From assembly GCF_030013595.1 (NCBI RefSeq), contig NZ_CP122768.1: a stretch of 64,000 nucleotides of DNA, one strand, 5' to 3'. Shown one piece after another: positions 1 through 64,000 of the stretch; positions within the stretch are counted from its first letter, which is position 1, and each line of letters starts with the position of its first letter. The notes beneath the pieces are model-generated. The model had not been told where the DNA came from. It ran no database searches and saw nothing but the letters and a program-made list of their open reading frames with translations. The translations under genes and the position numbers were made by a program. Source of the DNA: Escherichia coli (GTDB lineage Bacteria; Pseudomonadota; Gammaproteobacteria; Enterobacterales; Enterobacteriaceae).

Positions 1-737
1 TGGAAACATTAGCAAAAAATGCCGATGTGGTTTTATCGCGATCTTATTTATGTGCCGAAGTATGGAAGAACCGTATTGTCGGCGGAAACAGCCTACCGAC
101 GGCGATCCATGCATTGCGCGTTGCTATCGATGATGATGGCAAACAACAGAACATTATTAAAACCATCCCGAAAAAAGGTTACCTGTGCAATAAAGAGTAT
201 GTGTCTTTGCCGGAGTCATCGCCTGCAGAAGCGCTGATTATTACCGACCAGATACAGGATACAGCCCCAGAAGAGATATCTTCGACAACACCGCCTGTGC
301 CTGTCAGAAAAAAACATAAAGGACTGATGGGGTTAGCCTTGACCGCGGCTGTTATATTTATTGGCTCGACCGTGGGGTATTCACACTTGAAAAATACACC
401 TGACGCCCCGCAGCTGGTAAAAGAGTCAATTAACAGTCCAAGAATAAAAATATTTCATCTTAGTTCTGGAAAAGAAAATAATTCTGTACCGTTACTGTCA
501 CAAACCCTCGCACCAGGAAAAGACAAACTCGATAATTTATTGTCAGCGCATAATATGACAATGACAACCTATTATAAATATGTTCGTAACCGACTGGAGA
601 GTGATATTGTTCTGCGCAACCAGTGCAACGGTAGCTGGCAATTAACTTTTAATGTGGATAGCTGGCAGAATAGCGATATTAATAGCGCGATGTATCAGAA
701 TTTAGAGAAGTTGTTAAATACTGTGCAGAAGTGCTGA
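1..737 (+). CDS. lafZ: ToxR/CadC-type transmembrane transcriptional regulator, 5' partial (coding frame starts at position 3)
   Basis: Open frame runs in from the window edge; OmpR-type winged-helix motif (LSRSYLCAEVW ... TIPKKGY), one TM helix (GLMGLALTAAVIFIGSTVGY), C-terminal periplasmic domain; sits after the lafW-like gene as in Flag-2 loci. Confidence 0.6.
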   Translation, partial: ETLAKNADVVLSRSYLCAEVWKNRIVGGNSLPTAIHALRVAIDDDGKQQNIIKTIPKKGYLCNKEYVSLPESSPAEALIITDQIQDTAPEEISSTTPPVPVRKKHKGLMGLALTAAVIFIGSTVGYSHLKNTPDAPQLVKESINSPRIKIFHLSSGKENNSVPLLSQTLAPGKDKLDNLLSAHNMTMTTYYKYVRNRLESDIVLRNQCNGSWQLTFNVDSWQNSDINSAMYQNLEKLLNTVQKC

Positions 738-791
738 TGAGTGCCAATATATGCCGGATACGACGCTAAAGGCGTCTTATCCGGCTGATAA

Positions 792-1769
792 TTACCCCAA
801 TAAATTCCTCACCGTCTGGCTGGAAATTCGCGCCTGACCGTTCACCGCCTGCAATAAAACCTGATAGTTATGATTGGCGCTATCCAGCACGCCGCCGAGA
901 TTTTCCGACGCCTGCACGGCGCTTTCCGTTTGCGGGAAGCGCGACATGCCGTCGATCAACTGCCGCGCCTTTTCCTGCTGTACCGCCATCTGCACACGCT
1001 GCTGATTAATGCTTTCTAACGTCTGAGAAATCCCCGCTCCGCCCTGTTGCAGGCTTTGCACTAAGCGGTCCGCCTGCGACGGTTCGGCAAAGGTTTTTAG
1101 TGGCATAAACGCTGATTTATCACCATCGGTGCGCACGCTTAGGGTGCTTTCAATGTTGGGCCACTGTTTTTCAGTGGTGGAGAAACTTATACCATCGGCG
1201 TTTTGATGCATCTGCACGCCCACGCGGCGCAGGGCGTTGGTCAGCCGCGTTTGATACTGCGCGGCGCTGTCATCCTCAGACAGCATCACCGCCGAAAGCT
1301 GAGTCTGCCGCCCGTCAGAGACGCTGAACATCCGCGTTCCCGGCGTGGGATTGTGTACCAGATTCGCCAGATCCGGCGAGTGAAAGCTCACCCGCGCTTC
1401 CCCCTGCAACACTGGCTGCAACTGGCGGTCCACCGCACCGCCGGAAAGCGCGGTGCGTTTGTCCAGCATCTGCATCAGCGCCGTACTCTGCGCCTGCCCG
1501 CCCTTACGCTGGCTGTGACGGTAATCGAGCAACTGCTGCTCCAGTTGCCCGAGATAATGATCCGCCTGCTGCAACGTGGTGAGCTGGTCGTTAAGCTGCA
1601 CGCTGTAACGCTGCGGGCGAGTGGTAATCAGCGGCGAGGCCGGATATTCACTCGCCGTCGCCGGGAGTTTTTGCCGCACCGCCTGAGTGGGCGCAACGGT
1701 TGACGACGATACCGCAGCGCTATGCGCGCCGCCGGTGGTGAGTGACGAAGAAGTAAGTCCGACCTGCAT
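792..1769 (-). CDS. Flag-2 associated protein of unknown function, Ser/Thr/Gln-rich (possibly LafW)
   Basis: 325 aa ORF immediately downstream of lfgL on the same strand (16 bp gap); no recognisable catalytic motif. Confidence 0.6.
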   Translation of the reverse strand: MQVGLTSSSLTTGGAHSAAVSSSTVAPTQAVRQKLPATASEYPASPLITTRPQRYSVQLNDQLTTLQQADHYLGQLEQQLLDYRHSQRKGGQAQSTALMQMLDKRTALSGGAVDRQLQPVLQGEARVSFHSPDLANLVHNPTPGTRMFSVSDGRQTQLSAVMLSEDDSAAQYQTRLTNALRRVGVQMHQNADGISFSTTEKQWPNIESTLSVRTDGDKSAFMPLKTFAEPSQADRLVQSLQQGGAGISQTLESINQQRVQMAVQQEKARQLIDGMSRFPQTESAVQASENLGGVLDSANHNYQVLLQAVNGQARISSQTVRNLLG

Positions 1770-1785
1770 ACTGCTCCTGAAAGAG

Positions 1786-2715
1786 TTAGAGAACGCTGAA
1801 TAAATTCAACTCACTCACTTTCGAGTAAGTCTTGAGGGTAGCTTCCATTGCTACTTCCAGTCCGGTAAAGGTGATCGACGCCGGGCCGTAATCGAGATCC
1901 TGTAATGAACCAATCAACTCATCATTAGAAGTAGAGATATCGGTCTGCGCATCGCTCAGCATCGACATGGTGTTCTGCGTCTCGCCGAGCGACGCAATCG
2001 AGGCGTTGAGGTCGTCCGAGGCGGTGTCCACCACGTTAACTGCGTTCTGAATATCGCTCTGCATCTGCGGATCGGCCGGGTCAACGTTTGGGTCTTGCAA
2101 CTCCTGCGACAGGGTATTCAGTGTGTTGAGCACATCTAAATTGCTGCCGAAGAAATCGCTCGCCGCCACGTTGGTATCCACTTCCACGCCGTTCGACACC
2201 GTGGTCTGGCGGTGGTCGCTGTTGCCCTGATAGCTGTAGCTGTCGGTCACGCCATCGCCGTCATCGTCCACCGCCACAATCGGCGGCTGATCGTTGATGG
2301 TACCGCCAAACACGTAATGCCCGTCTTCGTCCTGATAGTTCAGCGCCGCGACCATTGATTCGGTGAGCGACTCAATATCCTGCCCGAGACTTGCGAGCGA
2401 ATCGGCGGTATTGGTGCCATTCGCCGCTTCCAGCAGGTCGTCGCGCACCGCCAGCAGGCTGTTGTTGACGCCATCAAGGATTGATTCCTGCTGACTTAAC
2501 CCCGCCGACGCGGAGTCGATATTGCTCTGATACTGCTCAATCGCCGACTGTTGGCGGTTCAACTGGGTGATGCGCGTGGCGGCGATCGGGTCATCCGACG
2601 GCTGCAAAATTTCCTTGCCGGTTGCCATCTGCTCGACCACATGCGCCAGATCGCCGGAGAGATTATTAAAACTTTGCGTCATCGAGACGTAGGTTTGTTG
2701 GGTGGTTACTCGCAT
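1786..2715 (-). CDS. lfgL: Flagellar hook-associated protein 3 (FlgL family), lateral system
   Basis: N-terminus MRVTTQQTYVSMTQ ... SDDPIAA matches the FlgL N-terminal pattern; start taken at the internal ATG (2715) matching FlgL N-termini; follows lfgK. Confidence 0.85.
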   Translation of the reverse strand: MRVTTQQTYVSMTQSFNNLSGDLAHVVEQMATGKEILQPSDDPIAATRITQLNRQQSAIEQYQSNIDSASAGLSQQESILDGVNNSLLAVRDDLLEAANGTNTADSLASLGQDIESLTESMVAALNYQDEDGHYVFGGTINDQPPIVAVDDDGDGVTDSYSYQGNSDHRQTTVSNGVEVDTNVAASDFFGSNLDVLNTLNTLSQELQDPNVDPADPQMQSDIQNAVNVVDTASDDLNASIASLGETQNTMSMLSDAQTDISTSNDELIGSLQDLDYGPASITFTGLEVAMEATLKTYSKVSELNLFSVL

Positions 2716-2729
2716 TTTCGCGCTCCCGC

Positions 2730-4106
2730 TTAGCTGCACATTTCCAGCACCGAATCGAAAATCTCGGCCCCGGCGGAAATGACTTTCAGATTGGCTTCAT
2801 AAATTTGTTGATAGGTGATCAGGTTAACCGCCTCTTCGTCCATGCTGACGCCGCTGACGCTGCTCTGCTGGTTTTGCGCTGCGGAATAGACATTGGACGC
2901 GGCATCGACTTCCGTCTGGTTTTGCTGGCTGTAAATGCCGATATTGCTGATGATTGACGAGCACGCCTGCCCGACCGTCACGCTGCCGAGGTTGGCTATC
3001 TCCAGCGGTTCGGTGGAGATATTGATCAGCGCCTGTAAGTTGTCGCTGTTACCGCTTTCGTCCGGTGAACTGGAAAACGCCAGCTCATCGGCGGTGATAT
3101 CCGGGTTGACGGTCAGCGGGCCATCGGCGTTGCTGGCGTCATAAATAAACAGCGGCTCGCCGGGGTTGCCGTTGAGATCGTAGCCCTGCGCCAGTTGATT
3201 GTTGACCGCATCGGCAAACTGCGACGCCATGCTGTTGATGGTGTCGGTCAGCGGCGTCAGCACGTCGTTTTGATAATCAAACAGTGCGCCTAATGAACCT
3301 CCAGTGTCGGTGGTCATCGTCGAGGTGGTTCCGGCGAAGGTCAGCGACATGGTCGGCGTGCCGTCGGCGTTGGTTTCCAGCGCGATGGTCGAGCTTTGCT
3401 GCCCGCTCACCAGCGGTTGACCGTTTTTCAGGGTAACGTTGTAGTTGCCCTGGTCGTCGATATTGACCTGCACATCCATCATCCCGCTGAGTTCTTCCAC
3501 CATCTGGTCGCGGGCGTCGTACAGCGCGGAGGCGTTATCGCCGTTGGCTTCGGCCTGAGCGATTTGCTGGTTATAGCTGGCGATGCCGCTGGTGAGCGTG
3601 TTGATTTGCGACACCATCGCCTGCTGCTGGCTGATGATTTCCGTGCTTTGCGAGTCGATGTAATCCAGCGTGTTGTCGATACGCAGCGACAGCGCCCCGG
3701 CTTCGCTGATCACCTGTTCGCGCAGGGCGGAATCGTCAGGGCTGGTGGTCGCTTCGTTAAGGGCGGCGAAGAAGTTATCGAACCCGCCGCTCAGGCTGCT
3801 GTTATCGTCGCTCAGTACCGCTTCCAGTTGCGTGAGATACCCCTGCTGGGTGCTGTAATAGCCGTAATCGCTGGCGGCATACCACACCTGATTCACCTGA
3901 TACTGGTTAGAGACGCGGCGAATGCTGTCGACCTGCACGCCGTTACCGGCGCTGTTCGGCGAACCACCGCTGGCACCGATGGTGCTGATTTCTGCCACCT
4001 GACGGGTGTAGCCCGTAGTCATGGCGTTGGCGGTGTTTTGCGCCGTGACGTTCAGCTCCACCTGCGCGGTTGATGCGCCGCTGTAGCCGATGTTAATCAT
4101 GTCCAT
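2730..4106 (-). CDS. lfgK: Flagellar hook-associated protein 1 (FlgK)
   Basis: 458 aa; N-terminal MINIGYSGASTAQVELNVTAQNTANA and C-terminal flagellar rod/hook family helices. Confidence 0.9.
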   Translation of the reverse strand: MDMINIGYSGASTAQVELNVTAQNTANAMTTGYTRQVAEISTIGASGGSPNSAGNGVQVDSIRRVSNQYQVNQVWYAASDYGYYSTQQGYLTQLEAVLSDDNSSLSGGFDNFFAALNEATTSPDDSALREQVISEAGALSLRIDNTLDYIDSQSTEIISQQQAMVSQINTLTSGIASYNQQIAQAEANGDNASALYDARDQMVEELSGMMDVQVNIDDQGNYNVTLKNGQPLVSGQQSSTIALETNADGTPTMSLTFAGTTSTMTTDTGGSLGALFDYQNDVLTPLTDTINSMASQFADAVNNQLAQGYDLNGNPGEPLFIYDASNADGPLTVNPDITADELAFSSSPDESGNSDNLQALINISTEPLEIANLGSVTVGQACSSIISNIGIYSQQNQTEVDAASNVYSAAQNQQSSVSGVSMDEEAVNLITYQQIYEANLKVISAGAEIFDSVLEMCS

Positions 4107-4183
4107 GTTGGATCCTTACCGGTAAATCGTGCCGGTTAAAAGCGGCGTGAAGATGGGGATTCTTAAGTGGATAATGGTGCGCG

Positions 4184-4300
4184 CTGATGCCCTCACCCCG
4201 GCCCTCTCCCACAGGGAGAGGGAGAAAACCTGCGCCATATTCACCTCCGCGCTCAATCGGTCCCCTCGCCCCTTTGGGGAGAGGGTTAGGGTGAGGGGCA
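4184..4300. repeat. Inverted pair of GC-rich palindromic intergenic repeats (core CCCTCACCC..CCCTCTCCC-N4-GGGAGAGGG)
   Basis: Two units in opposite orientation at 4189-4224 and 4262-4298; the same family recurs 5 more times in the window. Confidence 0.85.
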
Positions 4301-4311
4301 AAGCGCGCCCC

Positions 4312-4611
4312 TCATTTCCCCTTCGGCGACAACTGCTTCACAATCATCGCCGCGATCCCAATCCCGTGCTGCTGCGCCAGGGTGTTACACAACTCATCGT
4401 CATAAAACCCCTGCATCATGCGCACCGAATCGCTGTTAAACGGGTTATCTTTCGAATCGAACAACTCGTTGGTTTTGCGCATCTCTTTGAGCATATTGCG
4501 TAAAAAAATCGCCTCAAACTGTTCGGCGGCCTGCCTGATATCATTGGCCTGAACCTTCGGCCCCATTAACGCATCGCTGCCGTCAATCCCGCCGCTGCCG
4601 TTAACTTTCAT
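4312..4611 (-). CDS. lfgJ: FlgJ rod-binding domain protein (no muramidase domain)
   Basis: 99 aa; motif FEAIFLRNMLKEMRKT typical of the FlgJ N-terminal rod-binding domain; lies between lfgI and lfgK. Confidence 0.8.
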   Translation of the reverse strand: MKVNGSGGIDGSDALMGPKVQANDIRQAAEQFEAIFLRNMLKEMRKTNELFDSKDNPFNSDSVRMMQGFYDDELCNTLAQQHGIGIAAMIVKQLSPKGK

Positions 4612-5726
4612 CAGATCACCTCCAGGTCGGCATCCAGCGCGCCCGCTTCATGCAGCGCCTGCAAAATCGACATAATGTCGTCCGGCGTCGCACCTAAACT
4701 GTTCAACGCATTAACCAACGTTTTCAGGCTGCTCGACTCCGGCAAACTTACCACGCCCGGACGGGCATGATTCACCGCAATATTGCTCTGCGGCGTTACC
4801 GCCGTGCGCCCGCCCGCAAAGGCATTCGGCTGGCTGACGTTGCTGGTTTCGTTAATCGAAACGGTCAAACTACCGTGCGACACCGCCGCCGCGTGCAGCG
4901 CAACGCCATCGCCCATCACCACCGTGCCGGTGCGCGAGTTAAACACCACGCGGGCGCGGATTTTCTCCGCCTGAACCTGCACATCGTCCAGTTGCGACAT
5001 AAACGCCACCCGCGCGCCGGGGCTGGTAGGCGCACGCACGGTAACGTTGGTGGAACTCTGCGCGGTGGCAATGCCGCCAAACGAGGCATTAATCGCCGCC
5101 GCAATGTTGTTGGCATCTTTAAACGACGGGCGTTTCAGGTTGAGGGTGATGGTATCGCCCATCTGAAAATCGCTGGGGATCTCGCGCTCCACCGTTGCGC
5201 CGTTAGGAATTAACCCGGCGGTTGGTGTATTAACCGTTACGCTCGAGCCGCTGGCCCCGGTGGCATTCATCCCACCCACCACCACGCTGCCCTGCGCCAG
5301 GGCATACACTTCGCCATCCGCGCCGTGCAACTGCGTAAGCAATAAAGTGCCGCCGCGAATACTTTTGGCATCTCCAATCGACGAAACGGTGACATCAATA
5401 GTCTGCCCGCGCGAGTACATCGGCGGCAATGTGGCGCTCACCGCCACCGCGGCGACGTTTTTCACCTTCGGGTCGATTTTATTCGGCAGCTGCACACCGA
5501 ACTGGCGCAGCATATTGGTGATGGTCTGGTTGGTGAATTTGACCTGATTTTTATCGCCGGTGCCGTCGAGGCCGACCACCAGGCTGTAGCCGACCAGTTG
5601 GTTTTCGCGCACACCCTGTACGTTGACCAGCGACTCCAGCGATTGCGCCAGCGCCACACCGGGCAGCGCCAGGCTTACGGCTACGACCACCGTCTTTATC
5701 CAGTTTTGCATTGCACTCTCCGGCAT
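4611..5726 (-). CDS. lfgI: Flagellar P-ring protein FlgI
   Basis: 371 aa with signal peptide; FlgI family by sequence and position. Confidence 0.9.
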
Positions 5727-6391
5727 TAGATCGGGAACAGAGGATGGTTAAACAGCCGCGTCAGCCAGCCTGCGGCGTTGGCGTCGCTTAACGCGCCGCG
5801 TCCGGCATAGGAAATGCGGGCGTCGGCGATCCGCTGGGAGGAAACAGAGTTGTCGTTCTGGATATCGTCGGCGCGTACCAGGCCGCTCAAGCGGATGTAC
5901 TCATCGCCCTGGTTGAGGGTCAGCCATTTTTCGCCGCGAATTTCCAGGATGCCGTTGGGCTGCACCGCATGGACGGAAACGGTGATCTCCCCGCGCAGGC
6001 TGTTCTGCTGCTGGGAAGTGGCGCTGCCGTCAAAGTCGCGGTTGGCATCGATGGAGCCGGAAAGCTTATCTTTGGTGTGACCAAAAATGGTCGGTGCGCC
6101 GATGTCGACGGTGTTGTTTTTACCGAAGTTGGTTTTCGCCTGTTTGCTCGACTGGGTGGATTCTTCGAGGATCACCGTCAGGATATCGCCCACGCGGTAA
6201 GCCCGCCTGTCGGCGGTGAGCGACCAGTTGTAGCCAGTTTCAAACACGCCCCCGGCACGCCCGTCTGCCGGAGGCGGCGCTTCGGTTTTCGGTGGCGCAA
6301 AGTATGCGTCGTCTTTTTTGACCAGAATGGCCTGCGATTCACACCCGCTAAGCAGGGGAAGCAGCGCCACCAGCCAGAAATAATTTTTCAC
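5726..6391 (-). CDS. lfgH: Flagellar L-ring lipoprotein FlgH
   Basis: 221 aa; lipoprotein signal LLPLLSGC; FlgH family. Confidence 0.9.
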
Positions 6392-6459
6392 GTTCTGCCT
6401 GTTTAGTGTTGCAGGCCACGGGGTGGCCGTTTTTTTGGTGGGTGCGGAGCCGATTTGTT

Positions 6460-6570
6460 CCCCTCACCCTAACCCTCTCCCCAAAGGGGCGAGGGGACCG
6501 ATCGAGCACAATGTTGCATACAGCGCCGGTCTGCTCCCTCTCCCTGTGGGAGAGGGCCGGGGTGAGGGCA
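6460..6570. repeat. GC-rich palindromic intergenic repeat, composite copy (near-identical to 16730-16840)
   Basis: cccctcaccctaaccctctccccaaaggggcgagggg ... ctccctgtgggagagggccggggtgaggg; spurious ORFs translate as PLTLTLSPKGRGD. Confidence 0.85.
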
Positions 6571-6596
6571 TCAGACCGCACGTTGCCCCCACGCCC

Positions 6597-7382
6597 TTAC
6601 AGCGTCTGGCTGATGTACTGCAACATATCGTCCGCTGCCGACACCATTTTGGCGTTCATCTCGTACGCGCGTTGCACCGTAATCATCGCCACCATTTCGT
6701 TGACGATATCCACGTTCGAGCCTTCCAGTGCGTTGTCCTGCAAAGTGCCAAGCCCATCTTCGCCCGGCACACCTTCTGTCGGCTGACCGCTGGCGGCGGT
6801 TTCCAGATAGAGGTTGTCACCCTCGGCGGAAAGCCCCGCCGGGTTAGCGAAGTTAACCAGCGTCAGTTGCCCTAACTCGGTCACGTCGCTGTCGCCAGGT
6901 AAGATCGCCGTCACCGTGCCGTCCTCACCAAAAGCAACATTAGTCGCCCCCGCCGGAACGTCGATTTCCGGTTGTAACGGCAAGCCCTGCGAGTTGGTCA
7001 GCACGCCGTCGGCGTTCACCTGCAAGTTGCCGTCGCGGGTATAGGCGATATCGCCGTTGGCCTTTTGCACCTGTAAAAATCCCTGCCCCATAATGGCGAC
7101 ATTCATCGCGTTGTCGGTGGTTTCAACGTTGCCTTCGGTGAAGGTTTTCTGGGTGCCGACAATGCGCACGCCGCTACCGAATTGCAGCCCGGTCGGCATG
7201 ATGTTGTTCTGGTCGAGCATCGCGCCCGGCGCTTCCTGGGTCTGGTAGAACAGATCCTGAAACATCACCCGGTCGCGCTTGAAGCCGGTGGTGTTAACGT
7301 TGGCGATGTTGTTGGCAATCGCGCTCATTTCAGCATCCTGCGCCGAGAGGCCGGTTTTGCTGATCCATAGTGCTGCGTTCAT
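6597..7382 (-). CDS. lfgG: Flagellar distal rod protein FlgG
   Basis: 261 aa; N-terminal MNAALWISKTGLSAQDAEMSAIANNIANVNTTGFK. Confidence 0.9.
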   Translation of the reverse strand: MNAALWISKTGLSAQDAEMSAIANNIANVNTTGFKRDRVMFQDLFYQTQEAPGAMLDQNNIMPTGLQFGSGVRIVGTQKTFTEGNVETTDNAMNVAIMGQGFLQVQKANGDIAYTRDGNLQVNADGVLTNSQGLPLQPEIDVPAGATNVAFGEDGTVTAILPGDSDVTELGQLTLVNFANPAGLSAEGDNLYLETAASGQPTEGVPGEDGLGTLQDNALEGSNVDIVNEMVAMITVQRAYEMNAKMVSAADDMLQYISQTL

Positions 7383-7426
7383 GGTGGTAAATTCCGTATT
7401 GTTTTGGGCCGCGGTTGCCGGATGCG

Positions 7427-7447
7427 GCGTGAACTTATCCGGCCTAC
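7427..7447. repeat. REP (palindromic unit) element
   Basis: gccggatgcggcgtgaacttatccggcctac matches the canonical E. coli REP consensus. Confidence 0.75.
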
Positions 7448-7456
7448 GATGTGCGG

Positions 7457-8194
7457 TTACGAGCCGCGCAATAAGCGGTTGCCCGCGTCGCTGATATCTT
7501 CGGCGGTTTTCATCATCTTGATTTGCGCTTCAAACTGGCGGTTCATGGCGATGGACGACATCATCTCGCTCACCGCCGAGACGTTGCTGCCTTCGAGAAA
7601 ACCGCCACTGACTTTGATATTTTCATCGCGCTGGGCCGGAACGCCGTCGGCAGTTATCAGCATCCCTTCAGGATTTTTCGCTAGGTTAGCAACCGGAATA
7701 TCCACCAGCTTCAGGCGGTCGATATCCATCGTCGCGGTCACGTCGCCGTCATCGGGCGTCACCGACAGCGTGCCGTCGCTGCCAAACGAGGCGATGGCGT
7801 TCGGCGGCAGAATGATCGGCCCGTTATCCCCCTGCACCAGATTGCCGTCGATGACCAGTTGCCCCTGGTCGTCCTGCTGAATGTTGCCGTTGCGGGTATA
7901 CACTTCGTTGCCGTTTTTATCCTGCACCGCAATGTAACCCGCGCCCTGAATCGCCACGTCCAGCGGGCGTTCGGTTTTCTCCGCTACACCCGTGCTGTCG
8001 TTCACGCCGCTGGCCCCTTCCTGCGCCATATAGCGCGTGTCGAAGCCACCGCCTTTCACCTTGTCGTTGGTCGCCATCGCCATATCGGCACGAAAACCAT
8101 TGGTGTTGACGTTCGCCAGGTTGTTGGCGCTGATCTGCTGCTCGTACAGGGTCTGAGAAGCACCGCTCAGGGCGGTATAAATCAAACGGTCCAT
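7457..8194 (-). CDS. lfgF: Flagellar proximal rod protein FlgF
   Basis: 245 aa; rod-family N- and C-terminal motifs. Confidence 0.9.
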   Translation of the reverse strand: MDRLIYTALSGASQTLYEQQISANNLANVNTNGFRADMAMATNDKVKGGGFDTRYMAQEGASGVNDSTGVAEKTERPLDVAIQGAGYIAVQDKNGNEVYTRNGNIQQDDQGQLVIDGNLVQGDNGPIILPPNAIASFGSDGTLSVTPDDGDVTATMDIDRLKLVDIPVANLAKNPEGMLITADGVPAQRDENIKVSGGFLEGSNVSAVSEMMSSIAMNRQFEAQIKMMKTAEDISDAGNRLLRGS

Positions 8195-9396
8195 TACATT
8201 GCCTGGAACAGCGCGTCATCGAGCTGCGTGCTGGTAGCGATAACTTTGGTGTTGGCCTGATAGTTACGCTGGGCGGTCATCAAGTTGACCAGTTCGCTGG
8301 TGATATCGACGTTAGAGCTTTCGAGCACGCCGGACGACAGCGTGCCGCAGGTGCCGGAGCCGGGAACGCCAATCAGCGGGGTGCCGGACTCGCCCGTTTG
8401 TACCCACGCGGTGCCGCTCACTGCCTCCAGGCCGTTTTCATTCGGGAAAGTCGCCAGCACCACCTGCCCCTGCAACATGCGCTCGCCGTTGCTGTAGGTG
8501 GCGTAAACTTTGCCATCGTCATCAACCTGCACACCGTTTTGCGTTGCGGAGGCGTAGCCGTTGGCAGCGTTGGTGGTGACCGAGAAGTCCGAGCCGTATT
8601 GCGTACAAGTGGTGTAATCGACGGTTAAGTCGATGGGTGCGGCGGCGTCGGTCTGAAACTCAATGGTCTGCGGTGTGGTTGGCGAGGTCAGCTTCCCGGT
8701 ATTCGGGTCGAAAGTTAAGGTCGTCGCCGGAACGCCAGTCTGCTGCTGACCGTCGAAGGTGTACTGCACTTCCCAGGTGTTTTCGCTGGTTTTGGTGAAA
8801 TACTGGCATACCGAGTGTTCGTTACCTAATGAGTCATACACCGTGGTGGTGTAGCTGTCGGTGTACGAGCTGCTGTTGGTCGGGTCGAACGGTACGGTGG
8901 TGCGATCGATAGCTTCATCGCTGGCGTTGAAGTTAGCGGTAAAGGTCAGGCTGCTGCTGGCCTGCGCCGGGATATTGCCGGTTTTGATCTGGATATCGGT
9001 GACCGTACCGGTTTGCAGAGTGCCCGTGTCATCGACCGGATAACCCTGTAAATAAGCGCCCGAGGCGTTGACAATATAGCCGTTTTTGTCGGTTTCAAAC
9101 GATCCGGCGCGGGTATAAGAAATGTTGCCCGCGCTGTCGCAGGTCACAAAAAAGCCATCGTTGTTAATCGCCAGATCCAGCGCGTTACCGGTGGAGACCA
9201 GCGAACCGCCGCGCGAAATGCTTTGCGCGGTGCCTGCCACGCTGACGCCCATCGCCTGACTTCCGGCATACATGGCTGAAAACTGGGTGGTCATCGACTT
9301 ATAGCCTACCGTTCCGGCGTTGGCGATGTTGTTACTGATCCCGTCGAGCTGTTCGTTAACGGCATTCAGCCCCGTTGCGGCAATTTCATAACTCAT
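8194..9396 (-). CDS. lfgE: Flagellar hook protein FlgE
   Basis: 400 aa; N-terminal MSYEIAATGLNAVNEQLDGISNNIANAGTVGYK. Confidence 0.9.
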   Translation of the reverse strand: MSYEIAATGLNAVNEQLDGISNNIANAGTVGYKSMTTQFSAMYAGSQAMGVSVAGTAQSISRGGSLVSTGNALDLAINNDGFFVTCDSAGNISYTRAGSFETDKNGYIVNASGAYLQGYPVDDTGTLQTGTVTDIQIKTGNIPAQASSSLTFTANFNASDEAIDRTTVPFDPTNSSSYTDSYTTTVYDSLGNEHSVCQYFTKTSENTWEVQYTFDGQQQTGVPATTLTFDPNTGKLTSPTTPQTIEFQTDAAAPIDLTVDYTTCTQYGSDFSVTTNAANGYASATQNGVQVDDDGKVYATYSNGERMLQGQVVLATFPNENGLEAVSGTAWVQTGESGTPLIGVPGSGTCGTLSSGVLESSNVDITSELVNLMTAQRNYQANTKVIATSTQLDDALFQAM

Positions 9397-9442
9397 TGTT
9401 TCGTCCTGTTAATTCAAATTTTGACAGCGTGCCCGTTGTTTT

Positions 9443-9521
9443 GCCGGATGCGGCGAACGCCTTATCCGGCCTACAAAACCATGCAGTTTCATGTAGGCCT
9501 GATAAGCGAAGCGCATCAGGC
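9443..9521. repeat. BIME: two inverted REP elements
   Basis: gccggatgcggcgaacgccttatccggcctac followed by inverted gtaggcctgataagcgaagcgcatcaggc. Confidence 0.75.
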
Positions 9522-9537
9522 AATTTGGCACCGGACA

Positions 9538-10251
9538 TCACGCCACATCACTGTCGGCATCGGGTACGCCAAACTGGCTAATCATGGTGAACGGCACTTC
9601 GCCCACGCCTGCAACATTGAGCACCGGAGAGCCGCCGTCGAGCGGGATGCGTACATCTTCCACTTCGCCGGAAACTTCAATCGGCACCTCTTCTTCCCCG
9701 GTGTTGGTCACCACCGAGACGTCGTAATCACCCGGCGGGATACCGTAATCCGCCGGATTAATCGAGAAATCCACCTGGCCTGGCCCGACGGACGAACTGC
9801 CTTCCGGGATCAGCGACACCGTATAGTCATCGCCTGCGGCATCGGTAAAGTGGAGATCGGCGGTGGTACAGGCGTCGTCAAGCGTGGCGCGACCATTAAT
9901 GGTCTGGTCGCTCACCTGCAAGGCGGTGGTCTGCACCATAATGTCGTCACCCACCAGGTTGCCGAGCGCCATTACCTGAATGTTGCTCATCAGCACCGCG
10001 TTGGTGTTGGCCTGCACGCTCATCTCTTCCATCATCGCCACCTGCGCCATCGACGAAAGCTGGTCGATGTATTCGGTGGCGTCAGTCGGGTCGGTCGGGT
10101 CCTGGTTTTGGATCTCGGCGACAAACAGCGTCAGGAAGGTATCGACGGGCGAGCTATCGCTGCTGCTTGTCGTGTCGCTGGCCGCCACGTTGTTGCTTTC
10201 CGCCGTGGCGGTCGGCTGCGGCGATTGCGCATTCAGCACCAAGGTATTCAT
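9538..10251 (-). CDS. lfgD: Flagellar hook assembly/capping protein FlgD
   Basis: 237 aa; N-terminal FlgD motif FLTLFVAEIQNQDPTDP. Confidence 0.9.
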   Translation of the reverse strand: MNTLVLNAQSPQPTATAESNNVAASDTTSSSDSSPVDTFLTLFVAEIQNQDPTDPTDATEYIDQLSSMAQVAMMEEMSVQANTNAVLMSNIQVMALGNLVGDDIMVQTTALQVSDQTINGRATLDDACTTADLHFTDAAGDDYTVSLIPEGSSSVGPGQVDFSINPADYGIPPGDYDVSVVTNTGEEEVPIEVSGEVEDVRIPLDGGSPVLNVAGVGEVPFTMISQFGVPDADSDVA

Positions 10252-10682
10252 CAGGCTTCTCCCAGTTTCAGCAAACTTTGCTGCATACTTTTCACGTTGT
10301 TGAGCACATCGACATTGGTTTCGAAATCGCGCGAGGCCGACATCATGTCCGCCATCTGTTCCACCACGTTGACGTCGGGATACCAGACATCCCCGTTAGC
10401 ATCCGCCAGCGGCGAATGCGGTTCATAGCGTTTCACCGCCCCGCCGGTTTGCAGCACGTCCTGCACCTGCACGCTGGCACCATCGATCGCATGGCGATGC
10501 GTTCCCGCCAGCAAGCTGTGGTGATACACCGCCGCAAACACCGGGCTGCGCGCTTTATACGCCTGTGCCTCGCTGCCGGCAGGTGCATTGGCATTCGCCA
10601 GGTTACTGGCAACGGTATTCAGACGTAGCGTTTGCGCCGTCATCGCCGAACCGGAAATCTGATAGATATCAGTAAATGACAT
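10251..10682 (-). CDS. lfgC: Flagellar rod protein FlgC
   Basis: 143 aa; MSFTDIYQISGSAMTAQTLRLNTVASNLANANAP. Confidence 0.9.
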   Translation of the reverse strand: MSFTDIYQISGSAMTAQTLRLNTVASNLANANAPAGSEAQAYKARSPVFAAVYHHSLLAGTHRHAIDGASVQVQDVLQTGGAVKRYEPHSPLADANGDVWYPDVNVVEQMADMMSASRDFETNVDVLNNVKSMQQSLLKLGEA

Positions 10683-10684
10683 GC

Positions 10685-11020
10685 TTATTTCCCTTCAATG
10701 GCCTCTCTGATGCCGCTGATTTGCAGATTCAGAAAGGTCAGACTGCTTTGATAATCCATACTATTTTGTGAAAACCGCGCCTGTTCACTGTTCAGCTCCA
10801 CGGTGTTGCCATCTTCCGACGGCTGCATCGGCACGCGGTACTGGACATCCACCGCCGCGTTATTTGCCCGTTGCATCTCCCTGGCAAAATCAATATCTTT
10901 AGCCTTGAAATTTGGCGTATCGACGTTCGCCAGATTCGCAGTCAGTAGCTCGGTCCTCTCAAGACGTAACTTCACTGCCTGCGGATGCACTCCCAATGCT
11001 TGTTGAAAACTGATCCCCAT
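10685..11020 (-). CDS. lfgB: Flagellar rod protein FlgB
   Basis: Start set at the internal ATG (11020) because the predicted sigma-54 promoter lies at 11057-11072; an upstream ATG at 11050 is the alternative; motif LANVDTPNFKAKDIDF. Confidence 0.8.
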   Translation of the reverse strand: MGISFQQALGVHPQAVKLRLERTELLTANLANVDTPNFKAKDIDFAREMQRANNAAVDVQYRVPMQPSEDGNTVELNSEQARFSQNSMDYQSSLTFLNLQISGIREAIEGK

Positions 11021-11056
11021 TCTCTGCGTCACTCCTGCTTCAATCCGCATACGCTA

Positions 11057-11072
11057 AGCAATCGCTGTGCCA
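11057..11072 (-). promoter_or_regulatory. Sigma-54 (-24/-12) promoter for the lfgB operon
   Basis: Minus strand reads TGGCAC-AGCGA-TTGCT, an exact match to TGGCAC-N5-TTGC, about 35 nt upstream of the lfgB start; a sigma-54 activator (lafK) is encoded in the locus. Confidence 0.6.
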
Positions 11073-11101
11073 TTTTTTAAGTGACTGATGAGAAAGGGTT
11101 T

Positions 11102-11839
11102 ATGAGTTTTCAATTTTGCAGGCGGAAGTTTTATTTCCTCCTGGCGCTGACCTTACCGGGCTACGCCGCCGTCCACCCCGTGCAACACAGCGCGCGGGAA
11201 CAAGTCAACGCCCAGGTACTGAATGCCGCGAGCCAGGAAATTGAATCGCTGGCGCAACAGCGGCGCTGGCATGACTATCGCTACACCTTTAAGGTCTATA
11301 TTCCCTCGCAGATTGCGACCGCCGCCCCCTGTGCGACTACACCCGGCGTCACGCTCACTTCGCCTGCGGAAATCACCCTCAACCGGATGAACTTCACCGT
11401 CAGTTGCCCGCAAAGCTGGCAGATGAACGTGGCGGTGCGCCCGGATGTTCTGGTGCCGGTGGTAATGGCGAAGTCACTGGTTGCCCGCGACACGCCGCTC
11501 ACGGCAAATGATGTGGAGTTGAAGCCCTACAACGTCAGCGCCCAGCGCCGCAATGTGTTGATGGATCCCGATGACGCGATTGGTTTCAGCAGTAAACACG
11601 CGCTGCAACCGGGCAGGCCCATCACCAAAGAAGAGCTGGTTTCGCCAGTGCTGGTCGAACGCGATCAGCCGGTGATGATTGTTTACCAGAGCGCGGGGAT
11701 CACCGCCTCGATGCCCGGCGTGGCGCTGAAAAATGGTCGCAAAGGCGAGATGGTGAAAGTGCGTAACGCCAGCAGCCAGCGGGTCATCAGCGCGATGGTG
11801 GCGGAAAGCGGCGTGGTAACAACGGTAAGCGCGGAGTAA
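11102..11839 (+). CDS. lfgA: Flagellar P-ring formation chaperone FlgA
   Basis: 245 aa with signal peptide, divergent from lfgB; ATG at 11102 preceded by agaaaggg. Confidence 0.8.
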   Translation: MSFQFCRRKFYFLLALTLPGYAAVHPVQHSAREQVNAQVLNAASQEIESLAQQRRWHDYRYTFKVYIPSQIATAAPCATTPGVTLTSPAEITLNRMNFTVSCPQSWQMNVAVRPDVLVPVVMAKSLVARDTPLTANDVELKPYNVSAQRRNVLMDPDDAIGFSSKHALQPGRPITKEELVSPVLVERDQPVMIVYQSAGITASMPGVALKNGRKGEMVKVRNASSQRVISAMVAESGVVTTVSAE

Positions 11840-12026
11840 TTTGCTGTAATACCGCGTAGCATATGTATGACTAGCTCCCAATATTCTGACTTTCTGACAA
11901 ATTTCATTGTGTATTTTGGATAATTATTGAGCACTCAATCACTACTGTTTAAATATCCAGATGATAACTATTTCATCTGGGTCAAATGAGTGATATTGTA
12001 TCACCAATAAGACCTACGGGGGTGCT

Positions 12027-13451
12027 ATGTCTGAATTTGAATTGCTCGTGAAAGATCTTCTTTTAAAATCAGAAGAAGACGAGAAAAAGCGACAAGAAAA
12101 AGATCGAGAATTAATTTCAAAGGTTCTTGAAATCTATGATCAAAAATATGTTGCAGAACTCCTACGAAAAGTAGGAAAAAATGAATGGAGCAGAGAAACA
12201 CTTAACCGTTGGATAAATGGTAAGTGTAACCCTAAACAATTAACTTCTGCTGAGGAAACTTTACTTCGAAAGATGCTTCCAGAACCTCCCGAACATCATC
12301 CTAACTATACATTTCGTTTTATTGATTTATTCGCAGGGATTGGTGGTATTCGTAAAGGCTTCGAAAATATTGGTGGGCAGTGTGTTTTTACTAGCGAATG
12401 GAATAAAGAAGCGGTAAGAACCTACAAAGCTAATTGGTTTAATGATGAACTAAATCATAAATTTAATCTTGATATACGAGAAGTCACTTTAAGTGATAGA
12501 GATGATGTTTCCGAAATGGAAGCCTATAATCATATAGACAAAAATATTCCAGATCATGATGTCCTTCTGGCCGGTTTTCCATGTCAGCCCTTTAGTCTGG
12601 CTGGGGTAAGCAAGAAAAATTCTCTGGGGCGTGCACATGGTTTTGAATGTGAGGCACAAGGAACACTATTTTTTGATGTCGCTCGAATTATTAAATCAAA
12701 AAAACCAGCTATTTTTGTGCTTGAGAATGTGAAGAACCTTAAAAGTCATGATAAAGGTAAGACTTTTAAAGTCATCATGGAAACACTCAATGAATTAGGG
12801 TATGAAGTCGCCGATGCTGGTGTGACTGGCTCAGATGATCCTAAAATTATAGATGGAAAACATTTTTTACCCCAACATCGTGAGCGTATAGTGTTGGTAG
12901 GATTTCGTAGGGATCTAAATATTCACAAGGATTTCACGTTACGAAATATTAACCGCTTTTACCCTCAAAACAGGCCAACATTTGGTGAATTATTAGATCA
13001 TGATGTTGACGACAAATATATTTTGACTCCAAGGTTATGGGAATATCTTTACAATTATGCAAAAAAACATGCAGCAAAAGGAAATGGATTTGGTTTTGGT
13101 TTAGTGGATCCTAAAAATCCAGATAGTATCGCACGAACGCTGTCTGCTCGTTACCATAAAGATGGCTCTGAAATACTGATCGATCGTGGCTGGGATAAGG
13201 CTGTCGGTGAAATCGATTTTAGTAATCCAGCGAATCAAGAGAATCGACCAAGAAGACTGACACCTCATGAATGTGCCAGGTTAATGGGTTTTGAAAAACC
13301 AGGGGGAAGACCTTTTAGAATACCTGTATCAGATACTCAAGCTTATAGACAATTTGGGAACTCAGTTGTTGTGCCAGTATTTGAAGCTGTAGCAAGATTA
13401 CTAGAACCGTACATACAAAAGGCTGTCAGCATGCAAGTTATTAACGATTAA
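12027..13451 (+). CDS. DNA (cytosine-5)-methyltransferase, Dcm / M.EcoRII-like
   Basis: 474 aa; C5-MTase motifs [40 protein letters not shown]; close to E. coli Dcm along its length; AT-rich codon usage unlike its neighbours. Confidence 0.9.
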
Positions 13452-13475
13452 TAATAATTAACTTTCACTATTGTG

Positions 13476-13497
13476 AGGCCTTTTTTATTAAAGGCCT
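13476..13497. terminator. Hairpin between the convergent methyltransferase and restriction enzyme genes
   Basis: aggccttt-tttatt-aaaggcct: 8 bp perfect stem in an AT-rich context. Confidence 0.5.
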
Positions 13498-13538
13498 CTA
13501 AATATATAATCATAAGTTATTATAAGTATACTTTTATA

Positions 13539-14744
13539 TTATATAAAATCTTCATACAGCGTTATTAACTGTGTGATAAAACCCTCTAACGTTAATAATC
13601 CATCCCTGATTTCCTCCGGATATTTTTTATGAAGAGGGGAAGGTACAACCAAGGTGACACCTTCAGCTCTCATTTCGTTAAATTGAGCAACTGAGACACC
13701 CTCTTGTAAGGTAAACAAATATATTTTGTTGATTTTATTTGCTTCATTGAGTGCCTGACGCCACCGATCCTTACATGTTGTTTTTACAGCAAGCATACGG
13801 AGTTTTTCTCTTGGAAAGTGATCATCATGGTAAGCTGCCGCTGATGGAAAAAGAAAATCGGGTTTCTTTTTTCCTTCAGTAATACATTGAGTAGCAAAAT
13901 GATGCAGTCCATGCTCAATAAAAATTTGCTCAAGATGTAGCTCCAGTGATTTCCCGGCTCGAGATTTTCTTCGATTACTAACAGAGTTAGCCATAGCTAT
14001 AAAATCATCTACAGAACCAAACCCTTGACGGATGATGTCCAGTACGTGAATTTCTTCAACCATTAGAAAGAGATCATATTCAATACGGCGGCGTTCTAAA
14101 AGTTGGTCATCTGGACTGGTTACGCCTGTTGGGTAATAACCCGCAGCATATTGAATAATCTCTAAGCCAGAAGGAAAGCTATGTTTCCAGCTTTCCGGAA
14201 TAACATATTCCTTTTGAGAGATTTTTGGCCTTGATGCGAGTACACCAAGTATTTCACTGGCAGGCCCAAACATTAAAGTTCCAGGAATGATCTCCCCAAT
14301 AGCTGATTCCAGTACATCCTCTTCTTCTGGGCTAACACAAACCCATACATCAACACTTTTGCTGTCTCTCCCTGGCTCATGTTCAAACGCAAGCACAGAC
14401 AAAGCACCTGTATTTTCCGGATCCTGTAGGGGACTGCCAGCCCCCCACCGAGTGATGCGTTTTTCATTTCTTGTTTGCCCGAAATACTTATTATTGTAGT
14501 AAATAGCGCGAACCTCACTGTCTACACATTCATGAGAGGAATAAGTTGCGCGCAATAAAACCGAAGGATTTTTTTCTGACGTATGATCTATAGATGGGAA
14601 AAGTTCAGCGACGATACCAGAAGGGATATATACCCCCACTTGATGCCCTCCTGTTGCACCAGTGTCGTTTGCTGAAAGACGTTTAATATAGAGATAGTTG
14701 TTACCACCGACCTTATCAAGCAGCCAATCTTGTAATCCTGACAT
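13539..14744 (-). CDS. Type II restriction endonuclease, EcoRII family (expected target CCWGG)
   Basis: 401 aa; N-terminal YIKRLSANDTGATGGHQVGVYIPS and the remainder match my recollection of EcoRII; convergent with the Dcm-like gene as in EcoRII systems; AAGGA ribosome-binding site upstream. Confidence 0.8.
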   Translation of the reverse strand: MSGLQDWLLDKVGGNNYLYIKRLSANDTGATGGHQVGVYIPSGIVAELFPSIDHTSEKNPSVLLRATYSSHECVDSEVRAIYYNNKYFGQTRNEKRITRWGAGSPLQDPENTGALSVLAFEHEPGRDSKSVDVWVCVSPEEEDVLESAIGEIIPGTLMFGPASEILGVLASRPKISQKEYVIPESWKHSFPSGLEIIQYAAGYYPTGVTSPDDQLLERRRIEYDLFLMVEEIHVLDIIRQGFGSVDDFIAMANSVSNRRKSRAGKSLELHLEQIFIEHGLHHFATQCITEGKKKPDFLFPSAAAYHDDHFPREKLRMLAVKTTCKDRWRQALNEANKINKIYLFTLQEGVSVAQFNEMRAEGVTLVVPSPLHKKYPEEIRDGLLTLEGFITQLITLYEDFI

Positions 14745-14797
14745 AAGACATCCTTATTTTTGCATAGTATCCGATTCAGATTTTTCCACATATCCAT

Positions 14798-14831
14798 CAG
14801 AACGACCAGAACGACCAGAACGACCAGAACC
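14798..14831. repeat. 9 bp tandem repeat (CAGAACGAC) x about 3.7
   Basis: cagaacgaccagaacgaccagaacgaccagaacc, 54-87 bp upstream of the restriction enzyme start codon. Confidence 0.9.
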
Positions 14832-14868
14832 AACATATCTGAACAAAAAGTAAATATGCGATAACGAT

Positions 14869-14896
14869 TAAAGTTTTGCCGCCTGTTAACCGCTTT
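14869..14896 (+). promoter_or_regulatory. Candidate sigma-28 (class 3) promoter for lfgMN
   Basis: Perfect -35 TAAAGTTT at 14869-14876; weak -10 (ACCGCTTT against GCCGATAA) after a 12 nt spacer; about 40 nt upstream of lfgM. Confidence 0.3.
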
Positions 14897-14934
14897 ACCG
14901 GAGTAACCCACCTAAATACCGAGACGAGGTTGCG

Positions 14935-15210
14935 ATGAAAATCACCCCGACTATGCCAGGCAATCGCCCGACAGTCACAACGGCAGGCTCCAGCCAGCCG
15001 CGCAAAGGCACGGCGACCACCACGACGCTAAGCGCCGACGACATTACCCAGGCGGGATTGCAGTCTGCCCAGCAAACACTGAACGACCAGCAAGAGAGCG
15101 ATATCGACAGCGATAAAGTGGCGCAAATGCAGGCGATGCTGGCCTCCGGCAGCCTGCAAGTGGACACCGAACAGTTAGCCAGCGACATGCTGAGTTTTTT
15201 CCAGAACTAA
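14935..15210 (+). CDS. lfgM: Anti-sigma-28 factor FlgM
   Basis: 91 aa, small acidic protein ending SDMLSFFQN; followed by the flgN homologue. Confidence 0.8.
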   Translation: MKITPTMPGNRPTVTTAGSSQPRKGTATTTTLSADDITQAGLQSAQQTLNDQQESDIDSDKVAQMQAMLASGSLQVDTEQLASDMLSFFQN

Positions 15211-15222
15211 GAGGCCGATGAA

Positions 15223-15651
15223 GTGAGTATCAGGTTACAACAGGTGAAGGCGTTGTTGCAGGGAATTCGTGACGATGACGCGCTGTATGATTCCCTGCGC
15301 GAACTTCTCCAGCGCCAGCGGATCTGCATGATTCGCCGCGCCAGCGAAGAGCTGCTGGCGGTAAACGAGGAGATAACCCATCACTATGAGCAGTTGCATG
15401 GGCATAGCCATCAGCGACACAGCCTGCTGAAAATGCTCGGTGTTAGCGTAAATCGTGACGGTCTGGCGCAGGTATTTGCCTGGCTTCCGGCGGTACAAAA
15501 AGCGGCAGCACAACAGTTGTGGCAACGCCTTGAGCAAAAAGCGGAACGCTGCAAAGCCTACAACGACAAAAACGGCGAGCAGTTGATTCGCCAGTATGAA
15601 TTTATTCAGTCTTTTTTAGGCAGCGAAGCGGATTTTCTGTACCAGGAATAA
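15223..15651 (+). CDS. lfgN: Flagellar export chaperone FlgN
   Basis: 142 aa helical protein; GTG start preceded by gagg. Confidence 0.75.
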   Translation: MSIRLQQVKALLQGIRDDDALYDSLRELLQRQRICMIRRASEELLAVNEEITHHYEQLHGHSHQRHSLLKMLGVSVNRDGLAQVFAWLPAVQKAAAQQLWQRLEQKAERCKAYNDKNGEQLIRQYEFIQSFLGSEADFLYQE

Positions 15652-15728
15652 CGACCATTCCTTCCCCCATCGCGGAAACGGATTTTCCGCCTGATTCACA
15701 ATCCTTTGTTTTTGATTATAAAAAATCA

Positions 15729-15745
15729 CGGCACGCTTATTGCAC
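15729..15745 (+). promoter_or_regulatory. Sigma-54 (-24/-12) promoter in front of the hypothetical gene and glycosyltransferase
   Basis: cGGCACG-CTTA-TTGCA matches TGGCACG-N4-TTGCA with exact spacing, 34 nt upstream of the ATG at 15779. Confidence 0.6.
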
Positions 15746-15778
15746 ATTCCGCAAAGTAATAAAGACTGGAAGCCACCT

Positions 15779-16609
15779 ATGAGTTTTATTGAATGTTACG
15801 AACCGGAATACGTGCGCAATTTTATGACGCAATATCCCGATTCGCCTTTGTACATCCGCAAGGTGTGGAAAAACGAGATTCGCCTGAGCCTGATGCTGAC
15901 AGAGCCAGAAAGTTGCGAAGCGGTGCTCAACGATGCCAGGGCCTTTGATTTACAGCTCACCTACCGCCCGGCGGAAGAAAATGCCGCAGAGCTTTCCGCG
16001 CGCGATGCGATAGTAAACCAGGTCATTTTGAGTACCCTCACGCTCCCCGATTTAACCCCAGAGCTTTCACTATATGCCATCGGGATTTTACTCTCCCGCG
16101 CCAGCAAAATGCCGGGCAGAGACGGAGATATTCTTGCCCGTTTGACGACGCTGCCGCAGGCGCTGGCCGATCATGCGAAAAAAGGCACGCTACAGGCACA
16201 GTTCGCCCAACTTCCGCCCGTGCCACAGCTGGCGCGTCACCTGGCCACGCTACTCGGGAGTTTTACGTTTGACTGGTCGATTTTGCCGGAAAGCCCGCGC
16301 AAAACTTCGCTGCCGTTGCAGATGCCTTTGCTGGCGCTACATGACGCCAACAGCGAAGCCCTGGTGCAACAGCAGCTTCAGGCTCAGTGGCAAACCACCT
16401 GGCAACAGCATTTTGCCACCGCGCCCTGGATGATGCGTAACTGGCTGATTTACCGCGTTTACCATGAGGTGATTGGACAGGCAGACGGAGCAGATTATTG
16501 CCCGCTGGTGTGCGATTTTTATCTTATCCGCACGTTAATCAGTTTTATGGACGCTGGATGGTTCTCCGCTGCGACAGGAGGATATTTTCGCCCTTTTTGC
16601 GGTGTTTGA
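15779..16609 (+). CDS. Hypothetical protein (Flag-2 accessory)
   Basis: 276 aa ORF from the ATG after the sigma-54 promoter; the 3' end may be frameshifted (see findings). Confidence 0.55.
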   Translation: MSFIECYEPEYVRNFMTQYPDSPLYIRKVWKNEIRLSLMLTEPESCEAVLNDARAFDLQLTYRPAEENAAELSARDAIVNQVILSTLTLPDLTPELSLYAIGILLSRASKMPGRDGDILARLTTLPQALADHAKKGTLQAQFAQLPPVPQLARHLATLLGSFTFDWSILPESPRKTSLPLQMPLLALHDANSEALVQQQLQAQWQTTWQQHFATAPWMMRNWLIYRVYHEVIGQADGADYCPLVCDFYLIRTLISFMDAGWFSAATGGYFRPFCGV

Positions 16610-16729
16610 ACGCTGGCGAGAGAGTGAAAATGCGCTGTTTATTCGCCAGCAAATTCAGTCGTTATGTGCGGCAGAGCCGCTGCTTTCAGCATTTTCGCTG
16701 CTGACGTGAGTCGCTCTGTGCGCGCTTTT

Positions 16730-16840
16730 CCCCTCACCCTAACCCTCTCCCCAAAGGGGCGAGGGAACCGATCGAGCACGGTGTTAAAATCGGCGCTGGT
16801 TTTCTCCCCTCTCCCTGTGGGAGAGGGTCGGGGTGAGGGC
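16730..16840. repeat. GC-rich palindromic intergenic repeat, composite copy (near-identical to 6460-6570)
   Basis: cccctcaccctaaccctctccccaaaggggcgagggaaccgatcgagcac ... ctccctgtgggagagggtcggggtgaggg. Confidence 0.85.
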
Positions 16841-16888
16841 ATCAGCACGCACATTCATCACATTCACCCCTTAACTCACCCAGACACC

Positions 16889-19360
16889 ATGCCAACACAA
16901 ACCATCATCAAAACACTCGCCACCCACCGCGAAAAACCGTTTGTCAGCGTCGTCACGCCAACCTGGAACCGTGGCGCATTCCTGCCGTACCTGCTTTATA
17001 TGTACCGCTATCAGGATTACCCGGCAGACCGCCGCGAACTCATCATCCTCGACGACTCGCCGCAAAGCCATCAACACATCATCGACCGCCTGACCAATGG
17101 CACACCGGAAGCCTTTAACATCCGCTATATTCATCACCCGGAAAAACTGCCACTGGGCAAAAAACGCAACATGCTCAACGAACTGGCGAGCGGCGAATAC
17201 ATCCTCTGCATGGACGATGACGACTACTACCCGGCAGATAAAATCTCCTGGACCATCGCCATGATGCAAAAACATAGGGCGCTCATCTCCGGCTCCGACC
17301 AGATCCCCATCTGGTACAGCCACATCAACCGCATTTTCAAAAGCCGCAGCTTTGGCCCGCATAACATCCTCAACGGCACCTTTTGCTATCACCGTAACTA
17401 CCTGAAAAAGCACCGTTACGACGACGATAGCAATTTAGGCGAAGAGAAAAGTTTCACCAACAATTTCAGCGTTAACCCGCTACAACTGCCCGGCGAGCGC
17501 ACGATTCTGTGTATCTCGCACAGCCACAACACCTTTGATAAAGACTTTATTCTCGGGGCCAGCACGCCTGTAAACGCGGCGCTTACGGATATCGTCCGCG
17601 ATCCGCTGCTCCGCAATGCTTATCTGAGTCTGCATAACGCCACTCATCACCAGGCGATCAACCATCAGGCGATCGATCAGATCGTTCTGCTGAATCTGGA
17701 TAAACGCCCGGATCGCTTACAACAGATCCGTGAAGAACTGGCATTGCTGCATATTCCACCTGAGAAGATCACCCGCCTTGCCGCCAGTGAAGATCAAAAC
17801 GGTCAACGGGGTCGCCGCCAGTCGCACTTGCAGGCGCTGCGCCTGGCGCAACAGCACGGCTGGCAAAACTATCTGCTGCTGGAAGATGACGCGGTTATTC
17901 TCAAGCAGGAGAAACATATTCAGGTGCTGAACACGCTGCTGGCGAGCCTGGCGAAAATTCCCTGGCAGGTGATGATCCTTGGCGGCGAAATTTCGCAAGG
18001 AACTATGCTAAAAAGTTTGCCGGGGCTGGTGCACGCGCGGGACTGCCGCAAAGTGTGCGCTTATCTGGTGAACAGCCGCTACTACCCGCAACTGGCGCAG
18101 CAGATGAGCAACGATGAGCACTCGCTGGAAGCCTGCTGGCAGCCGCTGCTACACGCCGACAAATGGCTGGCCTGTTACCCGAGCCTTTGTTACCAGCGAC
18201 CGGGCTTTAGCGATATCGAGAAAAAAGTCACCGACAACATTAGTCACTATTTCAATAAGTTACACGTAACCACCAAGCCATCCACGTTACCCATCGCCGA
18301 CACCATCGGCTTTTTTATGGAAACCTCATTCCACTACGCGCTGTATCGCCCAATCATCACCGCTCTACAGGCGCAGGGGGAGAGCTGCACGCTGGTGATC
18401 AACGACCGCGTGTTTAAACCGTTTCTGGATGAAATGCTGGAGACGCTAAAAAGCATCGACGACCCACAGCTTAAAGGTATGCGCTTGTCTGAGATGCAGG
18501 CACACGGCCAGCGGATGAAATGCCTGGTCAGCCCCTACCACACGCCCGCGCTCAATGGCCTGGCAGCGGTGAACGTTCGCGCCATGTATGGCTTAGCCAA
18601 AGAAACGTGGAACCACGCCGACTGGAACCGTTTTTATCAGCGCATTTTGTGTTACAGCCACTACAGCCAGCAGGCGCTGGCGCATTTCGGTAGCGCAAAA
18701 GTGGTCGGCAACCCACGCTTCGACGCCTGGCATAACGGCACGTTCGACCGCACTCTGCCGGAAAATATCCAACCCGATTCCTGTAAACCTACGGTGCTCT
18801 ACGCCCCTACGTTTGGCGCACTAAGCTCCCTGCCCCACTGGGCAGAAAAATTAGGCCGCTTAAGTGGCAATGTGAATCTGATTTGCAAACTGCACCACGG
18901 CACCTGCTCGCGCCCGGAAGAAACTGCATCGCTGGCACTGGCGCGCAGGCATTTAAAACGGCGCACCGACTCCGCCCGCCACACGCTGGCGCTGCTGGCA
19001 AAGGCCGATTACGTGCTGACCGATAACAGCGGCTTTATTTTCGATGCTATTCACGTTGATAAGCGGGTGATCCTGCTCGACTTTCCGGGCATGAGTGAAT
19101 TGCTCGACGGCGAGAAAAGCTACTCCACGCCGGAGAGCGCCGATCAGCAAATCCGCGAAATATTGCCGGTGGCTCATGATATGGCAGAGTTGCGTTACTT
19201 GTTGTCAGAGGCGTTTGACTGGGGGGCGGTGCAGACACGGCTTAAGGAGATTCGTCATCACTATTGCGATGCGTTTATGGATGGCAAGGCGGGAGAACGG
19301 GCGGCGATGGTGATTGTTGAGGCGCTGGCGGACAAGGAACCGTCAGGGATATGTCGATAA
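16889..19360 (+). CDS. Three-domain glycosyltransferase: GT2 + GT25-like + TagF-like CDP-glycerol glycerophosphotransferase
   Basis: 823 aa from the ATG at 16889 (the longer ORF from 16664 runs through the repeat). GT2: VSVVTPTWNRG, ILDDS, CMDDDD. GT25-like: IVLLNLDKRPDR, LLLEDD. TagF-like: GNPRFD, VLYAPTFG, LTDNSGFIFD. Confidence 0.85.
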   Translation: MPTQTIIKTLATHREKPFVSVVTPTWNRGAFLPYLLYMYRYQDYPADRRELIILDDSPQSHQHIIDRLTNGTPEAFNIRYIHHPEKLPLGKKRNMLNELASGEYILCMDDDDYYPADKISWTIAMMQKHRALISGSDQIPIWYSHINRIFKSRSFGPHNILNGTFCYHRNYLKKHRYDDDSNLGEEKSFTNNFSVNPLQLPGERTILCISHSHNTFDKDFILGASTPVNAALTDIVRDPLLRNAYLSLHNATHHQAINHQAIDQIVLLNLDKRPDRLQQIREELALLHIPPEKITRLAASEDQNGQRGRRQSHLQALRLAQQHGWQNYLLLEDDAVILKQEKHIQVLNTLLASLAKIPWQVMILGGEISQGTMLKSLPGLVHARDCRKVCAYLVNSRYYPQLAQQMSNDEHSLEACWQPLLHADKWLACYPSLCYQRPGFSDIEKKVTDNISHYFNKLHVTTKPSTLPIADTIGFFMETSFHYALYRPIITALQAQGESCTLVINDRVFKPFLDEMLETLKSIDDPQLKGMRLSEMQAHGQRMKCLVSPYHTPALNGLAAVNVRAMYGLAKETWNHADWNRFYQRILCYSHYSQQALAHFGSAKVVGNPRFDAWHNGTFDRTLPENIQPDSCKPTVLYAPTFGALSSLPHWAEKLGRLSGNVNLICKLHHGTCSRPEETASLALARRHLKRRTDSARHTLALLAKADYVLTDNSGFIFDAIHVDKRVILLDFPGMSELLDGEKSYSTPESADQQIREILPVAHDMAELRYLLSEAFDWGAVQTRLKEIRHHYCDAFMDGKAGERAAMVIVEALADKEPSGICR

Positions 19361-19449
19361 AATTCGATTTTTTAAACATGTCGTTGGAATACGTTTATGC
19401 CATCGACATGTTTTGGCGATATGTCGAAAAAACACGATTTTTTAAACAT
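19348..19449. repeat. Two 32 bp direct repeats with an internal inverted repeat
   Basis: gatatgtcgataaaattcgattttttaaacat (19348-19379) and gatatgtcgaaaaaacacgattttttaaacat (19418-19449); catgtcg ... cgacatg inverted repeat between them. Confidence 0.85.
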
Positions 19450-19504
19450 ATTTAACATAGCCAAACGGCAGACGGCATCATCTTCTCTCACAGCGGGAAT
19501 TAAA

Positions 19505-19909
19505 TCAGTAGGTGGCTGATTTACCCCTAATCACCTCAATGATCCCCGTCGTCGACACCGACGGCGTGCGGGGGAAATACACCACCTCACAAATATACGC
19601 AAAGCTGTCAAACTTCCCTGCCCAATCATCACCCATCACCAGAATATCCGCACCGTACCCCCGCAGATACTCCGCTTTCTGCTCCAGCGATTCTTCCAGA
19701 AATACGCCATCCACGCACGCCAGCCCGGCGATGATCGCCATGCGGTCATCCTGATGGTAAACCGGCGCTCTGCCCTTTTTGGCAATATTTAAGGCGTCGG
19801 ACGATACGCCGACCAGCAGCCGTTCGCCCAGCGTGCGGGCGCGTTGTAAAAGGCGCAGATGACCGACGTGAAACACATCGAAGGTGCCAAAGGTGATGAC
19901 CGTTTTCAT
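19505..19909 (-). CDS. Glycerol-3-phosphate cytidylyltransferase (TagD-like)
   Basis: 134 aa from MKTVITFGTFDVFHVGHLRLL; MGDDWAGKFD and VVYFPRT match TagD-type cytidylyltransferases; start codon is 2 bp from the lfiJ stop. Confidence 0.85.
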   Translation of the reverse strand: MKTVITFGTFDVFHVGHLRLLQRARTLGERLLVGVSSDALNIAKKGRAPVYHQDDRMAIIAGLACVDGVFLEESLEQKAEYLRGYGADILVMGDDWAGKFDSFAYICEVVYFPRTPSVSTTGIIEVIRGKSATY

Positions 19910-19911
19910 GG

Positions 19912-20346
19912 CTACTCCGCTAATTTGTGCCGCAGCCAGCACTGAACGGCGATATCGTCCACCGCTTTTTGCGCTTTCGCGTTGGCGCTTTCCTGCTGCT
20001 CGCGGCGTTTGTCGTCCAGCGTCAGGGCCACCACTTTCTCTTCGCACGCCGCCGCCGTCAGGTTTTTCTGCATTCGCGTGGCTTTGATGTTAGCCAGCGT
20101 TTTTTCCTGCTCCTGCCATGCGATCACCTTGCGCAAAGTGCCTTTGTAGCCGCTGACGTTTTTCAGCGATTCCACCGACGCCGCCGCGCCCGCAGACGTT
20201 TTCTCCACAAGGTAGCCTAACGCCTTGATATTGTTGTCATAGCCCGCGCAGATCTGTTTTTGCTTTGCCAGTTCGACGGTTTTGTCTTTGACCGATTTAT
20301 CCCGCAGGCGCTGCAACTGCGCCAGGGTGTCGATGATTTGTCGCAT
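19912..20346 (-). CDS. lfiJ: Flagellar export chaperone FliJ
   Basis: 144 aa coiled-coil protein after the FliI ATPase. Confidence 0.8.
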   Translation of the reverse strand: MRQIIDTLAQLQRLRDKSVKDKTVELAKQKQICAGYDNNIKALGYLVEKTSAGAAASVESLKNVSGYKGTLRKVIAWQEQEKTLANIKATRMQKNLTAAACEEKVVALTLDDKRREQQESANAKAQKAVDDIAVQCWLRHKLAE

Positions 20347-20348
20347 GG

Positions 20349-21686
20349 TTACTGTTCTGCCTTTTTGGCGGTGGGAAAGAGAATTTGCAGGCGGCTTTGC
20401 ACCAGTTCCAGGGAGGCGGGTTCGCGCATCTCCTGGCGCAAAAATCGCTCGATAGCCGGGAACATTTTCACCGCTTTGTCGACGCTGGCATCCGCGCCTG
20501 CCACGTAGCCGCCGAGTGGGATCAGCGGTTTGATCTCCATATAGGCGGCGTAGTTTTGCTTTAACGCGCGGGCGGATTGCTGATGTTCCAGGCTTGTGAC
20601 CTGGTTCATGCAGCGGCTGATCGACTGACCGATATCAATGGCCGGATAGTGCCCCGCTTCCGCCAGTTTGCGGGTTAATACGATATGCCCGTCCAGCACC
20701 GCGCGGGCGCAGTCAACGATGGGATCTTGCTGGTCGTCGCCTTCCGCCAGCACGGTGTAGATGGCGGTCATCGATCCCGCGCTTTCGCTGTTGCCTGCGC
20801 TCTCGACCAGTTTGGGGATCATGCCGAATGCCGATGGCGGATAGCCTTTGGTGGCGGGCGGTTCGCCGAGCGAGAGAGCAATTTCCCGCTGTGCCATCGC
20901 GTAGCGGGTCAGGGAATCCACCAGCAGTAAAACGTGATGCCCGCGGTCACGAAACCAGGCGGCGATGGAGTGGCACAGTTCGGTGGCTTTCAGGCGCATC
21001 AGCGGCGATTCATCGGCGGGCGCGACAACAACGATAGACTTTGCCAGCCCGTCCGCGCCCAACGAGTGGTCGATAAACTCTTTCACTTCGCGCCCGCGTT
21101 CGCCAATCAGCCCGACCACCACGATGTCTGCTTTGGTCTGGCGGGTGATCATCCCCAGCAGCACACTTTTCCCGACGCCGCTGCCCGCCATCAGACCGAC
21201 GCGCTGGCCTTTGCCGATGGTCAGCAGGCCGTTGATCGCTTTCACGCCCACGTCCAGCGGTTCGTCCACTGAACGGCGGGTTAAGGGATTAACCGAGGGC
21301 GGCAGCGGCGGCAGAAGGTCATTGCCGTTCAGGCGGCCTTTGCCATCCAGCGGTTCGCCGAGGCCATTCACCACGCGGCCTAACCAGCTTTCGCCAATCA
21401 GGATGTCGTGGGCTTTTTCTTCCGGGAAGACGCGTGCGCCCGCCATCAGGCCGACCGGCAGTTTAAACGGCATCAGGTAGGTGATGTCGCGATTAAAGCC
21501 TACGGCCTGCGCGTCGATAAGCGTGTGGTTGGCGCTTTCGATGCGGCACAGCTGCCCGGTCATTAGCGGGCAGCCGACGCTCTCCAGCAGGATGCCGTTT
21601 AGGCGCACCAGCCGCCCGGCGACGCGGGCCAGCGGGATCGACTCCAGCGAGCGCAGGGCGTTATCGAAAGCGGAAAAATCACTCAC
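20349..21686 (-). CDS. lfiI: Flagellum-specific ATPase FliI
   Basis: 445 aa; Walker A GSGVGKS. Confidence 0.9.
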   Translation of the reverse strand: MSDFSAFDNALRSLESIPLARVAGRLVRLNGILLESVGCPLMTGQLCRIESANHTLIDAQAVGFNRDITYLMPFKLPVGLMAGARVFPEEKAHDILIGESWLGRVVNGLGEPLDGKGRLNGNDLLPPLPPSVNPLTRRSVDEPLDVGVKAINGLLTIGKGQRVGLMAGSGVGKSVLLGMITRQTKADIVVVGLIGERGREVKEFIDHSLGADGLAKSIVVVAPADESPLMRLKATELCHSIAAWFRDRGHHVLLLVDSLTRYAMAQREIALSLGEPPATKGYPPSAFGMIPKLVESAGNSESAGSMTAIYTVLAEGDDQQDPIVDCARAVLDGHIVLTRKLAEAGHYPAIDIGQSISRCMNQVTSLEHQQSARALKQNYAAYMEIKPLIPLGGYVAGADASVDKAVKMFPAIERFLRQEMREPASLELVQSRLQILFPTAKKAEQ

Positions 21687-22389
21687 CCTGCGACTCCGGC
21701 GTTAGGGTTTCTTTCAGTGCGGTCATGCACTGTTCCAGGCGGTGCTCGCAGCCGATATCCAGTTCTGATTTATCAGTGATCACCCGGCATTCCCCCGGCG
21801 GCAAATCCGGCGAAGGCGTCAGCCCCCATTCGCTGACCTTTTCCGGCACCGCGTCGCGCAGGCGGTTAAACTCTTCCGTGCTCAGCATTACTTGCAGGGT
21901 CTCCGGCATCGCCGGGAAGGCCGCCAGCGCCTCTTCCACCAGCGCCAGCAACTGCGTCGGTTGCAGCGCAAGCTCGCAGCGGATCACCTGGCGGGTGACT
22001 TTTTCCACCAGTTGCAGCAAATCTTCCCGCTGTTTACGTTCGATATGGGCGAGGAAGTCGTTCACTTTTTCGGTGATGGCTTCCAGCGGTTGCGCCGCCT
22101 CAACAAACTGTTTGCGCCCTTCCTGCTGCCCGGCGAGGCTACCTTCGGTGTAGCCCTGGCGTCGCCCCTCGGCAAAACCTTGCTGATGACCTTCGCTAAA
22201 GCCCTGCTCCTGACCTTCGGTCATTCCCTGAGCAAACCCTTTTTGCAGCCCTTCCTGAAAACCGTCCATCAGCTGGCGCTGGTAATCGGCGGCGCTGATG
22301 CTGGCGGTGAGCGGTTCTCCGGTCACCGCACGCTGGCGCGGCGGAAAACGATGCAGGCGATAGCGCCCGCGCAGTGTTTCAATGGTCAT
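21679..22389 (-). CDS. lfiH: Flagellar assembly protein FliH
   Basis: 236 aa between the fliG and fliI homologues. Confidence 0.8.
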   Translation of the reverse strand: MTIETLRGRYRLHRFPPRQRAVTGEPLTASISAADYQRQLMDGFQEGLQKGFAQGMTEGQEQGFSEGHQQGFAEGRRQGYTEGSLAGQQEGRKQFVEAAQPLEAITEKVNDFLAHIERKQREDLLQLVEKVTRQVIRCELALQPTQLLALVEEALAAFPAMPETLQVMLSTEEFNRLRDAVPEKVSEWGLTPSPDLPPGECRVITDKSELDIGCEHRLEQCMTALKETLTPESQGE

Positions 22390-22392
22390 GGG

Positions 22393-23403
22393 TTACTCCG
22401 CCGTCTGTTCCGCAAAGAGCTGTAGCTGAATTTCGCCCGCCTCTTCCAGTTCACGGGCGATGCCCATGATTTCGCGGCGGATCTGTTCGATACGGCTGAC
22501 CGGCACCGGCCCCAGACGCGCGGTAATGGCTTCCAGTTGCTGCGCCTGACGTTTTGGCATTACCGCGTAAATCGAGCGGCGCAACAGGGCTTCGGTGCCT
22601 TTCAGCGCCACCGCCCAGTCTTCCATCGGCACTTCGTCGAGCAGACGTCGACGCACCTCTTCGTTCTGGCGGCTGAGGATAAAGAAGTCGTACATCTCAT
22701 CCTGGAGCTGCTCCAGCACCTCTTCGTCGCGCTCGCGCATCTGGTCGAGGATCACCTGCTGGTTACCCTGGAAGCGGTTGACGATATCCGCCGCCTGTTT
22801 GATGCCTTTTACCTTCGAGCCGTGTTCCGAAAGTACCGACAGACCGCGCTCGATCAGGCGGTCCAGTTCATCCACCACGTCGCGGTTAACATCGTTGAGT
22901 TTCGCCACCCGATAGAGAATTTCGTTTTGCACCGATTCGTTGAGATACGAGAGCACCGCCGCCGAGATTTCCGGCGTCAGAAACGCGAGGAACACCGCCT
23001 GCAATTGCAGATGTTCTTCGGAGATCAGCATCGCCAGCTGGCGTGGTTCCACCCATTGCAGGCGCGCCATCCGCGAGCGGATCTCATCGCCATAAATGCC
23101 GTTGATCACGCTGCTGGCGATCTCGGTGCCGAGGGCTTTGTTGAGAATGCCCTGCAACATGGATCGCGACGCACCGTTGATCCCGCTCTGCTCCCTGAAT
23201 TCATCAAAGAAGTTGTTGATCACTTTGCGCGCCATGCTGGTTTTAACGCCGGAAAGCCGCGCCATGTTTTCGCTCAGGCGCACCACTTCTTCGCGGCTGA
23301 GTTTTTGCATCACCGTCGCCGCCGCTTCTTCGCCAAGGCACAGCAGCAGGATCGCCGCCTGTTCCAGGTAGCTGTTGCTCTTATTTGTTGTCAATTCGCT
23401 CAT
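22393..23403 (-). CDS. lfiG: Flagellar motor switch protein FliG
   Basis: 336 aa; FliG family. Confidence 0.9.
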   Translation of the reverse strand: MSELTTNKSNSYLEQAAILLLCLGEEAAATVMQKLSREEVVRLSENMARLSGVKTSMARKVINNFFDEFREQSGINGASRSMLQGILNKALGTEIASSVINGIYGDEIRSRMARLQWVEPRQLAMLISEEHLQLQAVFLAFLTPEISAAVLSYLNESVQNEILYRVAKLNDVNRDVVDELDRLIERGLSVLSEHGSKVKGIKQAADIVNRFQGNQQVILDQMRERDEEVLEQLQDEMYDFFILSRQNEEVRRRLLDEVPMEDWAVALKGTEALLRRSIYAVMPKRQAQQLEAITARLGPVPVSRIEQIRREIMGIARELEEAGEIQLQLFAEQTAE

Positions 23404-25027
23404 TGCTGGTGATCCATTGTCTGAGAACTTCGGCTACGCGATCGGTGTCGCTCATGGCCAGTTTTTGCAGGAACTCGAGTTTTACTTCGAGGCCGGAACT
23501 CTGGGACGGCAGGCTGTCATCACCAGGCAGCGACGGCAGGTCGACGTTTTTGCGCTCCTCTTCCGGCATGGCAATCCACGGTTCGCTGACAGCTTCCGGT
23601 TCTGGTGTGATAACTGGCGCACGTACCGCCGTCAGCCGTTTCATCAGTGGGCGCACCACGAACAACAGCAACAACAGCGCCAGCAGGCCACAGCCAATCA
23701 GCCGCACCCAGGCCAGCACGCTGTCATCTTTCCACAGCGGAATAATTGGTTCGACCGGCATCGCCTGCGGGACAAAGTTAAGCAGCGATAAGGTGAGATT
23801 GTCACCGCGCTGGACGTCAATCCCGGCGGCATTGTTCAGCAACGCGGTCAGTTGCGCAGTCTGCTCCGGCTTCCAGTTTTTCAGCGCCGGGGCGTTTTGA
23901 TTGAGCACCACCGCCACGTTAAGGCGTTTCACCGCAAATCCGGGATGCTGAATATGCTGGACGCTGCGGTCGTAAGAGTAATCGCGCTTGCTTTCGCTGT
24001 GTTTCGAAAGCGCTTCCGGCGAGCGGTTTTCTTCCGTGCCGTTGGTCATTTGATTCGCCGCAACCGGCGGGCGGTTGCTGAGCGAACCGGGCACGCCCAT
24101 CGCCACCTGGTTAGTGTCGCTGTCCAGCACGCTCTCTTCGCGGTTGATTTTCGGCGCGTCGCCGTAGTGTTCCTGGGTTTCGTCGATGGTACTGAGGTCG
24201 AGATCCGGCATCACGCTGACGCGGTAATTCCCCGTACCAACCAGCGAATCCAGCACGTTCGCCACGCTGGCGCGGGTTTTGTCCTGGATATCTTTGAGGA
24301 TCTGATCGCGTTTACGGGTGGCGGCAGAAACCGCCTCGCCTGCGCCAATGCCGTCGGTCAGCAGATTTCCCGCCTGATCGACGACGCTAACTTTGCTGGC
24401 GTGCAGCCCCGGAATGCTGTCGGACACCAGATGCACAATGGCGTTCACCTGGTCCATATTCAGCTTCGCGCCGTAGTGCAGGCGCACCACCACCGAGGCG
24501 CTGTTTTGCGGCTCATCGCTGACCACAAACGAGCTTTCTTCGTTAAGCGCCAGATGCACCCGTGCGCTCTCCACCGCGTCCAGCGACATAATGCTCTGCG
24601 CCAGCTCCCCTTCGAGGCTGCGTTTGTAGCGCACGTTCTGCACGAACTGGCTGCTGCCGAGCACTTCGTCTTTGTCCATCAGCTCGTAGCCGCTGGGCAA
24701 TATCGCCTGCACGCCTTTGGCGGCAAGGGTCATGCGCGTTTTCGACAGTTCATCTTCCGGCACCAGAATTTGCCCGCTCTGCGGGTCAATGCGGTAGCTG
24801 AGCTTTTCACCGTCCAGCACGGTGACAATCTGCGACACAGGCAGATTTTCCTGGCGTCCGTAGAGCGAGACGTAGCCGCGATTACCGGTCCACAGCACAC
24901 TAACGATAATCGCCGTCGCCGCAACGGCAAGCCCCACTCCCGCCATCAATGCCCAGCGTTTGTTATCTGCAAGACGCAGTCGAAACGCCGGAAACGCCTG
25001 GGTTAACTTATTTATTTGTGCATTCAT
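23381..25027 (-). CDS. lfiF: Flagellar MS-ring protein FliF
   Basis: 548 aa with N- and C-terminal TM segments. Confidence 0.9.
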   Translation of the reverse strand: MNAQINKLTQAFPAFRLRLADNKRWALMAGVGLAVAATAIIVSVLWTGNRGYVSLYGRQENLPVSQIVTVLDGEKLSYRIDPQSGQILVPEDELSKTRMTLAAKGVQAILPSGYELMDKDEVLGSSQFVQNVRYKRSLEGELAQSIMSLDAVESARVHLALNEESSFVVSDEPQNSASVVVRLHYGAKLNMDQVNAIVHLVSDSIPGLHASKVSVVDQAGNLLTDGIGAGEAVSAATRKRDQILKDIQDKTRASVANVLDSLVGTGNYRVSVMPDLDLSTIDETQEHYGDAPKINREESVLDSDTNQVAMGVPGSLSNRPPVAANQMTNGTEENRSPEALSKHSESKRDYSYDRSVQHIQHPGFAVKRLNVAVVLNQNAPALKNWKPEQTAQLTALLNNAAGIDVQRGDNLTLSLLNFVPQAMPVEPIIPLWKDDSVLAWVRLIGCGLLALLLLLFVVRPLMKRLTAVRAPVITPEPEAVSEPWIAMPEEERKNVDLPSLPGDDSLPSQSSGLEVKLEFLQKLAMSDTDRVAEVLRQWITSNERIDNK

Positions 25028-25031
25028 AGGG

Positions 25032-25373
25032 TTAGATCGACATACTCATCAGATCGTTAAATCCGGTGGCGATTTTGTTGCGCACCTGCACCAGCGCGGA
25101 GAACGAGAGCGATGCCTGCTGGCTGGCGATCATCGCGCCGGCCAGGTCATCGCTTTTACCCAGGTCGATTGCCGTTTGCTGCTGCTCCGCCACCTGCTGG
25201 AACTGGTCAACGTGACCGAGCGCACCGCTCATAATGCGGTTAAACGACACGTCCGGGTCGGTGGAACTGAAGGTCATGGCGGGCAGCACCGGTGCCTGGG
25301 CGTTGGCCTGCATCCGCTGCACGTCCTGCATGATTTGCGCCTGCATGGTGCTGTTGATTGTGGTAATGCTCAT
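25032..25373 (-). CDS. lfiE: Flagellar hook-basal body protein FliE
   Basis: 113 aa; FliE family. Confidence 0.85.
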   Translation of the reverse strand: MSITTINSTMQAQIMQDVQRMQANAQAPVLPAMTFSSTDPDVSFNRIMSGALGHVDQFQQVAEQQQTAIDLGKSDDLAGAMIASQQASLSFSALVQVRNKIATGFNDLMSMSI

Positions 25374-25387
25374 TTTTAACTTCCGGG

Positions 25388-26374
25388 TCAGGAGAAAACT
25401 TCAATACCGTGCTTGCGCATGGAGGCCAGTCGATAGCGCAGTGCGCGCGGGGTAATGCCTAACAGGTCGGCAATTTTGCTGCGGTTGCCCTGATATTTAC
25501 GCATCAGGTCGGCGATATATTGATACTGGGCGCTACGTCCGGCCTGGCCTAAATCGCTGGTTTCCGCAACAGATACGGAGGGCTGAATGGGCCATTGCAG
25601 TTCGCTGTGGTCGGCAATGTCATTTTCCGGCAGGCCTAACGCGTCCGGGTAAATCACGCCGTCGCGATTTAAAATCATTCCCCGCTGAATGGCGTTTTCC
25701 AGCTGGCGCACATTACCCGGCCAGCGGTAATTCAGCAGCGCACGGCGGGTAGATTCCGAAAGGGTGATATTTTTCACCAGCACCGTGGAGTATTTTTTAA
25801 TAAATGACTCTGCCAGCGGAATAATATCGTTCAGACGTTCACGCAGCGGCGGCATGGTAATAGGAATAACCACCAGACGATAATAGAGATCTTCACGAAA
25901 ACGCCCTTCGGCGACTTCCTGCTCAAGGTTTTTATTGGTGCAGGCAATCAGGCGAAAATTGAGTTTAATTTGTCGGTTGCTGCCTAATCGCTCAACCTGT
26001 TGTTCCTGCAATACGCGTAATATTTTGGCCTGTAATGCCAGCGGCATATCGCCAATTTCATCGAGCAATAAGGTGCCGTTATTTGCCAGTTCCATTTTGC
26101 CTGGCACGCTGGCAATTGCGCCGGTAAATGCGCCTTTGTCGTAGCCAAATAATGTAGCTTCCAGCATGTTTTCCGGGATCGCCGCGCAGTTCACGCCGAC
26201 ATAGGGTGCGCTTTCATTTTCACCAAAGGCTACGGTGTGAATATATTTTGCCACGCACTCTTTGCCCGCGCCGGTTTCGCCCTGAATGAGCACCGGCACG
26301 TTAAATGCGGCGACACGCTTTGCCAGAGTAAAAGCGTTAATGCTGGAAGCGGCAGTTGCAATAAGTTCAGACAT
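25388..26374 (-). CDS. lafK: Sigma-54-dependent transcriptional activator (AAA+ domain plus C-terminal HTH, no N-terminal regulatory domain)
   Basis: 328 aa; Walker A GETGAGKE within 35 aa of the N-terminus; GAFTGA-type loop; C-terminal Fis-type HTH; an in-frame stop 26 codons upstream rules out a longer N-terminus. Confidence 0.85.
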   Translation of the reverse strand: MSELIATAASSINAFTLAKRVAAFNVPVLIQGETGAGKECVAKYIHTVAFGENESAPYVGVNCAAIPENMLEATLFGYDKGAFTGAIASVPGKMELANNGTLLLDEIGDMPLALQAKILRVLQEQQVERLGSNRQIKLNFRLIACTNKNLEQEVAEGRFREDLYYRLVVIPITMPPLRERLNDIIPLAESFIKKYSTVLVKNITLSESTRRALLNYRWPGNVRQLENAIQRGMILNRDGVIYPDALGLPENDIADHSELQWPIQPSVSVAETSDLGQAGRSAQYQYIADLMRKYQGNRSKIADLLGITPRALRYRLASMRKHGIEVFS

Positions 26375-26527
26375 AGGGTGAACGATATAAGTAGCGACAA
26401 TAATCAGGATGTTCTGAAGCGTATCACCGGCGGGATTAACAAGTTCGAATTAAACGATAATAAAAATATTATTTGATGGTAAACAATGAGTTAGATATTA
26501 ATACTGTTAATTTGGACATCTGTGATG

Positions 26528-26568
26528 CCCCCTCACCCTAACCCTCTCCCCGGATGGGGCGAGGGGAC
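26528..26568. repeat. GC-rich palindromic intergenic repeat, single unit
   Basis: cccctcaccctaaccctctccccggatggggcgaggggac in the lafK / lfiM divergent region. Confidence 0.8.
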
Positions 26569-26746
26569 AGACCGCAGACTGATTGGCGAAAATCACTCCC
26601 ATTAAGCAATTAATCGATTAATTATTTTTTCATCCTATTAATAATTTGCCCCTTTCACTCCCCCTCTATTTAATACCTCACCTTGTGTCACTGCCGGATT
26701 TGCGTGCACAAAATCGCCCATACCATTACAGCAGAGAAAGTAAGCC

Positions 26747-27598
26747 ATGCTGAAGTACAGTAAAACGCCAGGCATCTTTAAATTAGAAGGTAATCGGCTC
26801 GGACGCCCCTACCATCGCCTGCCGACCCTGTTTACGGGGAATTTTGACGTGATTGATTCGCATCTTGGCAGCTACTTTCTCAAAAAGCATCGCAGCAATA
26901 TCACCTTAAAAAAGATTGGCTGCGAAATGGATATTATTAATAAAAACGCCGAGCTGATGGTTTCCCAGGTCGGGCATCTGGCGTTTGATATTGATCGCTC
27001 CTTGCTGTTAATGCTGCTGGGCAATTTTTATGGTCTGGAGTCGTCTCTTGAAGAGGCGAAAGACCATAATGGCCTGCCGACCAAAACCGAAACGCGGTTA
27101 AAGAACCGCCTCGCGCTGGATATCTGCACGCTGATTTTTAATCTGCAAACCTCCGGTATTGCGCTGAAATTAAAGCTGGATAGCAGCACGGTGATTACCC
27201 ACTGGGCGTATCAATTAACCTTTACCCTCGCGGGTGATGAAGAGAGCAGTTTTCGTATTTTGCTCGACGACGCCCATACCGATTTTATTTTAAATCTGAT
27301 CCGCCACAGCGAGCACAGTAAACCGCAGCAGGTGGCAAAATCGGTTAATAAACCGGCCCTGATTAAAGAAATCATCCGCTCCCTGCCGCTGACCCTGAAC
27401 GTCAAAATCGCCGAGCTGTCGATGAATGTCGCCGATCTGGCGCAGATAAAAGCCGGGGATATTTTACCCATCTCGCTGGGAGAAACGTTCCCGGTGGCGA
27501 TTGGGCAATCTGAATTATTTAGCGCCCTGATTGTGGAAGACAAAGACAAACTGTTTTTGTCGGAGCTGGCGGGCAAAAATGAGAATAGCCATGAGTAA
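26747..27598 (+). CDS. lfiM: Flagellar motor switch protein FliM (short lateral form)
   Basis: 283 aa; first gene of the lfiMNPQR-lfhBA operon. Confidence 0.8.
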   Translation: MLKYSKTPGIFKLEGNRLGRPYHRLPTLFTGNFDVIDSHLGSYFLKKHRSNITLKKIGCEMDIINKNAELMVSQVGHLAFDIDRSLLLMLLGNFYGLESSLEEAKDHNGLPTKTETRLKNRLALDICTLIFNLQTSGIALKLKLDSSTVITHWAYQLTFTLAGDEESSFRILLDDAHTDFILNLIRHSEHSKPQQVAKSVNKPALIKEIIRSLPLTLNVKIAELSMNVADLAQIKAGDILPISLGETFPVAIGQSELFSALIVEDKDKLFLSELAGKNENSHE

Positions 27599-27962
27599 GC
27601 AAGAAGATATTTTAGCCGGGGATTTTGGCCTCACCGATGAAGTTGCGCCTGTCGCGAAATCCGCCGACGCTGAAACGCTGGTCACCCGCCTGGAAGACCG
27701 CTTTTCCGACTCGATGACGCTGCTGAAACGCATTCCGGTGACCTTAACGCTGGAAGTGTCGTCGGTGGAAATTATGTTAGCCGACCTGCTTAACATCGAC
27801 GACGACACGGTGATTGAGCTGGATAAGCTCGCCGGGGAGCCGCTGGATATCAAAGTGAACAATATCCTGCTGGGCAAAGCGGAAGTGGTGGTGGTCAACG
27901 AGAAGTACGGCCTGCGCGTGCTGGAGTTTAACACCCGCGATATCAACGACCTGGCACCATGA
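27591..27962 (+). CDS. lfiN: Flagellar motor switch protein FliN
   Basis: C-terminal SpoA/FliN domain; start ambiguous (ATG at 27591 overlapping the lfiM stop, or 27579). Confidence 0.8.
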   Translation: MSKQEDILAGDFGLTDEVAPVAKSADAETLVTRLEDRFSDSMTLLKRIPVTLTLEVSSVEIMLADLLNIDDDTVIELDKLAGEPLDIKVNNILLGKAEVVVVNEKYGLRVLEFNTRDINDLAP

Positions 27963-28711
27963 AACGCCGCACTCAACTGACGCTGGGCCTTGGGCTGCTG
28001 GCGCTTGCGCCGCTGGCGTTAGCCCAGGGTGGCGATATTGCGCTGCTTAACGTGGTCACCCACGGCAACACTCAGGAGTACAGCGTCAAAATCCAGGTGC
28101 TGATTCTGATGACCCTCGTCGGTTTGCTGCCGACGATGGTGCTGATGATGACCTGCTTTACGCGCTTTATTATCGTGCTGTCGCTGCTGCGCCAGGCGCT
28201 GGGGCTGCAACAAACGCCGCCAAACCGTATTCTGATTGGTATTGCGCTCTCACTCACCATGCTGGTGATGCGCCCTATCTGGCTCAATATTTACGACCAT
28301 GCGGTGGTGCCGTTCGAAAACGATCGGATTACGCTGACCGATGCGTTAAGCATCGCCGCGACGCCGCTGAAACGCTTTATGCTGGCGCAGACCGACAAAA
28401 AAGCGATGGCGCAAATCATGACCATCGGCGGCGCAAAGGGCAATGCCGCCGACCAGGATCTCTCGATTGTGGTGCCCGCCTATGTGTTGAGCGAGCTGAA
28501 AACGGCCTTCCAGATTGGCTTTATGATTTACATCCCGTTTCTGGTTATCGACCTGATTGTCGCCAGCGTATTGATGGCGATGGGGATGATGATGCTGTCG
28601 CCGCTGATTGTTTCGCTGCCCTTTAAACTGATGCTGTTTGTGCTGATCGACGGCTGGTCGCTGACAATCGGTACGCTCACCACCAGCATTCGCGGGCTGG
28701 GGCTGGGCTGA
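27959..28711 (+). CDS. lfiP: Flagellar export apparatus protein FliP
   Basis: 250 aa; signal peptide and TM segments. Confidence 0.9.
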   Translation: MKRRTQLTLGLGLLALAPLALAQGGDIALLNVVTHGNTQEYSVKIQVLILMTLVGLLPTMVLMMTCFTRFIIVLSLLRQALGLQQTPPNRILIGIALSLTMLVMRPIWLNIYDHAVVPFENDRITLTDALSIAATPLKRFMLAQTDKKAMAQIMTIGGAKGNAADQDLSIVVPAYVLSELKTAFQIGFMIYIPFLVIDLIVASVLMAMGMMMLSPLIVSLPFKLMLFVLIDGWSLTIGTLTTSIRGLGLG

Positions 28712-28713
28712 TT

Positions 28714-28986
28714 ATGTTGACCGTAGACGTAGCCGCCGACATTGTCGCGAGCGGCATTAAAGTGGTGATTTTACTGGTTTCGGTACTGGTAGTGCCAAGC
28801 CTGCTGGTTGGCCTGCTGGTGAGCGTGTTCCAGGCGGTGACGCAGATTAACGAACAGACCCTGAGTTTTTTGCCGAGGCTGATTGTCACGCTGGTGGTGC
28901 TGGGCGTGTGCGGCAAATGGATGATTATCCAATTGCATGATCTGTGTATTCATCTGTTTACCCAGGCCGCGTTGCTGGTGCATTAA
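28714..28986 (+). CDS. lfiQ: Flagellar export apparatus protein FliQ
   Basis: 90 aa, two TM helices. Confidence 0.9.
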   Translation: MLTVDVAADIVASGIKVVILLVSVLVVPSLLVGLLVSVFQAVTQINEQTLSFLPRLIVTLVVLGVCGKWMIIQLHDLCIHLFTQAALLVH

Positions 28987-28987
28987 G

Positions 28988-40426: not shown

Positions 40427-40539
40427 GTGGGTGTTGTGTTTAGGGCCGGGGAGAGTCGGGGTATGACTACGAAAGCCCCTAACTTAAACACGATATTACG
40501 CCAGAAGTCACCATTTCCAAAACACAACGCCGTTGTACC

Positions 40540-40773
40540 GTGGGATATCTGCCCAACAGCAGCGACACGCCGGTGATCAAAATCAGCGCCAAATGGCTGA
40601 GAGAAGCGGGATTTGAGATCGGCACGGGCGTTACCGTGAAGATCCCGGAAGGTTGCCTGATCCTGCTTGCGGATAACAACGGAGTACAGGAACTGAGGAA
40701 GGAACTTTATAAGGTTAAACAGGCTGTTAAGGGGATGCGTGACGGGATGTTTAGTGTGCTGAACGAAAGTTAA
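40540..40773 (+). CDS. SymE-family toxin homologue (AbrB-fold), N-terminus ambiguous
   Basis: PVIKISAKWLREAGFEIGTGVTVKIPEGCLILLA resembles the SymE core; homology continues upstream in frame to a stop at 40480; an ATG at 40463 is in a different frame. Confidence 0.5.
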   Translation: MGYLPNSSDTPVIKISAKWLREAGFEIGTGVTVKIPEGCLILLADNNGVQELRKELYKVKQAVKGMRDGMFSVLNES

Positions 40774-40780
40774 ATAATAA

Positions 40781-40816
40781 AAAAGCCGGGAAGATTTAAT
40801 TTTCCTCCCGGCTTTT
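40781..40816. terminator. Rho-independent terminator between convergent genes
   Basis: gccgggaag-atttaatttt-cctcccggc followed by ttttatttt. Confidence 0.7.
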
Positions 40817-40819
40817 ATT

Positions 40820-41068
40820 TTAGCTTAAAAGTATTTTTTCGATATATTCACTAACCTTTGAATTAACTCCTGATATATATTCATTATCTTTACCAGAGTA
40901 AAATTTTAAAGAACCTTCCAAATTATCATGAAGAACAAGAAGATCATAAGCAAGTAATTTTGGGATAAGCGAAGCACTTTGATAATCAGTCATTACTTTA
41001 TCAAGTGACATATATAGCCTATCAATTATGTTTGTATCTAAATCATCCGCTAATCTAATCATTTCCAC
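40820..41068 (-). CDS. Hypothetical small protein (82 aa, AT-rich)
   Basis: ORF with distinct AT-rich codon usage, bounded by the terminator and the IS end; no recognisable domain. Confidence 0.4.
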   Translation of the reverse strand: MEMIRLADDLDTNIIDRLYMSLDKVMTDYQSASLIPKLLAYDLLVLHDNLEGSLKFYSGKDNEYISGVNSKVSEYIEKILLS

Positions 41069-41107
41069 TACATCAATGTAAGCGACTCGTCAGAACCGTA
41101 TTGATAT

Positions 41108-42679
41108 TTACTGAGAGCTCAGATCAACTTTCCAGGGCAACAGATCGCGTACCCGGTTTGCCGGCCAGTCCTGGATATGTTCAATGACGTAACGCAGCCA
41201 CTTTTCTGGCTCCACATTGTTCAGACGGCATGTGCCGATCAGCGAGTACAACACCGCCGCATGTTCACCACCGCTGTCGGAACCCGCGAACATCCAGTTT
41301 TTCCGGCCTACGGCCACTCCCCGTAAGGCGTTCTCTGCGATGTTGTTGTCGATTTCCACCCAGCCATTACTGCAGTACACGTTCAGTGCATCCCACTGTT
41401 TCAGCAGGTATGCGAACGCTTTTGCCGTATCTGAGTGACGCGACAGTGTTTTCATCTGTTGCTGTATCCAGTCATACAGTGACTGCATCAGTGGCGCGGC
41501 TCTGGCTTTTCTTGCCGCCAGACGCTGTTCTGCTGAACAGCCCCGGACCTCTGCCTCGATGGCATACAGTTCACCGATACGCTGCAGGGCTTCCGTGGTG
41601 ATGTAGGTGGGCGCTCTTGCATGCACATCGTGGATTTTTCTCCGGGCATGAGCCATACACGCGGCTTCCGTTATTCTGCCGGATTCGTATAACGCCCGGT
41701 AACCACCGTAAGCATCGGCCTGAAGCACACCGCTGTAACCGGCCAGGTGATTTTGTGGATGGATACCTTTCCGGTCCGGACTGTACGCGAACCAGACCGC
41801 CGGGGGCATCTGTGAACCGGCGTTACGGTCATCACGGACGTAGACCCACAGCCGGGCTGTCCGGGTTTTACCGCTGCCCGGCTCCTGGACCGGGACGGGG
41901 ATATCATCAGCATGGACTTTACCGGGCATCAGCACATACTGGCGCAGGACGTCATACAGCGGCTCCAGCAGTTCAGCAACAGCACCTGTCCAGCGCCCCA
42001 GTGTGGCACGGCTCAGCTCCACTCCCTGACGACGGTATATTTCTGACTGGCGGTATAACGGCAGATGGTCTGCATATTTCCCGGTGACAACATGGGCCAG
42101 AAGCCCCGCTCCGGCATAACTGCGTGCAATGGGTTTTGAAGGTACTGGTGCCTGTACGATATGGTCGCACCGGCAACAGGCCTGTTTCGGACGTTGTGTT
42201 TCGATAACCTTAAAGGCGCTGCTGATAAGCTCCAGTTGCTCTGACACATCACATCCCAGAGAACTGAGTTCACCACCACAGGCAGGACAGCATTCCTCTT
42301 CCGGCCGGATAACCCGGGTTTCACGGGGAAGTGAGGCCGGTAACGGTTTACGGGCTGAAGACTGGCGCAGGGCGGATGGCAGTACCGGGTCATATTGCTC
42401 ACCCAGCGTTTCCGCCATTTCTTCCTGAAGTGCGCTGATTCGCTCCTGTGCTTCCTGTATCTGCCGTTCGGTTTTTGCACGAAGTTTTTCTGAGCTTTTA
42501 CCGAACTGCATACGTTGCAGTTTCGCAACCAGCGCCTTCAGCCGGTTGATTTCGGAAGCATAAGCCGCCACCCGCTGTGAGAGCAGGCGGTTGTATTCAG
42601 CCATCTGGCGGATGGTGTCCTGTTGCGTCTGCAACAGTGCCCGCAGGCGGGCGTTCTCATGAGCAAGTGAGGTGTCCAT
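41108..42679 (-). CDS. IS66-family transposase TnpC
   Basis: 523 aa; N-terminal coiled coil, Cys-rich zinc-finger region, DDE-type catalytic core. Confidence 0.9.
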
Positions 42680-42698
42680 ATCCTCACTTTACAACGGG

Positions 42699-43046
42699 TT
42701 ATATGCGGATTCCAGCGCGTTCCGTTCGTTTCGGGTGCTTCCAGTTGATACCTTCAAGAAGCATGGATAACTGAGCCGGAGTAAGGTGCACCTTGCCGTC
42801 ACGGGTGACTGGCCAGACGAAGCGGCCCCGCTCCAGGCGTTTGGTGAAGAGGCACAGTCCGTCACTGTCAGCCCACAACACTTTTATCTGGTCACCCCGG
42901 CGTCCGCGGAAGATGAACAGGTGTCCGGAGAACGGGTCATCCTTCAGGACGTTCTGAACTTTTGATGCCAGGCCGTTAAAGCCATTTCGCATATCGGTGA
43001 TACCTGCAACCAGCCAGATACGCGAACCTGCAGGGAGAGATATCAT
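42699..43046 (-). CDS. IS66-family accessory protein TnpB
   Basis: 115 aa; overlaps the tnpA stop. Confidence 0.85.
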   Translation of the reverse strand: MISLPAGSRIWLVAGITDMRNGFNGLASKVQNVLKDDPFSGHLFIFRGRRGDQIKVLWADSDGLCLFTKRLERGRFVWPVTRDGKVHLTPAQLSMLLEGINWKHPKRTERAGIRI

Positions 43047-43720
43047 CAGTGGCTGCTCCCTTTTATTTCGCGGATAAGTGTCTGTAATAACGCCGGCGTC
43101 AGTTTACCTTTAAGCCTGAGAGTTCCGGCCGGCAGAACCAGCTCACAACACAGACTGTCGGACGGTGTATTTATCTGCTCTGGTTCCTGTGCGGGGGCCG
43201 GGATTTTATTATCCGGCTCCGGCGTTAACGTCACGGGAAGCAGTGCCGGCATATTTTTTCCGGAAGGCAGCAGGCCACCTTTCCGGTATTGATGGCGCCA
43301 GTTGAAGAGCAGGTTATCGTTGATTCCGTTTTCCCGGGCGATCTGCGCCACACAGGCTCCGGGCTGCAGTGACTGCTCCACTAAGGCGATTTTAAACTCA
43401 TAAGGGAAGTTGGGCCGCCGGGGACGTTTTTTTACCACGGGGGCTTCGGATATAACGGTGCTTTCAGGACGTACGACTGGTACCGTGGAAAATTGTCCGT
43501 AAAGGCAGGCATCAAGTTCCTGCTCCGACATGCCTGCGGGCAAAGGCCACGAAAGGCCAGCTCTCCGAAAGCGCACGAACATACTACAAACTGTTGATTT
43601 TGGTACACCCAGGCGACGCCCGGCCACAACCCGGGGTAAATGTTCTTCAAAGTGAAGACGTAAAGCTTCAGTGATCCAGGTCCGGTGTTTCATACGATAG
43701 TGTCCATTAAAAATGGACAT
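43046..43720 (-). CDS. IS66-family accessory protein TnpA
   Basis: 224 aa; N-terminal HTH-like region; first ORF of the IS66 triplet. Confidence 0.8.
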   Translation of the reverse strand: MSIFNGHYRMKHRTWITEALRLHFEEHLPRVVAGRRLGVPKSTVCSMFVRFRRAGLSWPLPAGMSEQELDACLYGQFSTVPVVRPESTVISEAPVVKKRPRRPNFPYEFKIALVEQSLQPGACVAQIARENGINDNLLFNWRHQYRKGGLLPSGKNMPALLPVTLTPEPDNKIPAPAQEPEQINTPSDSLCCELVLPAGTLRLKGKLTPALLQTLIREIKGSSH

Positions 43721-43772
43721 TATTTTTGTAGAGCCGGAGGAAACAGACCAGACGGTTTAAATGAGCCGGTTA

Positions 43773-44237
43773 CTATTCAGCTTCATAAAGCTTTTTGAAC
43801 ATGGGGCTTTGATCCCAGGCGATCCCTTTGTAACGCTTCATATTTTTCCGCAATTCATCCTTTGAAAGATTCATAAAACGGATTTTTAATTTTTCATCGG
43901 TTTCAGTGTTGTAAACCAAATGTTCCATCCCACGCCAGGAGGACTCCAGTTTCTGAAATTCCGGATGACTCAGGATTAGTTTGATCTGCTCAGTTAATTT
44001 GAAATCGATCTGCTCAATAATCGCAGCAATACTTTTATAAGCGTCGTCACTGACGGTGACGGTATTTGTCAAAGCCTGTTGGGCCAGCGTCTGAACTGCT
44101 GCCTCAACAGCCTTTGCTGCCTGAGGTGTCTTGGGACGGAAGGCTTTATCCAGGAGCGAATCAAATTCAGTGTCCTGATAGGCAGTGGTTTGCGCAGCAG
44201 AGAGTTCGCCAGTCGCCAGAAGAGTATCGTTTACCAT
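43773..44237 (-). pseudogene. tssC: T6SS sheath large subunit TssC, 3'-truncated by the IS66 insertion
   Basis: Only about 154 N-terminal residues (ends ...SPMFKKLYEAE, which I recognise as the start of the conserved TssC core) before the IS terminal repeat creates a stop. Confidence 0.8.
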
Positions 44238-44261
44238 GAAAGTTCCTTAATAAAATCGCAG

Positions 44262-44807
44262 TTAGTCTGCTGTTCCCGTTTCACCTGATAAGACACTTTC
44301 CTGTTGAGCGACAGGTTTTGGCGCACTAGCCAGAGCTTTCAGTAACGTAGGGTCTTGTAATAGTTTGTTGATAAGATTTTCTGCTCCCGCTTTACCATCC
44401 ATGTAGGTTTGTAGGTTGGCAAGCTGAGTACGCGCTTCCAGCAGCTGGTTCAGGGCATCCACCTTACGGGCAATCTGCGCAGGCGAAAAATCGTCCATAT
44501 TCTCTAACGTGATATCGACCATTAACTGCCCTTCGCCCGTCAGCGTATTGGGGACAGCAAACGCCACGCGCGGCGCAATGGCTTTCATCCTCTCGTTGAA
44601 GTTATCGATATCAATATCAAGGAATTTACGATCGGTGACCGGCGGCAGCTCTTCACGCGGTTTACCCGCCAGGTCGGCCAGCACCGCCATGACAAACGGC
44701 AGTTCGATTTTTTTCTCGGAGCCGTAAATCTCAACGTCATACTCAATCTGCACGCGGGGCGCGCGGTTGCGGGCAATAAACTTCTGCGCGCTGTTGTTGA
44801 TAGCCAT
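44262..44807 (-). CDS. tssB: T6SS sheath small subunit TssB
   Basis: 181 aa; PRVQIEYDVEIYGSEKKIELPFVMAVLADL is the TssB signature. Confidence 0.9.
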   Translation of the reverse strand: MAINNSAQKFIARNRAPRVQIEYDVEIYGSEKKIELPFVMAVLADLAGKPREELPPVTDRKFLDIDIDNFNERMKAIAPRVAFAVPNTLTGEGQLMVDITLENMDDFSPAQIARKVDALNQLLEARTQLANLQTYMDGKAGAENLINKLLQDPTLLKALASAPKPVAQQESVLSGETGTAD

Positions 44808-44868
44808 AATCCTTCATTTCCTTATCAGTCAGCCGACGACCACCTGGGGAGTGGCCCGACGGTACAGT

Positions 44869-45159
44869 TTAAAAATCATACGCAGAGAGTATTTTTATAA
44901 TCTCTTTGTTTTCTTTGTACTTTTCCCGAAGCACAGGGAGTGATTTCTTCGCCGGAGGACACCAGGTATCAACCCCCTTTTCGATGTCTCTTTTATCCTT
45001 CTCTGGTAAAGAACTGTCCCATTCACCAGCAAGATGCTGGCACATTTCCGCATTACTCAGAAAATGCTGTACATCCTGTGGTAAAGACGGTTCCCCCTGA
45101 ACACTGAAAGCGAACATCATTAACAGGAATGTCCACAACACCGGATAACGAAATGTCAT
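44869..45159 (-). CDS. Small secreted protein, candidate immunity protein
   Basis: 96 aa; signal peptide (FLLMMFAFSVQG), two Cys; directly downstream of the M15 peptidase gene. Confidence 0.5.
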   Translation of the reverse strand: MTFRYPVLWTFLLMMFAFSVQGEPSLPQDVQHFLSNAEMCQHLAGEWDSSLPEKDKRDIEKGVDTWCPPAKKSLPVLREKYKENKEIIKILSAYDF

Positions 45160-45161
45160 AC

Positions 45162-45725
45162 TTAATGTCCATCAATTGACCAGTGGGGTATATCTGTATT
45201 TCCGCCTACAAATTTTCTGACGCCGTAACCCAGACCTACCGCCTGAAGCTGGGCATTCATTCCGGTTCGATGTAGTGTATTAATTGCAACATTCTGACCA
45301 TTGCTCCCCGCAATTGTTAATGTTCCGCTCCAACTGATATTCATATCTATCGCAGTACCGCGTGTATGGTTGGAGCTCAGTGCAGGCGCGACATTCAGAT
45401 TATTCATACCATAGGCCGTAACCATAGCCTGCGCCGCTTCAAGCGAGGCTTGCTCAGTCGGGTGAACCCACTCAATATCCACCCCCTCCATCGCCGGGAC
45501 GTTTTTTGCCTGAACGATTTCCTGAGCAATCAACCATGACCAGTGCATGAGATATGCTCTGGCGGGAGGGCGATATGTTGCAGAGATACTGACCCTTGCA
45601 CGCGCATTACCAAGCGCGCGCAAAAAATTATCTACCGATGCACGAAAAGTCCCCTGCAAATCATTAGTGGAAGAACTTCCAGGAAAGCGACTGACCCACA
45701 GTGCGCCACTTAATTCTTTTGCCAT
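45162..45725 (-). CDS. LAS/M15-family zinc peptidase, candidate peptidoglycan-targeting T6SS effector
   Basis: 187 aa, no signal peptide; SNHTRGTAID fits the SxHxxGxAxD zinc-binding motif; C-terminal IPHWS. Confidence 0.6.
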   Translation of the reverse strand: MAKELSGALWVSRFPGSSSTNDLQGTFRASVDNFLRALGNARARVSISATYRPPARAYLMHWSWLIAQEIVQAKNVPAMEGVDIEWVHPTEQASLEAAQAMVTAYGMNNLNVAPALSSNHTRGTAIDMNISWSGTLTIAGSNGQNVAINTLHRTGMNAQLQAVGLGYGVRKFVGGNTDIPHWSIDGH

Positions 45726-45737
45726 AAGGATGCTCCA

Positions 45738-48371
45738 TTAATCCGTTTCAAAAATAATCTGTTCATCCTCATCAACACGAATGCGGATTTGCGTGATGGC
45801 CGTTTTCTCTGTCATCGCCTGCAACCAATAACGGGACAGTTGTGGGAGGATATGTTGTTCGATATAGCCGATGAGCAAACGAGCGCCGGTCTCGTGCATC
45901 GGGCAGCGCGACACAATATGCGTAATCAGTTCATCGCCATACACCAGTGAAACGCCATGCCGCTCCGCCATCCGATCCATCAATCTGCCAAGATGCAGGC
46001 GGGCAATAACACCACGCGCGGTCTCATCCAGCGGTAAATAAGGAATAACCGTCACACGCCCCAGGAAAGCCGCCGGGAAGTGTTTACGTAACTCCGGCAT
46101 TAACGCCTCTTTTAACCCTGCCGAATCGGGCATCAGCGCCGGATCTTCACAGAGCTGGCTGATAAGTTCCGCCCCCGCGTTAGTAGTCAACAACAGCGTG
46201 GTATTTTTGAAATCGATGTGGACACCTTCGCCATCTTCCATCGCCCCCTTATCAAACACCTGGAAGAACAGCTCGTGGACGTCGTGATGGGCTTTTTCAA
46301 TTTCATCTAGCAATACCACGCTCCAGGGATGGCGGCGTACCGCTTCCGTCAACACACCGCCTTCGCCATAGCCGACGTAGCCGGGCGGCGCGCCTTTCAG
46401 AGTGGAGACTGTGTGAGACTCCTGATACTCGCTCATGTTGATGGTGATCAGATTCTGTTCACCGCCATAGATTGCTTCTGCCAGTGCCAGCGCGGTCTCA
46501 GTCTTGCCTACTCCGGACGGCCCGGCCAGCAAAAAGACACCCACAGGCTTACGCGGGTCACCTAAACCCGCCCGCGCGGTCTGGATACGCTCGCCAATCT
46601 GCGCCAACGCATCCATCTGCCCGGTAACACGCTGCGCCAAACGGGTGGGCAATTCCAGTATCTGACTGGCTTCATCTTTCACCATCCGTCCGGCGGGAAT
46701 ACCGGTCCAGTCGGAGACAATCTCTGCCACCACGGTTGCACTGACTTCCGGGTACACGACAGGGTTTTCACCCTGCCAGCCTCTTAATGCCGTTTCTGCC
46801 TGTTGTAGAGTGATTTCGTCGCGCTCGCCAGGCGCTGCGCCGCGTTGCTCCTGTAAACTGCGAACCAACTCCAGTTCCTGCTGCCACCGCGCTTCGGTGT
46901 CAGAAAGATCGGCATTAAGCGATATAATCCGCGCCGTCAGTACATCGCCCCGCTCCGAGCGGATACCCATTTTTTCCTGCTTTAATAACAACTCCTGCTC
47001 CAGTTCGGCAGCGTTGAGCTGCTGGCGCAGATACTGGACTCTCGCAGGCGGGGTATGCAGCGACAGCGCTACACGGGCCGCCGCCGTATCCAACAGGCTG
47101 ATGGCCTTATCCGGTAGTTGCCGGGCCGGAATGTAACGGTGAGAAAGCTGTACGGCGGCGCGCACGGCCTCATCAAGAATCAGGACATCATGGTGTTCTT
47201 CAAGCGTGGTGACTAATCCGCGCACCATCTCAACAGCCGCAACCTCTTCCGGCTCAGCAACCTGCAATACCTGAAAACGCCGGGTCAGCGCCGGATCCTT
47301 TTCGATATGGCGTTTGTACTCGCTCCAGGTGGTTGCGCCGATGGTGCGCAGAGTGCCACGCGCCAGCGCCGGTTTCAGCAAGTTGGCAGCATCCCCCGTA
47401 CCGGATGTACCACCAGCGCCCACCAGGGTGTGAACTTCATCAACAAAAAGTATCACCGGCTGCGCCGAGCGCGCGGCCTCTTCCAGCAAAGCTTTCAGGC
47501 GGGATTCAAATTCACCCTTCATGGACGCCCCAGCCAGCAGCGCTCCAACATCCAGTGACAGCAACCGCACGTTACGCAGTGAAGGCGGCACTTCCCCCCC
47601 GGCAATCGCCAGCGCGAATCCTTCCACCACTGCCGTTTTCCCGACCCCCGCCTCGCCGGTCAGCAGCGGGTTGTTCTGGCGACGGCGCAGCAGAATATCC
47701 GTCATAGTACGGATCTCGTGTTCGCGGCCGGTGACCGGATCGATATTGCCTTCACGGGCCAGCGCAGTCATGTCCTGGCAGTATTTCGCCAGCGCGGATT
47801 TACTTCCGGTTGATTCGCCGGCAAAGACCTGGCTAGCTTCCCCCGGTACTGCAGAATTTAAATCCGAGCCGTCATAAGGCATTTCTGTTAATTCAGGAGA
47901 TGAAGTGATTAAAGACGGAAGAATATCTAATAGTTCATCTACCGGTAGCTCTGCCAATGGCGCACAAATATTTTTTAACACCCGACACAATTCTGGCGTG
48001 GTTAACCAGGCAAGTAATAACCATCCACTACGAATTTTTTGATCGCCAAAGCGGATACTTGCCAACATCCAGGCTTTTTCAACAGAAAGATCGATATGAT
48101 GGGAAAAATCGTTAATTACACTCGCTCCGGCAGGCAATATATTCAATTGCTGAATTAACGCCTTCTCAACATCAGCAGATGTTATTTGATAATGTCGAAG
48201 CACATTGTGAATGTCATTCTCTGGTTGTTGTATTAACTGATGCAACCAATGCGTCAGTTCGACATAAGGATTAGCGCGTAATTTACAGAACGTCGTCGCA
48301 GATTCCAAAGATCTAAACAAAGATTTGGTTAGCTTTCCATACAGTGCACTGCGCGAAACAGGAGTGTCCAT
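45738..48371 (-). CDS. clpV: T6SS AAA+ ATPase ClpV (TssH)
   Basis: 877 aa; two AAA+ modules (GEAGVGKT, GPSGVGKT) and a ClpV-type N-domain. Confidence 0.9.
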   Translation of the reverse strand: MDTPVSRSALYGKLTKSLFRSLESATTFCKLRANPYVELTHWLHQLIQQPENDIHNVLRHYQITSADVEKALIQQLNILPAGASVINDFSHHIDLSVEKAWMLASIRFGDQKIRSGWLLLAWLTTPELCRVLKNICAPLAELPVDELLDILPSLITSSPELTEMPYDGSDLNSAVPGEASQVFAGESTGSKSALAKYCQDMTALAREGNIDPVTGREHEIRTMTDILLRRRQNNPLLTGEAGVGKTAVVEGFALAIAGGEVPPSLRNVRLLSLDVGALLAGASMKGEFESRLKALLEEAARSAQPVILFVDEVHTLVGAGGTSGTGDAANLLKPALARGTLRTIGATTWSEYKRHIEKDPALTRRFQVLQVAEPEEVAAVEMVRGLVTTLEEHHDVLILDEAVRAAVQLSHRYIPARQLPDKAISLLDTAAARVALSLHTPPARVQYLRQQLNAAELEQELLLKQEKMGIRSERGDVLTARIISLNADLSDTEARWQQELELVRSLQEQRGAAPGERDEITLQQAETALRGWQGENPVVYPEVSATVVAEIVSDWTGIPAGRMVKDEASQILELPTRLAQRVTGQMDALAQIGERIQTARAGLGDPRKPVGVFLLAGPSGVGKTETALALAEAIYGGEQNLITINMSEYQESHTVSTLKGAPPGYVGYGEGGVLTEAVRRHPWSVVLLDEIEKAHHDVHELFFQVFDKGAMEDGEGVHIDFKNTTLLLTTNAGAELISQLCEDPALMPDSAGLKEALMPELRKHFPAAFLGRVTVIPYLPLDETARGVIARLHLGRLMDRMAERHGVSLVYGDELITHIVSRCPMHETGARLLIGYIEQHILPQLSRYWLQAMTEKTAITQIRIRVDEDEQIIFETD

Positions 48372-48703
48372 CTGTTACACCTAATGATGTAAGAACATAT
48401 AAATGATACATAAACATAACTGTACCGATTAAAACTTCTAATTAATAGAATTATCAAAAAGGCCGAATGAAACAATGATGCATATCACAGAACACAATGT
48501 AATATAGCAGGTAGTATCTTTTTCATGGTGATATTCAATAGAGCAAGCCAATTTCATACATACCATGAATATATTAAATTGAAAATCGCCACTATATATT
48601 TCCGCGAAAACTTATATTGATAAAGTAAATTGATCAGCATTGCTTATCTAAAAATTTAGAAAACTTATTCTTTTGAAAGAAACATTCTACACAGTGATAC
48701 ACA

Positions 48704-49624
48704 ATGAAACCAAATATTACGTGGGGACTCCAAAAAATACAGGCGCACGGGATCGCCGATAACACAATTTACGCGACTGAAGGAACCCAAATTATCTTCA
48801 CCGTTACCTCCCCCTGGATTCCTGTTTTTGAGGTGAATGATGATGTAAAGATTGCCCTCAGTCTGACCCGCCACGAAGAAGCATGGTGGATTATCAATCA
48901 GTCTACCGAATATTGCTGTACGGTAAACGACCAGATTGTGGAACCTCATCACCGTATGCGTCTGAATGAAGGCGACCTGATAGAATGGGGGTTATCTTCA
49001 TGGTGCCTTGTGCACGGCAATCCATCATCTCCGGACCTGAGCGCAGTAAAAACGACATCGCAGACTGCCACCATGTCGGAAACAATAACCGAATATCTGG
49101 ATCTGGATTGGTTCAGGCAGCAGCATCTGACATCACAAAATCCATTCGATATCATTCCTGTTCATGGAGCCTCCTCCACTGGAGAAGATGCTAAAAAAGA
49201 AAATGCCCTGACTCGACTTTATCAGGAATACCGCGAGGCGTTGTTATCTCCTGAACAAGATCTTCATCGCCATGCTGATCCTTTTCCCTTTAACGAAGAG
49301 CCCTCCTCACAGGATCTGGATTCATTGCGTGATCTGGTCACTGAAGCCGAGACATTGCAGGATATGGTCACTGGCGGGTTAAGCATTGACGCTATTCTCG
49401 ATGTCCTGGACGCCACCGGCGAAGGGGAAACCGCCTGGCCTGCCGAAAAGACGCCCCCAGATATCCTGCACCTGCTATCCCCGGAATGCGCACCGGAAAC
49501 AGCGCATAACACCGTTCTGCCCGACCTGACACGCAAAGAGCATCGCATCATTGGCATTGACATTGACAGCCATTATCGGATAAACCCGGCACAACACGGA
49601 GAGATATCTCATGACAAACAATAA
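48704..49624 (+). CDS. T6SS-associated FHA-domain protein (TagH/Fha-like)
   Basis: 306 aa; N-terminal region resembles an FHA fold; heads the plus-strand T6SS operon. Confidence 0.55.
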   Translation: MKPNITWGLQKIQAHGIADNTIYATEGTQIIFTVTSPWIPVFEVNDDVKIALSLTRHEEAWWIINQSTEYCCTVNDQIVEPHHRMRLNEGDLIEWGLSSWCLVHGNPSSPDLSAVKTTSQTATMSETITEYLDLDWFRQQHLTSQNPFDIIPVHGASSTGEDAKKENALTRLYQEYREALLSPEQDLHRHADPFPFNEEPSSQDLDSLRDLVTEAETLQDMVTGGLSIDAILDVLDATGEGETAWPAEKTPPDILHLLSPECAPETAHNTVLPDLTRKEHRIIGIDIDSHYRINPAQHGEISHDKQ

Positions 49625-50441
49625 CGAGCTACCGGCTACCCTGTCGGCGCTGCTGCGGGATTATTCCGTGGCGGAGGGCATTCAAATGGCAGAACAGCAG
49701 GTCAGGATGCACCCGGCGCAGGCCTCCCGCCGCCACAGCCTATTTCAGTTATTGTGCGTGGCAGGCTACTGGTCGCGGGCACTGCAACAGATCCAGCTAT
49801 GCGCCCGGATGGACGCAAATTATACCCGCGAAGCGCAGGTATTTGGCGAGCTGATACGCTGTGAGATATACCGCCACGCCTGCTTTCAGGGAGAACAGCG
49901 GCCCGATTTTATTCTCCCGCCGCCCGCCTGGATGGAGGATCTGCTGACCGCCCTCGCCTGTAACGCTCGTGGTGAAGCGCAGGAAGCTGACGCCCACCGC
50001 AGCCGCGCACTTGAGGCCATAACAGATACTGCAGGGCAGTGGAATGGTGGCGCATTTGACTGGATTAGCGACAGCGACTCCCGTACCGGTCCGGTACTCG
50101 AACTCATCGCGGGCGGAGTATATATCTGGCTGCCGTTTTCACAAATCTGTTCGCTAAAATCGCCGCGGCCTGCGCATCTGACCGATTTGATCTGGAAACC
50201 CGTCAACGTCACACTGAATAATGGCGACACACACAGTGCCTGGCTGTTTTCCCGCTACAGCGGCTCTGAAAAGGCTGCCGACTCCCTGCGTCTGTGCCGG
50301 GAAACGGTCTGGCAGGACGGGCCGGGAGAGACTCTGGTACAGGCGCTGGGTCAGAGGGTGTGGCTCACCGGTCACGGCGATATCAGCCTGCTGGATTTGT
50401 CCACCTGTACCTTTAACACCGCTGAAGGAAGCGACGCGTGA
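49611..50441 (+). CDS. tagJ: T6SS accessory protein TagJ (ImpE family)
   Basis: 276 aa; pattern LFQLLCVAGYW ... GPVLELIAGGVYIWLPF matches ImpE/TagJ. Confidence 0.7.
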   Translation: MTNNNELPATLSALLRDYSVAEGIQMAEQQVRMHPAQASRRHSLFQLLCVAGYWSRALQQIQLCARMDANYTREAQVFGELIRCEIYRHACFQGEQRPDFILPPPAWMEDLLTALACNARGEAQEADAHRSRALEAITDTAGQWNGGAFDWISDSDSRTGPVLELIAGGVYIWLPFSQICSLKSPRPAHLTDLIWKPVNVTLNNGDTHSAWLFSRYSGSEKAADSLRLCRETVWQDGPGETLVQALGQRVWLTGHGDISLLDLSTCTFNTAEGSDA

Positions 50442-50932
50442 GCGCTTCCCGCCAGCGTCCGGGCAATCACCTGCTGCCCACGCTGTTTGACCGCCTGTGT
50501 GATGATGCCCCAAACCAGAAACGCGACCACGATATCAGCGTCAGCCCGGTTCAGCTTAAGGAGATCATTCGCCGGGATTTGTCATTTCTGCTCAACACCG
50601 TCAGCCATGAAGATGATATTGATGCTGCACGTTATCCGGACGCGGCAGCGTCCGTACTGAACTACGGCCTGCCGCCACTGGCGGGCAGCTTTCTGTATGA
50701 ACACAAGTGGGACGATATTCGCAGGGCCATTTTGCGTACCATCATCCGGTTTGAACCCCGGCTGAAAGCGTCCACCCTGCAAATCATCCCACTTCAGGAT
50801 GAGCGCCACCAGAGCGGCCATAACACATTACAGTTTGAAATTCGCGGCGAGATCCTCACGCAGCCCTACCCGATGGCATTCCGGGTACGCAGCGCGCTGG
50901 ATATGGAACAGAGCCGCATTACGTTTTTTTAA
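50438..50932 (+). CDS. tssE: T6SS baseplate protein TssE
   Basis: 164 aa; LLPTLFDRLCDD N-terminal motif; GTG start overlapping the tagJ stop. Confidence 0.8.
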   Translation: MSASRQRPGNHLLPTLFDRLCDDAPNQKRDHDISVSPVQLKEIIRRDLSFLLNTVSHEDDIDAARYPDAAASVLNYGLPPLAGSFLYEHKWDDIRRAILRTIIRFEPRLKASTLQIIPLQDERHQSGHNTLQFEIRGEILTQPYPMAFRVRSALDMEQSRITFF

Positions 50933-50947
50933 TTCAGAGAGAAACCG

Positions 50948-52830
50948 ATGGATCCACGGCTACTGGAATACTACAACCGCGAACTGAGCTATCTGCGGGA
51001 AACGGGAGCCGAATTTGCCGCCCGTCATCCTAAAGTCGCCGCCCGACTGGGTATGCAGGGAACGGATATTGCCGATCCGTATGTGGAGCGAATGGTCGAG
51101 GCCTTCAGCTTCCTGACCGCCCGCACGCAGCTAAAAATTGACGCTGAATTCCCCCGTTTCACCCAGCGTCTGCTGGAAGTGGTCAGCCCCAATTACGTCA
51201 CACCCACGCCCTCAATGAGCGTGGCGCAGCTTCATCCCAATCCGGAAGAAGGCGATCTGGCGAAGGGATTCACCGTCCCGCGCAACACGGCCTTTTTTTC
51301 CGCCATTCCGGAAGGCGAAAGTACCGCCTGCCAGTTTCGTAGCAGCCAGAATGTGACGCTGTGGCCGCTTGCCATCGAAGAGGTGCGGCTGACCGCCGCG
51401 CCGCCGGATATGCCTGCCCTGCACCGCTACCTGCCAGCCAACATTCACGTCGCTGGTGCGCTGCGTATTACCCTGCGCACCTTTGGTGAACTGACGTTCA
51501 GTCAGCTTGCAGGGCTGAACAAGCTGCCATTTTATCTCTGCGGCGAGGAGCGCACGGCCTCACACCTGTTCGAACTACTGCATACCAGCGCCATCGCGAG
51601 CCTGGCTGGCATTCCGGGGCATTTTGACGGCGCACTGGATGTGAATCTGAAACAGCCCGTTATGTACGAAGGCCTGGATCCGGATCAGGGACTGTTGCCG
51701 CTGGCGTGGAATGTGTTTCACGGCCATAACCTGCTACATGAATATTTTACCTGTCCGGAACGCTTCTTTTTTTCACCCCGACAGGCCTGTCTGCCGGGTT
51801 ACAGAAAATTAACGGCGGCGTGGCGGAGATTGTTATCCTGCTGAACCGCCTGCCGCCGGACTGGCTGATCCACCAGACAAACGCGGCACAGTTCAGCCTG
51901 TTCTGTACCCCGGTTATCAACCTGTTTCCCCGCGTCGCCGCCCGGATCGATGTCACGCACAGCACGACGGAACAGCATCTGGTGGTGGACAGAACCCATC
52001 CGCTGGATTATGAGGTGTTCTCGGTCCAGGAAGTGGAAGGGCTGGAAACTGACACCACACGGAAGATGGCCTTTCGCCCGCTCTACCACACCCGCAATAA
52101 TGATGAAGGCAATCACGGACGTTATTTTTCCCTGCGCCGGGAGCCGCGCCGGTTGTCGGAAAATGCCCGCCGCTATGGCACCCGCACCTCCTATACAGGA
52201 TCAGAAGTGTTCCTGTCGCTGGTTGACCAGTATGAAGCGCCGTACCCGGAAAATCTGCGCCATATCACCATCACGGCTATGGTCACCAACCGCGATCTGC
52301 CCTGTCTTATTGCCCGCAATGGACGGGACGATCTGACCGTGGATGCGGCCATCCCGGTGGCGGGCGTGGGGCTTATCCGTCCGCCGCGTCCGCCGCAGCC
52401 TCCGCTGGCTGAACGTGAAATGGCCTGGCGGTTGATCCGCCAGTTATCCTTTAACTATCTGCCGCTGGCCGATCTGGATCACCGTACCGGTGGTCAGGCG
52501 CTGCGCGATCTGCTTAACCTGTTTATTCCGGCGCATGACAGTCCGCAGTCGCGCCAGGTGCGCAGCCTGATTGGCTGCAACACCACCCCGGTCACCCGCC
52601 GTCTGCCCGGTTCCGGGCTGCTGGTCTATGGGCGCGGCGTCAGTTGTGAACTGACCGTGGATGAGGAGGGGTTCTCCGGTATCAGTCCGTATCTGTTCGG
52701 TCTGGTGTTGGAGCACTATATCGCCCGTCATGTTTCCATTAATACCTTCTCGCAGATGACGCTGCACAGCATGCAGCGCGGCAAAATTATGACCTGGCCT
52801 GCCAGGGCGGGACAGCGGGGAAGCGTATGA
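50948..52830 (+). pseudogene. tssF: T6SS baseplate protein TssF, frameshifted in a T7 homopolymer (51767-51773)
   Basis: Two overlapping ORFs (50948-51844 frame 2; 51820-52830 frame 1) together give a TssF-length protein; an eighth T would restore ...ERFFFFTPTGLSAGL... Confidence 0.7.
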
Positions 52831-53822
52831 GCGACGATTTCACTCAGGCGCAGGAAACCCCCTGGCGTTACGGTTTTCTGAACCTGATGCGCCGCGTGGA
52901 TGTGCAGTTGTGTACTGTTCCGGCAGGCAACACCTGGCAACCACGGATGGAAAAATTTCGCCTCGGACAAACTCCCGCGCTGACCTTTGCGCCACGGGAA
53001 ATCGCCAGTGTGAGCTGGCAGGAAGAGCGGCTGCACATCAGTTTGTACAGTCTCGGGCTGTGGGAGCCGAACGGTCCACTGCCGCTGCACTACACCGAAC
53101 TGGCGCGCAACCGGACTGAAAGCCGAAGAGACCCGACGCTAACCCGTTTTTCTGATCTTTTTCATCACCGCTGGCTGACGCAGTTTTACCAGGCATGGCG
53201 CAGCGCCCAGTCCGCTGGGGGCGGTCTGGATAAACCACAACATGACCGTTTTGCCTTTTATATCGCCAGCCTCAGCGGGCAGGATTTGCGGGAGAGCGCC
53301 GACAGCCCGTTGCCGGATCACGCTCGCCTGGCGGCATCGGCCCATCTGGTGCGTGAGTCCCGCAATCCGGACGGTCTGGCCACCACGCTGGCGCACTATT
53401 TCGGTGTACCTTTCCGGATACAGGAGTATGTCCTGCACTGGATAGCCGTGGCGGACGATGAGATCACCCGGCTGGGGATGCCAGCCCCCTCTTCCGTTAT
53501 TGGCAACGGTGCACTCATCGGCCAGGCCGTGCCGGACATGCAGTATAAGTTCCGGCTGGTTATCGGCCCGCTGACGCTGGAGGATTACCGACGTTTTCTG
53601 CCTGGCGGCAATAACCTGCCAGTCCTGACAGAACTGGTCCGCGCCTTTAGCGGTTTTGAATACTGCTGGGAAATTGAGCTACAGCTAAAGCCCCACGCCG
53701 CCCCTCCGGCTGTTACCGGTGGTTCGTACCAACTGGGCTGGACCGCATGGGCGGGTAAAGCCATGCACGAAAACCCGGTGACGGGCATGATTTTCGAACC
53801 AGAACACTACCTGGCGCACTGA
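52827..53822 (+). CDS. tssG: T6SS baseplate protein TssG
   Basis: 331 aa after tssF; TssG-like N-terminus. Confidence 0.8.
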   Translation: MSDDFTQAQETPWRYGFLNLMRRVDVQLCTVPAGNTWQPRMEKFRLGQTPALTFAPREIASVSWQEERLHISLYSLGLWEPNGPLPLHYTELARNRTESRRDPTLTRFSDLFHHRWLTQFYQAWRSAQSAGGGLDKPQHDRFAFYIASLSGQDLRESADSPLPDHARLAASAHLVRESRNPDGLATTLAHYFGVPFRIQEYVLHWIAVADDEITRLGMPAPSSVIGNGALIGQAVPDMQYKFRLVIGPLTLEDYRRFLPGGNNLPVLTELVRAFSGFEYCWEIELQLKPHAAPPAVTGGSYQLGWTAWAGKAMHENPVTGMIFEPEHYLAH

Positions 53823-53832
53823 GGATAATTTA

Positions 53833-54879
53833 ATGGATACATCCCTGTCTGACCCAATTTCGGCAGAATGCCCCTGCGGCCCGGATCTGGAGTACGATCC
53901 GGAATACCTGCTACTGTTCACGCGCGCCGCACCGCGTGAAGAAGCGCAATACGGCGATTTTGTCAGTACGCCGGAAACCATTAACTGGGCGGAGCTTGAG
54001 CGGGATGCCTGCCGACTGCTGACGCGCAGCAAAGATATCCGCATTCTGGTTGTCCTGCTGCGCTGCCGTATCCAGCAGGCCGGTGCCAGGGGACTGGCGG
54101 AGGCGCTCGCGCTGCTGGAAACGTTGTGCGCCACGTACCCGAACGCCATCCATCCTCAACTGCTCGCGACTGAAGATATCACCGCCGAAGAGGCGGCAGT
54201 GGCACGTAGTAACGCCCTGGCGGCGTTGCTGGACCATGAAGGCGTAATAGCGGATATTCGTGGCATTACACTGTCAAACAATGCTGCCATACGCCTTCAG
54301 GTACGGGATGTGGAGCGTTCGCTGTCTGCATCACGCCCGGCGGATGCGCTGGCACCAGAATCGGTACGCCAGCAACTGGCCGACCTGGAGGCGCGCGGCA
54401 CACTGCCGCTGGATGCCTTTCGCCAGGCCGCAGAGACCACTGAGCGGCTGCAACGCCATGCGCGTGAAACGCTGAATGACCAGGCACCGAACCTATCCCG
54501 TCTGACACAATTGCTGGCCCTGTTGCCGGGAGCGATACGGACCACCACGCCGGAGATCCTGCCACAACCAGTGGCTGAACAGCCGGAGAGCACCACCATC
54601 GTTCATACTGAACAGATATCATCAGAGCAGATTGCGCTACCGGTGCATATCGCGGAGGAAATATCACCGATGTCCGGCGCAGACCCCCGGCAGATCCGCG
54701 ACCGGAACGACGCGCTGGAACGCCTGCGTGTCATCCGTCGCTGGTTTGAGCACAGCGAACCGAGCAGCCCGACCATTCCTTTGCTGCGCCAGGCAGAACG
54801 CCTGGTCGGAAAACGCTTCTCGGAGGTAATAAATGAAATTCCAGTAGAACTGCTGGAAAAATGGGATGCGCTGGAGTAA
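53833..54879 (+). CDS. tssA: T6SS protein TssA (ImpA N-terminal domain)
   Basis: 348 aa; ImpA_N-type motif CGPDLEYDPEY; gagga ribosome-binding site. Confidence 0.8.
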   Translation: MDTSLSDPISAECPCGPDLEYDPEYLLLFTRAAPREEAQYGDFVSTPETINWAELERDACRLLTRSKDIRILVVLLRCRIQQAGARGLAEALALLETLCATYPNAIHPQLLATEDITAEEAAVARSNALAALLDHEGVIADIRGITLSNNAAIRLQVRDVERSLSASRPADALAPESVRQQLADLEARGTLPLDAFRQAAETTERLQRHARETLNDQAPNLSRLTQLLALLPGAIRTTTPEILPQPVAEQPESTTIVHTEQISSEQIALPVHIAEEISPMSGADPRQIRDRNDALERLRVIRRWFEHSEPSSPTIPLLRQAERLVGKRFSEVINEIPVELLEKWDALE

Positions 54880-54885
54880 CAGAAG

Positions 54886-54917
54886 TGGCCAGAATTTATA
54901 TTATCTGGCCATTTTTT
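54886..54917 (+). terminator. Rho-independent terminator after tssA
   Basis: tggccaga-(10 nt loop)-tctggcca followed by tttttt. Confidence 0.75.
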
Positions 54918-54972
54918 AAATCATATTCGTTTTACTTGCGGAGTGAAAAATTCTCGCTTCACCAAAACGACG

Positions 54973-55002
54973 AAAGCCCGAATCAGTAATGATTCGGGCT
55001 TT
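54973..55002 (-). terminator. Terminator hairpin downstream of aspV
   Basis: aaagcccgaatc-agtaat-gattcgggcttt perfect 12 bp stem just 3' of the tRNA. Confidence 0.7.
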
Positions 55003-55010
55003 CTGAATAT

Positions 55011-55087
55011 TGGCGGAACGGACGGGACTCGAACCCGCGACCCCCTGCGTGACAGGCAGGTATTCTAACCGACTGAACTACCGCTCC
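55011..55087 (-). tRNA. aspV: tRNA-Asp (GUC)
   Basis: Reverse complement is the 77 nt E. coli tRNA-Asp, GGAGCGGTAGTTCAGTCGGTTAGAATACCTGCCTGTCACGCAGGGGGTCGCGGGTTCGAGTCCCGTCCGTTCCGCCA. Confidence 0.95.
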
Positions 55088-55219
55088 GCGTTGTGTTCCG
55101 TTGGGAACGAGGCGAATATTACGGATTGCCTCTCCCTTCGTCAACGGTTTTTCTCATCTTTTGAATCGTTTGCTGCAAAAATCGCCCAAGTCGCTATTTT
55201 TAGCGCCTTTTACAGGTAT

Positions 55220-55951
55220 TTATGCCCGCCAGAGGCAGCTTCCCCCCTTCTTCTGCACCAGATCGAGACGGGCTTCATGTGCTGCAAGCTCTTCATCTGT
55301 CGCAAAAACAACGCGTAACTTACTTGCCTGACGCACAATGCGCTGAATTGTTGTTTCATCTTGTTGCTGTTGTGTCTCTCCTTCCATCGCAAAAGCCATC
55401 GACGTTTGCCCACCAGTCATCGCCAGATAAACTTCCGCAAGGATCTGGGCATCGAGTAATGCCCCGTGCAACGTTCGTTTACTGTTATCTATTTCGTAGC
55501 GGGCACATAACGCATCGAGGCTGTTGCGCTTACCGGGAAACATTTTCCTCGCCACCGCAAGGCTATCGGTGACCTTACAGAAGGTATTGGTCTTCGGAAT
55601 ATCGCGCTTAAGCAACGAAAACTCGTAGTCCATAAAGCCGATATCGAACGCTGCGTTATGGATCACCAACTCCGCGCCGCGAATATAGTCCATGAACTCA
55701 TCGGCTACTTCGGCAAACGTGGGCTTATCGAGCAAAAATTCATCGGCAATACCATGTACGCCAAAGGCTTCCGGATCCACCAGCCGATCGGGTTTGAGAT
55801 AAACATGGAAGTTATTGCCCGTCAGGCGACGGTTCACCACTTCAACGGCACCAATCTCAATGATCTTGTGGCCTTCATAGTGCGCGCCAATCTGGTTCAT
55901 ACCGGTAGTTTCGGTATCGAGAACGATCTGGCGTGTAATTGCAGTGCTCAT
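55220..55951 (-). CDS. dnaQ: DNA polymerase III epsilon subunit (3'-5' proofreading exonuclease)
   Basis: Start at [17 protein letters not shown]; DEDDh exonuclease motifs; divergent from rnhA. Confidence 0.95.
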
Positions 55952-56015
55952 AGCGGTCATTTATGTCAGACTTGTCGTTTTACAGTTCGATTCAATTACA
56001 GGAAGTCTACCAGAG

Positions 56016-56483
56016 ATGCTTAAACAGGTAGAAATTTTCACCGATGGTTCGTGTCTGGGCAATCCTGGACCTGGGGGTTACGGCGCTATTTTACGCTATC
56101 GCGGACGCGAGAAAACCTTTAGCGCAGGCTACACCCGCACCACCAACAACCGTATGGAGTTGATGGCCGCTATTGTCGCGCTGGAGGCGTTAAAAGAACA
56201 TTGCGAAGTCATTTTGAGTACCGACAGCCAGTATGTCCGCCAGGGTATCACCCAGTGGATCCATAACTGGAAAAAACGTGGCTGGAAAACAGCAGACAAA
56301 AAACCAGTAAAAAATGTCGATCTCTGGCAACGTCTTGATGCTGCGCTGGGGCAGCATCAAATCAAATGGGAATGGGTTAAAGGCCATGCCGGACACCCGG
56401 AAAACGAACGTTGCGATGAACTGGCTCGTGCCGCAGCGATGAATCCCACACTGGAAGATACGGGCTATCAAGTCGAAGTTTAA
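56016..56483 (+). CDS. rnhA: Ribonuclease HI
   Basis: 155 aa from [23 protein letters not shown]; matches E. coli RnhA. Confidence 0.95.
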
Positions 56484-57202
56484 GCCTGTGGTTTACGACA
56501 TTGCCGGGTGGCTCCAACCGCCTGGCGAATTCGTGGCTTGTTTTTACTCTGTTTCATCGGATTTAGCGTTAAAGGAATAGTCCGTTTCCGGGCGACAATA
56601 AGTTGTAAGCAACCAAGCGCAGGAATATGCGCATTCAATAGTTTTCCACCGTGTTTGTTCCACGGGAGAACGTGGAAACGGCTGGCGTGTAGCACTTCAA
56701 AATTCAACAAAGAGAGCCAGTCCAGCTGCCGCATCAGAGTAAACATCCGGCTATTATAGGGCGAGGTTTTGCGCAATACCGGCACAAGTTTTCGTAATCC
56801 CATTAAACTGATGGGATTGAAGCCACTAATCACCAGCCAGCCATCATCAATCAATACCCGATCGGCTTCACGCAATAAACGATGCGGATCGGTGCACCAC
56901 GGCAATGTATGTGCCAGTAGACAAACATCAACGGATTTATCGGCAAAAGGAAGATGAAGTGGGTCCGCCTGCACCTGGACGGGCATTCCTTGCGCAGAAA
57001 CATTCACTTGATGAGAAACCGCGCACGCTTCGCAATTGATTTCTGCGCTTAAATTGCCAATCTTAAGCAGATGAAAACCATACATTTTAGTGAACCACGG
57101 GTTGAGCTGGCGCTCCAGCGCCTTGCGATAAAGCTCTCCCCAGGGCAAATCGCCCCAGCAATCAGGAGCCACGACAGTTTGAGGGACTCTTGCCGGTTTC
57201 AT
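56480..57202 (-). CDS. yafS: SAM-dependent methyltransferase YafS
   Basis: Start chosen at [11 protein letters not shown] (the ORF allows 6 more codons upstream); conserved K-12 neighbour. Confidence 0.85.
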
Positions 57203-57232
57203 CACAACCTTCCGTTTCACACTGAGAGGTAA

Positions 57233-57991
<759 letters not shown>

Positions 57992-58062
57992 TAAAACTTT
58001 CTTGTCATCGGCTCCGTTCGCCGTTATGATCGGTCGTCTTTTAAGCAACTATTGACACACAC

Positions 58063-59421
58063 ATGAAGGCAAAAGCGATATTACTCGCCTCTGTCCTGCT
58101 CGTGGGTTGCCAGAGTACCGGCAACGTTCAACAGCACGCACAGAGCCTTTCTGCAGCTGGTCAAGGGGAAGCAGCAAAGTTTACAAGTCAGGCACGATGG
58201 ATGGACGATGGGACGTCTATCGCGCCAGATGGTGACTTGTGGGCTTTCATTGGCGACGAGCTAAAGATGGGAATTCCGGAAAATGACCGGATTCGCGAAC
58301 AGAAACAGAAATATTTACGCAATAAGAGCTATCTCCACGATGTAACTTTACGGGCAGAGCCGTATATGTACTGGATAGCCGGGCAAGTTAAAAAACGTAA
58401 CATGCCTATGGAACTGGTACTACTACCCATAGTGGAGAGCGCTTTTGATCCTCACGCAACGTCTGGCGCCAATGCAGCAGGCATCTGGCAGATCATTCCG
58501 AGCACGGGGCGCAATTATGGTTTGAAACAGACCCGCAATTATGACGCGCGTCGCGATGTTGTTGCTTCAACAACTGCCGCGCTGAACATGATGCAGCGTC
58601 TGAACAAGATGTTTGACGGCGACTGGCTTCTGACCGTAGCGGCTTATAACAGCGGCGAAGGTCGAGTCATGAAGGCAATTAAAACGAACAAAGCGCGTGG
58701 GAAATCCACGGACTTCTGGTCGTTACCGTTGCCGCAGGAAACGAAGCAGTACGTGCCTAAAATGCTGGCATTGAGTGATATTCTCAAAAACAGCAAGCGT
58801 TATGGCGTACGTCTGCCAACGACCGATGAAAGCCGTGCTCTGGCGCGTGTGCACCTGAGCAGCCCAGTTGAAATGGCGAAGGTTGCAGATATGGCGGGGA
58901 TTTCCGTCAGCAAGCTGAAGACATTCAACGCTGGCGTGAAAGGCTCCACGCTGGGCGCAAGTGGTCCGCAGTACGTGATGGTGCCAAAGAAGCATGCAGA
59001 TCAACTGCGTGAATCTCTGGCTTCGGGCGAAATTGCTGCTGTACAGTCGACGCTGGTTGCCGACAATACGCCGCTTAACAGCCGTGTTTACACCGTACGC
59101 TCTGGCGACACGCTTTCAAGTATCGCTTCACGTCTCGGCGTTAGCACCAAAGATTTGCAGCAGTGGAACAAACTGCGCGGCTCTAAGCTGAAACCAGGCC
59201 AAAGTCTGACGATTGGCGCAGGTAGTAGCGCACAGCGGTTGGCAAACAACAGCGATAGCATTACTTATCGTGTGCGCAAAGGCGATTCGCTTTCAAGCAT
59301 TGCTAAACGCCACGGCGTGAACATCAAAGATGTGATGCGCTGGAACAGCGATACTGCGAATCTGCAACCAGGCGATAAGCTGACGTTGTTTGTGAAAAAC
59401 AACAACATGCCAGATTCCTGA
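58063..59421 (+). CDS. mltD: Membrane-bound lytic murein transglycosylase D
   Basis: 452 aa; lipoprotein signal LLVGC; transglycosylase domain plus C-terminal LysM repeats. Confidence 0.95.
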   Translation: MKAKAILLASVLLVGCQSTGNVQQHAQSLSAAGQGEAAKFTSQARWMDDGTSIAPDGDLWAFIGDELKMGIPENDRIREQKQKYLRNKSYLHDVTLRAEPYMYWIAGQVKKRNMPMELVLLPIVESAFDPHATSGANAAGIWQIIPSTGRNYGLKQTRNYDARRDVVASTTAALNMMQRLNKMFDGDWLLTVAAYNSGEGRVMKAIKTNKARGKSTDFWSLPLPQETKQYVPKMLALSDILKNSKRYGVRLPTTDESRALARVHLSSPVEMAKVADMAGISVSKLKTFNAGVKGSTLGASGPQYVMVPKKHADQLRESLASGEIAAVQSTLVADNTPLNSRVYTVRSGDTLSSIASRLGVSTKDLQQWNKLRGSKLKPGQSLTIGAGSSAQRLANNSDSITYRVRKGDSLSSIAKRHGVNIKDVMRWNSDTANLQPGDKLTLFVKNNNMPDS

Positions 59422-59437
59422 CAAACCAGATAATGAA

Positions 59438-59467
59438 AGGCACCGATTCCCCCGGTGCCTTTTTTAT
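59438..59467 (+). terminator. Rho-independent terminator after mltD
   Basis: ggcaccg-attcccc-cggtgcc followed by tttttt. Confidence 0.8.
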
Positions 59468-60238
59468 TTATGCTGCTTTATGTGCTTCTACCATGATGAT
59501 ATCACTGGTGAAAGAGCCATCATTCTGCAAGGCAAAATACGTTTTCACCTCTGTCGATGCGCTCTGTTGGTAAATGCGAATAGCGTCTACTAACGCTTCT
59601 GGCGTACGCATTCTCGCGACCCATGAAGAAAATTCCAGCGGTAACTTATCTGTAATTAAATTATCAACTATCAGATTGGCTTCATTGATTAACGTCAACC
59701 ACTCACCGCTGGCGTAGTTTCGTACGTGAGAGGTATCGCGTAATGCTTCTACCGTCTGTAACCAGACGTCGCGCACTGGGTGACCCGGAGACATTACGTC
59801 CATCACAATCAGCCTACCGCCAGGTTTCAATATCCTATTCACTTCTCGCAGTGCTGCACCAACATCATGCCAGTGATGGGCAGAATAACGGCTGATAACA
59901 ATATCAAATGCGTTATCGGCAAATGGCAGACTTTCGGCATATCCCTGGCGGGTGGCGATATTTTTCAGGTGCCGGGCTTCGGCAGCTTGTGCCACGACAT
60001 CCAGCATTTGGGCAGATAAGTCATACGCCACCACCGCGCTCACGTTCTGCGCAGCGACAAAGCTGGCATGCCCTGCTCCGCAGCCCATATCAAGTACACT
60101 TGCATCAGGATAATCAGCCAGACGCACCGCCAGGCGTTGTAAATCTCGCCCGGATGCATGTACGGTACTGGTTAAATACTCACTGGCCTGCGAGCTAAAC
60201 TGCTTTTCTACGTGGTCATGGTGGGATTGTGTTGTCAT
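59468..60238 (-). CDS. yafE: SAM-dependent methyltransferase YafE
   Basis: 256 aa ORF; motif I LDMGCGAGH; K-12 may be annotated from a later start. Confidence 0.85.
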   Translation of the reverse strand: MTTQSHHDHVEKQFSSQASEYLTSTVHASGRDLQRLAVRLADYPDASVLDMGCGAGHASFVAAQNVSAVVAYDLSAQMLDVVAQAAEARHLKNIATRQGYAESLPFADNAFDIVISRYSAHHWHDVGAALREVNRILKPGGRLIVMDVMSPGHPVRDVWLQTVEALRDTSHVRNYASGEWLTLINEANLIVDNLITDKLPLEFSSWVARMRTPEALVDAIRIYQQSASTEVKTYFALQNDGSFTSDIIMVEAHKAA

Positions 60239-60314
60239 TGCGCTGTCCTTTTATTGTTTGATTAAAAAGGGCAGCGCCAAACGTTGGTCTGCCCTGTGGC
60301 AGACATGACATACC

Positions 60315-61166
<852 letters not shown>

Positions 61167-61355
61167 CTACTGTTATAGGGATTTTAGCTCACTCTTTCAA
61201 CGAGCAATTGTATATTGTTATGTAAGCAAGTGCTTACACCGGTCAGAATTTTGCTCATTATTGAGAACATTAAATCGGATGACATATCACGCATCCTGAT
61301 GGTTTAATGACAAATAAATTCAAAATATCTCATCTATTTTGCAACAGGAGCAAAA

Positions 61356-62270
61356 ATGAAAGCCACGTCGGAAGAACTCGCCATTTTTGTTTCGGTCGTC
61401 GAAAGCGGTAGCTTTAGCCGGGCAGCGGAACAATTAGGGCAAGCAAACTCAGCGGTAAGCCGGGCGGTGAAAAAGCTGGAGATGAAACTTGGCGTTAGCC
61501 TGCTTAATCGGACCACGCGGCAACTTAGCCTGACGGAAGAAGGCGAGCGTTATTTTCGTCGCGTACAGTCAATTTTGCAGGAGATGGCAGCGGCAGAATC
61601 AGAAATTATGGAGACGCGTAATACACCGCGTGGACTGTTGCGCATCGATGCCGCAACTCCAGTAGTGCTGCACTTTCTGATGCCGTTGATTAAGCCTTTC
61701 CGTGAACGCTATCCGGAAGTCACTTTATCACTAGTCTCCTCCGAAACGATTATTAATTTGATCGAAAGAAAAGTGGATGTCGCGATACGCGCCGGTACGT
61801 TAACGGATTCCAGCTTACGTGCCAGGCCGTTATTTAACAGTTATCGAAAAATTATAGCCTCCCCCGATTATATTTCCCGCTATGGGAAGCCAGAAACGCT
61901 CGACGATTTAAAGCAACATGTTTGCCTGGGATTCACTGAACCCGCTTCCCTCAATACCTGGCCGATAGCCTGTAGCGATGGACAATTACATGAGGTGAAG
62001 TACGGTTTGTCATCCAATAGTGGGGAAACACTGAAACAGCTTTGCCTGAGTGGCAACGGGATTGCGTGTTTGTCCGACTACATGATCGACAGAGAAATCG
62101 CTCGCGGAGAATTGGTGGAGTTAATGGCAGATAAAGTGTTGCCAGTGGAAATGCCATTCAGTGCAGTCTATTACAGCGACCGTGCGGTAAGTACGCGCAT
62201 CCGGGCTTTTATCGATTTCCTTAGCGAGCATGTAAAAACAGCTCCCGGAGGAGCTGTCAGAGAGACTTAA
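61356..62270 (+). CDS. yafC: LysR-family transcriptional regulator YafC
   Basis: 304 aa; N-terminal [26 protein letters not shown]. Confidence 0.9.
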
Positions 62271-63070
62271 TCCCATTCAGGAGCCAGACCTTCCGGGCTA
62301 ACCAGGCGGTCGTTGCAATCCAGTGCGGCGATCGCTTTTTTATCTTCGGCATCAAGCTGTAAATTTTGTGCCTTAAGATTACTTTCCAGGTTTTTACGTT
62401 TAGTAGAAGAAGGAATTACTGAGTAACCTTCCCCCATAGCCCACGCCAGAATCACTTGTGCCGGAGTCGCATTGTGTTTAGCTGCGATACGAGCAATAAC
62501 CTCATCTTTCAGGGCCTTACCATACGCCAGCGTCATATAGGAAGTAATATGGATGCCGTGCTGTTTAGCCCAGGCAACCACTTTACGGTTTTGCAGATAA
62601 GGAGAGAGTTCAATCTGGTTAGTAGCGATGTTTTCAGCACCAACAGCAGCAATCGCTTTTTCCATCAATGGGATCGTGAAGTTGGAAATACCGATCTCAC
62701 GCGTCAGCCCTTGTTTTTTGGCTTCCAGCAGCGCCTGCATAAACTCTTCAACAGAGACTTCATCGTTTGGTGACGGCCAGTGGATTAGCGTCAGATCAAC
62801 ATAATCAGTACGCAATTTTTGCAGGCTCTCTTGCAGACTCGGGATCAATTTGTCTTTGCTGAGATTTTCAATCCAGATTTTAGTGGTGATGTAGAGTTCA
62901 TGACGTGGCACGCCACTTTCTGCAATCGCCTGACCTACGGCAGCTTCGTTATCATAGATTTGTGCGGTATCAATTGCGCGATAACCAAGTTCAAGCGCCG
63001 TTTTCACAGATGAAATAACAACGTCGTCTTTGAGACGGAAAGTACCTAAACCAAATGCAGGGATAGCCAT
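62267..63070 (-). CDS. dkgB: 2,5-diketo-D-gluconate reductase B (aldo-keto reductase)
   Basis: 267 aa; matches E. coli DkgB. Confidence 0.95.
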
Positions 63071-63192
63071 AATATGCCTCTTTTAATGCTATTTTCGTTA
63101 ACTGAGGTGATTATGGGCTTCAGACTGTTGCGGAAAAAGAGCGTAAAATGCAGAGGATTTTTGCGATTCTGGCAATAATAGATATACAGACG

Positions 63193-63226
63193 AAAAAAAA
63201 CCTCGAGCGTTAACTCGAGGCTTCTT
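63193..63226 (-). terminator. Rho-independent terminator after aspU / rrnH
   Basis: Minus strand reads cctcgag-ttaacg-ctcgagg followed by tttttttt. Confidence 0.8.
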
Positions 63227-63232
63227 AATAAG

Positions 63233-63309
63233 TGGCGGAACGGACGGGACTCGAACCCGCGACCCCCTGCGTGACAGGCAGGTATTCTAACCGACTGAAC
63301 TACCGCTCC
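63233..63309 (-). tRNA. aspU: tRNA-Asp (GUC)
   Basis: Second copy identical to aspV, distal gene of the rrn operon. Confidence 0.95.
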
Positions 63310-63361
63310 ACCGAATTCTTTTACAACCACCGGTTTTATGACCGGCTTACTGCTTAATTTG

Positions 63362-63481
63362 ATGCCTGGCAGTTCCCTACTCTCGCATGGGGAGACCCCA
63401 CACTACCATCGGCGCTACGGCGTTTCACTTCTGAGTTCGGCATGGGGTCAGGTGGGACCACCGCGCTAAGGCCGCCAGGCA
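63362..63481 (-). rRNA. rrfH: 5S ribosomal RNA
   Basis: 120 nt; reverse complement matches E. coli 5S rRNA (TGCCTGGCGGCC ... GGAACTGCCAGGCAT). Confidence 0.95.
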
Positions 63482-63573
63482 AATTCTGTTTCATCAGACC
63501 GCTTCTGCGTTCTGAGTTAATCTGTATCAGGCTGAAAATCTTCTCTCATCCGCCAAAACATCTTCGGCGTTGT

Positions 63574-64000
<427 letters not shown>

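Follow-up and report, generated by a model that had tools for sequence, protein, structure and literature searches.

FlrC and FleR, which are encoded directly 5' of fliE in polar flagellar clusters and activate rod and hook genes with sigma-54, carry the same type of helix-turn-helix (HTH) as LafK, but FlrC must be phosphorylated on D54 by FlrB, whereas E. coli LafK has no receiver and the annotated Flag-2 locus contains no histidine kinase gene. FleQ and FlrA are likewise sigma-54 activators of flagellar systems; they differ from LafK in having a FleQ-type N-terminal domain and another HTH (…TLVEKMRKY), and only 42-45% of residues are identical. The type Ic enhancer-binding proteins PspF and HrpR/HrpS are built, like LafK, of an AAA+ domain plus an HTH, with Walker A about 30-37 residues from the N-terminus, and LafK shares the defining trait of this domain-less type, having no N-terminal regulatory domain that could act in cis. 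PspF shows only 39% AAA+ identity to LafK, however, and serves a different regulon; anti-activators of PspF and HrpS are encoded nearby, whereas none is recognizable in the LafK locus. Francke et al. (2011) grouped LafK with PspF and HrpRS as activators without a signal-recognition domain (PMC3162934). Receiver-less LafK is thus already on record, and the observation of it in the DNA studied here, though correct and reasonably interpreted, is an ordinary one that will not surprise the specialist. The entry of Francke et al. cites Vibrio LafK (PMC3162934), and on this detail the literature needs correcting: the Vibrio prototype does have an N-terminal domain, a degenerate receiver that sits below the Pfam threshold.

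The window, by which we mean the whole 64,000-nucleotide stretch of E. coli contig NZ_CP122768.1 that was analysed, includes ORF 25388-26374, which is lafK; its product is the enhancer-binding protein that acts with sigma-54 in the lateral-type (Flag-2) flagellar system of E. coli. The region is 99.9% identical to two pig isolates, and of 5426 complete E. coli genomes 1409 have a chromosomal match to it, about a quarter carrying Flag-2. The annotation of the best-matching strain, HCP5S3_I2 (99.9% over 24900-26800), describes a Flag-2 secondary flagellar locus that runs from flgB-L homologues and flgA through a restriction-modification pair, flgMN, a lysine-N-methylase and a glycosyltransferase to fliJIHGFE, lafK and the divergent fliMNPQR-flhBA, with yafL, dpaA and fadE as flanks. 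This order is the published Flag-2 layout, lfhAB-lfiRQPNM-lafK-lfiEFGHIJ (De Maayer et al. 2020, PMC6993521), and the gene is therefore lafK. It lies within a lateral-type cluster, directly 5' of fliEFGHIJ and divergent from fliMNPQR-flhBA, and its product is 93-98% identical to the 328-aa E. coli clusters, so that both position and orthology bear out the LafK-type identity given in the preliminary description. LafK of E. coli 042, reportedly described with Flag-2 of that strain by Ren et al. in 2005, and of enterobacterial Flag-2 generally, is the same gene at the same position, also of 328 aa, with no essential difference. Since only 14 nt separate lfiE from the lafK stop, and the scan of the lafK strand showed no terminator-like site, lafK most likely heads a lafK-lfiEFGHIJ operon. 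The coordinates of these and other features are collected in Table 1.

Two other parts of the locus may be recorded here. Inserted between lfgA and lfgM the window holds a gene for a C5 cytosine methyltransferase on the plus strand (12027-13451) and one for a restriction endonuclease of the EcoRII type on the minus strand (13539-14744). The lysine-N-methylase gene lafV (about 15780-16710) is annotated as frameshifted in HCP5S3_I2; in the window its ORF stops at 16609 and is followed by a copy of the GC-rich repeat described in the last section.

Table 1. Coordinates of lafK, its sequence motifs and other features of the window
Feature	Position	Strand	Remarks
lafZ, 3' part	1..737 (partial gene 27-737)	plus	winged-helix Trans_reg_C regulator; gene cut by window edge
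Sigma-54 promoter upstream of lfgB	11057..11072	minus	TGGCAC-N5-TTGCT (exact consensus TGGCAC-N5-TTGC)
Sigma-54 promoter-like site	15729..15744	plus	CGGCAC-N5-TTGCA, one mismatch; about 36 nt 5' of annotated lafV and glycosyltransferase
lfiE	25032..25373	minus	FliE-like; starts 14 nt past lafK stop; lfiFGHIJ follow
lafK coding sequence	25388..26374	minus	328 aa: AAA+ sigma-54 interaction domain, lid, Fis-type HTH
HTH_8 DNA-binding domain	25424..25525	minus	residues 284-317 (Pfam)
Walker B, D105-E106	26057..26062	minus	both invariant in alignment
GAFTGA loop (sigma-54 contact)	26117..26134	minus	residues 81-86, intact; invariant columns G81, A82, T84, A86
Walker A, GETGAGKE	26258..26281	minus	residues 32-39
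Divergent lafK/lfiM control region	26375..26746		372 bp, 42% G+C
In-frame TAA	26450..26452	minus	26 codons 5' of lafK start
Candidate sigma-70 promoter of lafK	26457..26486	minus	-35 TTGTTT, 18-nt spacer, -10 TATTAT
Window's allele of control-region middle	26528..26568		in 57/1284 E. coli genomes
lfiM	26747..27598	plus	FliM/FliN family; first gene of divergent lfiMNPQR-lfhBA operon

Reading frame and domain content of LafK

The boundaries of the ORF are exactly those given above, on the minus strand, with an ATG start at 26374-26372. Pfam recognizes Sigma54_activat at residues 6-172 (PF00158, E 7e-64), AAA_lid_14 at 178-246 and HTH_8 at 284-317, and no domain in the N-terminal part ahead of Sigma54_activat; among the NCBIfam models, LafK aligns to the central and C-terminal parts only of NifA, FlbD, NorR, NtrC and others, and its match to the PspF model runs from model residue 7 onward. 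Walker A begins about 30 residues from the N-terminus, just as the preliminary description had it, and its statement that LafK has no receiver or FleQ-like input domain agrees both with the empty N-terminal Pfam result and with an alignment with LafK, FleQ and FlrA homologues, in which the input domain is absent and E. coli LafK falls nearer to the FlrC/FleR/LafK proteins than to the FleQ-like ones. Walker A, Walker B (LLLDE), the GAFTGA loop, the FRxDLxxRL element (here FREDLYYRL) and WPGNVR are all intact. With its Sigma54_activat domain and this set of motifs LafK has what marks a sigma-54 activator, and it is predicted to drive ATP-dependent activation of sigma-54 promoters, the candidate targets being the sites upstream of lfgB and of lafV in Table 1.

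No Shine-Dalgarno sequence is recognizable ahead of lafK, which could be taken as a sign that the start is mis-called and that an input domain comes from a non-canonical start further upstream or through a frameshift. An upstream start of this kind giving a receiver was looked for and not found. The stop reported 26 codons upstream is indeed there, a TAA, and none of the 25 codons between it and the lafK start is ATG, GTG or TTG; translation in the lafK frame reads ...IIV*FELVNPAGDTLQNILIIVATYIVHP-MSELIATAASS..., and the two remaining frames are crowded with stops. The whole intergenic region comes to only 372 bp and must also house two promoters. Atlantibacter, Hafnia and Budvicia each have an in-frame stop 3-13 codons before the start (3-24 codons when Citrobacter is included), and the N-terminal alignment starts of E. 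coli, Citrobacter and Atlantibacter agree (MSELIA, MFELIA and MSDLIA), so that the chosen ATG is supported by conservation at residue 1-2. A mis-called start is in our judgment extremely improbable, all the more as the long relatives that might speak for it (P0055, P0061 and P0078) are chimeric assemblies.

These three proteins, which have receiver or ACT domains, were considered as ancestral full-length LafK and rejected. They come from short metagenome contigs, and in each a foreign activator N-terminus switches to a LafK C-terminus at the conserved FREDLYYRL. The N-terminus of P0055 is the start of another response regulator, while that of P0061 we take to be the E. coli NtrC sequence and that of P0078 presumably TyrR. 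Such chimeras could mislead surveys of domain architecture. The HMMER search of 1.84 billion representatives, which returned mostly double-AAA+ fusions and generic response regulators, gave no clean boundary to the LafK family and served only for choosing short and long relatives.

Vibrio and enterobacterial forms of LafK and their wider lineage

LafK of Vibrio parahaemolyticus (P0409), of 443 aa, is encoded in the context motY_L-lafK-fliEFGH with fliMNPQR divergent. Like the E. coli protein it activates lateral flagellar genes through sigma-54; the two agree in synteny and in type of HTH and are about 53% identical over the AAA+ region. Unlike the E. coli protein, it has kept a receiver-like domain, and motY_L stands ahead of it in the operon. 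Its residues 6-112 cover the whole Response_reg profile with 22.7 bits (E 1e-4), which falls below the Pfam cut-off of 30.2 bits, and close relatives score higher (P0142, E 6e-6; P0140, 59 bits). Relative to NtrC, EP stands in place of the acidic DD, Ser in place of the phospho-acceptor Asp and Arg in place of the conserved Lys, and the receiver is therefore degenerate and non-phosphorylatable. The additional N-terminal domain is found in the LafK relatives of Vibrionaceae and Shewanella (431-465 aa), and is absent from E. coli LafK and all its enterobacterial orthologues, the start of the E. coli protein corresponding to the linker/AAA+ boundary of the Vibrio one. Enterobacterial LafK is thus a further-reduced version, and FlrC, Vibrio LafK and enterobacterial LafK, set in series, therefore describe a stepwise loss of signalling input. 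The genuine difference in length between the Vibrio prototype and the shorter enterobacterial protein is a modest addition to what was known. The 90%-identity cluster that contains V. parahaemolyticus LafK (P0355, 443-444 aa) also holds 340-aa proteins of the MotY family, the product of the gene adjacent upstream of lafK; this looks like a clustering artefact.

The longer Vibrionaceae and Shewanella proteins raise the question whether the short gene is a decayed, N-terminally truncated pseudogene of the 443-aa Vibrio type. Flag-2 loci are often damaged (PMC6993521), lfgC is frameshifted in strain 042 and lafV is annotated as frameshifted in the strain that best matches the window, all of which would fit such decay. 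The short form is, however, present in all the enterobacterial genera examined, with nearly equal length and start: the orthologues at 60-98% identity, from Escherichia, Citrobacter, Leminorella, Atlantibacter, Scandinavium, Pantoea, Budvicia, Pragia, Hafnia and Regiella, all have 324-348 aa, they form one clade with 100% bootstrap support in a neighbor-joining tree, and the gene order around lafK is the same in Citrobacter, Atlantibacter, Hafnia and Budvicia. The catalytic motifs are all intact, and a comparison of lafK from E. coli and Citrobacter gives a dN/dS of 0.05 (dN 0.12, dS 2.3), from which the short LafK is evidently the functional form. Nor is there any remnant of a receiver 5' of lafK: tblastn with ten receiver domains in five genera, the upstream regions of the other genera being AT-rich and 434-641 bp long, gave chance-level matches only. 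Conservation from residue 1-2, the dN/dS value and the intact motifs together effectively rule out a decayed gene as well as a mis-called start, and the pseudogene reading, to which we give very little credence, would seem to be refuted already by the conservation data. The missing receiver-like domain is subfamily variation, and the membership of the protein in LafK stands.

Of the solved structures, 4qhs, the V. cholerae FlrC AAA+ domain, matches best (253 bits), with weaker matches to NifA, NtrC1, NtrC, FleQ (222 bits), FlrA (212) and PspF (185). AAA+ identity follows the same order, from 48-56% with the FlrC/FleR/LafK-type proteins to the lower values already given for the FleQ-like ones and PspF, and the HTH motif of LafK, GITPRALRYRLASMR, is common to FlrC/FleR/LafK-type proteins and is not that of the FleQ type. 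The position directly 5' of fliE is also that of flrC/fleR in polar clusters. LafK therefore has the AAA+ and HTH similarity and the fliE-adjacent position of the FlrC/FleR group, while lacking its receiver and cognate kinase; of the traits of FleQ/FlrA it has neither the FleQ-type N-terminal domain nor the R-N pair that follows Walker A, the positions of FleQ R185/N186 being K43/Y44 in all enterobacterial LafK proteins. The LafK clade thus resembles FlrC/FleR more than FleQ, a placement that is new, if modestly so.

Receiver-less relatives at the fliE-proximal position recur in other Gammaproteobacteria. A Pseudomonadales genome (L002) has the order flagellin-flaG-fliD-fliS-fleQ-kinase, then a 350-aa receiver-less homologue, then fliEFGHIJ, and three further short homologues, one of them from Steroidobacteraceae, also lie directly 5' of fliE. 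In the tree the receiver-less forms fall in at least three lineages besides the enterobacterial one; the deep branches are poorly supported, and a sister relation of enterobacterial to Vibrio LafK is therefore not claimed. The recurrence of receiver loss at this position is another modest addition. In L002 (7240-9053) the gene for a 251-aa HisKA/HATPase kinase ends 5 nt before that of the receiver-less activator in the FleR position, which leaves the kinase without an adjacent receiver partner.

Control of Flag-2 through lafK

The divergent lafK/lfiM region consists of conserved blocks adjoining each gene and a polymorphic middle of some 123 bp. The lafK-proximal block is conserved among E. 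coli genomes and, in part, in Citrobacter and further genera, and inside its Citrobacter-conserved part lies TTGTTT-18-TATTAT (3/6 matches at -35 and 5/6 at -10), a possible sigma-70 promoter of lafK that falls below the threshold of a consensus scan. A search of the intergenic region for sigma-54 promoters, requiring GG-N10-GC and a match at 8 or more of 11 consensus positions, found none. An exact sigma-54 consensus does stand upstream of lfgB, as was also reported for strain PCN033 (PMC4578781), and is presumed to be a target of LafK; the second site, ahead of lafV and the glycosyltransferase, has one mismatch. Another exact sigma-54 consensus, TGGCACATACATTGC, occurs outside Flag-2 at 56902-56916 (minus), inside ORF 56480..57220.

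The preliminary description held that the lafK promoter region is the main decision point of this flagellar system. The near-consensus sites at lfgB and lafV, which are plausibly spaced from their genes, with no sigma-54 site at lafK itself, fit control through lafK expression, and that much of the claim is supported, the part that concerns LafK activity being conjectural. The mechanism that we consider probable is that LafK, a member of the FlrC/FleR/LafK lineage reduced to an AAA+ motor and a Fis-type HTH, is a self-assembling activator controlled by its expression. On this model a promoter of the sigma-70 type, situated in the AT-rich stretch between the divergent lafK and lfiM, would drive lafK along with lfiEFGHIJ, the genes for MS-ring, C-ring and export ATPase. 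With no receiver to restrain it, LafK would be constitutively active, assembling into rings by itself and binding its enhancers, and through ATP hydrolysis and the GAFTGA loop would open two sigma-54 promoters, that of lfgB, which leads to the rod, hook and ring genes, and that of lafV/glycosyltransferase. Co-expression with early basal-body genes would thereby take the place of the FlrB-FlrC two-component checkpoint of polar systems, and the on/off decision would be made at the lafK/lfiM control region. Kim and McCarter (2004) are reported to have found that V. parahaemolyticus grown in liquid turns on polar genes when LafK is supplied ectopically. The AAA+ domain of FlrC, taken by itself, assembles into heptamers whether or not nucleotide is present, no receiver being needed (PMC6504787), and lafK of Aeromonas is a class I, sigma-70-dependent gene (PMC4481668); it is from these three observations that we infer self-assembly and sigma-70 expression of LafK.

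Several observations stand against this mechanism. One study places lafK among the RpoN-controlled promoters of V. parahaemolyticus (PMC9817140), and PspF and HrpRS, which have no cis domain, are yet controlled in trans (PMC7057263). The receiver-less relative in L002 adjoins a kinase gene, the candidate sigma-70 promoter is a poor match that the consensus scan missed, and lafK has no Shine-Dalgarno sequence. The preliminary description's further claim, that truncated activators of this kind are usually constitutively active and controlled through their own expression, was put too strongly: the isolated FlrC AAA+ domain does self-assemble, but PspF and HrpRS are restrained in trans.

The trans-controlled systems suggest another possibility, which we hold only tentatively, namely that LafK is intrinsically active but restrained post-translationally by a partner or ligand acting in trans, so that expression alone would be insufficient. 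Candidates are an anti-activator of the PspA, HrpV or FleN type, a flagellar assembly intermediate, or c-di-GMP acting on the AAA+ domain. The best-studied domain-less activators are regulated in this way, PspF by PspA and HrpRS by HrpV (PMC7057263), and in FleQ the AAA+ domain is the point at which FleN and c-di-GMP exert control (PMC9303241; see also PMC8528422). A kinase gene abuts the receiver-less relative in L002, and LafV of V. parahaemolyticus represses surface-regulon genes 'in the presence of LafK'. Against this, clusters 1 and 2 of the locus show no obvious gene for a candidate partner or anti-activator. In addition, neither W56 of PspF, the contact for PspA, nor R185/N186 of FleQ, the contact residues for c-di-GMP, is conserved at the corresponding positions of LafK, which hints against those interfaces only. 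A wider form of the idea, which we regard as rather doubtful, is that the receiver has been lost several times, each independently, at the FlrC/FleR position, in enterobacterial Flag-2 and in at least three other gammaproteobacterial lineages, one of them with the gene beside that of a kinase, and that the checkpoint has perhaps passed to an unrecognized anti-activator acting in trans or to an assembly intermediate that binds the AAA+ domain. If true, such a replacement of the two-component checkpoint would give lateral flagella a control circuit of a new kind.

The identity of the gene is unchanged by any of these results. If LafK itself senses nothing, the signal that switches on Flag-2 need be sought in three places only: the 372-bp lafK/lfiM region, LafZ or nucleoid proteins acting there, and a trans-acting partner of LafK. 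LafZ, described as a putative transmembrane regulator (PMC6993521), is a candidate upstream regulator; a literature search, whose matches were mostly irrelevant, returned no functional data on it.

The middle of the control region (26495-26617) is dimorphic in E. coli, the last of our modest additions. The window has the minority allele, which carries a GC-rich palindromic dispersed repeat; the majority allele has at the same place what we take to be a REP/BIME-like pair of similar length. The 23-nt core of the GC-rich repeat, GGGGAGAGGGTTAGGGTGAGGGG, occurs in four exact copies (4276-4298, 6460-6482, 16730-16752 and 26529-26551), all of them intergenic in the Flag-2 locus, against a chance expectation of 0, and the element is dispersed in E. 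coli, at a median of 13 places per genome. The control region also has a perfect 16-bp AT-rich palindrome, AATTAATCGATTAATT, at 26608-26623, and an imperfect relative of it, ATTATCGTTTAATT, at about 26448-26463 in the conserved lafK-proximal block, with a counterpart, AATTATCGATTAATT, in Atlantibacter; AATTAATCGATTAATT and ATTATCGTTTAATT may be a regulator site.

Follow-up and report, generated by a model that had tools for sequence, protein, structure and literature searches.

The segment between yafV and an IS66-family element in the DNA analyzed here, a stretch of 64,000 nucleotides from Escherichia coli (the window), is very probably the decayed distal end of an Rhs effector array within the type VI secretion (T6SS) island located between aspV and yafV, with both the SymE-family gene and the convergent Rhs immunity gene of this array being disabled. 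The E. coli DNA of the window shows the gene order fadE-ivy-yafV. The island borders on the core gene yafV, which encodes 2-oxoglutaramate amidase (39656-40426, plus strand; present in the open reading frame (ORF) list and annotated by PGAP on the identical sequence of HCP5S3_I2), and its opposite boundary is a tRNA-Asp gene (aspV, 55011-55087, minus strand) found with ARAGORN, in agreement with the K-12 order dnaQ-aspV...yafV. In the window, the island measures only about 14.6 kb. A first-pass annotation of this DNA had placed a SymE-like frame and an AT-rich ORF between yafV and the insertion sequence (IS) and viewed both as leftovers from the far edge of the island. This view holds, as do the flanking elements, except that the IS starts at 41078 and not after 41068. 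The state of the locus reflects ordinary genome decay and not a new system, and both proteins are already present in RefSeq.

A SymE-family frame that has lost its start

The frame of the GTG at 40540 was noted previously to be open upstream up to a stop at 40480, and a TAA is indeed found at 40480-40482. Translation of 40483-40770 yields 96 codons, starting with LKHDITPEVTISKTQRRCTVGYLPN..., which match the Pfam family PF08845 (SymE_toxin) over residues 15-61 with an E-value of 2e-13 and 50.7 bits, compared to a gathering score of 29. As defined by the Pfam match, the ORF list and alignment, the remnant contains codons 3-97 and the stop codon (40483-40773, plus strand), and shares 90.5% amino acid identity with the intact 97-aa protein of D6. 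The only ATG between the yafV stop codon (40426) and 40540 is found at 40463 in a different frame, and is preceded by gagtcgggg (40453-61) and by GGAG (40450-53). No Shine-Dalgarno (SD) sequence was found in front of GTG 40540 or of the in-frame codons ATT 40495 and ATT 40513. The window copy is thus not a complete SymE ORF with a start codon and ribosome-binding site, and the earlier description of a SymE-like gene without a usable start is supported by the PF08845 match together with the absence of the SD and ATG.

The lesion was located by nucleotide alignment with SymE homologs, as had been suggested, and consists of a 33-column gap at 40479-40486 relative to three start-bearing references, i.e. 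the XJ34 copy at the yafV locus, the ybgA/rhsC-locus copy of LCP30S3_I5 and the D6 copy. The missing piece (...GCTC.CCGCAAGCAACT.A...AGGTAGTTAATCATGG) contains the leader, the SD (A/GAGGT) and the native ATG, and is absent from the window as well as from four other yafV-locus alleles. BLAST homology to the intact genes starts at 40487, which corresponds to the 8th nucleotide of the coding sequence (CDS). The gap can equally well be explained by two deletions, of 15 and 18 bp, on either side of a retained CTAACT. Hence, the SymE gene was inactivated by one or two deletions totalling 33 bp, and not by the frameshift or small insertion that had been proposed initially. A junction of the island that simply cuts the SymE gene was also considered as the cause and rejected, because comparison with the ybgA and XJ34 copies revealed homology of the yafV-side flank to the SymE leader plus the ISEc1 repeat, so that only a clean 33-bp gap remains.

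Intact 97-aa copies are present at the ybgA/rhsC locus of LCP30S3_I5 and in D6, where the gene is located next to a helix-turn-helix (HTH) gene. These copies start with MAE(H/R)(D/N)ITPEV and carry an SD (AGGT/GAGGT) 7-9 nt before the ATG, while an N-terminus of the form MAEH(D/N)ITPEVTISKTQRR is common to all full-length members from E. coli, Salmonella, Shigella, Erwinia, Citrobacter and Yersinia. The complete genomes HCP5S3_I2 and LCP30S3_I5 are identical to the window over 40380-41077, and a junction-spanning query retrieved the deletion allele at yafV from 11 of 5426 complete genomes. Two genomes contain an XJ34-type allele, which retains the SD and ATG and carries two nonsense codons; this is a separate knock-out event at the same yafV locus. 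In 18KM2445, an additional deletion has removed the 3' end of the SymE gene.

Two alternative readings of the start region need to be weighed against this deletion. In one of these, ATG 40463 would be the original start, and a frameshift or a small insertion somewhere from 40463 to 40540 would have put the gene out of frame. This ATG is indeed the only one in the interval and has the SD-like GGAG 9 nt upstream, the first-pass annotation having named gagtcgggg as its ribosome-binding site. However, the sequence in which it is embedded also occurs where SymE is absent: in about 930 genomes, window positions 40415-40478 flank yafV and are followed by an ISAs1-family (ISEc1/H-rpt) element instead of SymE, and 40456-40479 (CGGGGTATGACTACGAAAGCCCC) is a degenerate copy of the ISEc1 terminal inverted repeat CAGGGCAAGATTACGAAAGCCCGC, which is also found at the K-12 yafV flank. 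The terminus of ISEc1 was derived from three independent insertion sites and reads CAGGGCAAGATTACGAAAGCCCGCTCCCCGCAAG.... Moreover, the position of the ATG is occupied by ATT in K-12 and by AAG in XJ34 and the ybgA-locus copy, showing that it is lineage specific and not the ancestral SymE start. All full-length homologs use the ATG inside the missing 33 bp for their MAEH(D/N)ITPEV start, which already contradicts a start at 40463. The 37-codon ORF that runs from this ATG to 40576 on the plus strand is out of frame, has no homologs and no Pfam match, and is probably due to chance. An original start at 40463 is therefore hardly credible.

The other reading is that the shortened gene is functional and translated from GTG 40540, or from a non-canonical in-frame start. 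In the sequence identical to the window, PGAP calls only GTG 40540-40773 as an intact CDS, giving a 77-aa product annotated as 'SymE family type I addiction module toxin' (WP_064225733.1). Furthermore, each of the five distinct deletion-allele sequences that were examined has kept the frame open for 95 codons, dN/dS is below 1, and the remnant is probably transcribed from yafV, since no terminator precedes 40781. Against this, none of the three candidate starts has an SD, and a product starting at the GTG would be missing 20 conserved residues, among them those at the first five Pfam domain positions (the match begins at Q15). All full-length family members begin 20 residues upstream of the equivalent of this GTG. 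No intact SymE homologs starting at GTG 40540 are found; the 77-aa 'MGYLPN...' proteins in the databases are gene calls on copies that are truncated alike, and the many entries of 66-86 aa likewise stem from truncated copies. The pairwise dN/dS values among the remnant and intact copies are 0.1-0.4 for every pair and do not discriminate between the readings, because XJ34, a clear pseudogene, scores alike and gene conversion from intact paralogs is evident (dS of 0.015 between GF4-3 and D6). Four replacements (S56P, E68G, R74K and Q78K) are private to the window lineage, S56P falling in the conserved VKISEGC strand, versus about one synonymous event; this is compatible with relaxed constraint, although the changes are too few for a test. 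A functional short form is thus unlikely, and the SymE frame of the window is most likely a silent pseudogene, whose transcription, if any, would be as the 3' tail of yafV.

An AlphaFold2 model of an intact 97-aa relative, built with a 20-sequence alignment, has a mean pLDDT of 53, too low for a fold search; its predicted strand-helix-strand-strand arrangement followed by a long C-terminal helix would be compatible with an AbrB/MazE-like swapped-hairpin fold. A sequence search of the PDB with the SymE-family protein yielded no meaningful relative.

The convergent immunity gene and the loss of T6SS genes

The SymE remnant is followed by a bidirectional intrinsic terminator (40781-40816) with a 14-bp stem and T runs, which is kept in all homologous loci. 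It is common to the SymE remnant and the convergent gene, and probably also terminates read-through from yafV. On the other side of this terminator, the convergent ORF (40820-41068) encodes 82 aa from a GTG, its DNA having a GC content of 29-32% compared to 52-60% for yafV. Pfam and NCBIfam searches with the 82-aa ORF returned nothing significant, in line with the first description of this ORF as AT-rich and without a recognizable domain. Its designation as an orphan, however, no longer applies. In HCP5S3_I2, the ORF is intact with 97 aa and begins about 20 nt downstream of an orphan Rhs tip, in which NPLSYIDPLGL is followed by a 130-aa domain that matches DUF7587 at 31.8 bits. At other loci, full-length VgrG-DcrB-PAAR-Rhs genes with a DUF7587 tip are followed after 10 nt by the ORF for the identical 97-aa protein, behind which a convergent SymE-family gene is found each time. 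This position, 10 nt behind PAAR-Rhs toxins of the DUF7587 type, points to the 97-aa ORF being an Rhs immunity gene (rhsI). Judged from these relatives, the convergent ORF of the window is the IS-truncated immunity gene of an orphan DUF7587-type tip. The remnant (40820-41077, minus strand) retains 85 codons, 13-97 of the 97-aa protein WP_052318335.1, whereas the first 12 codons, the ribosome-binding site and the cognate toxin are lost.

Orphan rhs-CT/rhsI modules lie downstream of Rhs genes and are part of the C-terminal displacement model of Rhs evolution. Such orphan modules were reportedly described by Poole in 2011 and by Koskiniemi in 2014. The locus resembles these modules in having a small AT-rich ORF directly behind a DPxGL-delimited toxin tip, and in the succession of core fragments, tips and immunity genes that makes up the arrays at the yafV locus. 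The placement behind a tip bounded by PxxxxDPxGL is seen in the relatives, the toxin of the window itself being deleted, and the low G+C content typical of rhsI is present. The window differs in that only 85 immunity codons are left, while the toxin, promoter and start are gone.

The IS66-family element that cuts the immunity gene (41078-43773, minus strand; 2696 bp) is recognized from its ORFs, its ends and matching records, in which it is annotated as ISCro1 family. It contains tnpC (41108-42679, 523 aa), tnpB (42699-43046, 115 aa) and tnpA (43046-43720, 224 aa), and its ends read GTAAGCG... and ...CCGGTTAC, with terminal repeats GTAAGCGACTCG... and GTAACCGGCTCA.... The element thus has the tnpA-tnpB-tnpC set and the GTAAGCG-type terminal repeats of IS66 and resembles ISCro1-like sequences in gene order and ends, but differs from them in that no 8-bp target-site duplication was found at the window IS, which is flanked by ACATCAAT and TATTCAGC. 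Beyond the IS lies a 5' fragment of tssC (43774-44237, minus strand), encoding the large subunit of the T6SS sheath. This IS-cut fragment comprises 154 codons, of which residues 73-154 match positions 3-82 of the 301 positions of the Pfam VipB profile.

In PK-F-10122, the same IS is inserted at the same position of tssC, with the 8-bp TATTCAGC duplicated on both sides, and on its far side the 3' part of tssC, tae4/tai4, hcp, tssJ and tssK are still present. Only the right IS junction is common to the window and PK-F-10122. The lack of a target duplication in the window is explained by one of the flanks being the end-point of a deletion, and since the same IS is a simple tssC insertion in PK-F-10122, an IS-adjacent deletion has removed most of the T6SS together with the Rhs array. 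In the simplest history, the IS66-family element would first have inserted into tssC, after which a deletion that began at its left end and reached codon 13 within the immunity gene would have taken the remainder of tssC (its 3' part), additional T6SS genes, the entire Rhs array and the start of the immunity gene. The order of these two events is inferred.

SymE-family genes at the ends of Rhs arrays

At every locus examined, the SymE-family gene is arranged tail-to-tail with the last immunity gene of the array, with the conserved bidirectional terminator located in between. This layout is found in E. coli at the yafV, ybgA/rhsC and rhsE-like loci, with either an intact or a 5'-truncated SymE gene, and in five other species. 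Outside E. coli, it is seen in Citrobacter, Yersinia nurmii, an Escherichia cryptic clade and a gut Enterobacteriaceae metagenome-assembled genome. The yafV-locus relatives all carry arrays of Rhs core fragments, tips and small ORFs that end at the SymE gene, as exemplified by GF4-3, whose array contains an HNH nuclease and an SMI1/KNR4 immunity gene. Within the arrays, 5'-truncated SymE pieces are joined to the start of the next orphan Rhs core fragment at recurrent points, such as codon 23. Such internal pieces would be expected if incoming core-tip-immunity-SymE segments displace older array ends. In E. coli and related genera, the SymE-family gene at this position encodes 97-110 aa, starting with MAEHDITPEV....

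Many intact copies are part of integrase-primase-cHTH-SymE blocks, often in tandem, in E. coli, Salmonella and Erwinia. Neighborhoods with cHTH, primase-helicase and RHS genes were previously listed for SymE-family genes, with the cHTH protein being proposed as a regulator or antitoxin (Kawano et al. 2007; PMC1891008), and later papers reported SymE genes beside T6SS/Rhs genes or an orphan hcp in Erwinia and Pantoea. A literature search for an integrase/primase/Rhs element found nothing. Close relatives of the window gene are found in blocks that correspond to the cHTH-SymE operons (Kawano et al. 2007, section 13 / Fig. 7), convergent with Rhs tip and immunity genes. The window differs from these in lacking the cHTH, primase and integrase genes, the truncated SymE gene being adjoined by yafV and the ISEc1 remnant instead. 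No cHTH gene was found in the ORF list upstream of the window SymE after yafV (40426), whereas an HTH gene is present beside the D6-type, Salmonella and Erwinia relatives. From this distribution we infer that orphaned SymE copies without the cHTH gene and leader tend to be silenced, which would fit the repeated inactivation at yafV. When representative genomes were scanned for exact matches to the conserved 5' codons, these were found in five species only; Salmonella LT2 was not among the genomes retrieved. Across the loci compared, the SymE-family genes represent a regular end-marker of enterobacterial Rhs arrays.

Relation to symE/symR and a possible antisense RNA

The window gene shares PF08845 and the VGY and WL.EAGF..G..V.VK motifs with symE of K-12 (Kawano et al. 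2007; PMC1891008). As in symE/symR, the intact relatives have a conserved 5' end and a predicted antisense RNA of ~75 nt over the SD and AUG. However, the family of the window is shorter, with a C-terminal helix that ends in ...GMFSVLNES, and is found at Rhs array ends, whereas symE/symR is located in the hsd/mcr region. The window copy furthermore lacks the SD, ATG and leader. Both the window frame and an intact relative score only 37-46 bits with the NCBIfam SymE equivalog NF010128 (cut-off of 132), values of 44-46 bits being reached even by intact relatives, and a search with Rfam SymR gave no match up to an E-value of 10, either for the window or for one intact locus. No LexA box (CTG-N10-CAG) was found upstream of the window copy or of the intact relatives, the best sites matching 10-11 of the 20 nt of the consensus. 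These comparisons indicate that the Rhs-linked SymE family is not orthologous to K-12 SymE.

The 5' end of the intact genes is unusually well conserved at the nucleotide level. In six protein-ascertained homologs from four genera, residue-identical pairs use the identical codon in 93.5% of cases within codons 2-14, compared to 60% in the remaining gene, and a single codon is used in 6 of 8 invariant-residue columns within codons 2-14 versus 5 of 35 elsewhere (Fisher p=0.0017). The 45-nt SymE leader is also conserved. The antisense strand of the HTH-SymE spacer is predicted to form two hairpins of -44.2 kcal/mol, compared to -29.4 for the sense strand. In one helix of 15 bp, pairing is complete (100%) and 7 pairs show double changes, with G.U pairs where the sense strand would give A.C mismatches. 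As these predictions draw on five sequences from essentially two clades, the antisense hairpin RNA is suggestive and not proven. A candidate antisense promoter, recognized by reading the sequence, is located at 40493-40520 on the minus strand (TTGGAA 40520-40515, a 16-nt spacer and TAATAT 40498-40493) and is kept in the aligned relatives as TTGAAA/TAGAAT. It matches the consensus at 8 of 12 positions and remains below the threshold of the consensus promoter scans, in which no site reached 9/12 on either strand near the SymE gene. Transcription from this promoter, located inside codons 5-13, would start at codons 2-3 (predicted near 40486 in the window) and cover the SD and AUG. A cis-antisense RNA, if real, would account for the nucleotide-level conservation of the leader and of the first 14 codons between genera. 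The window retains only the promoter half of the predicted RNA, its body being deleted. It is possible, though we put it forward tentatively, that the Rhs-linked SymE subfamily has its own SymR-like two-hairpin cis-antisense RNA of ~75 nt, and that Rhs tips are carried by integrase-primase-cHTH-SymE elements in which the gene forms the terminal cargo.

An RNA or DNA role of the locus itself, for which it would be kept instead of for a protein, has also been considered. Such a role might be that of the yafV terminator and 3' UTR, that of a minus-strand homolog of Ssr1 or IsrA, or that of a 3' homology arm for the exchange of Rhs tips, the latter being in line with the 5'-truncated SymE pieces that mark old module ends within the arrays. 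The minus strand matches the Rfam model of Ssr1 (RF02627) at 40510-41073 with an E-value of 5.5e-72 and that of isrA (RF01385) at 40560-40643 with an E-value of 1e-4. In Shigella flexneri, Ssr1 was mapped to the interval separating an Rhs gene from yafV (PMC4782007), the same genomic position as the window locus, and IsrA was reported to lie antisense in cis to STM0294.1n and to be expressed inversely to it (PMC2330248). However, both scores remain far below gathering (248.8 versus 820 bits for Ssr1 and 31.8 versus 51 for isrA). The Ssr1 model covers the entire 654-nt 'intergenic' region that separates an Rhs gene from yafV in S. flexneri 301. Only its 3' half aligns well, and this half merely corresponds to the SymE remnant on the far side of the terminator, read in antisense. 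The mapped 5' end of Ssr1 (model position 131) is located where the alignment is poor, and the experimentally mapped part of Ssr1 is not conserved in the window. Similarly, the SymE signature WQEEAGFETGRSVTVK is encoded by the isrA consensus when read as its reverse complement. Each of the two Rfam models thus includes DNA that is antisense to an ORF of the SymE family. A homolog of Ssr1 or isrA at this locus is therefore improbable, the sub-threshold scores being explained by DNA and protein-coding homology, and no antisense promoter passes the consensus scan. Retention of the locus for such a role is quite improbable compared to decay of both genes.

For genome annotation, these results imply that the pipeline-called 77-aa 'SymE family toxin' CDS is very probably a pseudogene and that the 'hypothetical protein' facing it is a truncated Rhs immunity gene. 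The published 'sRNAs' Ssr1 and IsrA map onto loci of this kind, which should temper the Shigella-specific claim for Ssr1. As the aspV-yafV T6SS was gutted by an IS66-mediated deletion, the strain has lost a contact-dependent weapon along with its Rhs effectors. A moderately novel lead is found outside the window, in the possible antisense regulator and the mobile-element context of the Rhs-linked SymE subfamily, for which the comparison suggests a testable antisense regulator. If true, the window would represent the end state of such an element, in which a toxin gene that was parted from its cHTH gene and antisense RNA has been repeatedly knocked out, by the 33-bp deletion in the window and by the nonsense codons in XJ34.

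RNA families overlapping the SymE remnant

The SymE-family (PF08845) remnant of the window, at 40483-40773, is overlapped on the minus strand by sub-threshold matches to the models of two published small RNAs. The longer of these is to Ssr1 (RF02627, 40510-41073), a model described as that of a 'Shigella-specific' sRNA, which spans the entire Rhs-yafV intergenic region of Shigella flexneri 301. Half of the model is antisense to a SymE remnant, which is also present in E. coli. The 5' end of the Ssr1 model encodes VVDEIRIRIA, resembling VVEMIRLAD of the protein encoded by the convergent Rhs immunity gene of the window. Ssr1 may be a transcript from the remnant of an orphan immunity gene. The second match is to isrA (RF01385, 40560-40643). 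Read in reverse complement, the isrA consensus encodes WQEEAGFETGRSVTVK, the signature of the SymE family, which implies that IsrA of Salmonella lies opposite a SymE-family gene of SPI-6, as its antisense RNA.

The 5' end of SymE and its leader

The outermost 35 bp of ISEc1 (H-rpt, ISAs1 family) lie immediately before the SymE leader at both the yafV and the ybgA locus. This IS end is represented by a degenerate copy at 40456-40479 of the window, and was also read at the comparison loci L003 (5575-5640) and L009 (5979-6013) and at the yafV-yafF locus of K-12 (L008). The following ~30 bp of the ISEc1 end resemble the native SymE leader with about 69% identity, through ...AGGTAGTT...CATGGCTG. 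In the Rhs-linked SymE subfamily, synonymous sites in the leader and codons 2-14 are frozen across genera. In intact relatives this conserved region lies at 3899-4039 (L003) and 5906-6046 (L044, L041, L039 and L048); of it, the window keeps the surviving half of a candidate antisense promoter at 40493-40520 on the minus strand. Two hairpins with compensatory changes are predicted on the antisense strand of the region, making this a candidate SymR-like RNA of ~75 nt, which is not recognized by Rfam.

Deletions and other features around the insertion sequence

The IS66-family (ISCro1-like) element, which together with the adjoining tssC fragment spans 41078-44237, lacks a target duplication and is bordered by codon 13 of the Rhs immunity gene on one side and this 5' tssC fragment on the other. 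Strain PK-F-10122 carries the same IS in tssC as a simple insertion between two copies of TATTCAGC. Judged from these junctions, most of the aspV-yafV T6SS and the Rhs array are therefore gone from the window strain through an IS-adjacent deletion. At the yafV locus of strain 18KM2445 (L006, 3161-3699), the SymE remnant has lost its 3' end and runs directly into a gene for a MucR-family regulator, beyond which lie vasL, tssE, tssJ and tssG. Here the same hot spot carries a different deletion from that of the window.

Within the T6SS remnant, ARAGORN calls a 94-nt 'tRNA-His' (52613-52706), probably a false positive in coding sequence. The left half of the window (1-33000) is a Flag-2 lateral flagellar cluster with homologues of FlgK, FlgE, FliF, a FliI-type ATPase and FlhA. 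Within this cluster, a C-5 cytosine DNA methylase gene (12027-13451) and an adjoining 401-aa ORF on the opposite strand, together at 12027-14744, are possibly an inserted restriction-modification module.

SymE within Rhs arrays

Inside Rhs arrays, SymE fragments without their 5' part (L020, 9392-9618 and 11438-11598; L023/L024, 11731-11976; L035/L036, 7314-7567 and 9785-10028) are joined at recurring breakpoints, notably codon 23, to the beginning of the adjacent next orphan core fragment of Rhs, which is in antisense orientation. These fragments look like scars left as array ends were displaced in succession.

A conserved block comprising a tyrosine integrase, a ~920-990-aa primase, a Cro/cI-type HTH gene and SymE, convergent with toxin-tip and immunity genes, is present in E. 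coli, Salmonella and Erwinia pyrifoliae (L010-L019, L039-L042 and L044-L048), often as tandem units of ~8.8 kb within Rhs loci. A literature search for a mobile element of this type with Rhs tips returned nothing specific. The block may be a mobile element that carries Rhs tips.

Follow-up and report, generated by a model that had tools for sequence, protein, structure and literature searches.

The window analysed in the present study, a 64,000-nt stretch of Escherichia coli DNA (contig NZ_CP122768.1, assembly GCF_030013595.1), carries the remains of a Type VI secretion system (T6SS) island between yafV and the tRNA-Asp gene aspV, the features of which are collected in Table 1. A single insertion sequence (IS) divides this region. 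On the yafV side, the interval up to the IS contains solely a SymE-family toxin gene and a truncated small open reading frame, while on the other side approximately 12 kb of the T6SS island persists up to aspV and retains, beyond a remnant of tssC, the genes tssB, clpV/tssH, tagK, tagJ, tssE, tssF, tssG, and tssA. TagK matched NF033418 with 547 bits. Regarding the two hypothetical genes retained next to tssB, the 96-aa product has a signal peptide-like N terminus, and the 187-aa product gave a weak hint of Peptidase_M15_4 (E=0.12), with nothing otherwise usable in Pfam or NCBIfam. The tssF gene is broken by a 1-bp difference at approximately 51766, at which a run of seven T residues in the window corresponds to eight in the relative.

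Table 1. Features of the yafV-aspV region and their positions in the window
Feature	Position	Strand	Basis or remark
yafV	39647..40426	+	left chromosomal bound of the island; 100% identity to yafV of HCP5S3_I2
SymE-family toxin gene, 77 aa	40540..40773	+	distal end of the Rhs array; outside the deletion
5'-truncated copy of a 97-aa gene	40820..41077	-	full-length at L005 960-1253
left flank ACATCAAT (site T2)	41070..41077		directly adjoins the deleted DNA in the intact relative
ISCro1-like IS66-family insertion sequence, 2,696 bp	41078..43773	-	single copy in the window
terminal inverted repeat, tnpC end	41078..41099		
tnpC, IS66-family DDE transposase, 523 aa	41108..42679	-	NF033517, 478 bits (cut-off 180)
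tnpB, IS66 accessory protein, 115 aa	42699..43046	-	NF033819, 129 bits (cut-off 50)
tnpA, IS66 accessory protein, 224 aa listed	43046..43720	-	NF038385, 296 bits (cut-off 150)
terminal inverted repeat, tnpA end	43752..43773		
tssC remnant, codons 1-154 of 504	43773..44237	-	TIGR03355 profile positions 3-132 of 473
right flank TATTCAGC (site T1)	43774..43781		8 bp duplicated around the simple insertion in PK-F-10122
tssB, intact	44262..44807	-	TIGR03358, 190 bits (cut-off 97)
two retained genes (96 aa, 187 aa)	44869..45725	-	hypothetical in the annotation of relatives
tssH/clpV, retained	45738..48371	-	annotation of the near-identical relative
tagK, tagJ, tssE, tssF, tssG, tssA, retained	48704..54879	+	annotation of relatives
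aspV (tRNA-Asp)	55011..55087	-	right bound of the island; ARAGORN and annotation of the relative

The IS is an ISCro1-like member of the IS66 family. Its three consecutive genes, tnpA, tnpB, and tnpC, each scored above the curated NCBIfam cut-off, and relatives of tnpA are annotated at 215 or 225 aa. The terminal inverted repeats, GTAAGCGACTCGTCAGAACCGT and GTAACCGGCTCATTTAAACCGT, are imperfect, agreeing at 16 of 22 positions, and both start with GTAA. The tnpA/tnpB/tnpC layout and termini starting with GTAAGCG are shared with ISCro1, and one SNP and a 3-bp indel separate the element from the copies in strains PK-F-10122 and E04, which carry the RefSeq name ISCro1 family. The window copy measures 2,696 bp versus 2,699 bp, one ATG being missing from an ATGATG repeat upstream of tnpA. 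This 3-bp difference was considered as the footprint of a nested IS3-family element and rejected after reading the junctions; the nested element occupies the canonical ATGATG form of the IS. ISCro1 is widespread in E. coli. It was first named in Citrobacter rodentium ICC168, in which it expanded to 24 copies (PMC3072379).

As a reference, we used E. coli HCP5S3_I2 (NZ_CM149870.1; locus L005), a near-isogenic strain with an intact yafV-aspV island. Identity to this strain is 100% over window positions 39861-41077, up to the IS, and 99.98% from the IS onward (43774-48362). The breakpoints, at L005 positions 1217 and 27944, both coincide exactly with the IS termini; the intervening 26,726 bp is absent from this junction and has no match elsewhere in the window. 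The lost block comprises the Rhs/immunity array, an ankyrin-repeat gene, a DcrB-like chaperone gene, vgrG, tagF, tssM, a Tlde1-domain gene, tssL, tssK, tssJ, hcp, tai4, tae4, and the 3' part of tssC. An earlier reading of the window, made from the sequence only, had proposed that most of the T6SS island was deleted and that hcp, vgrG, tssJ, tssK, tssL, and tssM were missing; the alignment now maps the endpoints of the deletion, which removed approximately 69% of the native island DNA, and all six genes fall within the lost 26,726 bp at this locus. We place the probability that an IS-associated deletion of the T6SS core is real at roughly 0.97. A known example of an aspV-linked T6SS island is Ec042-0210 to 0226 of EAEC 042 (PMC2808357). 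The window resembles this type of island in its location between yafV and aspV and in the eight T6SS genes listed above, and the intact relative further shares hcp, tssJ, tssK, tssL, tssM, vgrG, and an Rhs effector with it; in contrast, only approximately 31% of the native DNA is left in the window and tssC is truncated.

Both ends of the deletion cut into genes. The tssC frame ends at the IS terminus, as had been noted, with 154 native codons being kept out of 504; the 3' 350 codons, two-thirds of the gene, are lost, while the full-length gene is present in L005. The TAG stop codon of the stub spans the junction and is composed of two native bases and the final base of the IS. On the opposite side, the 97-aa gene lacks codons 1-12 (36 bp), and the window matches it only to L005 position 1217. 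Since the missing parts of both cut genes are within the absent block (L005 1218-27943), the change was a loss, not a gain. The function of the 97-aa gene is unassigned; neither Pfam nor NCBIfam yielded a family for it, one member of its cluster bears the source-assigned name colicin immunity protein, and it is probably an orphan immunity gene. The SymE gene matched the NCBIfam SymE model with E=2e-9, below the curated cut-off, and because the annotation of the intact relative contains an identical copy, it is untouched and no product of the deletion event. The sequence-only reading was, therefore, correct in placing an 82-aa ORF and a SymE-like gene before yafV, but not in calling the former an orphan, as it begins at an internal GTG of the 5'-truncated 97-aa gene, or the latter a remnant, as the deletion left it unaffected.

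A target-site duplication is absent around the IS because its 8-bp flanks, ACATCAAT and TATTCAGC, differ; re-inspection did not reveal a matching pair, in accordance with the previous observation. All of the other ISCro1 copies inspected (13/13) possess a duplication of 8 bp (9 bp in two), namely TATTCAGC, ATATTACG, CTTTATCA, and ten more, and the missing duplication is thus attributable to a later rearrangement, neither to a different element nor to a family quirk. A deletion terminates at the window copy, which is why it lacks the target duplication present at its sister copies. In PK-F-10122, an unrelated strain, a simple ISCro1 insertion occupies the same tssC site in the same orientation with TATTCAGC duplicated. 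E04 was examined as a strain sharing the left junction and was rejected; it carries a simple ISCro1 insertion by a paralogous SymE gene at another locus, with ATATTACG duplicated. The sister strain HCP5S3_I2 harbors a newly inserted ISCro1 copy in tagK, which is intact in the window, with a CTTTATCA duplication, and this copy is equal to that of the window over the 2,638 bp aligned. ISCro1 is active in this lineage.

Identical left and right junctions were found in dozens of public assemblies, and independent assemblies with both junctions (L007, L008, L013, and L015) include contigs of 3.4 and 4.7 Mb. The 154-aa TssC stub was present on 43 contigs, and comparably many carried the truncated small ORF. 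A search of complete E. coli genomes (n = 5,426) did not yield the left junction. Since the same two junctions recur in dozens of assemblies, the deletion allele is a clonally inherited marker and no assembly artefact. In one assembly (GCA_021649585.1, L009), the IS is at T1 with a different left flank, and all 60 SNPs in this IS lie in positions 8-1733, with none in 1734-2696; the element is chimeric, which shows that IS-IS recombination occurs at this site. Another locus, L014, was considered as an independent insertion at ACATCAAT at the rhsC locus and was rejected because it belongs to a member of the clone rearranged through SymE paralogues; in its flank, identity to the sister strain is 99.9%, with mismatches confined to SymE.

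The earlier reading had named an adjacent deletion and recombination between two IS copies as possible mechanisms; the event itself is supported, and both routes are still candidates that lead to the same final sequence. We prefer recombination between two copies, to which we give an even chance. By this route, ISCro1 would have transposed into tssC of the aspV-linked island at TATTCAGC, as the right junction suggests, a further, identically oriented copy would have entered ACATCAAT at a distance of 26.7 kb, within the small gene at the distal end of the Rhs array, and homologous recombination between the direct copies would then have excised the intervening DNA, which would leave a single IS with one half of each target duplication at either side. 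TATTCAGC is a genuine insertion target because PK-F-10122 has a simple insertion there. No genome was found to contain two copies bracketing the segment or a duplication-flanked ISCro1 at ACATCAAT. With a second copy at T2, the sequence would read as the right end of the IS followed by ACATCAAT and AATAGTTTT, and an exact scan of JGI metagenomes returned nothing for the right end joined to ACATCAAT and the reference or for the 3' part of tssC joined to TATTCAGC and the left end. Intermediates with the tssC allele of the clone were also sought by looking up six predicted C-terminal TssC fragments as exact matches; of the three that exist, two stem from a different tssC-tssG deletion lacking an IS and the third from a frameshifted gene, and none from the simple-insertion state. 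No chimerism was seen in the window IS, which is uninformative because this copy equals that of the sister strain over the aligned length. A further point against the two-copy route is the low prior probability of a second, correctly oriented insertion within one particular 27-kb interval, barring local hopping of the IS, and a one-step intramolecular transposition would yield exactly the same final sequence.

Intramolecular transposition in general is a serious competitor, which we rate at somewhat below even odds. In its simpler form, to which we assign a lesser likelihood, the tnpC-side end of an ISCro1 copy residing in tssC at TATTCAGC would have attacked ACATCAAT at a distance of 26.7 kb within the same molecule, and the DNA between would have been lost as a circle. 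This one-step adjacent deletion predicts the structure observed, in which both IS termini are intact, one flank is retained, the opposite flank is a new AT-rich 8-mer, and a duplication is lacking; it requires one prior insertion only, a state that exists naturally in PK-F-10122, and ACATCAAT is AT-rich, as are the other sampled targets. Nevertheless, the duplications at all 13 other copies indicate that duplication-less events are infrequent, the fragment look-ups and metagenome scan gave no intermediate with this tssC allele, and a literature search found no account of the transposition mechanism of IS66-family elements or of adjacent deletions by them. To our knowledge, the chemistry of IS66-family transposition, including an intramolecular reaction, has not been established. 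Intramolecular replicative transposition has been described for IS26 (PMC4471558), whereas direct support at the present locus exists for the recombination route only, in the form of the chimeric IS of L009. The order may also have been reversed, with the IS arriving at ACATCAAT in the 97-aa gene and its tnpA-side end then entering tssC at TATTCAGC and deleting the DNA between; this leads to the same final sequence, and strand transfer chosen by the transposase is plausible at TATTCAGC, which is evidently a favored target, having been struck independently in PK-F-10122. We consider this order unlikely: the T1 junction is common to clone members with different left flanks (L009 and possibly L006), so the tssC junction is more easily read as the older, fixed one, and a T2 insertion was not seen outside the clone, the apparent exception, L014, being a clone member. 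An assembler may also have collapsed two IS copies around an intact 26.7-kb segment, since repeats of 2.7 kb are collapsible in short-read assemblies and the homopolymer-length difference in tssF hints at imperfect consensus quality. The recurrence of the same junctions in several independent assemblies, multi-megabase contigs among them, together with the origins of the C-terminal TssC fragments of this allele, none from a simple-insertion state, makes such an artefact very improbable.

The tssC site itself is a recurrent target. The same 8-bp site was struck independently and in the same orientation in two tssC alleles, which differ 15 bp from the IS at one side and 21 bp at the other and belong to separate islands, one at the tRNA-Asp gene aspV and the other at aspU. 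The thirteen sampled targets suggest a loose consensus only, an A just before the duplication followed by NNTTNANN. We tentatively raise the idea, which we hold to be rather doubtful, that ISCro1 is far more selective in its targets than IS66-family elements are assumed to be. The recurrence could reflect a structural hot spot in tssC, or it could reflect repeated selection for the inactivation of T6SS.

The set of 13 core genes, tssA to tssM, is incomplete at this locus: tssC is truncated, tssD/hcp, tssI/vgrG, tssJ, tssK, tssL, and tssM are absent, and tssF is frameshifted. The locus cannot give rise to a T6SS apparatus, and the deletion renders the aspV T6SS of the clone non-functional. Several effector-immunity pairs are also gone, including Tae4/Tai4, the Tlde1-domain gene with its neighbor, and the Rhs array; the clone would be unable to attack via the aspV T6SS or to resist the matching toxins of its relatives.

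The loss of T6SS by deletion or IS insertion has been reported in E. coli ST410 and ST131 (Cummins et al., 2023, PMC10711316), and the inactivation of T6SS1 of E. coli W by a mobile element is mentioned as a cited case in PMC6730261. As in these cases, a chromosomal T6SS with vgrG and rhs was inactivated by a deletion of approximately 20-27 kb or an IS, and, as in known T6SS losses, the change is clonally inherited and detectable by its junction sequences. In ST410, the deletions have no mobile element at the junction, whereas an IS is located exactly at the deletion scar in the window; ST131 has an insertion without a deletion, and the lineage and endpoints of the window also differ. A lone IS, non-matching half-duplications, and two flanks collinear with the intact reference are features of textbook IS-mediated deletions. 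The type of event is already known and represents ordinary genome decay; current understanding is unchallenged and the consequences are modest. The two junction sequences provide exact markers for following the clone in public data. The locus and its relatives form a series of successive rearrangements seeded by one IS copy; besides the deletion, the series comprises a chimeric IS whose flank is new, insertions of nested IS3 elements, and an exchange through SymE paralogues.

The insertion sequence that cuts tssC carries three genes on the minus strand, encoding IS66 TnpA, TnpB, and an IS66 transposase, each of which scored above the curated NCBIfam cut-off. Its terminal inverted repeats are imperfect, with matches at 16 of 22 positions and GTAA at the start of both. 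Near-identical copies are labelled "IS66-like element ISCro1 family" by RefSeq, and the copies in two unrelated strains differed from that in the window by one SNP and a 3-bp indel; no second copy was present inside the window. ISCro1 has already been described: C. rodentium carries an expanded set of copies (PMC3072379), and the element has also been noted in E. coli ST131 (PMC8764528). The tssC gene starts to the right of the IS on the minus strand. The sequence-only reading, in which this gene is cut at the IS end and no target duplication is present, was confirmed in every element: 154 native codons are kept of the 504 in intact tssC, the TAG stop of the stub is composed of two native bases and the terminal base of the IS, and the 8-bp flanks were ACATCAAT at the left junction (tnpC end) and TATTCAGC at the right junction (tnpA end). 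Of 13 further ISCro1 copies from complete E. coli genomes, 11 were flanked by perfect 8-bp duplications and the remaining two by 9 bp, or by 8 bp with one boundary ambiguous. Unrelated flanks are thus exceptional and point to a rearrangement after insertion. The 13 duplications (flanks in loci L026-L035, L001, L002, and L005) were AT-rich and suggested a loose consensus, with T at positions 3-4 in 10, A at position 6 in nine, and often A immediately 5' of the duplication.

The 651-bp stretch separating yafV from the IS found a complete match in only two of 5,426 complete genomes, at 100% identity in each case, namely the pig isolates HCP5S3_I2 and LCP30S3_I5. HCP5S3_I2 (NZ_CM149870.1; locus L005), the yafV-aspV island of which is structurally complete, is almost isogenic with the window, and alignment to it placed both endpoints of a missing segment between two collinear blocks (Table); the remaining alignment, out to mltD, was at least 99.86% identical. 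The reference is continuous across both breakpoints, the two breakpoint sites in it share no similarity, and the deleted DNA had no match anywhere else in the window. The absent segment contains the missing portions of both IS-truncated genes, and the event was therefore a loss.

According to the annotation of the HCP5S3_I2 record, the lost segment carries the initial 12 codons of a 97-aa gene; three Rhs fragments accompanied by small ORFs of presumed immunity function, a gene with ankyrin repeats, a full-length Rhs gene, a DcrB-like gene, and vgrG; a tagF fragment, a glucosaminidase-domain gene, and tagF; tssM, a Tlde1-domain gene, tssL, tssK, and tssJ; hcp, tai4, and tae4; and the 3' 1,051 bp of tssC. 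The collinear flanks and the presence of tssM, tssL, tssK, tssJ, hcp, and vgrG in this segment support the interpretation as an IS-associated deletion. The proposal that most of the T6SS island was removed holds for 69% of its native DNA (about 38.6 kb with IS copies subtracted), but about 12 kb survives to the right of the IS, comprising tssB, two unknown genes, clpV, tagK, tagJ, tssE, tssF, tssG, and tssA, followed by aspV. Two gene assignments to the left of the IS needed revision. The 82-aa ORF taken for an orphan is the 97-aa gene in truncated form, its listed start being an internal GTG, and the SymE-like "remnant" is a SymE-family gene that is not a remnant of the deletion because it is identical in the intact relative. 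Profile searches gave no match to the 97-aa gene; its 90% cluster has further members in Escherichia, Proteus, and Phytobacter, one of which was named colicin immunity protein by its source, in keeping with an orphan immunity gene ending the Rhs array.

Coordinates of the features discussed (L005, HCP5S3_I2; L007, L009, and L014, assemblies of the clone)
Feature	Window	Other locus	Remark
ISCro1-like IS	41078-43773		2,696 bp
Left collinear block	39861-41077	L005 1-1217	zero mismatches
Right collinear block	43774-48362	L005 27944-32532	one mismatch
Deleted segment		L005 1218-27943	26,726 bp
tssC target site	43774-43781		ISCro1 also in PK-F-10122, orientation matching
hcp		L005 25390-25875	internal stop
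IS3-family element upstream of clpV		L005 32544-33772	
ISCro1 plus nested IS3-family element in tagK		L005 34731-38853	
IS3-family element nested in ISCro1	~43713 (equivalent)	L005 37369-38795; L007 about 8517-9940 (reverse complement)	just upstream of tnpA
IS at the L009 tssC junction		L009 950-3645 (reverse complement)	
Region compared with L014	40487-41203		mismatches only within 40492-40711
Region compared with GCA_021649405.1	33773-54236		99.995% match
Two conserved genes between tssB and clpV	44869-45725		96 aa and 187 aa
tagK 3' end	49555-49560		in-frame 6-bp insertion (CATTGA) vs HCP5S3_I2
Split tssF	51760-51770		ORFs 50948-51844 and 51820-52830
tRNA-His call (ARAGORN)	52613-52706		94 nt
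Second flagellar cluster	~20400-33000		

The exact 154-aa TssC stub was found on 43 contigs of public assemblies and the truncated small ORF (in 80-, 63-, 82-, and 84-aa forms) on a comparable number. Because several assemblies spanned both junctions (contigs of 3.4 and 4.7 Mb among them, and GCA_021649405.1, which matched the window at 99.995% over the region compared), and the exact 40-base left junction was present in every locus recovered via the small ORF, a collapsed-repeat artefact is excluded and the deletion allele is shown to be a clonal marker; an artefact or other origin is very improbable. None of the 5,426 complete RefSeq genomes had the left junction, and the right junction occurred in one, the chicken isolate PK-F-10122 (L001/L003, NZ_CM148631.1). 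In this strain, a perfect TATTCAGC duplication borders ISCro1, and both the 3' part of tssC and the entire downstream T6SS are intact, a structure that is the one expected before a deletion. PK-F-10122 is not ancestral to the clone: the aligned block (the IS and the T6SS genes to its right) was only about 95% identical overall to the window, its tssC departs from the clone allele at 15 bp from the IS on the right side and at 21 bp on the left, and its island is not linked to aspV, which directly follows yafV in this strain, but is bounded by a truncated dkgB and the other tRNA-Asp gene, located downstream of the rRNA operon. The two tssC insertions are therefore independent, and TATTCAGC is a genuine, recurrent ISCro1 target. 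This reuse of an identical 8-bp site is the only mildly unexpected point, and hints at target selectivity of ISCro1 or repeated selection against the T6SS.

The observed sequence is produced exactly by two routes, between which the flank sequences cannot discriminate. In one, to which we assign a probability of about 0.5, direct ISCro1 copies at TATTCAGC and ACATCAAT would recombine, leaving one IS bordered by half of each duplication. Counting against this route, the second insertion would have had to fall within one particular interval of 27 kb. Recombination as a process active at the tssC locus is favored by the clone member L009 (GCA_021649585.1). All 60 differences between its IS and that of the window fall within positions 8-1733, positions 1734-2696 being free of them, such that the tnpC-end 1.7 kb is 3.5% diverged and the tnpA-end 0.96 kb identical; the L009 IS is a clear chimera, indicating recombination with a diverged IS66-family copy elsewhere. 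The left flank of the L009 IS is new (CAATAATT) and adjoins a further IS66-type tnpA/tnpB fragment. In the other route, a single ISCro1 copy in tssC would undergo intramolecular strand transfer into the other site with release of the intervening DNA. This is possible and somewhat doubtful, since literature searches yielded no report of IS66-family elements making adjacent deletions, and we know of no such demonstration; the same transposition in reverse order is unlikely. The IS of the window equals the tagK copy of HCP5S3_I2 over the 2,638 bp alignable and is thus uninformative on the route, and intermediates were not found in complete genomes, protein-indexed assemblies, or JGI metagenomes.

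IS-flanked deletions lacking target duplications are textbook events. The aspV T6SS island is known from EAEC 042 and many other strains (PMC2808357), lineage-specific T6SS loss in E. coli has been documented as deletions of about 20 kb or IS insertion (PMC10711316), and one T6SS cluster of E. coli W was inactivated by a mobile element (PMC6730261). The present deletion is a new, cleanly mapped instance of an already known type of event. The "intact" island of HCP5S3_I2 is itself decaying, with the interrupted hcp and tagK and the IS3-family element upstream of clpV, and this lineage may already have been able to dispense with the T6SS. The IS3-family element nested in ISCro1 has opposite orientations in the tagK copy of HCP5S3_I2 and the tssC copy of L007, representing two independent hits at one spot.

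Further rearrangements were observed in this region. In the clone member L014 (GCA_012931135.1), the IS, the truncated ORF, and the SymE 3' end are fused to another SymE 5' part and to ybgA-phrB-dtpD (the rhsC locus), which implies that SymE paralogues about 0.5 Mb apart exchanged sequence. Three metagenome contigs (L022-L024; ERZ12289704, ERR5947532, and ERZ12302774) carry a different, IS-less deletion that joins tssC to tssG (CCGCCTA/CAGGAG), with a tssC breakpoint that lies just 9 bp away from the target of ISCro1, and takes out the half of the island retained in the window.

In the surviving half, tssF is split by a T7 run, vs T8 in the sister genome HCP5S3_I2; an intact 627-aa TssF was called in all seven other clone assemblies examined, and the T7 run reflects either a frameshift private to this genome or a sequencing error in the homopolymer. 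The tRNA-His called within the tssF coding sequence is almost certainly spurious. Of the two conserved products encoded between tssB and clpV, the smaller has a signal-peptide-like N-terminus, and the larger has an SxHxxGxAxD-like stretch and only a weak match to Peptidase_M15_4 (E=0.12); the pair may represent a putative peptidoglycan-hydrolase effector and its immunity protein. Upstream of yafL-fadE-yafV, the annotation of the near-identical relative indicates a second flagellar cluster (fliE-I, fliM/N-like, fliP-R, flhA, flhB, and a sigma-54 activator), which corresponds to Flag-2, a locus missing in many E. coli.

Follow-up and report, generated by a model that had tools for sequence, protein, structure and literature searches.

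A 64,000-nucleotide stretch of the Escherichia coli chromosome (NZ_CP122768.1; hereafter the window) carries, next to the aspV tRNA gene, the non-functional remnant of a SPI-6-type T6SS island, which was very probably produced by the recent insertion of ISCro1 into the sheath gene tssC together with the loss of 26,726 bp. The region 43773-54879 is the aspV-proximal 11.2 kb, about a third, of an island of ~38 kb. SPI-6-type aspV-linked islands are carried by ~2% of complete E. coli genomes, and the event is of a known type, ordinary gene-island decay.

Gene content of the remnant

The gene order from 43773 to 54879 is tssC', tssB, two small ORFs, tssH/clpV, an intergenic region, tagK, tagJ, tssE, a frameshifted tssF, tssG and tssA, followed by aspV. 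Five of the 13 core T6SS genes (tssA, tssB, tssE, tssG, tssH) are still intact, with full-length NCBIfam/Pfam matches and the lengths found in intact islands. On the minus strand, tssB (44262-44807), which encodes the sheath small subunit, matches the full TIGR03358 profile (190 bits), and tssH/clpV (45738-48371; 877 aa) matches positions 1-851 of 852 of TIGR03345 (1219 bits). On the plus strand are tagK (48704-49624; 306 aa; NCBIfam NF033418, 547 bits), tagJ of the ImpE family (49611-50441; Pfam PF07024, E = 6.9e-41; an identical gene is named TagJ in RefSeq), tssE (50438-50932; TIGR03357, 68 bits; Pfam GPW_gp25), tssG (52827-53822; Pfam PF06996, E = 6e-92) and tssA of the ImpA family (53833-54879; Pfam PF06812, E = 3e-30). 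The gene that the initial annotation called an FHA protein is tagK, all of it intact; the FHA-like N-terminus of its product scores 19.6 bits against a Pfam cut-off of 20.7. The aspV gene itself, tRNA-Asp(GTC), lies 131 nt beyond tssA on the minus strand (55011-55087; ARAGORN; Rfam tRNA, 67.7 bits) and marks the attachment side of the island, with dnaQ and rnhA next to it as in reference genomes. ARAGORN also reports a “tRNA-His” within tssF, a false positive where Rfam finds no tRNA.

The aspV site and the two divergent operons, one headed by tssH and the other comprising tagK-tagJ-tssEFGA, constitute a SPI-6-type architecture. Between the operons lies a putative divergent promoter region of 332 bp (48372-48703) with 28% GC, compared with 53% for the window; a simple scan of it for sigma-70 and terminator consensus sequences returned no site, and we therefore propose no promoter. 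The initial annotation had described the region as a degenerate T6SS island at aspV, in which clpV is intact and an AT-rich spacer of about 330 bp separates two divergent operons. Profile matches and ORFs agree with its gene content and coordinates for 43773-54917, and the gene order and adjoining aspV support the overall description.

It had also listed hcp, vgrG, tssJ, tssK, tssL and tssM as absent, and this holds across the whole 64-kb window, where none of the six was found. Bases 1-41077 are collinear (99.8-99.9% identity) with a stretch of E. coli HCP5S3_I2 bearing only Flag-2 flagellar and housekeeping genes, and bases 55088-64000 run from dnaQ through rrnH. As predicted from these genes, the remnant encodes no secretion machine and cannot fire, because the tube, the spike, the membrane complex and the full sheath are gone. 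Annotation pipelines that count matches to tssA, tssB, tssE, tssG and tssH would wrongly call the strain T6SS-positive at aspV.

ISCro1, the 26.7-kb deletion and the tssF lesion

The initial annotation had recorded tssC as truncated. Only the first 154 of 504 codons of this gene for the sheath large subunit are left (43773-44237, minus strand), with a stop codon arising at the junction with an ISCro1 element that cuts the gene at 43773/43774, between codons 154 and 155, in the 8-bp target TATTCAGC. The gene fragment matches positions 3-132 of 473 of TIGR03355 (122 bits, against a cut-off of 271.5) and positions 3-82 of 301 of Pfam VipB, while intact tssC measures 1,515 nt in both VCSW7 and HCP5S3_I2. 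ISCro1 is itself intact (41078-43773, minus strand; 2,696 bp) and is 99.4-99.9% identical to RefSeq-annotated copies. It has the three ORFs of the IS66 family, tnpA (43046-43720; 224 aa), tnpB (42699-43046; 115 aa) and the DDE transposase (41108-42679; 523 aa), bounded by imperfect inverted repeats of 22 nt (41078-41099 and 43752-43773) that start GTAAGCG. The element lies just outside the region that the initial annotation covered, where the cause of the truncation was overlooked. No 8-bp target-site duplication surrounds ISCro1 in the window, since its flanks, ACATCAAT and TATTCAGC, differ; the missing duplication is what an IS-associated deletion characteristically leaves.

To delimit the deletion, we used as reference the near-identical sister strain HCP5S3_I2 (NZ_CM149870.1), which has a full-length island. 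Identity ends at window position 41077, with ACATCAAT as the flank, inside a small hypothetical gene near symE/yafV (WP_052318335 in HCP5S3_I2) of which the 3' part remains (40820-41077, minus strand) and the first 36 nt are lost. The sister strain is collinear on both sides of the break (99.8-100% identity) and is longer than the window by exactly 26,726 bp from one breakpoint to the other. This segment comprises the 3' 1,050 nt of tssC, tae4/tai4, hcp, tssJ, tssK, tssL, a tlde1 effector pair, tssM, tagF, a glucosaminidase effector pair, vgrG, a DcrB/Eag-like chaperone gene, and rhs with orphan rhs tips and immunity genes. The sister and reference islands thus carry the modules of the SPI-6 variable regions (Tae4/Tai4, Tlde1/Tldi1, Tge2/Tgi2P and Rhs), which the window has lost to the deletion.

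Comparison with intact aspV-linked islands, a check that the initial annotation had proposed, gives the same picture. The islands of VCSW7 (NZ_CP082357.1) and HCP5S3_I2 occupy the same aspV-to-yafV site and share gene order and orientation with the remnant, collinear from tssA to tssC codon 154; the window differs in lacking the distal 26.7 kb (tssC-3' through rhs), in carrying ISCro1 at the break and in having a T7 rather than a T8 run in tssF. The remnant is 99.2% identical to VCSW7 and about 99.9% identical to HCP5S3_I2, from which it is separated over 11.4 kb by 7 SNPs, one in-frame 6-nt indel (49555-49560, in tagK) and the 1-nt tssF deletion. Of the two histories that had been suggested, ongoing loss or recent inactivation, these counts favor the latter, and the surviving genes are intact only because the event is very recent.

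We infer that ISCro1 first transposed into tssC at TATTCAGC, between codons 154 and 155. A direct precedent is E. coli PK-F-10122 (NZ_CM148631.1), in which an ISCro1 (99.85% identity) occupies tssC in the same orientation and at the same 8-bp target. Unlike the window, PK-F-10122 has a simple insertion, in which a copy of TATTCAGC lies at each end of the IS, and the remaining island is present. Its insertion is independent, as its island allele is only 94% identical and stands in another tRNA-Asp/rrn context. Recombinational import of the PK-F-10122 junction was considered and ruled out; in that strain the tssC flanks are those of the 94%-identity allele all the way to the IS. In a second step, the 26,726 bp from the other end of the IS to the small gene by symE/yafV were lost, as the comparison with the sister strain shows, perhaps by intramolecular transposition (adjacent deletion) or by recombination with a second, directly oriented ISCro1; either mechanism would yield a single IS whose two flanks are unrelated.

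The third difference is the dropping of one T from the T8 run of tssF (50948-52830, plus strand). Alignment with VCSW7 and HCP5S3_I2 shows T7 at 51767-51773, which splits the gene at codon 276 into two frames (50948-51844, where the first frame ends, and 51820-52830), matching positions 1-260 and 279-598 of TIGR03359. As a consequence of this 1-nt deletion, no full-length TssF (baseplate) is encoded. The frameshift reported by the initial annotation is thus present in the sequence, out of frame by one T, but it may be a sequencing error, as what is missing is a single T from a homopolymer. When a 111-nt query across the run was searched, the T7 allele occurred in 0 of 111 complete E. coli genomes having this tssF, which fits a very recent mutation and a homopolymer sequencing error alike; the lesion may be either a real slip or an error, a pseudogene or an artefact. 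Programmed or transcriptional slippage at T7 that might rescue tssF was also considered and is irrelevant, as eight core functions are missing anyway.

The same doubt can be extended to the deletion. The strain could really have ISCro1 both in tssC and in the small gene near yafV, with the 26.7-kb segment in between; an assembler would then have collapsed the repeat and looped this segment out, and T7 would be an error in sequencing a homopolymer. In that case nothing of the island would be deleted, although the IS in tssC would still inactivate it. In this clone ISCro1 is active and present in several copies (the window's element and the one that disrupts tagK in HCP5S3_I2 are 100% identical across 2,638 nt), and the rarity of both lesions would suit an artefact: the left junction is absent from 5,426 complete E. 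coli genomes, so that the deletion allele is known from the window alone, and T7 is equally without counterpart. Nevertheless, we regard a misassembly as unlikely. The window is continuous through the full 2.7-kb IS, with unique sequence on either side, where short-read assemblers would normally break rather than bridge; the sequence itself bears no sign of a chimera, and deletions that are flanked by an IS and lack a target duplication arise routinely in nature.

The sister island is decaying as well, with an internal stop in hcp, an IS3-family element in the intergenic region upstream of tssH, and both ISCro1 and an IS3 element in tagK. This decay is independent of that in the window; in this pig-associated clone, sister strains are each losing the function of the same island on their own. 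An IS66-family element in the sheath gene, followed by a flanking deletion, adds one more route to the loss of T6SS islands in E. coli.

A candidate effector-immunity pair between tssH and tssB

The two small ORFs, both on the minus strand, encode a 187-aa protein without a signal peptide (45162-45725) and a 96-aa protein with an N-terminal signal peptide in its translation (44869-45159). They most likely represent a cargo pair, a candidate peptidoglycan-peptidase effector and its putative periplasmic immunity protein. Sequence searches were uninformative for the larger protein: no Pfam or NCBIfam family matches it at E <= 0.01, the curated M15/VanY profiles among them, and PDB sequences yield only chance matches (E about 1). 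For this reason its fold was predicted and compared. The predicted structure has a LAS fold with a His...Asp...His metal-binding triad, consistent with a zinc peptidase. TM-scores to LAS-family (MEROPS M15-like) peptidases, namely the phage endolysin Ply500, VanY/VanXY, LdcB and Serratia ChiX, are only about 0.4, and sequence similarity to these enzymes is undetectable (no match to Pfam M15, VanY or PDB entries).

Homologues of the 187-aa protein form 359 clusters (E <= 1e-3) spread widely across Proteobacteria, including orphan two-gene modules and PAAR-linked copies. In two outside contexts the arrangement with a small exported protein recurs: the pair is kept in Pectobacterium, and in Ralstonia it directly follows PAAR genes. 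The 96-aa protein belongs to no Pfam family, and is 49% identical to a 96-aa ORF after the effector homologue in Pectobacterium, which has a lipobox (LSGC). A bicistronic arrangement of a candidate toxin and an exported small protein is thus linked to T6SS, PAAR or VgrG genes in several genomes. The initial annotation had taken the two ORFs for a putative effector-immunity pair that remains intact, and such a pair is credible given the signal peptide of the 96-aa protein, the predicted LAS fold and the conservation of the pair elsewhere. No characterised member of the 187-aa family was found in the literature on M15/VanY-type T6SS effectors. We see about an even chance that the two proteins form an uncharacterised T6SS effector/immunity family, one to which the curated Pfam/NCBIfam models searched here gave no match, encoded between tssH and tssB, whose effector is a LAS-fold, M15-like zinc peptidase cutting peptidoglycan stem peptides. 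With the apparatus gone, such an effector would stay in the cytoplasm and be harmless.

The 187-aa protein might instead act like TagX, as an accessory peptidoglycan hydrolase opening the wall so that the T6SS can be assembled, with the 96-aa protein as its regulator. Its gene stands among core genes, between tssH and tssB, and the report on Acinetobacter TagX describes a cluster-encoded peptidoglycan hydrolase needed for T6SS biogenesis and mentions VanY (PMC5061870). We consider this role improbable: the protein has neither a signal peptide nor a membrane anchor with which to reach its own periplasm, a small exported protein always follows it in the contexts examined, and the two-gene module also occurs outside T6SS clusters and, in Ralstonia, right after PAAR genes. 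The Salmonella literature likewise takes the gene at the tssH-tssB position as a candidate effector/immunity module, a candidate L-Ala-D-Glu-endopeptidase in SPI-6 (PMC10469887). The effector ORF there is reported as 32 aa in the Salmonella genomes analyzed (PMC10469887), versus 187 aa here; if our assignment as an effector is correct, the remnant conveniently provides a natural, full-length member of a family of which only a fragment has been reported from Salmonella. The forward-looking value of the locus is limited to this candidate LAS-peptidase effector and its immunity gene.

Lost and retained modules, and the relation to SPI-6

The initial annotation had raised the possibility that the apparatus was lost while immunity was retained. 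As a selective pattern this is unsupported: the single deletion that took the structural genes also removed no fewer than four effector/immunity modules (tae4/tai4, the tlde1 and glucosaminidase pairs, and rhs and orphan rhs tips with their immunity ORFs), and what is left is simply whatever lay between the IS and aspV. The remnant could be useful in any of three ways: the 96-aa protein might protect against kin firing a LAS-type effector, the pair might work as an addiction module, or another T6SS in the genome might make use of ClpV, TssA and the baseplate parts. In favor of such uses, every retained gene but tssF is full-length, and other bacteria have the pair as a two-gene module standing on its own. 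Even taken jointly, however, the three are very improbable. Divergence from the sister island is about 0.06%, which leaves too little time for decay and makes the intactness of the genes uninformative on selection; tssF, in a retained operon, is already broken; and four other immunity functions were lost together. The strain should accordingly be vulnerable to Tae4, Tlde1, glucosaminidase and Rhs toxins delivered by its relatives.

The relation to SPI-6 rests on shared architecture and effector families. The Salmonella enterica SPI-6 T6SS island is likewise inserted at aspV (PMC2907695), and the intact E. coli island and SPI-6 both have Tae4/Tai4 just downstream of tssC, Tlde1-type and glucosaminidase/Tgi2P-type modules, Rhs elements after vgrG, and a candidate effector/immunity module between tssH and tssB (PMC10469887). 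The two belong to different species, and the version in the window is a truncated remnant. They also differ in module placement: of these two modules, E. coli has only the glucosaminidase pair beyond tssM, its tlde1 pair being placed between tssL and tssM, whereas in SPI-6 both the Tlde1-type and the glucosaminidase module reside in VR2, downstream of tssM (PMC10469887).

Gene content and setting of the aspV-linked T6SS remnant

The T6SS locus beside aspV is what is left of a known T6SS island after recent truncation by an IS; it was correctly observed in the initial annotation and is an ordinary feature. All genes that had been named were found where they had been placed. On the minus strand lie tssC’ (truncated tssC; 43773-44237, N-terminal 154 aa only) and intact tssB (44262-44807), a 96-aa ORF (44869-45159), a 187-aa ORF (45162-45725) and tssH/clpV (45738-48371; TIGR03345, 1219 bits). 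The plus strand carries intact tagK (48704-49624; NF033418, 547 bits), tagJ (49611-50441; Pfam ImpE), tssE (50438-50932), tssG (52827-53822) and tssA (53833-54879), together with tssF in two overlapping frames (50948-51844 and 51820-52830). The tssH-tagK intergenic region (48372-48703), described as AT-rich, measures 332 bp with 28% GC, compared with 53% for the window. Calling tagK an ‘FHA protein’ is loose but acceptable, since its match to the Pfam FHA model is sub-threshold (19.6 bits, cut-off 20.7). The reported absence of hcp, vgrG and tssJKLM holds for the entire 64-kb window, and the window flanks are collinear with stretches of the sister strain HCP5S3_I2 that are annotated as flagellar and housekeeping genes only. 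Five of the 13 core T6SS genes are intact in the window, and the locus is therefore not a functional T6SS.

The frameshift reported for tssF is present as sequenced. Compared with the intact gene, only a homopolymer has changed, from T8 to T7 (51767-51773), with the frame stopping at 51842-51844. The T7 allele occurs in none of the 111 complete E. coli genomes carrying this tssF, and the 111-nt tssF query corresponds to 112 nt in every best-matching record. One-base homopolymer changes are as typical of slippage during replication as of sequencing errors, and the frameshift could equally be such an error; with or without this lesion, the locus is judged to be dead. ARAGORN also called a 94-nt ‘tRNA-His(GTG)’ inside tssF (52613-52706, + strand), which lacks an Rfam tRNA match at the gathering threshold and is almost certainly a false positive.

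The window is a segment of the E. coli chromosome, reversed relative to K-12. The Flag-2 lateral-flagella cluster at its left end (about 1-33000) appears complete and is followed by yafL, dpaA, yafJ, lpcA, fadE, ivy and yafV, in that order, with the end of yafV at 40426. Next, still before the deletion breakpoint, comes a symE-like gene (SymE-family type I toxin-like; 40540-40773, + strand) at the island’s distal edge. Beyond the remnant are aspV (55011-55087), then dnaQ, rnhA and further genes to dkgB, and aspU (63233-63309), followed by 5S rRNA and the last part of 23S rRNA. Among complete genomes, those of the pig isolates HCP5S3_I2 and LCP30S3_I5 come closest (99.8-99.9% identity over all unique window parts). 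Within Flag-2, a DNA cytosine methyltransferase (12027-13451, + strand) and a type II restriction endonuclease (13539-14744, - strand) are encoded between flgA and flgM. The lysine-N-methylase and glycosyltransferase ORFs (15740-19360) differ in length from those of HCP5S3_I2, in which the former is annotated as frameshifted and the latter has 823 aa, as opposed to 898 aa here; window 1-20000 is 14 bases longer than its HCP5S3_I2 counterpart.

ISCro1 and the 26,726-bp deletion

The cause of the truncated state is an ISCro1 element and a 26,726-bp deletion on its left, both unseen in the initial annotation. ISCro1 (IS66 family; 41078-43773) is intact, lies directly left of the remnant and carries tnpA, tnpB, a transposase gene and 22-nt imperfect terminal inverted repeats. 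Its right end joins tssC behind codon 154, with a stop codon arising at the junction, which accounts for the truncation of tssC already recognized; its left end joins the 3’ part of a small hypothetical gene beside symE/yafV. There is no target-site duplication around this copy, because the two 8-bp flanks (ACATCAAT and TATTCAGC) are unrelated. In HCP5S3_I2, the same flanks are 26,726 bp apart. The interval lost from the window comprises the remaining 1,050 nt of tssC, tae4/tai4, hcp, tssJ, tssK, tssL, a tlde1-domain pair, tssM, tagF, a glucosaminidase-domain pair, vgrG, a DcrB-related (Eag-type) protein, a full-length rhs with an ankyrin-repeat partner, and several orphan rhs tips with small ORFs. 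In strain VCSW7 this island type is complete and serves as the reference.

ISCro1 probably first inserted into tssC, with an IS-associated deletion then producing the window state. The deletion could have proceeded by intramolecular transposition or by homologous recombination between this copy and another ISCro1 in direct orientation, and both routes fit the data equally well. Strain PK-F-10122 carries ISCro1 at exactly the same tssC site and in the same orientation, with TATTCAGC duplicated on either side (15993-16000 and 18700-18707 of its locus, L004; window counterpart 43774-43781) and the remainder of the island in place; it is presumed to be a snapshot of the intermediate. This insertion was independent, since its flanks belong, right up to the IS, to a 94%-identity allele of the island in another tRNA-Asp context. 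Independent hits on the identical TATTCAGC site hint at a target preference of ISCro1. ISCro1 also lands repeatedly at the yafV end of the island: in many other complete E. coli genomes the aspV-yafV interval houses another type of T6SS, and there ISCro1, frequently beside ISAs1, often sits right at yafV (L007 10325-13023 and L008 9870-12568, loci of two such E. coli). This account covers the 64-kb window, one part of the genome, and its main uncertainty within the window is the correctness of the assembly at ISCro1 and at the tssF homopolymer.

The window ISCro1 measures 2,696 bp, whereas three other genomes have copies of 2,699 bp, 3 nt longer; the sister strain’s copy shares the shorter variant. 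In the window copy, tnpA encodes 224 aa, compared with 225 aa in annotated copies of other genomes.

Age of the loss and decay in the sister strain

Over the 11.4 kb common to the window and HCP5S3_I2, there are seven substitutions, one in-frame 6-nt tagK indel (49555-49560) and the 1-nt tssF deletion. HCP5S3_I2 (L002/L003) has kept the full island, yet this is decaying by other routes: hcp is interrupted by an internal stop, an IS3-family element separates tssH from tagK, and ISCro1 together with another IS3 splits tagK. The T6SS has therefore been inactivated repeatedly and independently within one clone, and the low divergence and parallel decay support the proposal of recent inactivation or ongoing loss. 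The ISCro1 interrupting tagK in HCP5S3_I2 is 100% identical to the window copy over 2,638 nt. The tagK indel (CATTGA) lies near the 3’ end of the gene, and the ORF has 306 aa in the window, compared with 304 aa in VCSW7.

The retained 187-aa/96-aa pair and likeness to SPI-6

Retention of immunity had been suggested for the surviving pair. The pattern is positional rather than selective, because no fewer than four effector/immunity modules went with the deletion; all that lies on the aspV side of ISCro1 was kept, and all that lay beyond it is gone. The pair itself is a credible candidate effector/immunity module, as had been proposed. Both ORFs are intact. In Pectobacterium wasabiae, at a site remote from T6SS genes, a homologue of the 187-aa protein is followed by a 96-aa lipoprotein 49% identical to the window 96-aa ORF. 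The window 96-aa protein has a typical signal peptide at its start. The 187-aa sequence has no Pfam, NCBIfam or PDB match but has 359 homologue clusters across Proteobacteria, some named ‘peptidoglycan-binding domain-containing protein’ by NCBI. In an alignment of 30 homologues, H120, D127 and H181 are invariant, within an SxHxxGxAxD-like motif, and the AlphaFold model from this alignment is confident (pLDDT 95.8). A TagX-like assembly hydrolase (PMC5061870) is a weaker alternative: no signal peptide or export signal is present in the 187-aa protein, and its family travels with PAAR genes, as in Ralstonia flaminis (two PAAR genes, a homologue of the 187-aa protein, then a small ORF), or as an orphan pair. 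For the effector reading, Salmonella SPI-6 offers a candidate effector between tssH and tssB, an L-Ala-D-Glu endopeptidase whose partner has a signal peptide; the effector is reported there only as a 32-aa ORF (PMC10469887). The putative, apparently unstudied LAS-fold effector/immunity family is the one modestly novel lead of the locus.

The island type is present in about 111-115 of 5,426 complete E. coli genomes. When intact it resembles SPI-6 in its aspV linkage (PMC2907695), in Tae4/Tai4 after tssC, in Rhs elements after vgrG and in having both a Tlde1-type and a glucosaminidase/Tgi2P-type pair (PMC10469887), a resemblance of shared architecture and effector families. Placement differs: the E. 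coli Tlde1-type pair lies between tssL and tssM and the glucosaminidase/Tgi2P-type pair beyond tssM, whereas in SPI-6 both are in the variable region downstream of tssM (PMC10469887).

Follow-up and report, generated by a model that had tools for sequence, protein, structure and literature searches.

What is encoded by two small genes that lie between clpV and tssB in a T6SS gene cluster of Escherichia coli? We addressed this question by a computational analysis of a DNA stretch of 64,000 nucleotides (contig NZ_CP122768.1), termed here the window. The first-pass annotation of this DNA had proposed a candidate effector-immunity pair, comprising an M15/LAS zinc peptidase and a small secreted protein. 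The principle of such a pair is not new, since wall-degrading T6SS effectors with periplasmic immunity proteins form a well-established class. Our analysis indicates that the two genes probably encode an antibacterial cargo effector of the T6SS together with the cognate immunity protein; we infer secretion by the T6SS, toxicity, neutralization by binding and the bond specificity of the pair.

An intact gene pair in a decayed T6SS cluster

The gene pair and its surroundings are organized as follows.

41108..43720, minus strand: IS66-family element in place of the remaining cluster (NF033517, 478 bits), with tnpA at 43046-43720, tnpB at 42699-43046 and the transposase gene at 41108-42679
43773..44237, minus strand: 5' fragment of tssC, 154 of 504 codons, cut by IS66 (TIGR03355, positions 3-132 of 473)
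44262..44807, minus strand: tssB, intact, directly downstream of the pair (TIGR03358, 190 bits)
44869..45159, minus strand: ORF of the immunity candidate, 96 aa, predicted periplasmic, starting 2 nt past the effector stop
45162..45725, minus strand: ORF of the effector candidate, 187 aa, without signal peptide, a predicted stand-alone zinc peptidase domain of LAS/M15 fold
45738..48371, minus strand: tssH/clpV, intact, directly upstream in the same orientation (TIGR03345, 1219 bits)
48704..54879, plus strand: divergent operon tagK-tagJ-tssE-tssF-tssG-tssA (NCBIfam; tblastn against an intact cluster)

Both ORFs have exactly the coordinates and lengths given previously, and they are tightly packed on the minus strand between the two core genes. 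The clpV stop codon is followed by 12 nt, including GGAG, and then by the ATG of the effector gene; its TAA is separated by 2 nt from the ATG of the immunity gene, which in turn ends 61 nt ahead of tssB. Comparison with the copies of Escherichia sp. and Salmonella gave dN/dS values of 0.09 (effector) and 0.15-0.17 (immunity gene), and these low values indicate that both ORFs are real genes.

The claim that an intact pair sits in a degenerate T6SS cluster was borne out. The tssC fragment is 100% identical to residues 1-154 of intact TssC, and the match to the intact cluster stops at 43774, next to the IS66 element; an IS66-type element is likewise annotated in one related strain. The tssF gene is frameshifted into two ORFs (50948-51844 and 51820-52830), the halves of which correspond to positions 1-260 and 279-598 of the TssF profile. 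TssM, TssK, TssJ, TssL, Hcp, and VgrG were not detectable anywhere in the window. With its apparatus destroyed in this way, the cluster cannot deliver the effector.

Predicted fold and active site of the 187 aa protein

Two motifs mark the predicted active site.

45345..45374, minus strand: SNHTRGTAID, codons 118-127, fitting SxHxxGxAxD, with predicted zinc ligands H120 and D127 (alignments A1 and A2)
45183..45194, minus strand: D-I-P-H, codons 178-181, with D178 as the predicted catalytic acid and H181 as the predicted third zinc ligand (invariant in A1 and A2)

The LAS signature noted at first reading, SxHxxGxAxD together with a C-terminal PHW, is thus present, the latter as part of D178-I-P-H181-W. 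In the two alignments (46 and 28 sequences), H120, D178, H181, and R52 are invariant, and D127 is invariant or nearly so. The predicted active site, H-x6-D…D-x-x-H, is of the ChiX/Ply500 type, with ChiX serving as the reference for the catalytic residues (PMC5778951). ChiX has the same spacing in both of its motifs (His68/Asp75 and Asp120/His123), and its D120A replacement abolishes activity; in Ply500 the D-x-x-H motif is Asp130/His133 (PMC5778951).

Sequence profiles did not reach the curated Pfam and NCBIfam thresholds. The Pfam family Peptidase_M15_4 matched the 187 aa protein with E=0.12 over 16 residues only, and the NCBIfam model DdpX, with a cut-off of 176 bits, scored 14.5 (E=0.021), covering the metal motif only; the SNHTRGTAID stretch was the sole region matched by either. 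The VanY profile gave a best E-value of 4e-3, in 3 of the 46 family members. Searches of Pfam, NCBIfam, PHROGs, and PDB sequences, with the single protein as well as with the 46-sequence profile, yielded no significant match, and the fold was therefore assigned from structure prediction. The AF2 model of the protein has a pLDDT of 96.6 and a pTM of 0.87. In a Foldseek search of the PDB with this model, ranks 1-16 were all LAS/M15 enzymes; the matches include Ply500 (E=1e-4), VanX, LdcB, VanY, LysB4, and ChiX. Two independent structure comparisons both place the protein in the LAS/M15 fold, and it displays the Hedgehog/DD-peptidase fold by which LAS/M15 (clan MD) is recognized. The M15 assignment of the first reading thus stands on predicted structure, Pfam by itself being insufficient. 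These models indicate that the 187 aa protein is most likely a zinc peptidase of the LAS (MEROPS M15-like) fold. As to the bond cleaved, our best guess, by analogy, is L-Ala-D-Glu, which is favored because the protein has its D-x-x-H catalytic motif in common with ChiX and Ply500.

The most hydrophobic 15-residue segment of the protein averages only 0.81 on the Kyte-Doolittle scale. It follows that the protein has no signal peptide or membrane segment, in agreement with what had been proposed.

The 96 aa partner protein

The second gene opens with an export signal.

45094..45159, minus strand: predicted Sec signal peptide of the 96 aa protein, codons 1-22, MTFRYPVLWTFLLMMFAFSVQG (hydropathy)

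This sequence comprises an Arg residue, a 15-residue hydrophobic core and a V-Q-G cleavage-type site, and residues 6-20 reach a Kyte-Doolittle hydropathy of 1.99. The predicted signal peptide is corroborated by the family, in which all 36 aligned immunity homologues carry an N-terminal signal or lipoprotein signal, many with a lipobox. C40 and C67 are invariant across the family, and G45-E46 is nearly so.

We modeled both proteins as one effector-linker-immunity chain with AF2, using a paired alignment. The fused chain has a pTM of 0.81 in spite of a 30-residue disordered linker, which is at most an indirect sign of docking; the five models varied, with mean pLDDT of 79-89. The immunity part (pLDDT 91-96) is predicted above pLDDT 90 as a three-helix fold.

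The NCBIfam model for the thiol-disulfide oxidoreductase StoA_CxxC also matched the 96 aa protein (E=7e-7), but its 29 bits fall short of the cut-off of 210. This assignment was rejected, since the match consists of the signal peptide plus 'WCPP', which is unconserved in the family, and since the model predicts three helices rather than a thioredoxin fold.

Homologues and their genomic context

The peptidase family comprises at least 1151 clusters at 50% identity and has no Pfam or NCBIfam model. In 37 of 80 loci from other species, a member of the immunity family immediately follows the peptidase gene, and a second secreted family stands in for it in 5 loci. A T6SS marker is present in 22 of the 41 loci with an immunity gene vs. 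3 of the 39 without one (Fisher p=8e-6). In about 19 loci, a PAAR or VgrG gene lies directly upstream of the peptidase gene; in Pseudomonas, 8 nt separate the end of a full VgrG gene from the effector start. The peptidase is fused to an N-terminal PAAR domain in Rhodanobacter (locus L050) and Fulvimonas (locus L070), in clusters with vgrG, tssA, tssM, and tssL, and Pfam PAAR_motif confirmed further fusions of this kind (E=2.5e-25 and 7.8e-13). Roughly one in two homologous loci lacks any T6SS gene within 10 kb; homologues mostly lie far from structural T6SS genes, but have PAAR or VgrG as neighbors and a secreted partner of their own. The cassette occupies an identical clpV-tssB slot inside the T6SS cluster of Escherichia and Salmonella, and a position inside the cluster was also seen at loci L001, L002, and L082. 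The Enterobacterales copies, including that of the window, have neither an upstream PAAR/VgrG adaptor nor the N-terminal tag of other clades. Taken together, the secreted partner and the PAAR/VgrG linkage lend in silico support to the effector-immunity layout that had been suggested.

Other branches of the family differ in context. Alphaproteobacterial homologues (177-190 aa) lack both a signal peptide and an immunity gene, and belong to a conserved housekeeping neighborhood with rarA, crcB, and rluC. Homologues in Paenibacillus carry Sec signal peptides. In further members, the peptidase domain is located C-terminal to PG_binding_1 and GH19 domains (Pfam), and the UniProt names of structural neighbors point to fusions with SLT, pesticin-type lysozyme, PGRP, M23, and LysM domains. 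The Sec-exported copies and the fusions to wall-binding or lytic domains suggest that the peptidase acts outside the cytoplasm on peptidoglycan. The objection raised in the first-pass annotation, that homologues might consistently be found outside T6SS contexts, thus holds for the alphaproteobacterial clade and the Sec-secreted Paenibacillus copies, but not for the immunity-bearing clade of beta- and gammaproteobacteria.

Among the long relatives, NCBIfam revealed no Rhs, VgrG, or CdiA fusions; their N-termini are subtilisin-like, beta-helical or unrecognized. Several relatives of 260-790 aa contain a 'GNxAVQRxL' motif, suspected to be a DUF4157-type marker, and Pfam did not recognize DUF4157 in the fragments examined.

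Loss of the effector and retention of the immunity gene

Of 5426 complete E. coli genomes, 116-117 contain the pair, with partial matches in 9 of the 116 matching genomes. In strain 06-00048, the effector gene is frameshifted. E. coli GF4-3 and XJ5.2 share an in-frame deletion of effector residues 63-182, which leaves a relic of 67 aa, and strain 6EVA yields the same two-piece 59% match as this deletion. In Salmonella, a separate in-frame deletion has left a remnant of 32 aa, in which residues 1-11 continue in frame into the final 21 residues of the enzyme and no catalytic residue is left. The effector has therefore been independently inactivated at least three times across E. coli and Salmonella. 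The immunity gene is intact in GF4-3, 06-00048, and Salmonella (dN/dS 0.16-0.17), and has been replaced by IS1 in XJ5.2. In the window strain, the immunity gene would be the part that is still of selective value. An earlier suggestion that the pair may persist as an immunity island is supported in spirit: relatives lose the effector and keep the immunity gene under purifying selection. This series of an intact gene, a frameshift and two in-frame deletions provides a natural example of the loss of a toxin with retention of its antidote.

A search of the literature on the pair by accession number found only the study of Blondel et al. (2023), who predicted by bioinformatics an 'L-Ala-D-Glu endopeptidase' effector/immunity candidate between tssH and tssB of Salmonella SPI-6 (PMC10469887). 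Their module consists of a peptidoglycan-targeting effector, represented by an unannotated ORF of 32 aa, and an immunity protein with a signal peptide (PMC10469887). It shares the locus and the immunity family with the pair described here, and its immunity protein is 82% identical to the 96 aa protein of the window; however, its 'effector' is the 32 aa deletion relic, whereas the window has an intact gene of 187 aa. Since the catalytic residues are gone, Salmonella strains with the relic possess an orphan immunity gene and no functional pair. A long effector copy seems to survive in a few Salmonella strains, judging by one UniProt fragment from serovar Napoli. Re-reading the 32 aa candidate effector as a relic would change the counts of effector repertoires in Salmonella.

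Alternative functions of the peptidase

The position of the gene between the core genes clpV and tssB would also suit an enzyme of T6SS biogenesis, akin to TagX or MltE, that opens the producer's own peptidoglycan locally, to let the membrane complex or the tube through, under the control of the 96 aa protein as a periplasmic regulator. TagX of Acinetobacter is likewise an LAS-type L-Ala-D-Glu endopeptidase encoded in a T6SS cluster and is essential for Hcp export (PMC5061870), and the sole, weak Pfam match of the 187 aa protein is to the TagX family, PF13539. However, the TagX domain is held in the periplasm by two transmembrane segments (PMC5061870), whereas the 187 aa protein has no hydrophobic segment and hence cannot reach the producer's own wall. 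Nor is the gene conserved with the apparatus: Salmonella SPI-6 has only the 32 aa relic, in 30% of clusters (PMC10469887), several E. coli strains have deleted or frameshifted it, and homologues mostly occur away from structural T6SS genes, near PAAR/VgrG and with a private secreted partner. We thus regard a biogenesis role as highly improbable, and the structural alternative of the first-pass annotation, a part in the transit of the T6SS through the cell wall, is disfavored on the same grounds.

A cytoplasmic housekeeping peptidase, either a VanX/DdpX-like dipeptidase or an enzyme of murein-peptide recycling, with an unrelated secreted neighbor, would account for the missing signal peptide, for the D-Ala-D-Ala dipeptidase DdpX as top NCBIfam match, and for the signal-less alphaproteobacterial homologues that lack an immunity gene and show conserved synteny. 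We consider it quite unlikely, as the DdpX match falls far below its cut-off and is confined to the metal motif, and the D-x-x-H motif supplies Asp as the predicted catalytic acid, like ChiX/Ply500 and unlike VanX, which has Glu (PMC5778951). In addition, the clade of the window is linked to PAAR or VgrG as well as to a secreted partner (at 2 nt here, and in 37 loci), the domain is elsewhere Sec-exported or fused to wall-binding or wall-lytic domains, and the gene has been lost repeatedly. There is also a slim chance that a wall-lytic enzyme exported by other means, such as a holin or as prophage or eCIS cargo, came to lie in the T6SS cluster by accident. ChiX, an LAS endopeptidase without a signal peptide, depends on a holin for its release (PMC5778951), the G+C content of the pair (0.49 and 0.43) is below that of clpV (0.54) and suggests an inserted cassette, and the N-terminal regions of some long relatives are not of T6SS type. 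Against such an origin, no holin or phage gene borders the pair in either the window or an orphan Pectobacterium locus, PAAR and VgrG are the recurrent neighbors of the immunity-bearing clade, and the same clpV-tssB slot is occupied in Escherichia and Salmonella.

Proposed mechanism and family

For the effector-immunity pair, which we prefer, we propose the following mechanism. The zinc peptidase of 187 aa would be synthesized as a cytoplasmic protein lacking a signal peptide. A strain whose SPI-6-like T6SS is functional would inject it into the periplasm of neighboring Gram-negative cells, where it would cut the peptide stems of the prey cell wall. The 96 aa protein would be exported by Sec to the producer's periplasm, fold as a small disulfide-stapled helical bundle, and bind and block the effector arriving from sister cells. 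The carrier in Enterobacteriaceae may be Hcp.

A broader interpretation, to which we assign somewhat less than an even chance, is that the pair is the founding representative of a large family of LAS-fold T6SS toxins with its own family of di-cysteine helical immunity proteins. Outside the Enterobacterales, an N-terminal effector tag, 'LTPTxDxTPAVV', would be read by an unannotated C-terminal module of ~75 aa in the upstream PAAR/VgrG; the toxin clade would derive by recruitment of a cytoplasmic housekeeping enzyme, a peptidase that persists in alphaproteobacteria, and the tag-less enterobacterial copies would use a different carrier. An effector-immunity function would give a widespread peptidase family, now labeled 'hypothetical' or 'peptidoglycan-binding domain-containing protein', a function and a name, and likewise the immunity family, and the correlation of tag and adaptor offers a testable rule for matching small cargo effectors to PAAR or VgrG spikes.

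Comparison with known systems

The LAS L-Ala-D-Glu endopeptidases ChiX of Serratia marcescens and the phage endolysin domains of Ply500 and LysB4 (MEROPS M15C) are only 12-17% identical to the 187 aa protein, which has in addition an N-terminal helical part of ~100 residues and is itself unrecognized by the Pfam models. These enzymes are accompanied by holins or phage lysis cassettes, whereas the family of the window is accompanied by an immunity protein and T6SS spike genes. TagX of Acinetobacter resembles the 187 aa protein in being an LAS peptidase encoded in a T6SS cluster (PMC5061870), but it is membrane-anchored, essential and without an immunity partner, whereas the protein of the window is soluble, dispensable and paired with a secreted protein.

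LAS/M15 peptidases have been predicted as toxin domains of T6SS effectors, as proposed here, in Acinetobacter Tpe14, which carries Peptidase_M15_3 (PMC6833914), and in silico in WHIX effectors with M15-like N-termini (PMC12135965). Those proteins are large, multidomain, matched by M15 profiles and loaded via LysM/VgrG or WHIX. In contrast, the family of the window is a separate lineage without a profile, mostly stand-alone, with its own immunity family.

The same logic, in which a small enzyme without a signal peptide is encoded beside a periplasmic immunity protein in a variable slot of SPI-6-like clusters, applies to Tae4/Tai4, Tae2/Tai2, and Tlde1/Tldi1. The Tae and Tlde1 pairs have been validated experimentally, and their folds are those of papain-like amidases and of an L,D-transpeptidase, respectively. 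In fold and chemistry, Tae4, Tae2, and Tlde1 are unrelated to the LAS peptidase of the window, which is known here from sequence and models. A Tae4/Tai4 pair and a pair with a Tlde1 domain were both found in sister E. coli clusters.

The candidate effector-immunity locus and the decayed T6SS cluster

The 187 aa peptidase (candidate effector) and the 96 aa secreted protein (candidate immunity protein) are encoded between clpV and tssB. In minus-strand order, followed by the split tssF, the locus contains:

45738-48371 (-), clpV/tssH
45162-45725 (-), 187 aa ORF, effector
44869-45159 (-), 96 aa ORF, immunity protein
44262-44807 (-), tssB
43773-44237 (-), first 154 codons of tssC
41108-43720 (-), IS66 element
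50948-52830, tssF as two ORFs that overlap (298 aa, TssF profile positions 1-260; 336 aa, positions 279-598)

By their packing the two ORFs are an operon insert: the effector ATG, preceded by GGAG, lies 12 nt past the clpV stop, and its own stop is followed after 2 nt by the immunity ATG. The G+C content of the cassette at 44869-45725 (effector 0.49, immunity gene 0.43), compared with 0.54 for clpV, 0.52 for tssB and 0.53 for the whole window, is consistent with a foreign module inserted between two core genes. The window is E. coli chromosome from the aspV-side island and shares 98.8% identity across 20 kb with strain 06-00048, whose cluster runs on through hcp, tssJKLM, Tae4/Tai4, vgrG and Rhs. 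Homology to that cluster ends at 43774, and TssM, K, J, L, Hcp and VgrG were not detected in the window by tblastn. tssF, split by a frameshift near 51820-51844, is the second gene inactivated, besides tssC with its truncation by IS66. The first-pass annotation thus described the pair, where it lies and the degenerate state of the apparatus accurately. Since the T6SS cluster is dead in this strain, the immunity gene is the only part with an evident current use. Two small ORFs in the yafV to IS66 interval, at 40540-40773 (+) and 40820-41068 (-), may be what remains of the island's deleted end; one encodes a SymE-like protein of 77 aa (NF010128, E=2e-9, partial match) and the other a protein of 82 aa with no family match.

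The candidate effector is a distant LAS zinc peptidase

In Pfam, the 187 aa protein matched Peptidase_M15_4 over 16 residues (E=0.12), and in NCBIfam it scored 14.5 bits against DdpX, for which the cut-off is 176. Searches of PHROGs and of PDB sequences gave no match, the latter even with a 46-sequence profile. The family is large: grouped at 90% identity it comprises more than 359 clusters, and at 50% identity it has 1151 representatives (E <= 1e-3). Its members have no precomputed Pfam domains and are named 'hypothetical' or 'peptidoglycan-binding domain-containing protein'. Residues R52, H120, D127, D178 and H181 are invariant among 46 homologues, and D127 is nearly invariant in a second alignment of 28. 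The resulting H-x6-D…D-x-x-H arrangement is that of ChiX (His68, Asp75, Asp120, His123), which cleaves the L-Ala-D-Glu bond and is inactivated by D120A (PMC5778951), whereas VanX has Glu at the position of D178. We conclude that the 187 aa protein is a distant LAS zinc peptidase, which, judging only from its Asp-type catalytic motif, may be specific for L-Ala-D-Glu.

Elsewhere the peptidase domain is clearly extracytoplasmic and wall-directed: the Paenibacillus copies have Sec signals, and the domain is fused to PG_binding_1 and GH19 (Pfam) and, from the UniProt names of structural neighbours, to SLT, pesticin-type lysozyme, PGRP, M23 and LysM domains. Homologues of 177-190 aa from alphaproteobacterial MAGs and Rhizomicrobium (L059-L081) have no signal peptide, immunity gene or PAAR. 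Their genes share a conserved neighbourhood, in which rarA, crcB, a gene for an RluA-family (rluC-like) pseudouridine synthase, an ORF of 230 aa and a DUF559 gene precede the homologue. These copies, which lack signal and immunity gene and keep that synteny, are compatible with a cytoplasmic VanX/DdpX-like role, but the clade of the window protein is not; the alphaproteobacterial clade may represent a housekeeping forerunner of the toxin clade.

Linkage of the family to the T6SS

Within 10 kb of the peptidase gene, genes of the queried E. coli cluster (structural T6SS genes, Hcp, VgrG, Rhs, Tae4, BPSL0067) were found by tblastn in only 10 of the 80 loci fetched around peptidase homologues. A PAAR protein carries the peptidase as its C-terminal domain in both Rhodanobacter glycinis and Fulvimonas, where it is encoded inside clusters with vgrG, tssA, tssM and tssL; the Rhodanobacter fusion, annotated as PAAR in UniProt, is followed by the immunity gene. 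More PAAR fusions occur among the representatives, two of them confirmed by Pfam PAAR_motif (E=2.5e-25 and 7.8e-13). A PAAR protein of ~200 aa is encoded directly upstream of the peptidase in ~19 other loci, and the gene upstream in three Pseudomonas species has the same C-terminal module as these PAAR proteins; in P. farris, it encodes a 768 aa VgrG and ends 8 nt before the effector start. Such a T6SS marker was present in 22 of the 41 loci with an immunity gene versus 3 of the 39 without one (p=8e-6). No neighbouring gene supports export via a holin or a different injection system.

The shared PAAR/VgrG module, of ~75 aa and Pfam-less, reads '…TGxPxxNTPYxIxL…GxTDxxGLTQKVSA…IEAPYY…CxC' (L005:9316-9927, L033:9376-9990, L023:6956-7552, L019:2459-4765). 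Effectors encoded after it, and no others, begin with an 'LTPTxDxTPAVV' extension within about their first 20 codons (15-16 of 19). From these sequences, the two look like a spike-adaptor and cargo-tag pair. Both are absent from the window and from the E. coli sister cluster L001, and enterobacterial copies have neither an upstream PAAR/VgrG adaptor nor the N-terminal tag; Hcp might carry them, a guess from their size and the analogy with Tae4.

The candidate immunity family

The 96 aa protein has a typical Sec signal. A word-indexed search found it only in Escherichia, Salmonella and Citrobacter (47 clusters), while tblastn and an iterated HMM placed its family directly after the peptidase gene in 37 of the 80 loci, from Enterobacterales, Pseudomonas, Burkholderiales, Neisseriales-like genera and Xanthomonadales. 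Every member has a signal peptide and many a lipobox; the cysteines C40 and C67 are invariant, G45-E46 nearly so. In place of this family, Ralstonia, Rugamonas and Janthinobacterium encode a secreted protein of 173 aa, unrelated and without an NCBIfam match (L084:8617-9138; also L004, L006, L013, L015, L069), which likely represents an alternative immunity family. Exchange of this kind is usual in toxin cassettes.

We modeled the effector, a 30-residue Gly/Ser linker and the mature immunity protein as a single chain with AF2, using 28 locus-paired sequences. The model (pTM 0.81), with three helices in the immunity part (pLDDT 91-96) and disorder in the linker only, suggests a defined complex, for which pTM is an indirect indicator. 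In an uncultured Erwinia MAG (L010:9998-10855), a sense codon replaces the effector stop and both proteins form one 285 aa ORF (…HWSTDGRQMKIHNL…), which could reflect either an error of assembly or a true fusion.

Effector loss with retention of the immunity gene

The pair is present in 116-117 of 5426 complete E. coli genomes, always on the chromosome, and three independent inactivating events of the effector were found. Matches were partial in 9 of 116 genomes, two of which were read. GF4-3 retains a 67 aa in-frame relic (L086:601-804) in which residues 63-182, with all catalytic residues, are gone between two 'HWS' repeats, and an intact immunity gene; XJ5.2 has the same relic (L087:1501-1704) with IS1 in place of the immunity gene, and the match in 6EVA, known from the search only, is likewise in two pieces at 59%. 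Strain 06-00048 has a frameshift in the effector and an intact immunity gene. In Salmonella enterica L082, clpV and the immunity gene are only 86 nt apart (L082:3900-4000); this stretch encodes MPKELSGAQWV followed by YGVTKFVGGNTDKPHWSIDGH, an in-frame junction of effector residues 1-11 with the last 21. This 32 aa relic has no catalytic residue left, so the Salmonella locus holds an orphan immunity gene, which is still under purifying selection (dN/dS 0.17 versus E. coli). For the E. coli/Escherichia sp. effector, dN/dS was 0.09.

The pair is already half-noticed in Salmonella: Blondel et al. (2023) reported an unannotated 32 aa ORF in the tssH-tssB interval of 18 of 60 genomes, with the signal-peptide protein downstream as candidate immunity (PMC10469887), and later surveys repeat this SPI-6 module without experiment. 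Our data show that the published 32 aa 'candidate effector' is a deletion relic of the family intact in the window. M15-type domains are predicted in other T6SS effectors, for example Acinetobacter Tpe14 (PMC6833914) and WHIX proteins (PMC12135965); our literature search turned up no paper that names this family or tests it.

A LAS peptidase can also serve the apparatus itself, as does TagX, which is required for T6SS biogenesis in Acinetobacter (PMC5061870). However, TagX is membrane-anchored and has no immunity partner, whereas the 187 aa protein lacks an anchor (hydropathy revealed no hydrophobic segment), has a private secreted partner and is encoded by a dispensable gene; a TagX-like role is therefore unlikely. 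Toxin loss with the antidote kept is expected of an effector-immunity pair and hard to reconcile with a structural role. Together with the pairing in 37 of 80 loci and the PAAR/VgrG linkage, it supports the effector-immunity interpretation first proposed from the sequence, namely a cell-wall-targeting T6SS pair, an uncharacterised candidate of a well-known class.

In other slots, sister E. coli clusters hold different cassettes: between tssC and hcp a BPSL0067-family/STY0301-family pair, and besides it Tae4/Tai4 as well as a protein with a Tlde1 domain and its small partner (L001:17601-18473; L002:13054-13662; L085:3855-4668 and 8618-9471). The L085 strain shows its own decay, with an internal stop in hcp and tagK split by IS elements.

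Follow-up and report, generated by a model that had tools for sequence, protein, structure and literature searches.

In the window (the whole stretch of 64,000 nucleotides of Escherichia coli DNA that was analysed, from contig NZ_CP122768.1), the T6SS baseplate gene tssF is broken: its run of T's, ancestrally eight long (T8), has shrunk by one to seven (T7) at 51767-51773 on the plus strand. We infer that the base was lost by mutation in the cell, a reading that is marginally favoured over an error of the sequencer. For the window itself, the frameshift is either a neutral scar or a base-calling slip, and the T6SS remnant in which it lies is dead either way.

TssF should appear as a single continuous ORF of approximately 600-630 aa; here, it is split at codon 276, and the gene as written (50948-52830, plus strand) is a pseudogene. 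The T7 run lies within cttcTTTTTTTcacc (51763-51777), in the context ...GAACGCTTC TTTTTTT CACCCC..., and corresponds to the ancestral tract (TTC TTT TTT TTC, encoding FFFF) minus one T. The 5′ ORF (50948-51844, plus strand, 298 aa) comprises 275 native residues and a 23-residue out-of-frame tail (SPRQACLPGYRKLTAAWRRLLSC), and ends in a premature stop codon at 51842-51844, with which the C-terminal 352 residues are lost. The TssF-homologous frame picks up again at 51774, immediately 3′ of the run, and the 3′ ORF, read from a GTG (51820-52830, plus strand, 336 aa), lies in a different frame from the 5′ ORF.

In profile searches, the 298-aa ORF matches positions 1-268 of the 608 in Pfam T6SS_TssF (PF05947; E 1.5e-104), and the 336-aa ORF matches positions 286-608 (E 8.5e-106). 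Both halves singly pass the cut-off of 260.3 bits of the NCBIfam TssF equivalog model TIGR03359, the 5′ ORF with 300.5 bits and the 3′ ORF with 291.5 bits, covering positions 1-260 and 279-598 of 600, respectively; the equivalent of the restored protein scores 617.3 bits. Since adjacent ORFs jointly span one family profile end to end, and meet at a homopolymer, a chance pattern is ruled out. A preliminary description of this DNA had interpreted the two overlapping ORFs as one TssF homologue divided by a -1 frameshift in the T run, and had predicted that one added T would restore a protein of normal length; the profile matches agree with the former, and the latter is borne out exactly. Inserting one T yields a continuous TssF of 627 aa (...ERFFFFTPTGLSAGLQ...), 100% identical to that of E. 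coli HCP5S3_I2 (WP_000371482.1). It also matches TssF in solved structures of the EAEC baseplate wedge (PDB 6GIY, 6GJ1, and 6N38) over residues 1-619 (E 1.2e-46). The gene order tssE-tssF-tssG is kept at the locus. We recommend that tssF be labelled as a pseudogene with a possible homopolymer error, rather than annotated as two genes.

The length of the ancestral tract can be read from intact genes. The preliminary description suggested alignment with intact tssF orthologues as a check, and a break conserved among them would have spoken against a lesion. No such break was found. Alignment with four intact orthologues gave T8 in three and the interrupted tract TTTTATTTTTT in one. A query of 81 bases with the tract at its centre hit 111 complete E. 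coli genomes, without a single exact match; the tract is T8 in the 19 with close alleles and the interrupted, likewise 8-base TTTTATTTTTT in the other 92, and is in-frame in all 111. The closest relatives of the window also carry T8. A metagenome scan for both T7 and T8 found only four copies, on contigs with identical flanks; all four are T8, a number too small to be informative. The comparisons with intact genes show T8 to be the ancestral state.

The surroundings of the gene bear on what its loss can mean. The window is part of the E. coli chromosome and carries, from left to right, the Flag-2 cluster, yafL-dpaA-yafJ-gmhA-fadE-ivy-yafV, the T6SS remnant, and aspV, beyond which it continues through dnaQ and rnhA into an rRNA operon. 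In the island lies a full-length, ISCro1-like element of the IS66 family (41078-43773, minus strand; tnpA, tnpB, and transposase), which stands in place of 26,726 bp of the island. It adjoins a remnant of tssC (43774-44237, minus strand) that preserves the first approximately 154 codons of a 504-codon gene (positions 3-132 of 473 in TIGR03355), followed by an intact tssB (44262-44807, minus strand) and an intact tssH/clpV of 877 aa (45738-48371, minus strand). On the plus strand are tagK (48704-49624, 306 aa), tagJ (ImpE; 49611-50441), tssE (50438-50932), the broken tssF, tssG (52827-53822), whose start overlaps the tssF stop (ATGA) and which is present as the sub-lineage allele G80E, and tssA (ImpA_N; 53833-54879). 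The tRNA-Asp gene aspV (55011-55087, minus strand) forms the right-hand boundary of the island. In tagK, a lineage-specific, in-frame 6-bp insertion of CATTGA at 49555-49560 gives 306 aa, as opposed to 304 aa in other relatives; in the public collection, 105 blocks carry this marker.

The IS66 assignment rests on TnpA (NF038385) and the transposase (NF033517), both called with NCBIfam profiles, on TnpB (called as TnpB_IS66 in relatives), and on terminal inverted repeats (GTAAGCG.../GTAACCG...; the full ends read GTAAGCGACTCGTCAGAACCGT and GTAACCGGCTCATTTAAACCGT). There is no 8-bp target-site duplication, the flanks at 41070-41077 and 43774-43781 being ACATCAAT and TATTCAGC, respectively; such mismatched flanks fit an IS-associated deletion of the intervening 26,726 bp. 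What was deleted is best seen in the closest complete genome, that of the sister strain HCP5S3_I2 (NZ_CM149870; 99.9% identity), where the island retains rhs, vgrG, tagF, tssM, tssL, tssK, tssJ, hcp, tae4/tai4, and a full tssC. In the window, all of these are gone, save the first third of tssC, and the complete T6SS core set (tssA-M, hcp, and vgrG) is therefore not present. The preliminary description had spoken of other decay in the island, and the replacement of 26.7 kb, including most of the core genes, by IS66 confirms this. Because core genes are deleted, with IS66 in their place, the T6SS is non-functional whatever the state of tssF, and the functional effect of the tssF frameshift in the window is nil.

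The island of HCP5S3_I2 carries lesions of its own. Its IS66 copy is identical to that of the window over 2,638 bp, but sits in tagK and is itself interrupted by IS3; tagK is thus split by nested IS66 and IS3, and there is an internal stop in hcp (L021, 28390-28875; L001, 5632-10629). Two closely related lineages thus carry different lesions, which indicates that the same island has been inactivated independently.

Beside the T6SS remnant, positions 1-33000 hold a Flag-2 locus for lateral flagella that looks complete (flg, fli, and flh genes and a sigma-54 activator), in which all large ORFs are intact save a fliB-like gene. This gene, a Flag-2 lysine-N-methylase (15779-16709), has one T too many at 16543 when compared with its intact, 309-aa counterpart in strain 1190, and is thereby frameshifted. 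L049, a closer relative, has the same T, as does HCP5S3_I2, whose annotation also marks the gene as frameshifted; since it is common to both, the lesion is inherited and real. Between flgA and flgM, the locus also encodes a Dcm-type cytosine methyltransferase and an EcoRII-like type II restriction endonuclease (12027-14744). Upstream of the endonuclease, a 9-bp tandem repeat, CAGAACGAC, is present in 3.7 copies (14798-14830), and its copy number varies among close relatives, with two units fewer in the sister strain and one fewer in L050. Compared with the sister strain, the window has a 3-bp indel at 7434 and a 2-bp indel at 9455, both inside REP-like palindromic elements (gccggatgcggcg...) located between flagellar rod and hook genes.

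As a proxy for resequencing, relatives were chosen by three markers of the lineage, namely, the 306-aa TagK, the IS66-tssC′ junction, and TssG G80E. The assemblies with the junction and the 306-aa TagK (L025, L026, and 12 collapsed similar places) encode a 627-aa TssF with T8. The TssG-E80 allele is on 49 contigs in an exact look-up, and the retrieved assemblies that also carry it (L044-L048 and 7 collapsed places) are all T8. A pseudogene inherited by the lineage is hence rejected, relatives with all three markers having the intact 627-aa protein, and the missing T is, by these comparisons, private to this genome record. The closest of the relatives, L044 (GCA_021649405.1), has 0 SNPs relative to the window over 20,623 bp and differs at two places only, both of them homopolymers: the tssF tract (T7 in the window vs. 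T8) and an A tract at 63193 (A8 vs. A7). The latter, an intergenic run at 63193-63200 between dkgB and tRNA-Asp, is A7 in L044 and HCP5S3_I2 and A8 in MEI003, L045, and L046, and is a second 8-base homopolymer that varies among near-identical genomes.

Over approximately 56 kb, the changes private to the window relative to its nearest relatives are two SNPs and two one-base indels. The SNPs, at 20949 and 29903, both leave the protein unchanged, the private SNP in fliI being synonymous. Two further SNPs, at 29153 and 32229, which change FliR and FlhA, belong to the lineage and are real, the exact protein variants of the window being present in many other assemblies. The indels are the missing T in tssF and an additional C at 16806. 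At the latter position, the window has C4 and every other genome examined has C3; the site is at the 5′ edge of a perfect, GC-rich 9-bp hairpin (CCCTCTCCC TGT GGGAGAGGG) in the intergenic region that separates the Flag-2 glycosyltransferase gene from the fliB-like gene.

The preliminary description offered two explanations for the break, a genuine slipped-strand event and a homopolymer sequencing error, and this framing holds. To a genuine, very recent, and strain-private deletion of one T by replication slippage we give an even chance. In that sequence of events, an IS66-associated deletion would first have removed most of tssC together with hcp, tssJ, tssK, tssL, tssM, tagF, vgrG, and rhs; replication slippage would then have dropped one T from the T8 tract of tssF, very recently and in one strain, and translation would now exit the TssF frame after residue 275, add 23 unrelated residues, and stop. 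With a T6SS island that no longer worked, the strain would have tolerated the loss of the T. The artefact explanation, to which we give a little short of an even chance, holds that the strain is truly T8 with an intact tssF ORF, and that a consensus based on long reads under-called the longest coding homopolymer by one. That T7 is private to the record, with at least 12 near-identical relatives all T8, fits such an error, as does the closest relative, which differs solely at two 8-base homopolymers over 20.6 kb; the absence of SNPs over this distance also leaves little time for a real mutation. Two long-contig assemblies of the same clone miscall the tract, along with other runs, giving T5 in L027 and T7 in L028, and the noisy public contigs L007, L017, L019, and L038 under-call it likewise. 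The window crosses an IS66 element of 2.7 kb without a break and reaches into an rRNA operon, so that it probably comes from a long-read or finished assembly, which again counts against a genuine mutation. So does the direction of change on record, where only contractions (T7 and T6) and no T9 allele were found, since this is the direction of under-calling. Finally, there is a second private 1-bp indel, that at 16806, and two SNPs against two one-base indels in approximately 56 kb is indel-rich for natural divergence.

Against the artefact, each of the 15 other runs of at least 7 bases in the window, the A8 at 63193 among them, has the length seen in at least one good comparator, and systematic homopolymer under-calling across the window is accordingly unsupported. 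Across approximately 50 kb of coding sequence, no intact gene apart from tssF is broken by a private indel, the sole other such indel being intergenic. Random consensus errors would be expected in coding sequence, whereas private indels that lie where selection would not remove them form the pattern of real neutral mutations. Tract length also changes on the timescale in question, as 8-base tracts differ among near-identical genomes: A7 and A8 at the intergenic run, and T7 and T8 in tssF, where, besides the window and L044, the T7/T8 pair L009 and HCP5S3_I2 shows 0 SNPs in 5.8 kb. The frameshift in the fliB-like gene, common to the sister strain and L049, indicates that real 1-bp frameshifts persist in this lineage, and it is counted for genuine mutation. 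Lastly, the T7 allele is present elsewhere in clean assemblies of the short-read type, which indicates that it is biologically real in other strains.

These other strains deserve attention in their own right. In exact-sequence look-ups, the 298-aa fragment of the T7 type is on 6 contigs and its N98D version on 10, and the 336-aa downstream ORF is on 24; the three commonest intact TssF alleles are on 591, 318, and 40 contigs. The share of T7 is roughly 3% of records. L007, L017, and L019, noisy contigs in which other runs are under-called as well, are left out of the tally; there remain at least 11 clean, independent T7 assemblies without any other homopolymer discrepancy. They represent at least five nucleotide haplotypes of tssF, one of which differs from the window by 25 SNPs, and several T7 alleles are in islands in which all other genes are intact over the approximately 14 kb retrieved. 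This distribution suggests that the T8 tract is a recurrent frameshift site in nature, a recurrent error site being the less likely reading. Those who score the presence or function of T6SS in E. coli by gene content should therefore check the T8 tract of tssF, as T7 recurs in unrelated strains with otherwise intact-looking islands.

A frame break at a homopolymer also raises the question of whether the gene is meant to be read this way. Functional recoding or phase switching would require that the T tract be slippery, with RNA polymerase adding a U or the ribosome slipping by -1 on U UUU UUU so that a share of TssF is still full-length, and that T7 and T8 act as reversible OFF and ON states of the T6SS; we regard this as highly improbable. 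In its support, the insertion of one U at the run, or a -1 slip in the P site there, would give back exactly the wild-type protein with its FFFF, and T7 recurs on at least five haplotypes, including backgrounds 0 SNPs apart. There is also a T6SS precedent in the A11 tract of Citrobacter rodentium tssM1, with 20-25% transcriptional frameshifting (PMC4256274), and a study with a -1 reporter gives rescue by E. coli RNA polymerase of approximately 5% at T7, approximately 10% at T8, and none below T7 (PMC6260861). A T7 run is at the lower limit for slippage. The break is moreover unconserved, since the tract is 8 bases long and in-frame in the nearest relatives as well as in all 111 complete genomes, and the interrupted form in 92 of the 111 indicates that the run is not maintained by selection.

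Recoding sites typically have a run of at least 9 A or T, or a heptamer with a stimulator. Here, one finds 7 T's and an unexceptional downstream fold; downstream RNA structure is not significant (z = -1.67 and -0.90), and no strong Shine-Dalgarno-like motif was seen by eye just upstream of the run. A programmed -1 ribosomal frameshift is rejected, the downstream fold being no better than that of shuffled sequence and the break unconserved. With most T6SS core genes deleted, recoding is irrelevant in the window in any case. A wider idea concerns strains with intact islands whose tssF has an uninterrupted T8; there, T7 would be a leaky OFF allele, read through at a low level by RNA-polymerase slippage and reversible, which would make the tract a contingency-like, low-rate switch that turns off the aspV subtype i1 T6SS in a few percent of natural isolates on several independent backgrounds. 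This seems unlikely to us. The tract is indeed polymorphic among very close relatives (the window and L044; L009 and HCP5S3_I2), some of which may be sequencing error, but it does not behave as one maintained by selection with both expansions and contractions, being interrupted in most complete genomes and without a T9 allele on record. Even if true, such a switch would be irrelevant in the window, where the machine is already deleted.

Three kinds of known system offer a comparison beyond the sequencing error. The first is the ordinary pseudogene made by homopolymer slippage in a decaying accessory island. The E. coli subtype i1 T6SS (T6SS/1), located at aspV by Flag-2, has been described as highly variable and often truncated (Leimbach et al. 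2017, PMC5422975); in bovine E. coli no other region of this kind varies as much, and several of its copies are small remnants without function. The island of the window resembles these in its locus (yafV ... impA/tssA-aspV, adjoining Flag-2) and in its mode of decay, in which IS insertions and large deletions combine with small lesions to leave a non-functional remnant. It differs from the published cases in that the tssF lesion is private to one genome record, and no mention of a T8 to T7 lesion at tssF codon 276 was found in the literature. Transcriptional frameshifting has been described for tssM1 of C. rodentium and tssM3 of Yersinia pseudotuberculosis (Gueguen et al. 2014, PMC4256274), and as in these genes, a homopolymer in a T6SS core gene coincides with the frame break in tssF, and one added nucleotide restores the full-length protein. 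In tssM1 and tssM3, however, the tract is A11, the gene is normally found with its frame broken, and slippage was measured by experiment, whereas tssF has T7, relatives without the break, and the rest of the machine deleted.

Simple-sequence contingency loci produce phase variation through homopolymer length in Campylobacter, Neisseria, and Haemophilus. The tssF tract is like these in being polymorphic in length among near-identical genomes and in presenting the same OFF allele on several haplotypes, and is unlike them in being short (8 bases), interrupted in most E. coli alleles, and seen to vary by contractions only. The homopolymer under-calling of long-read, 454, and Ion Torrent data is matched by a one-base contraction in the longest coding homopolymer and by the under-calling of this tract in noisy assemblies of the same clone; it is not matched by the other long runs of the window, which are correct, or by the T7 alleles in assemblies without other homopolymer discrepancies. 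In sum, tssF shows an ordinary contraction of a homopolymer by one base, in a baseplate gene whose T6SS island had already been dismantled.
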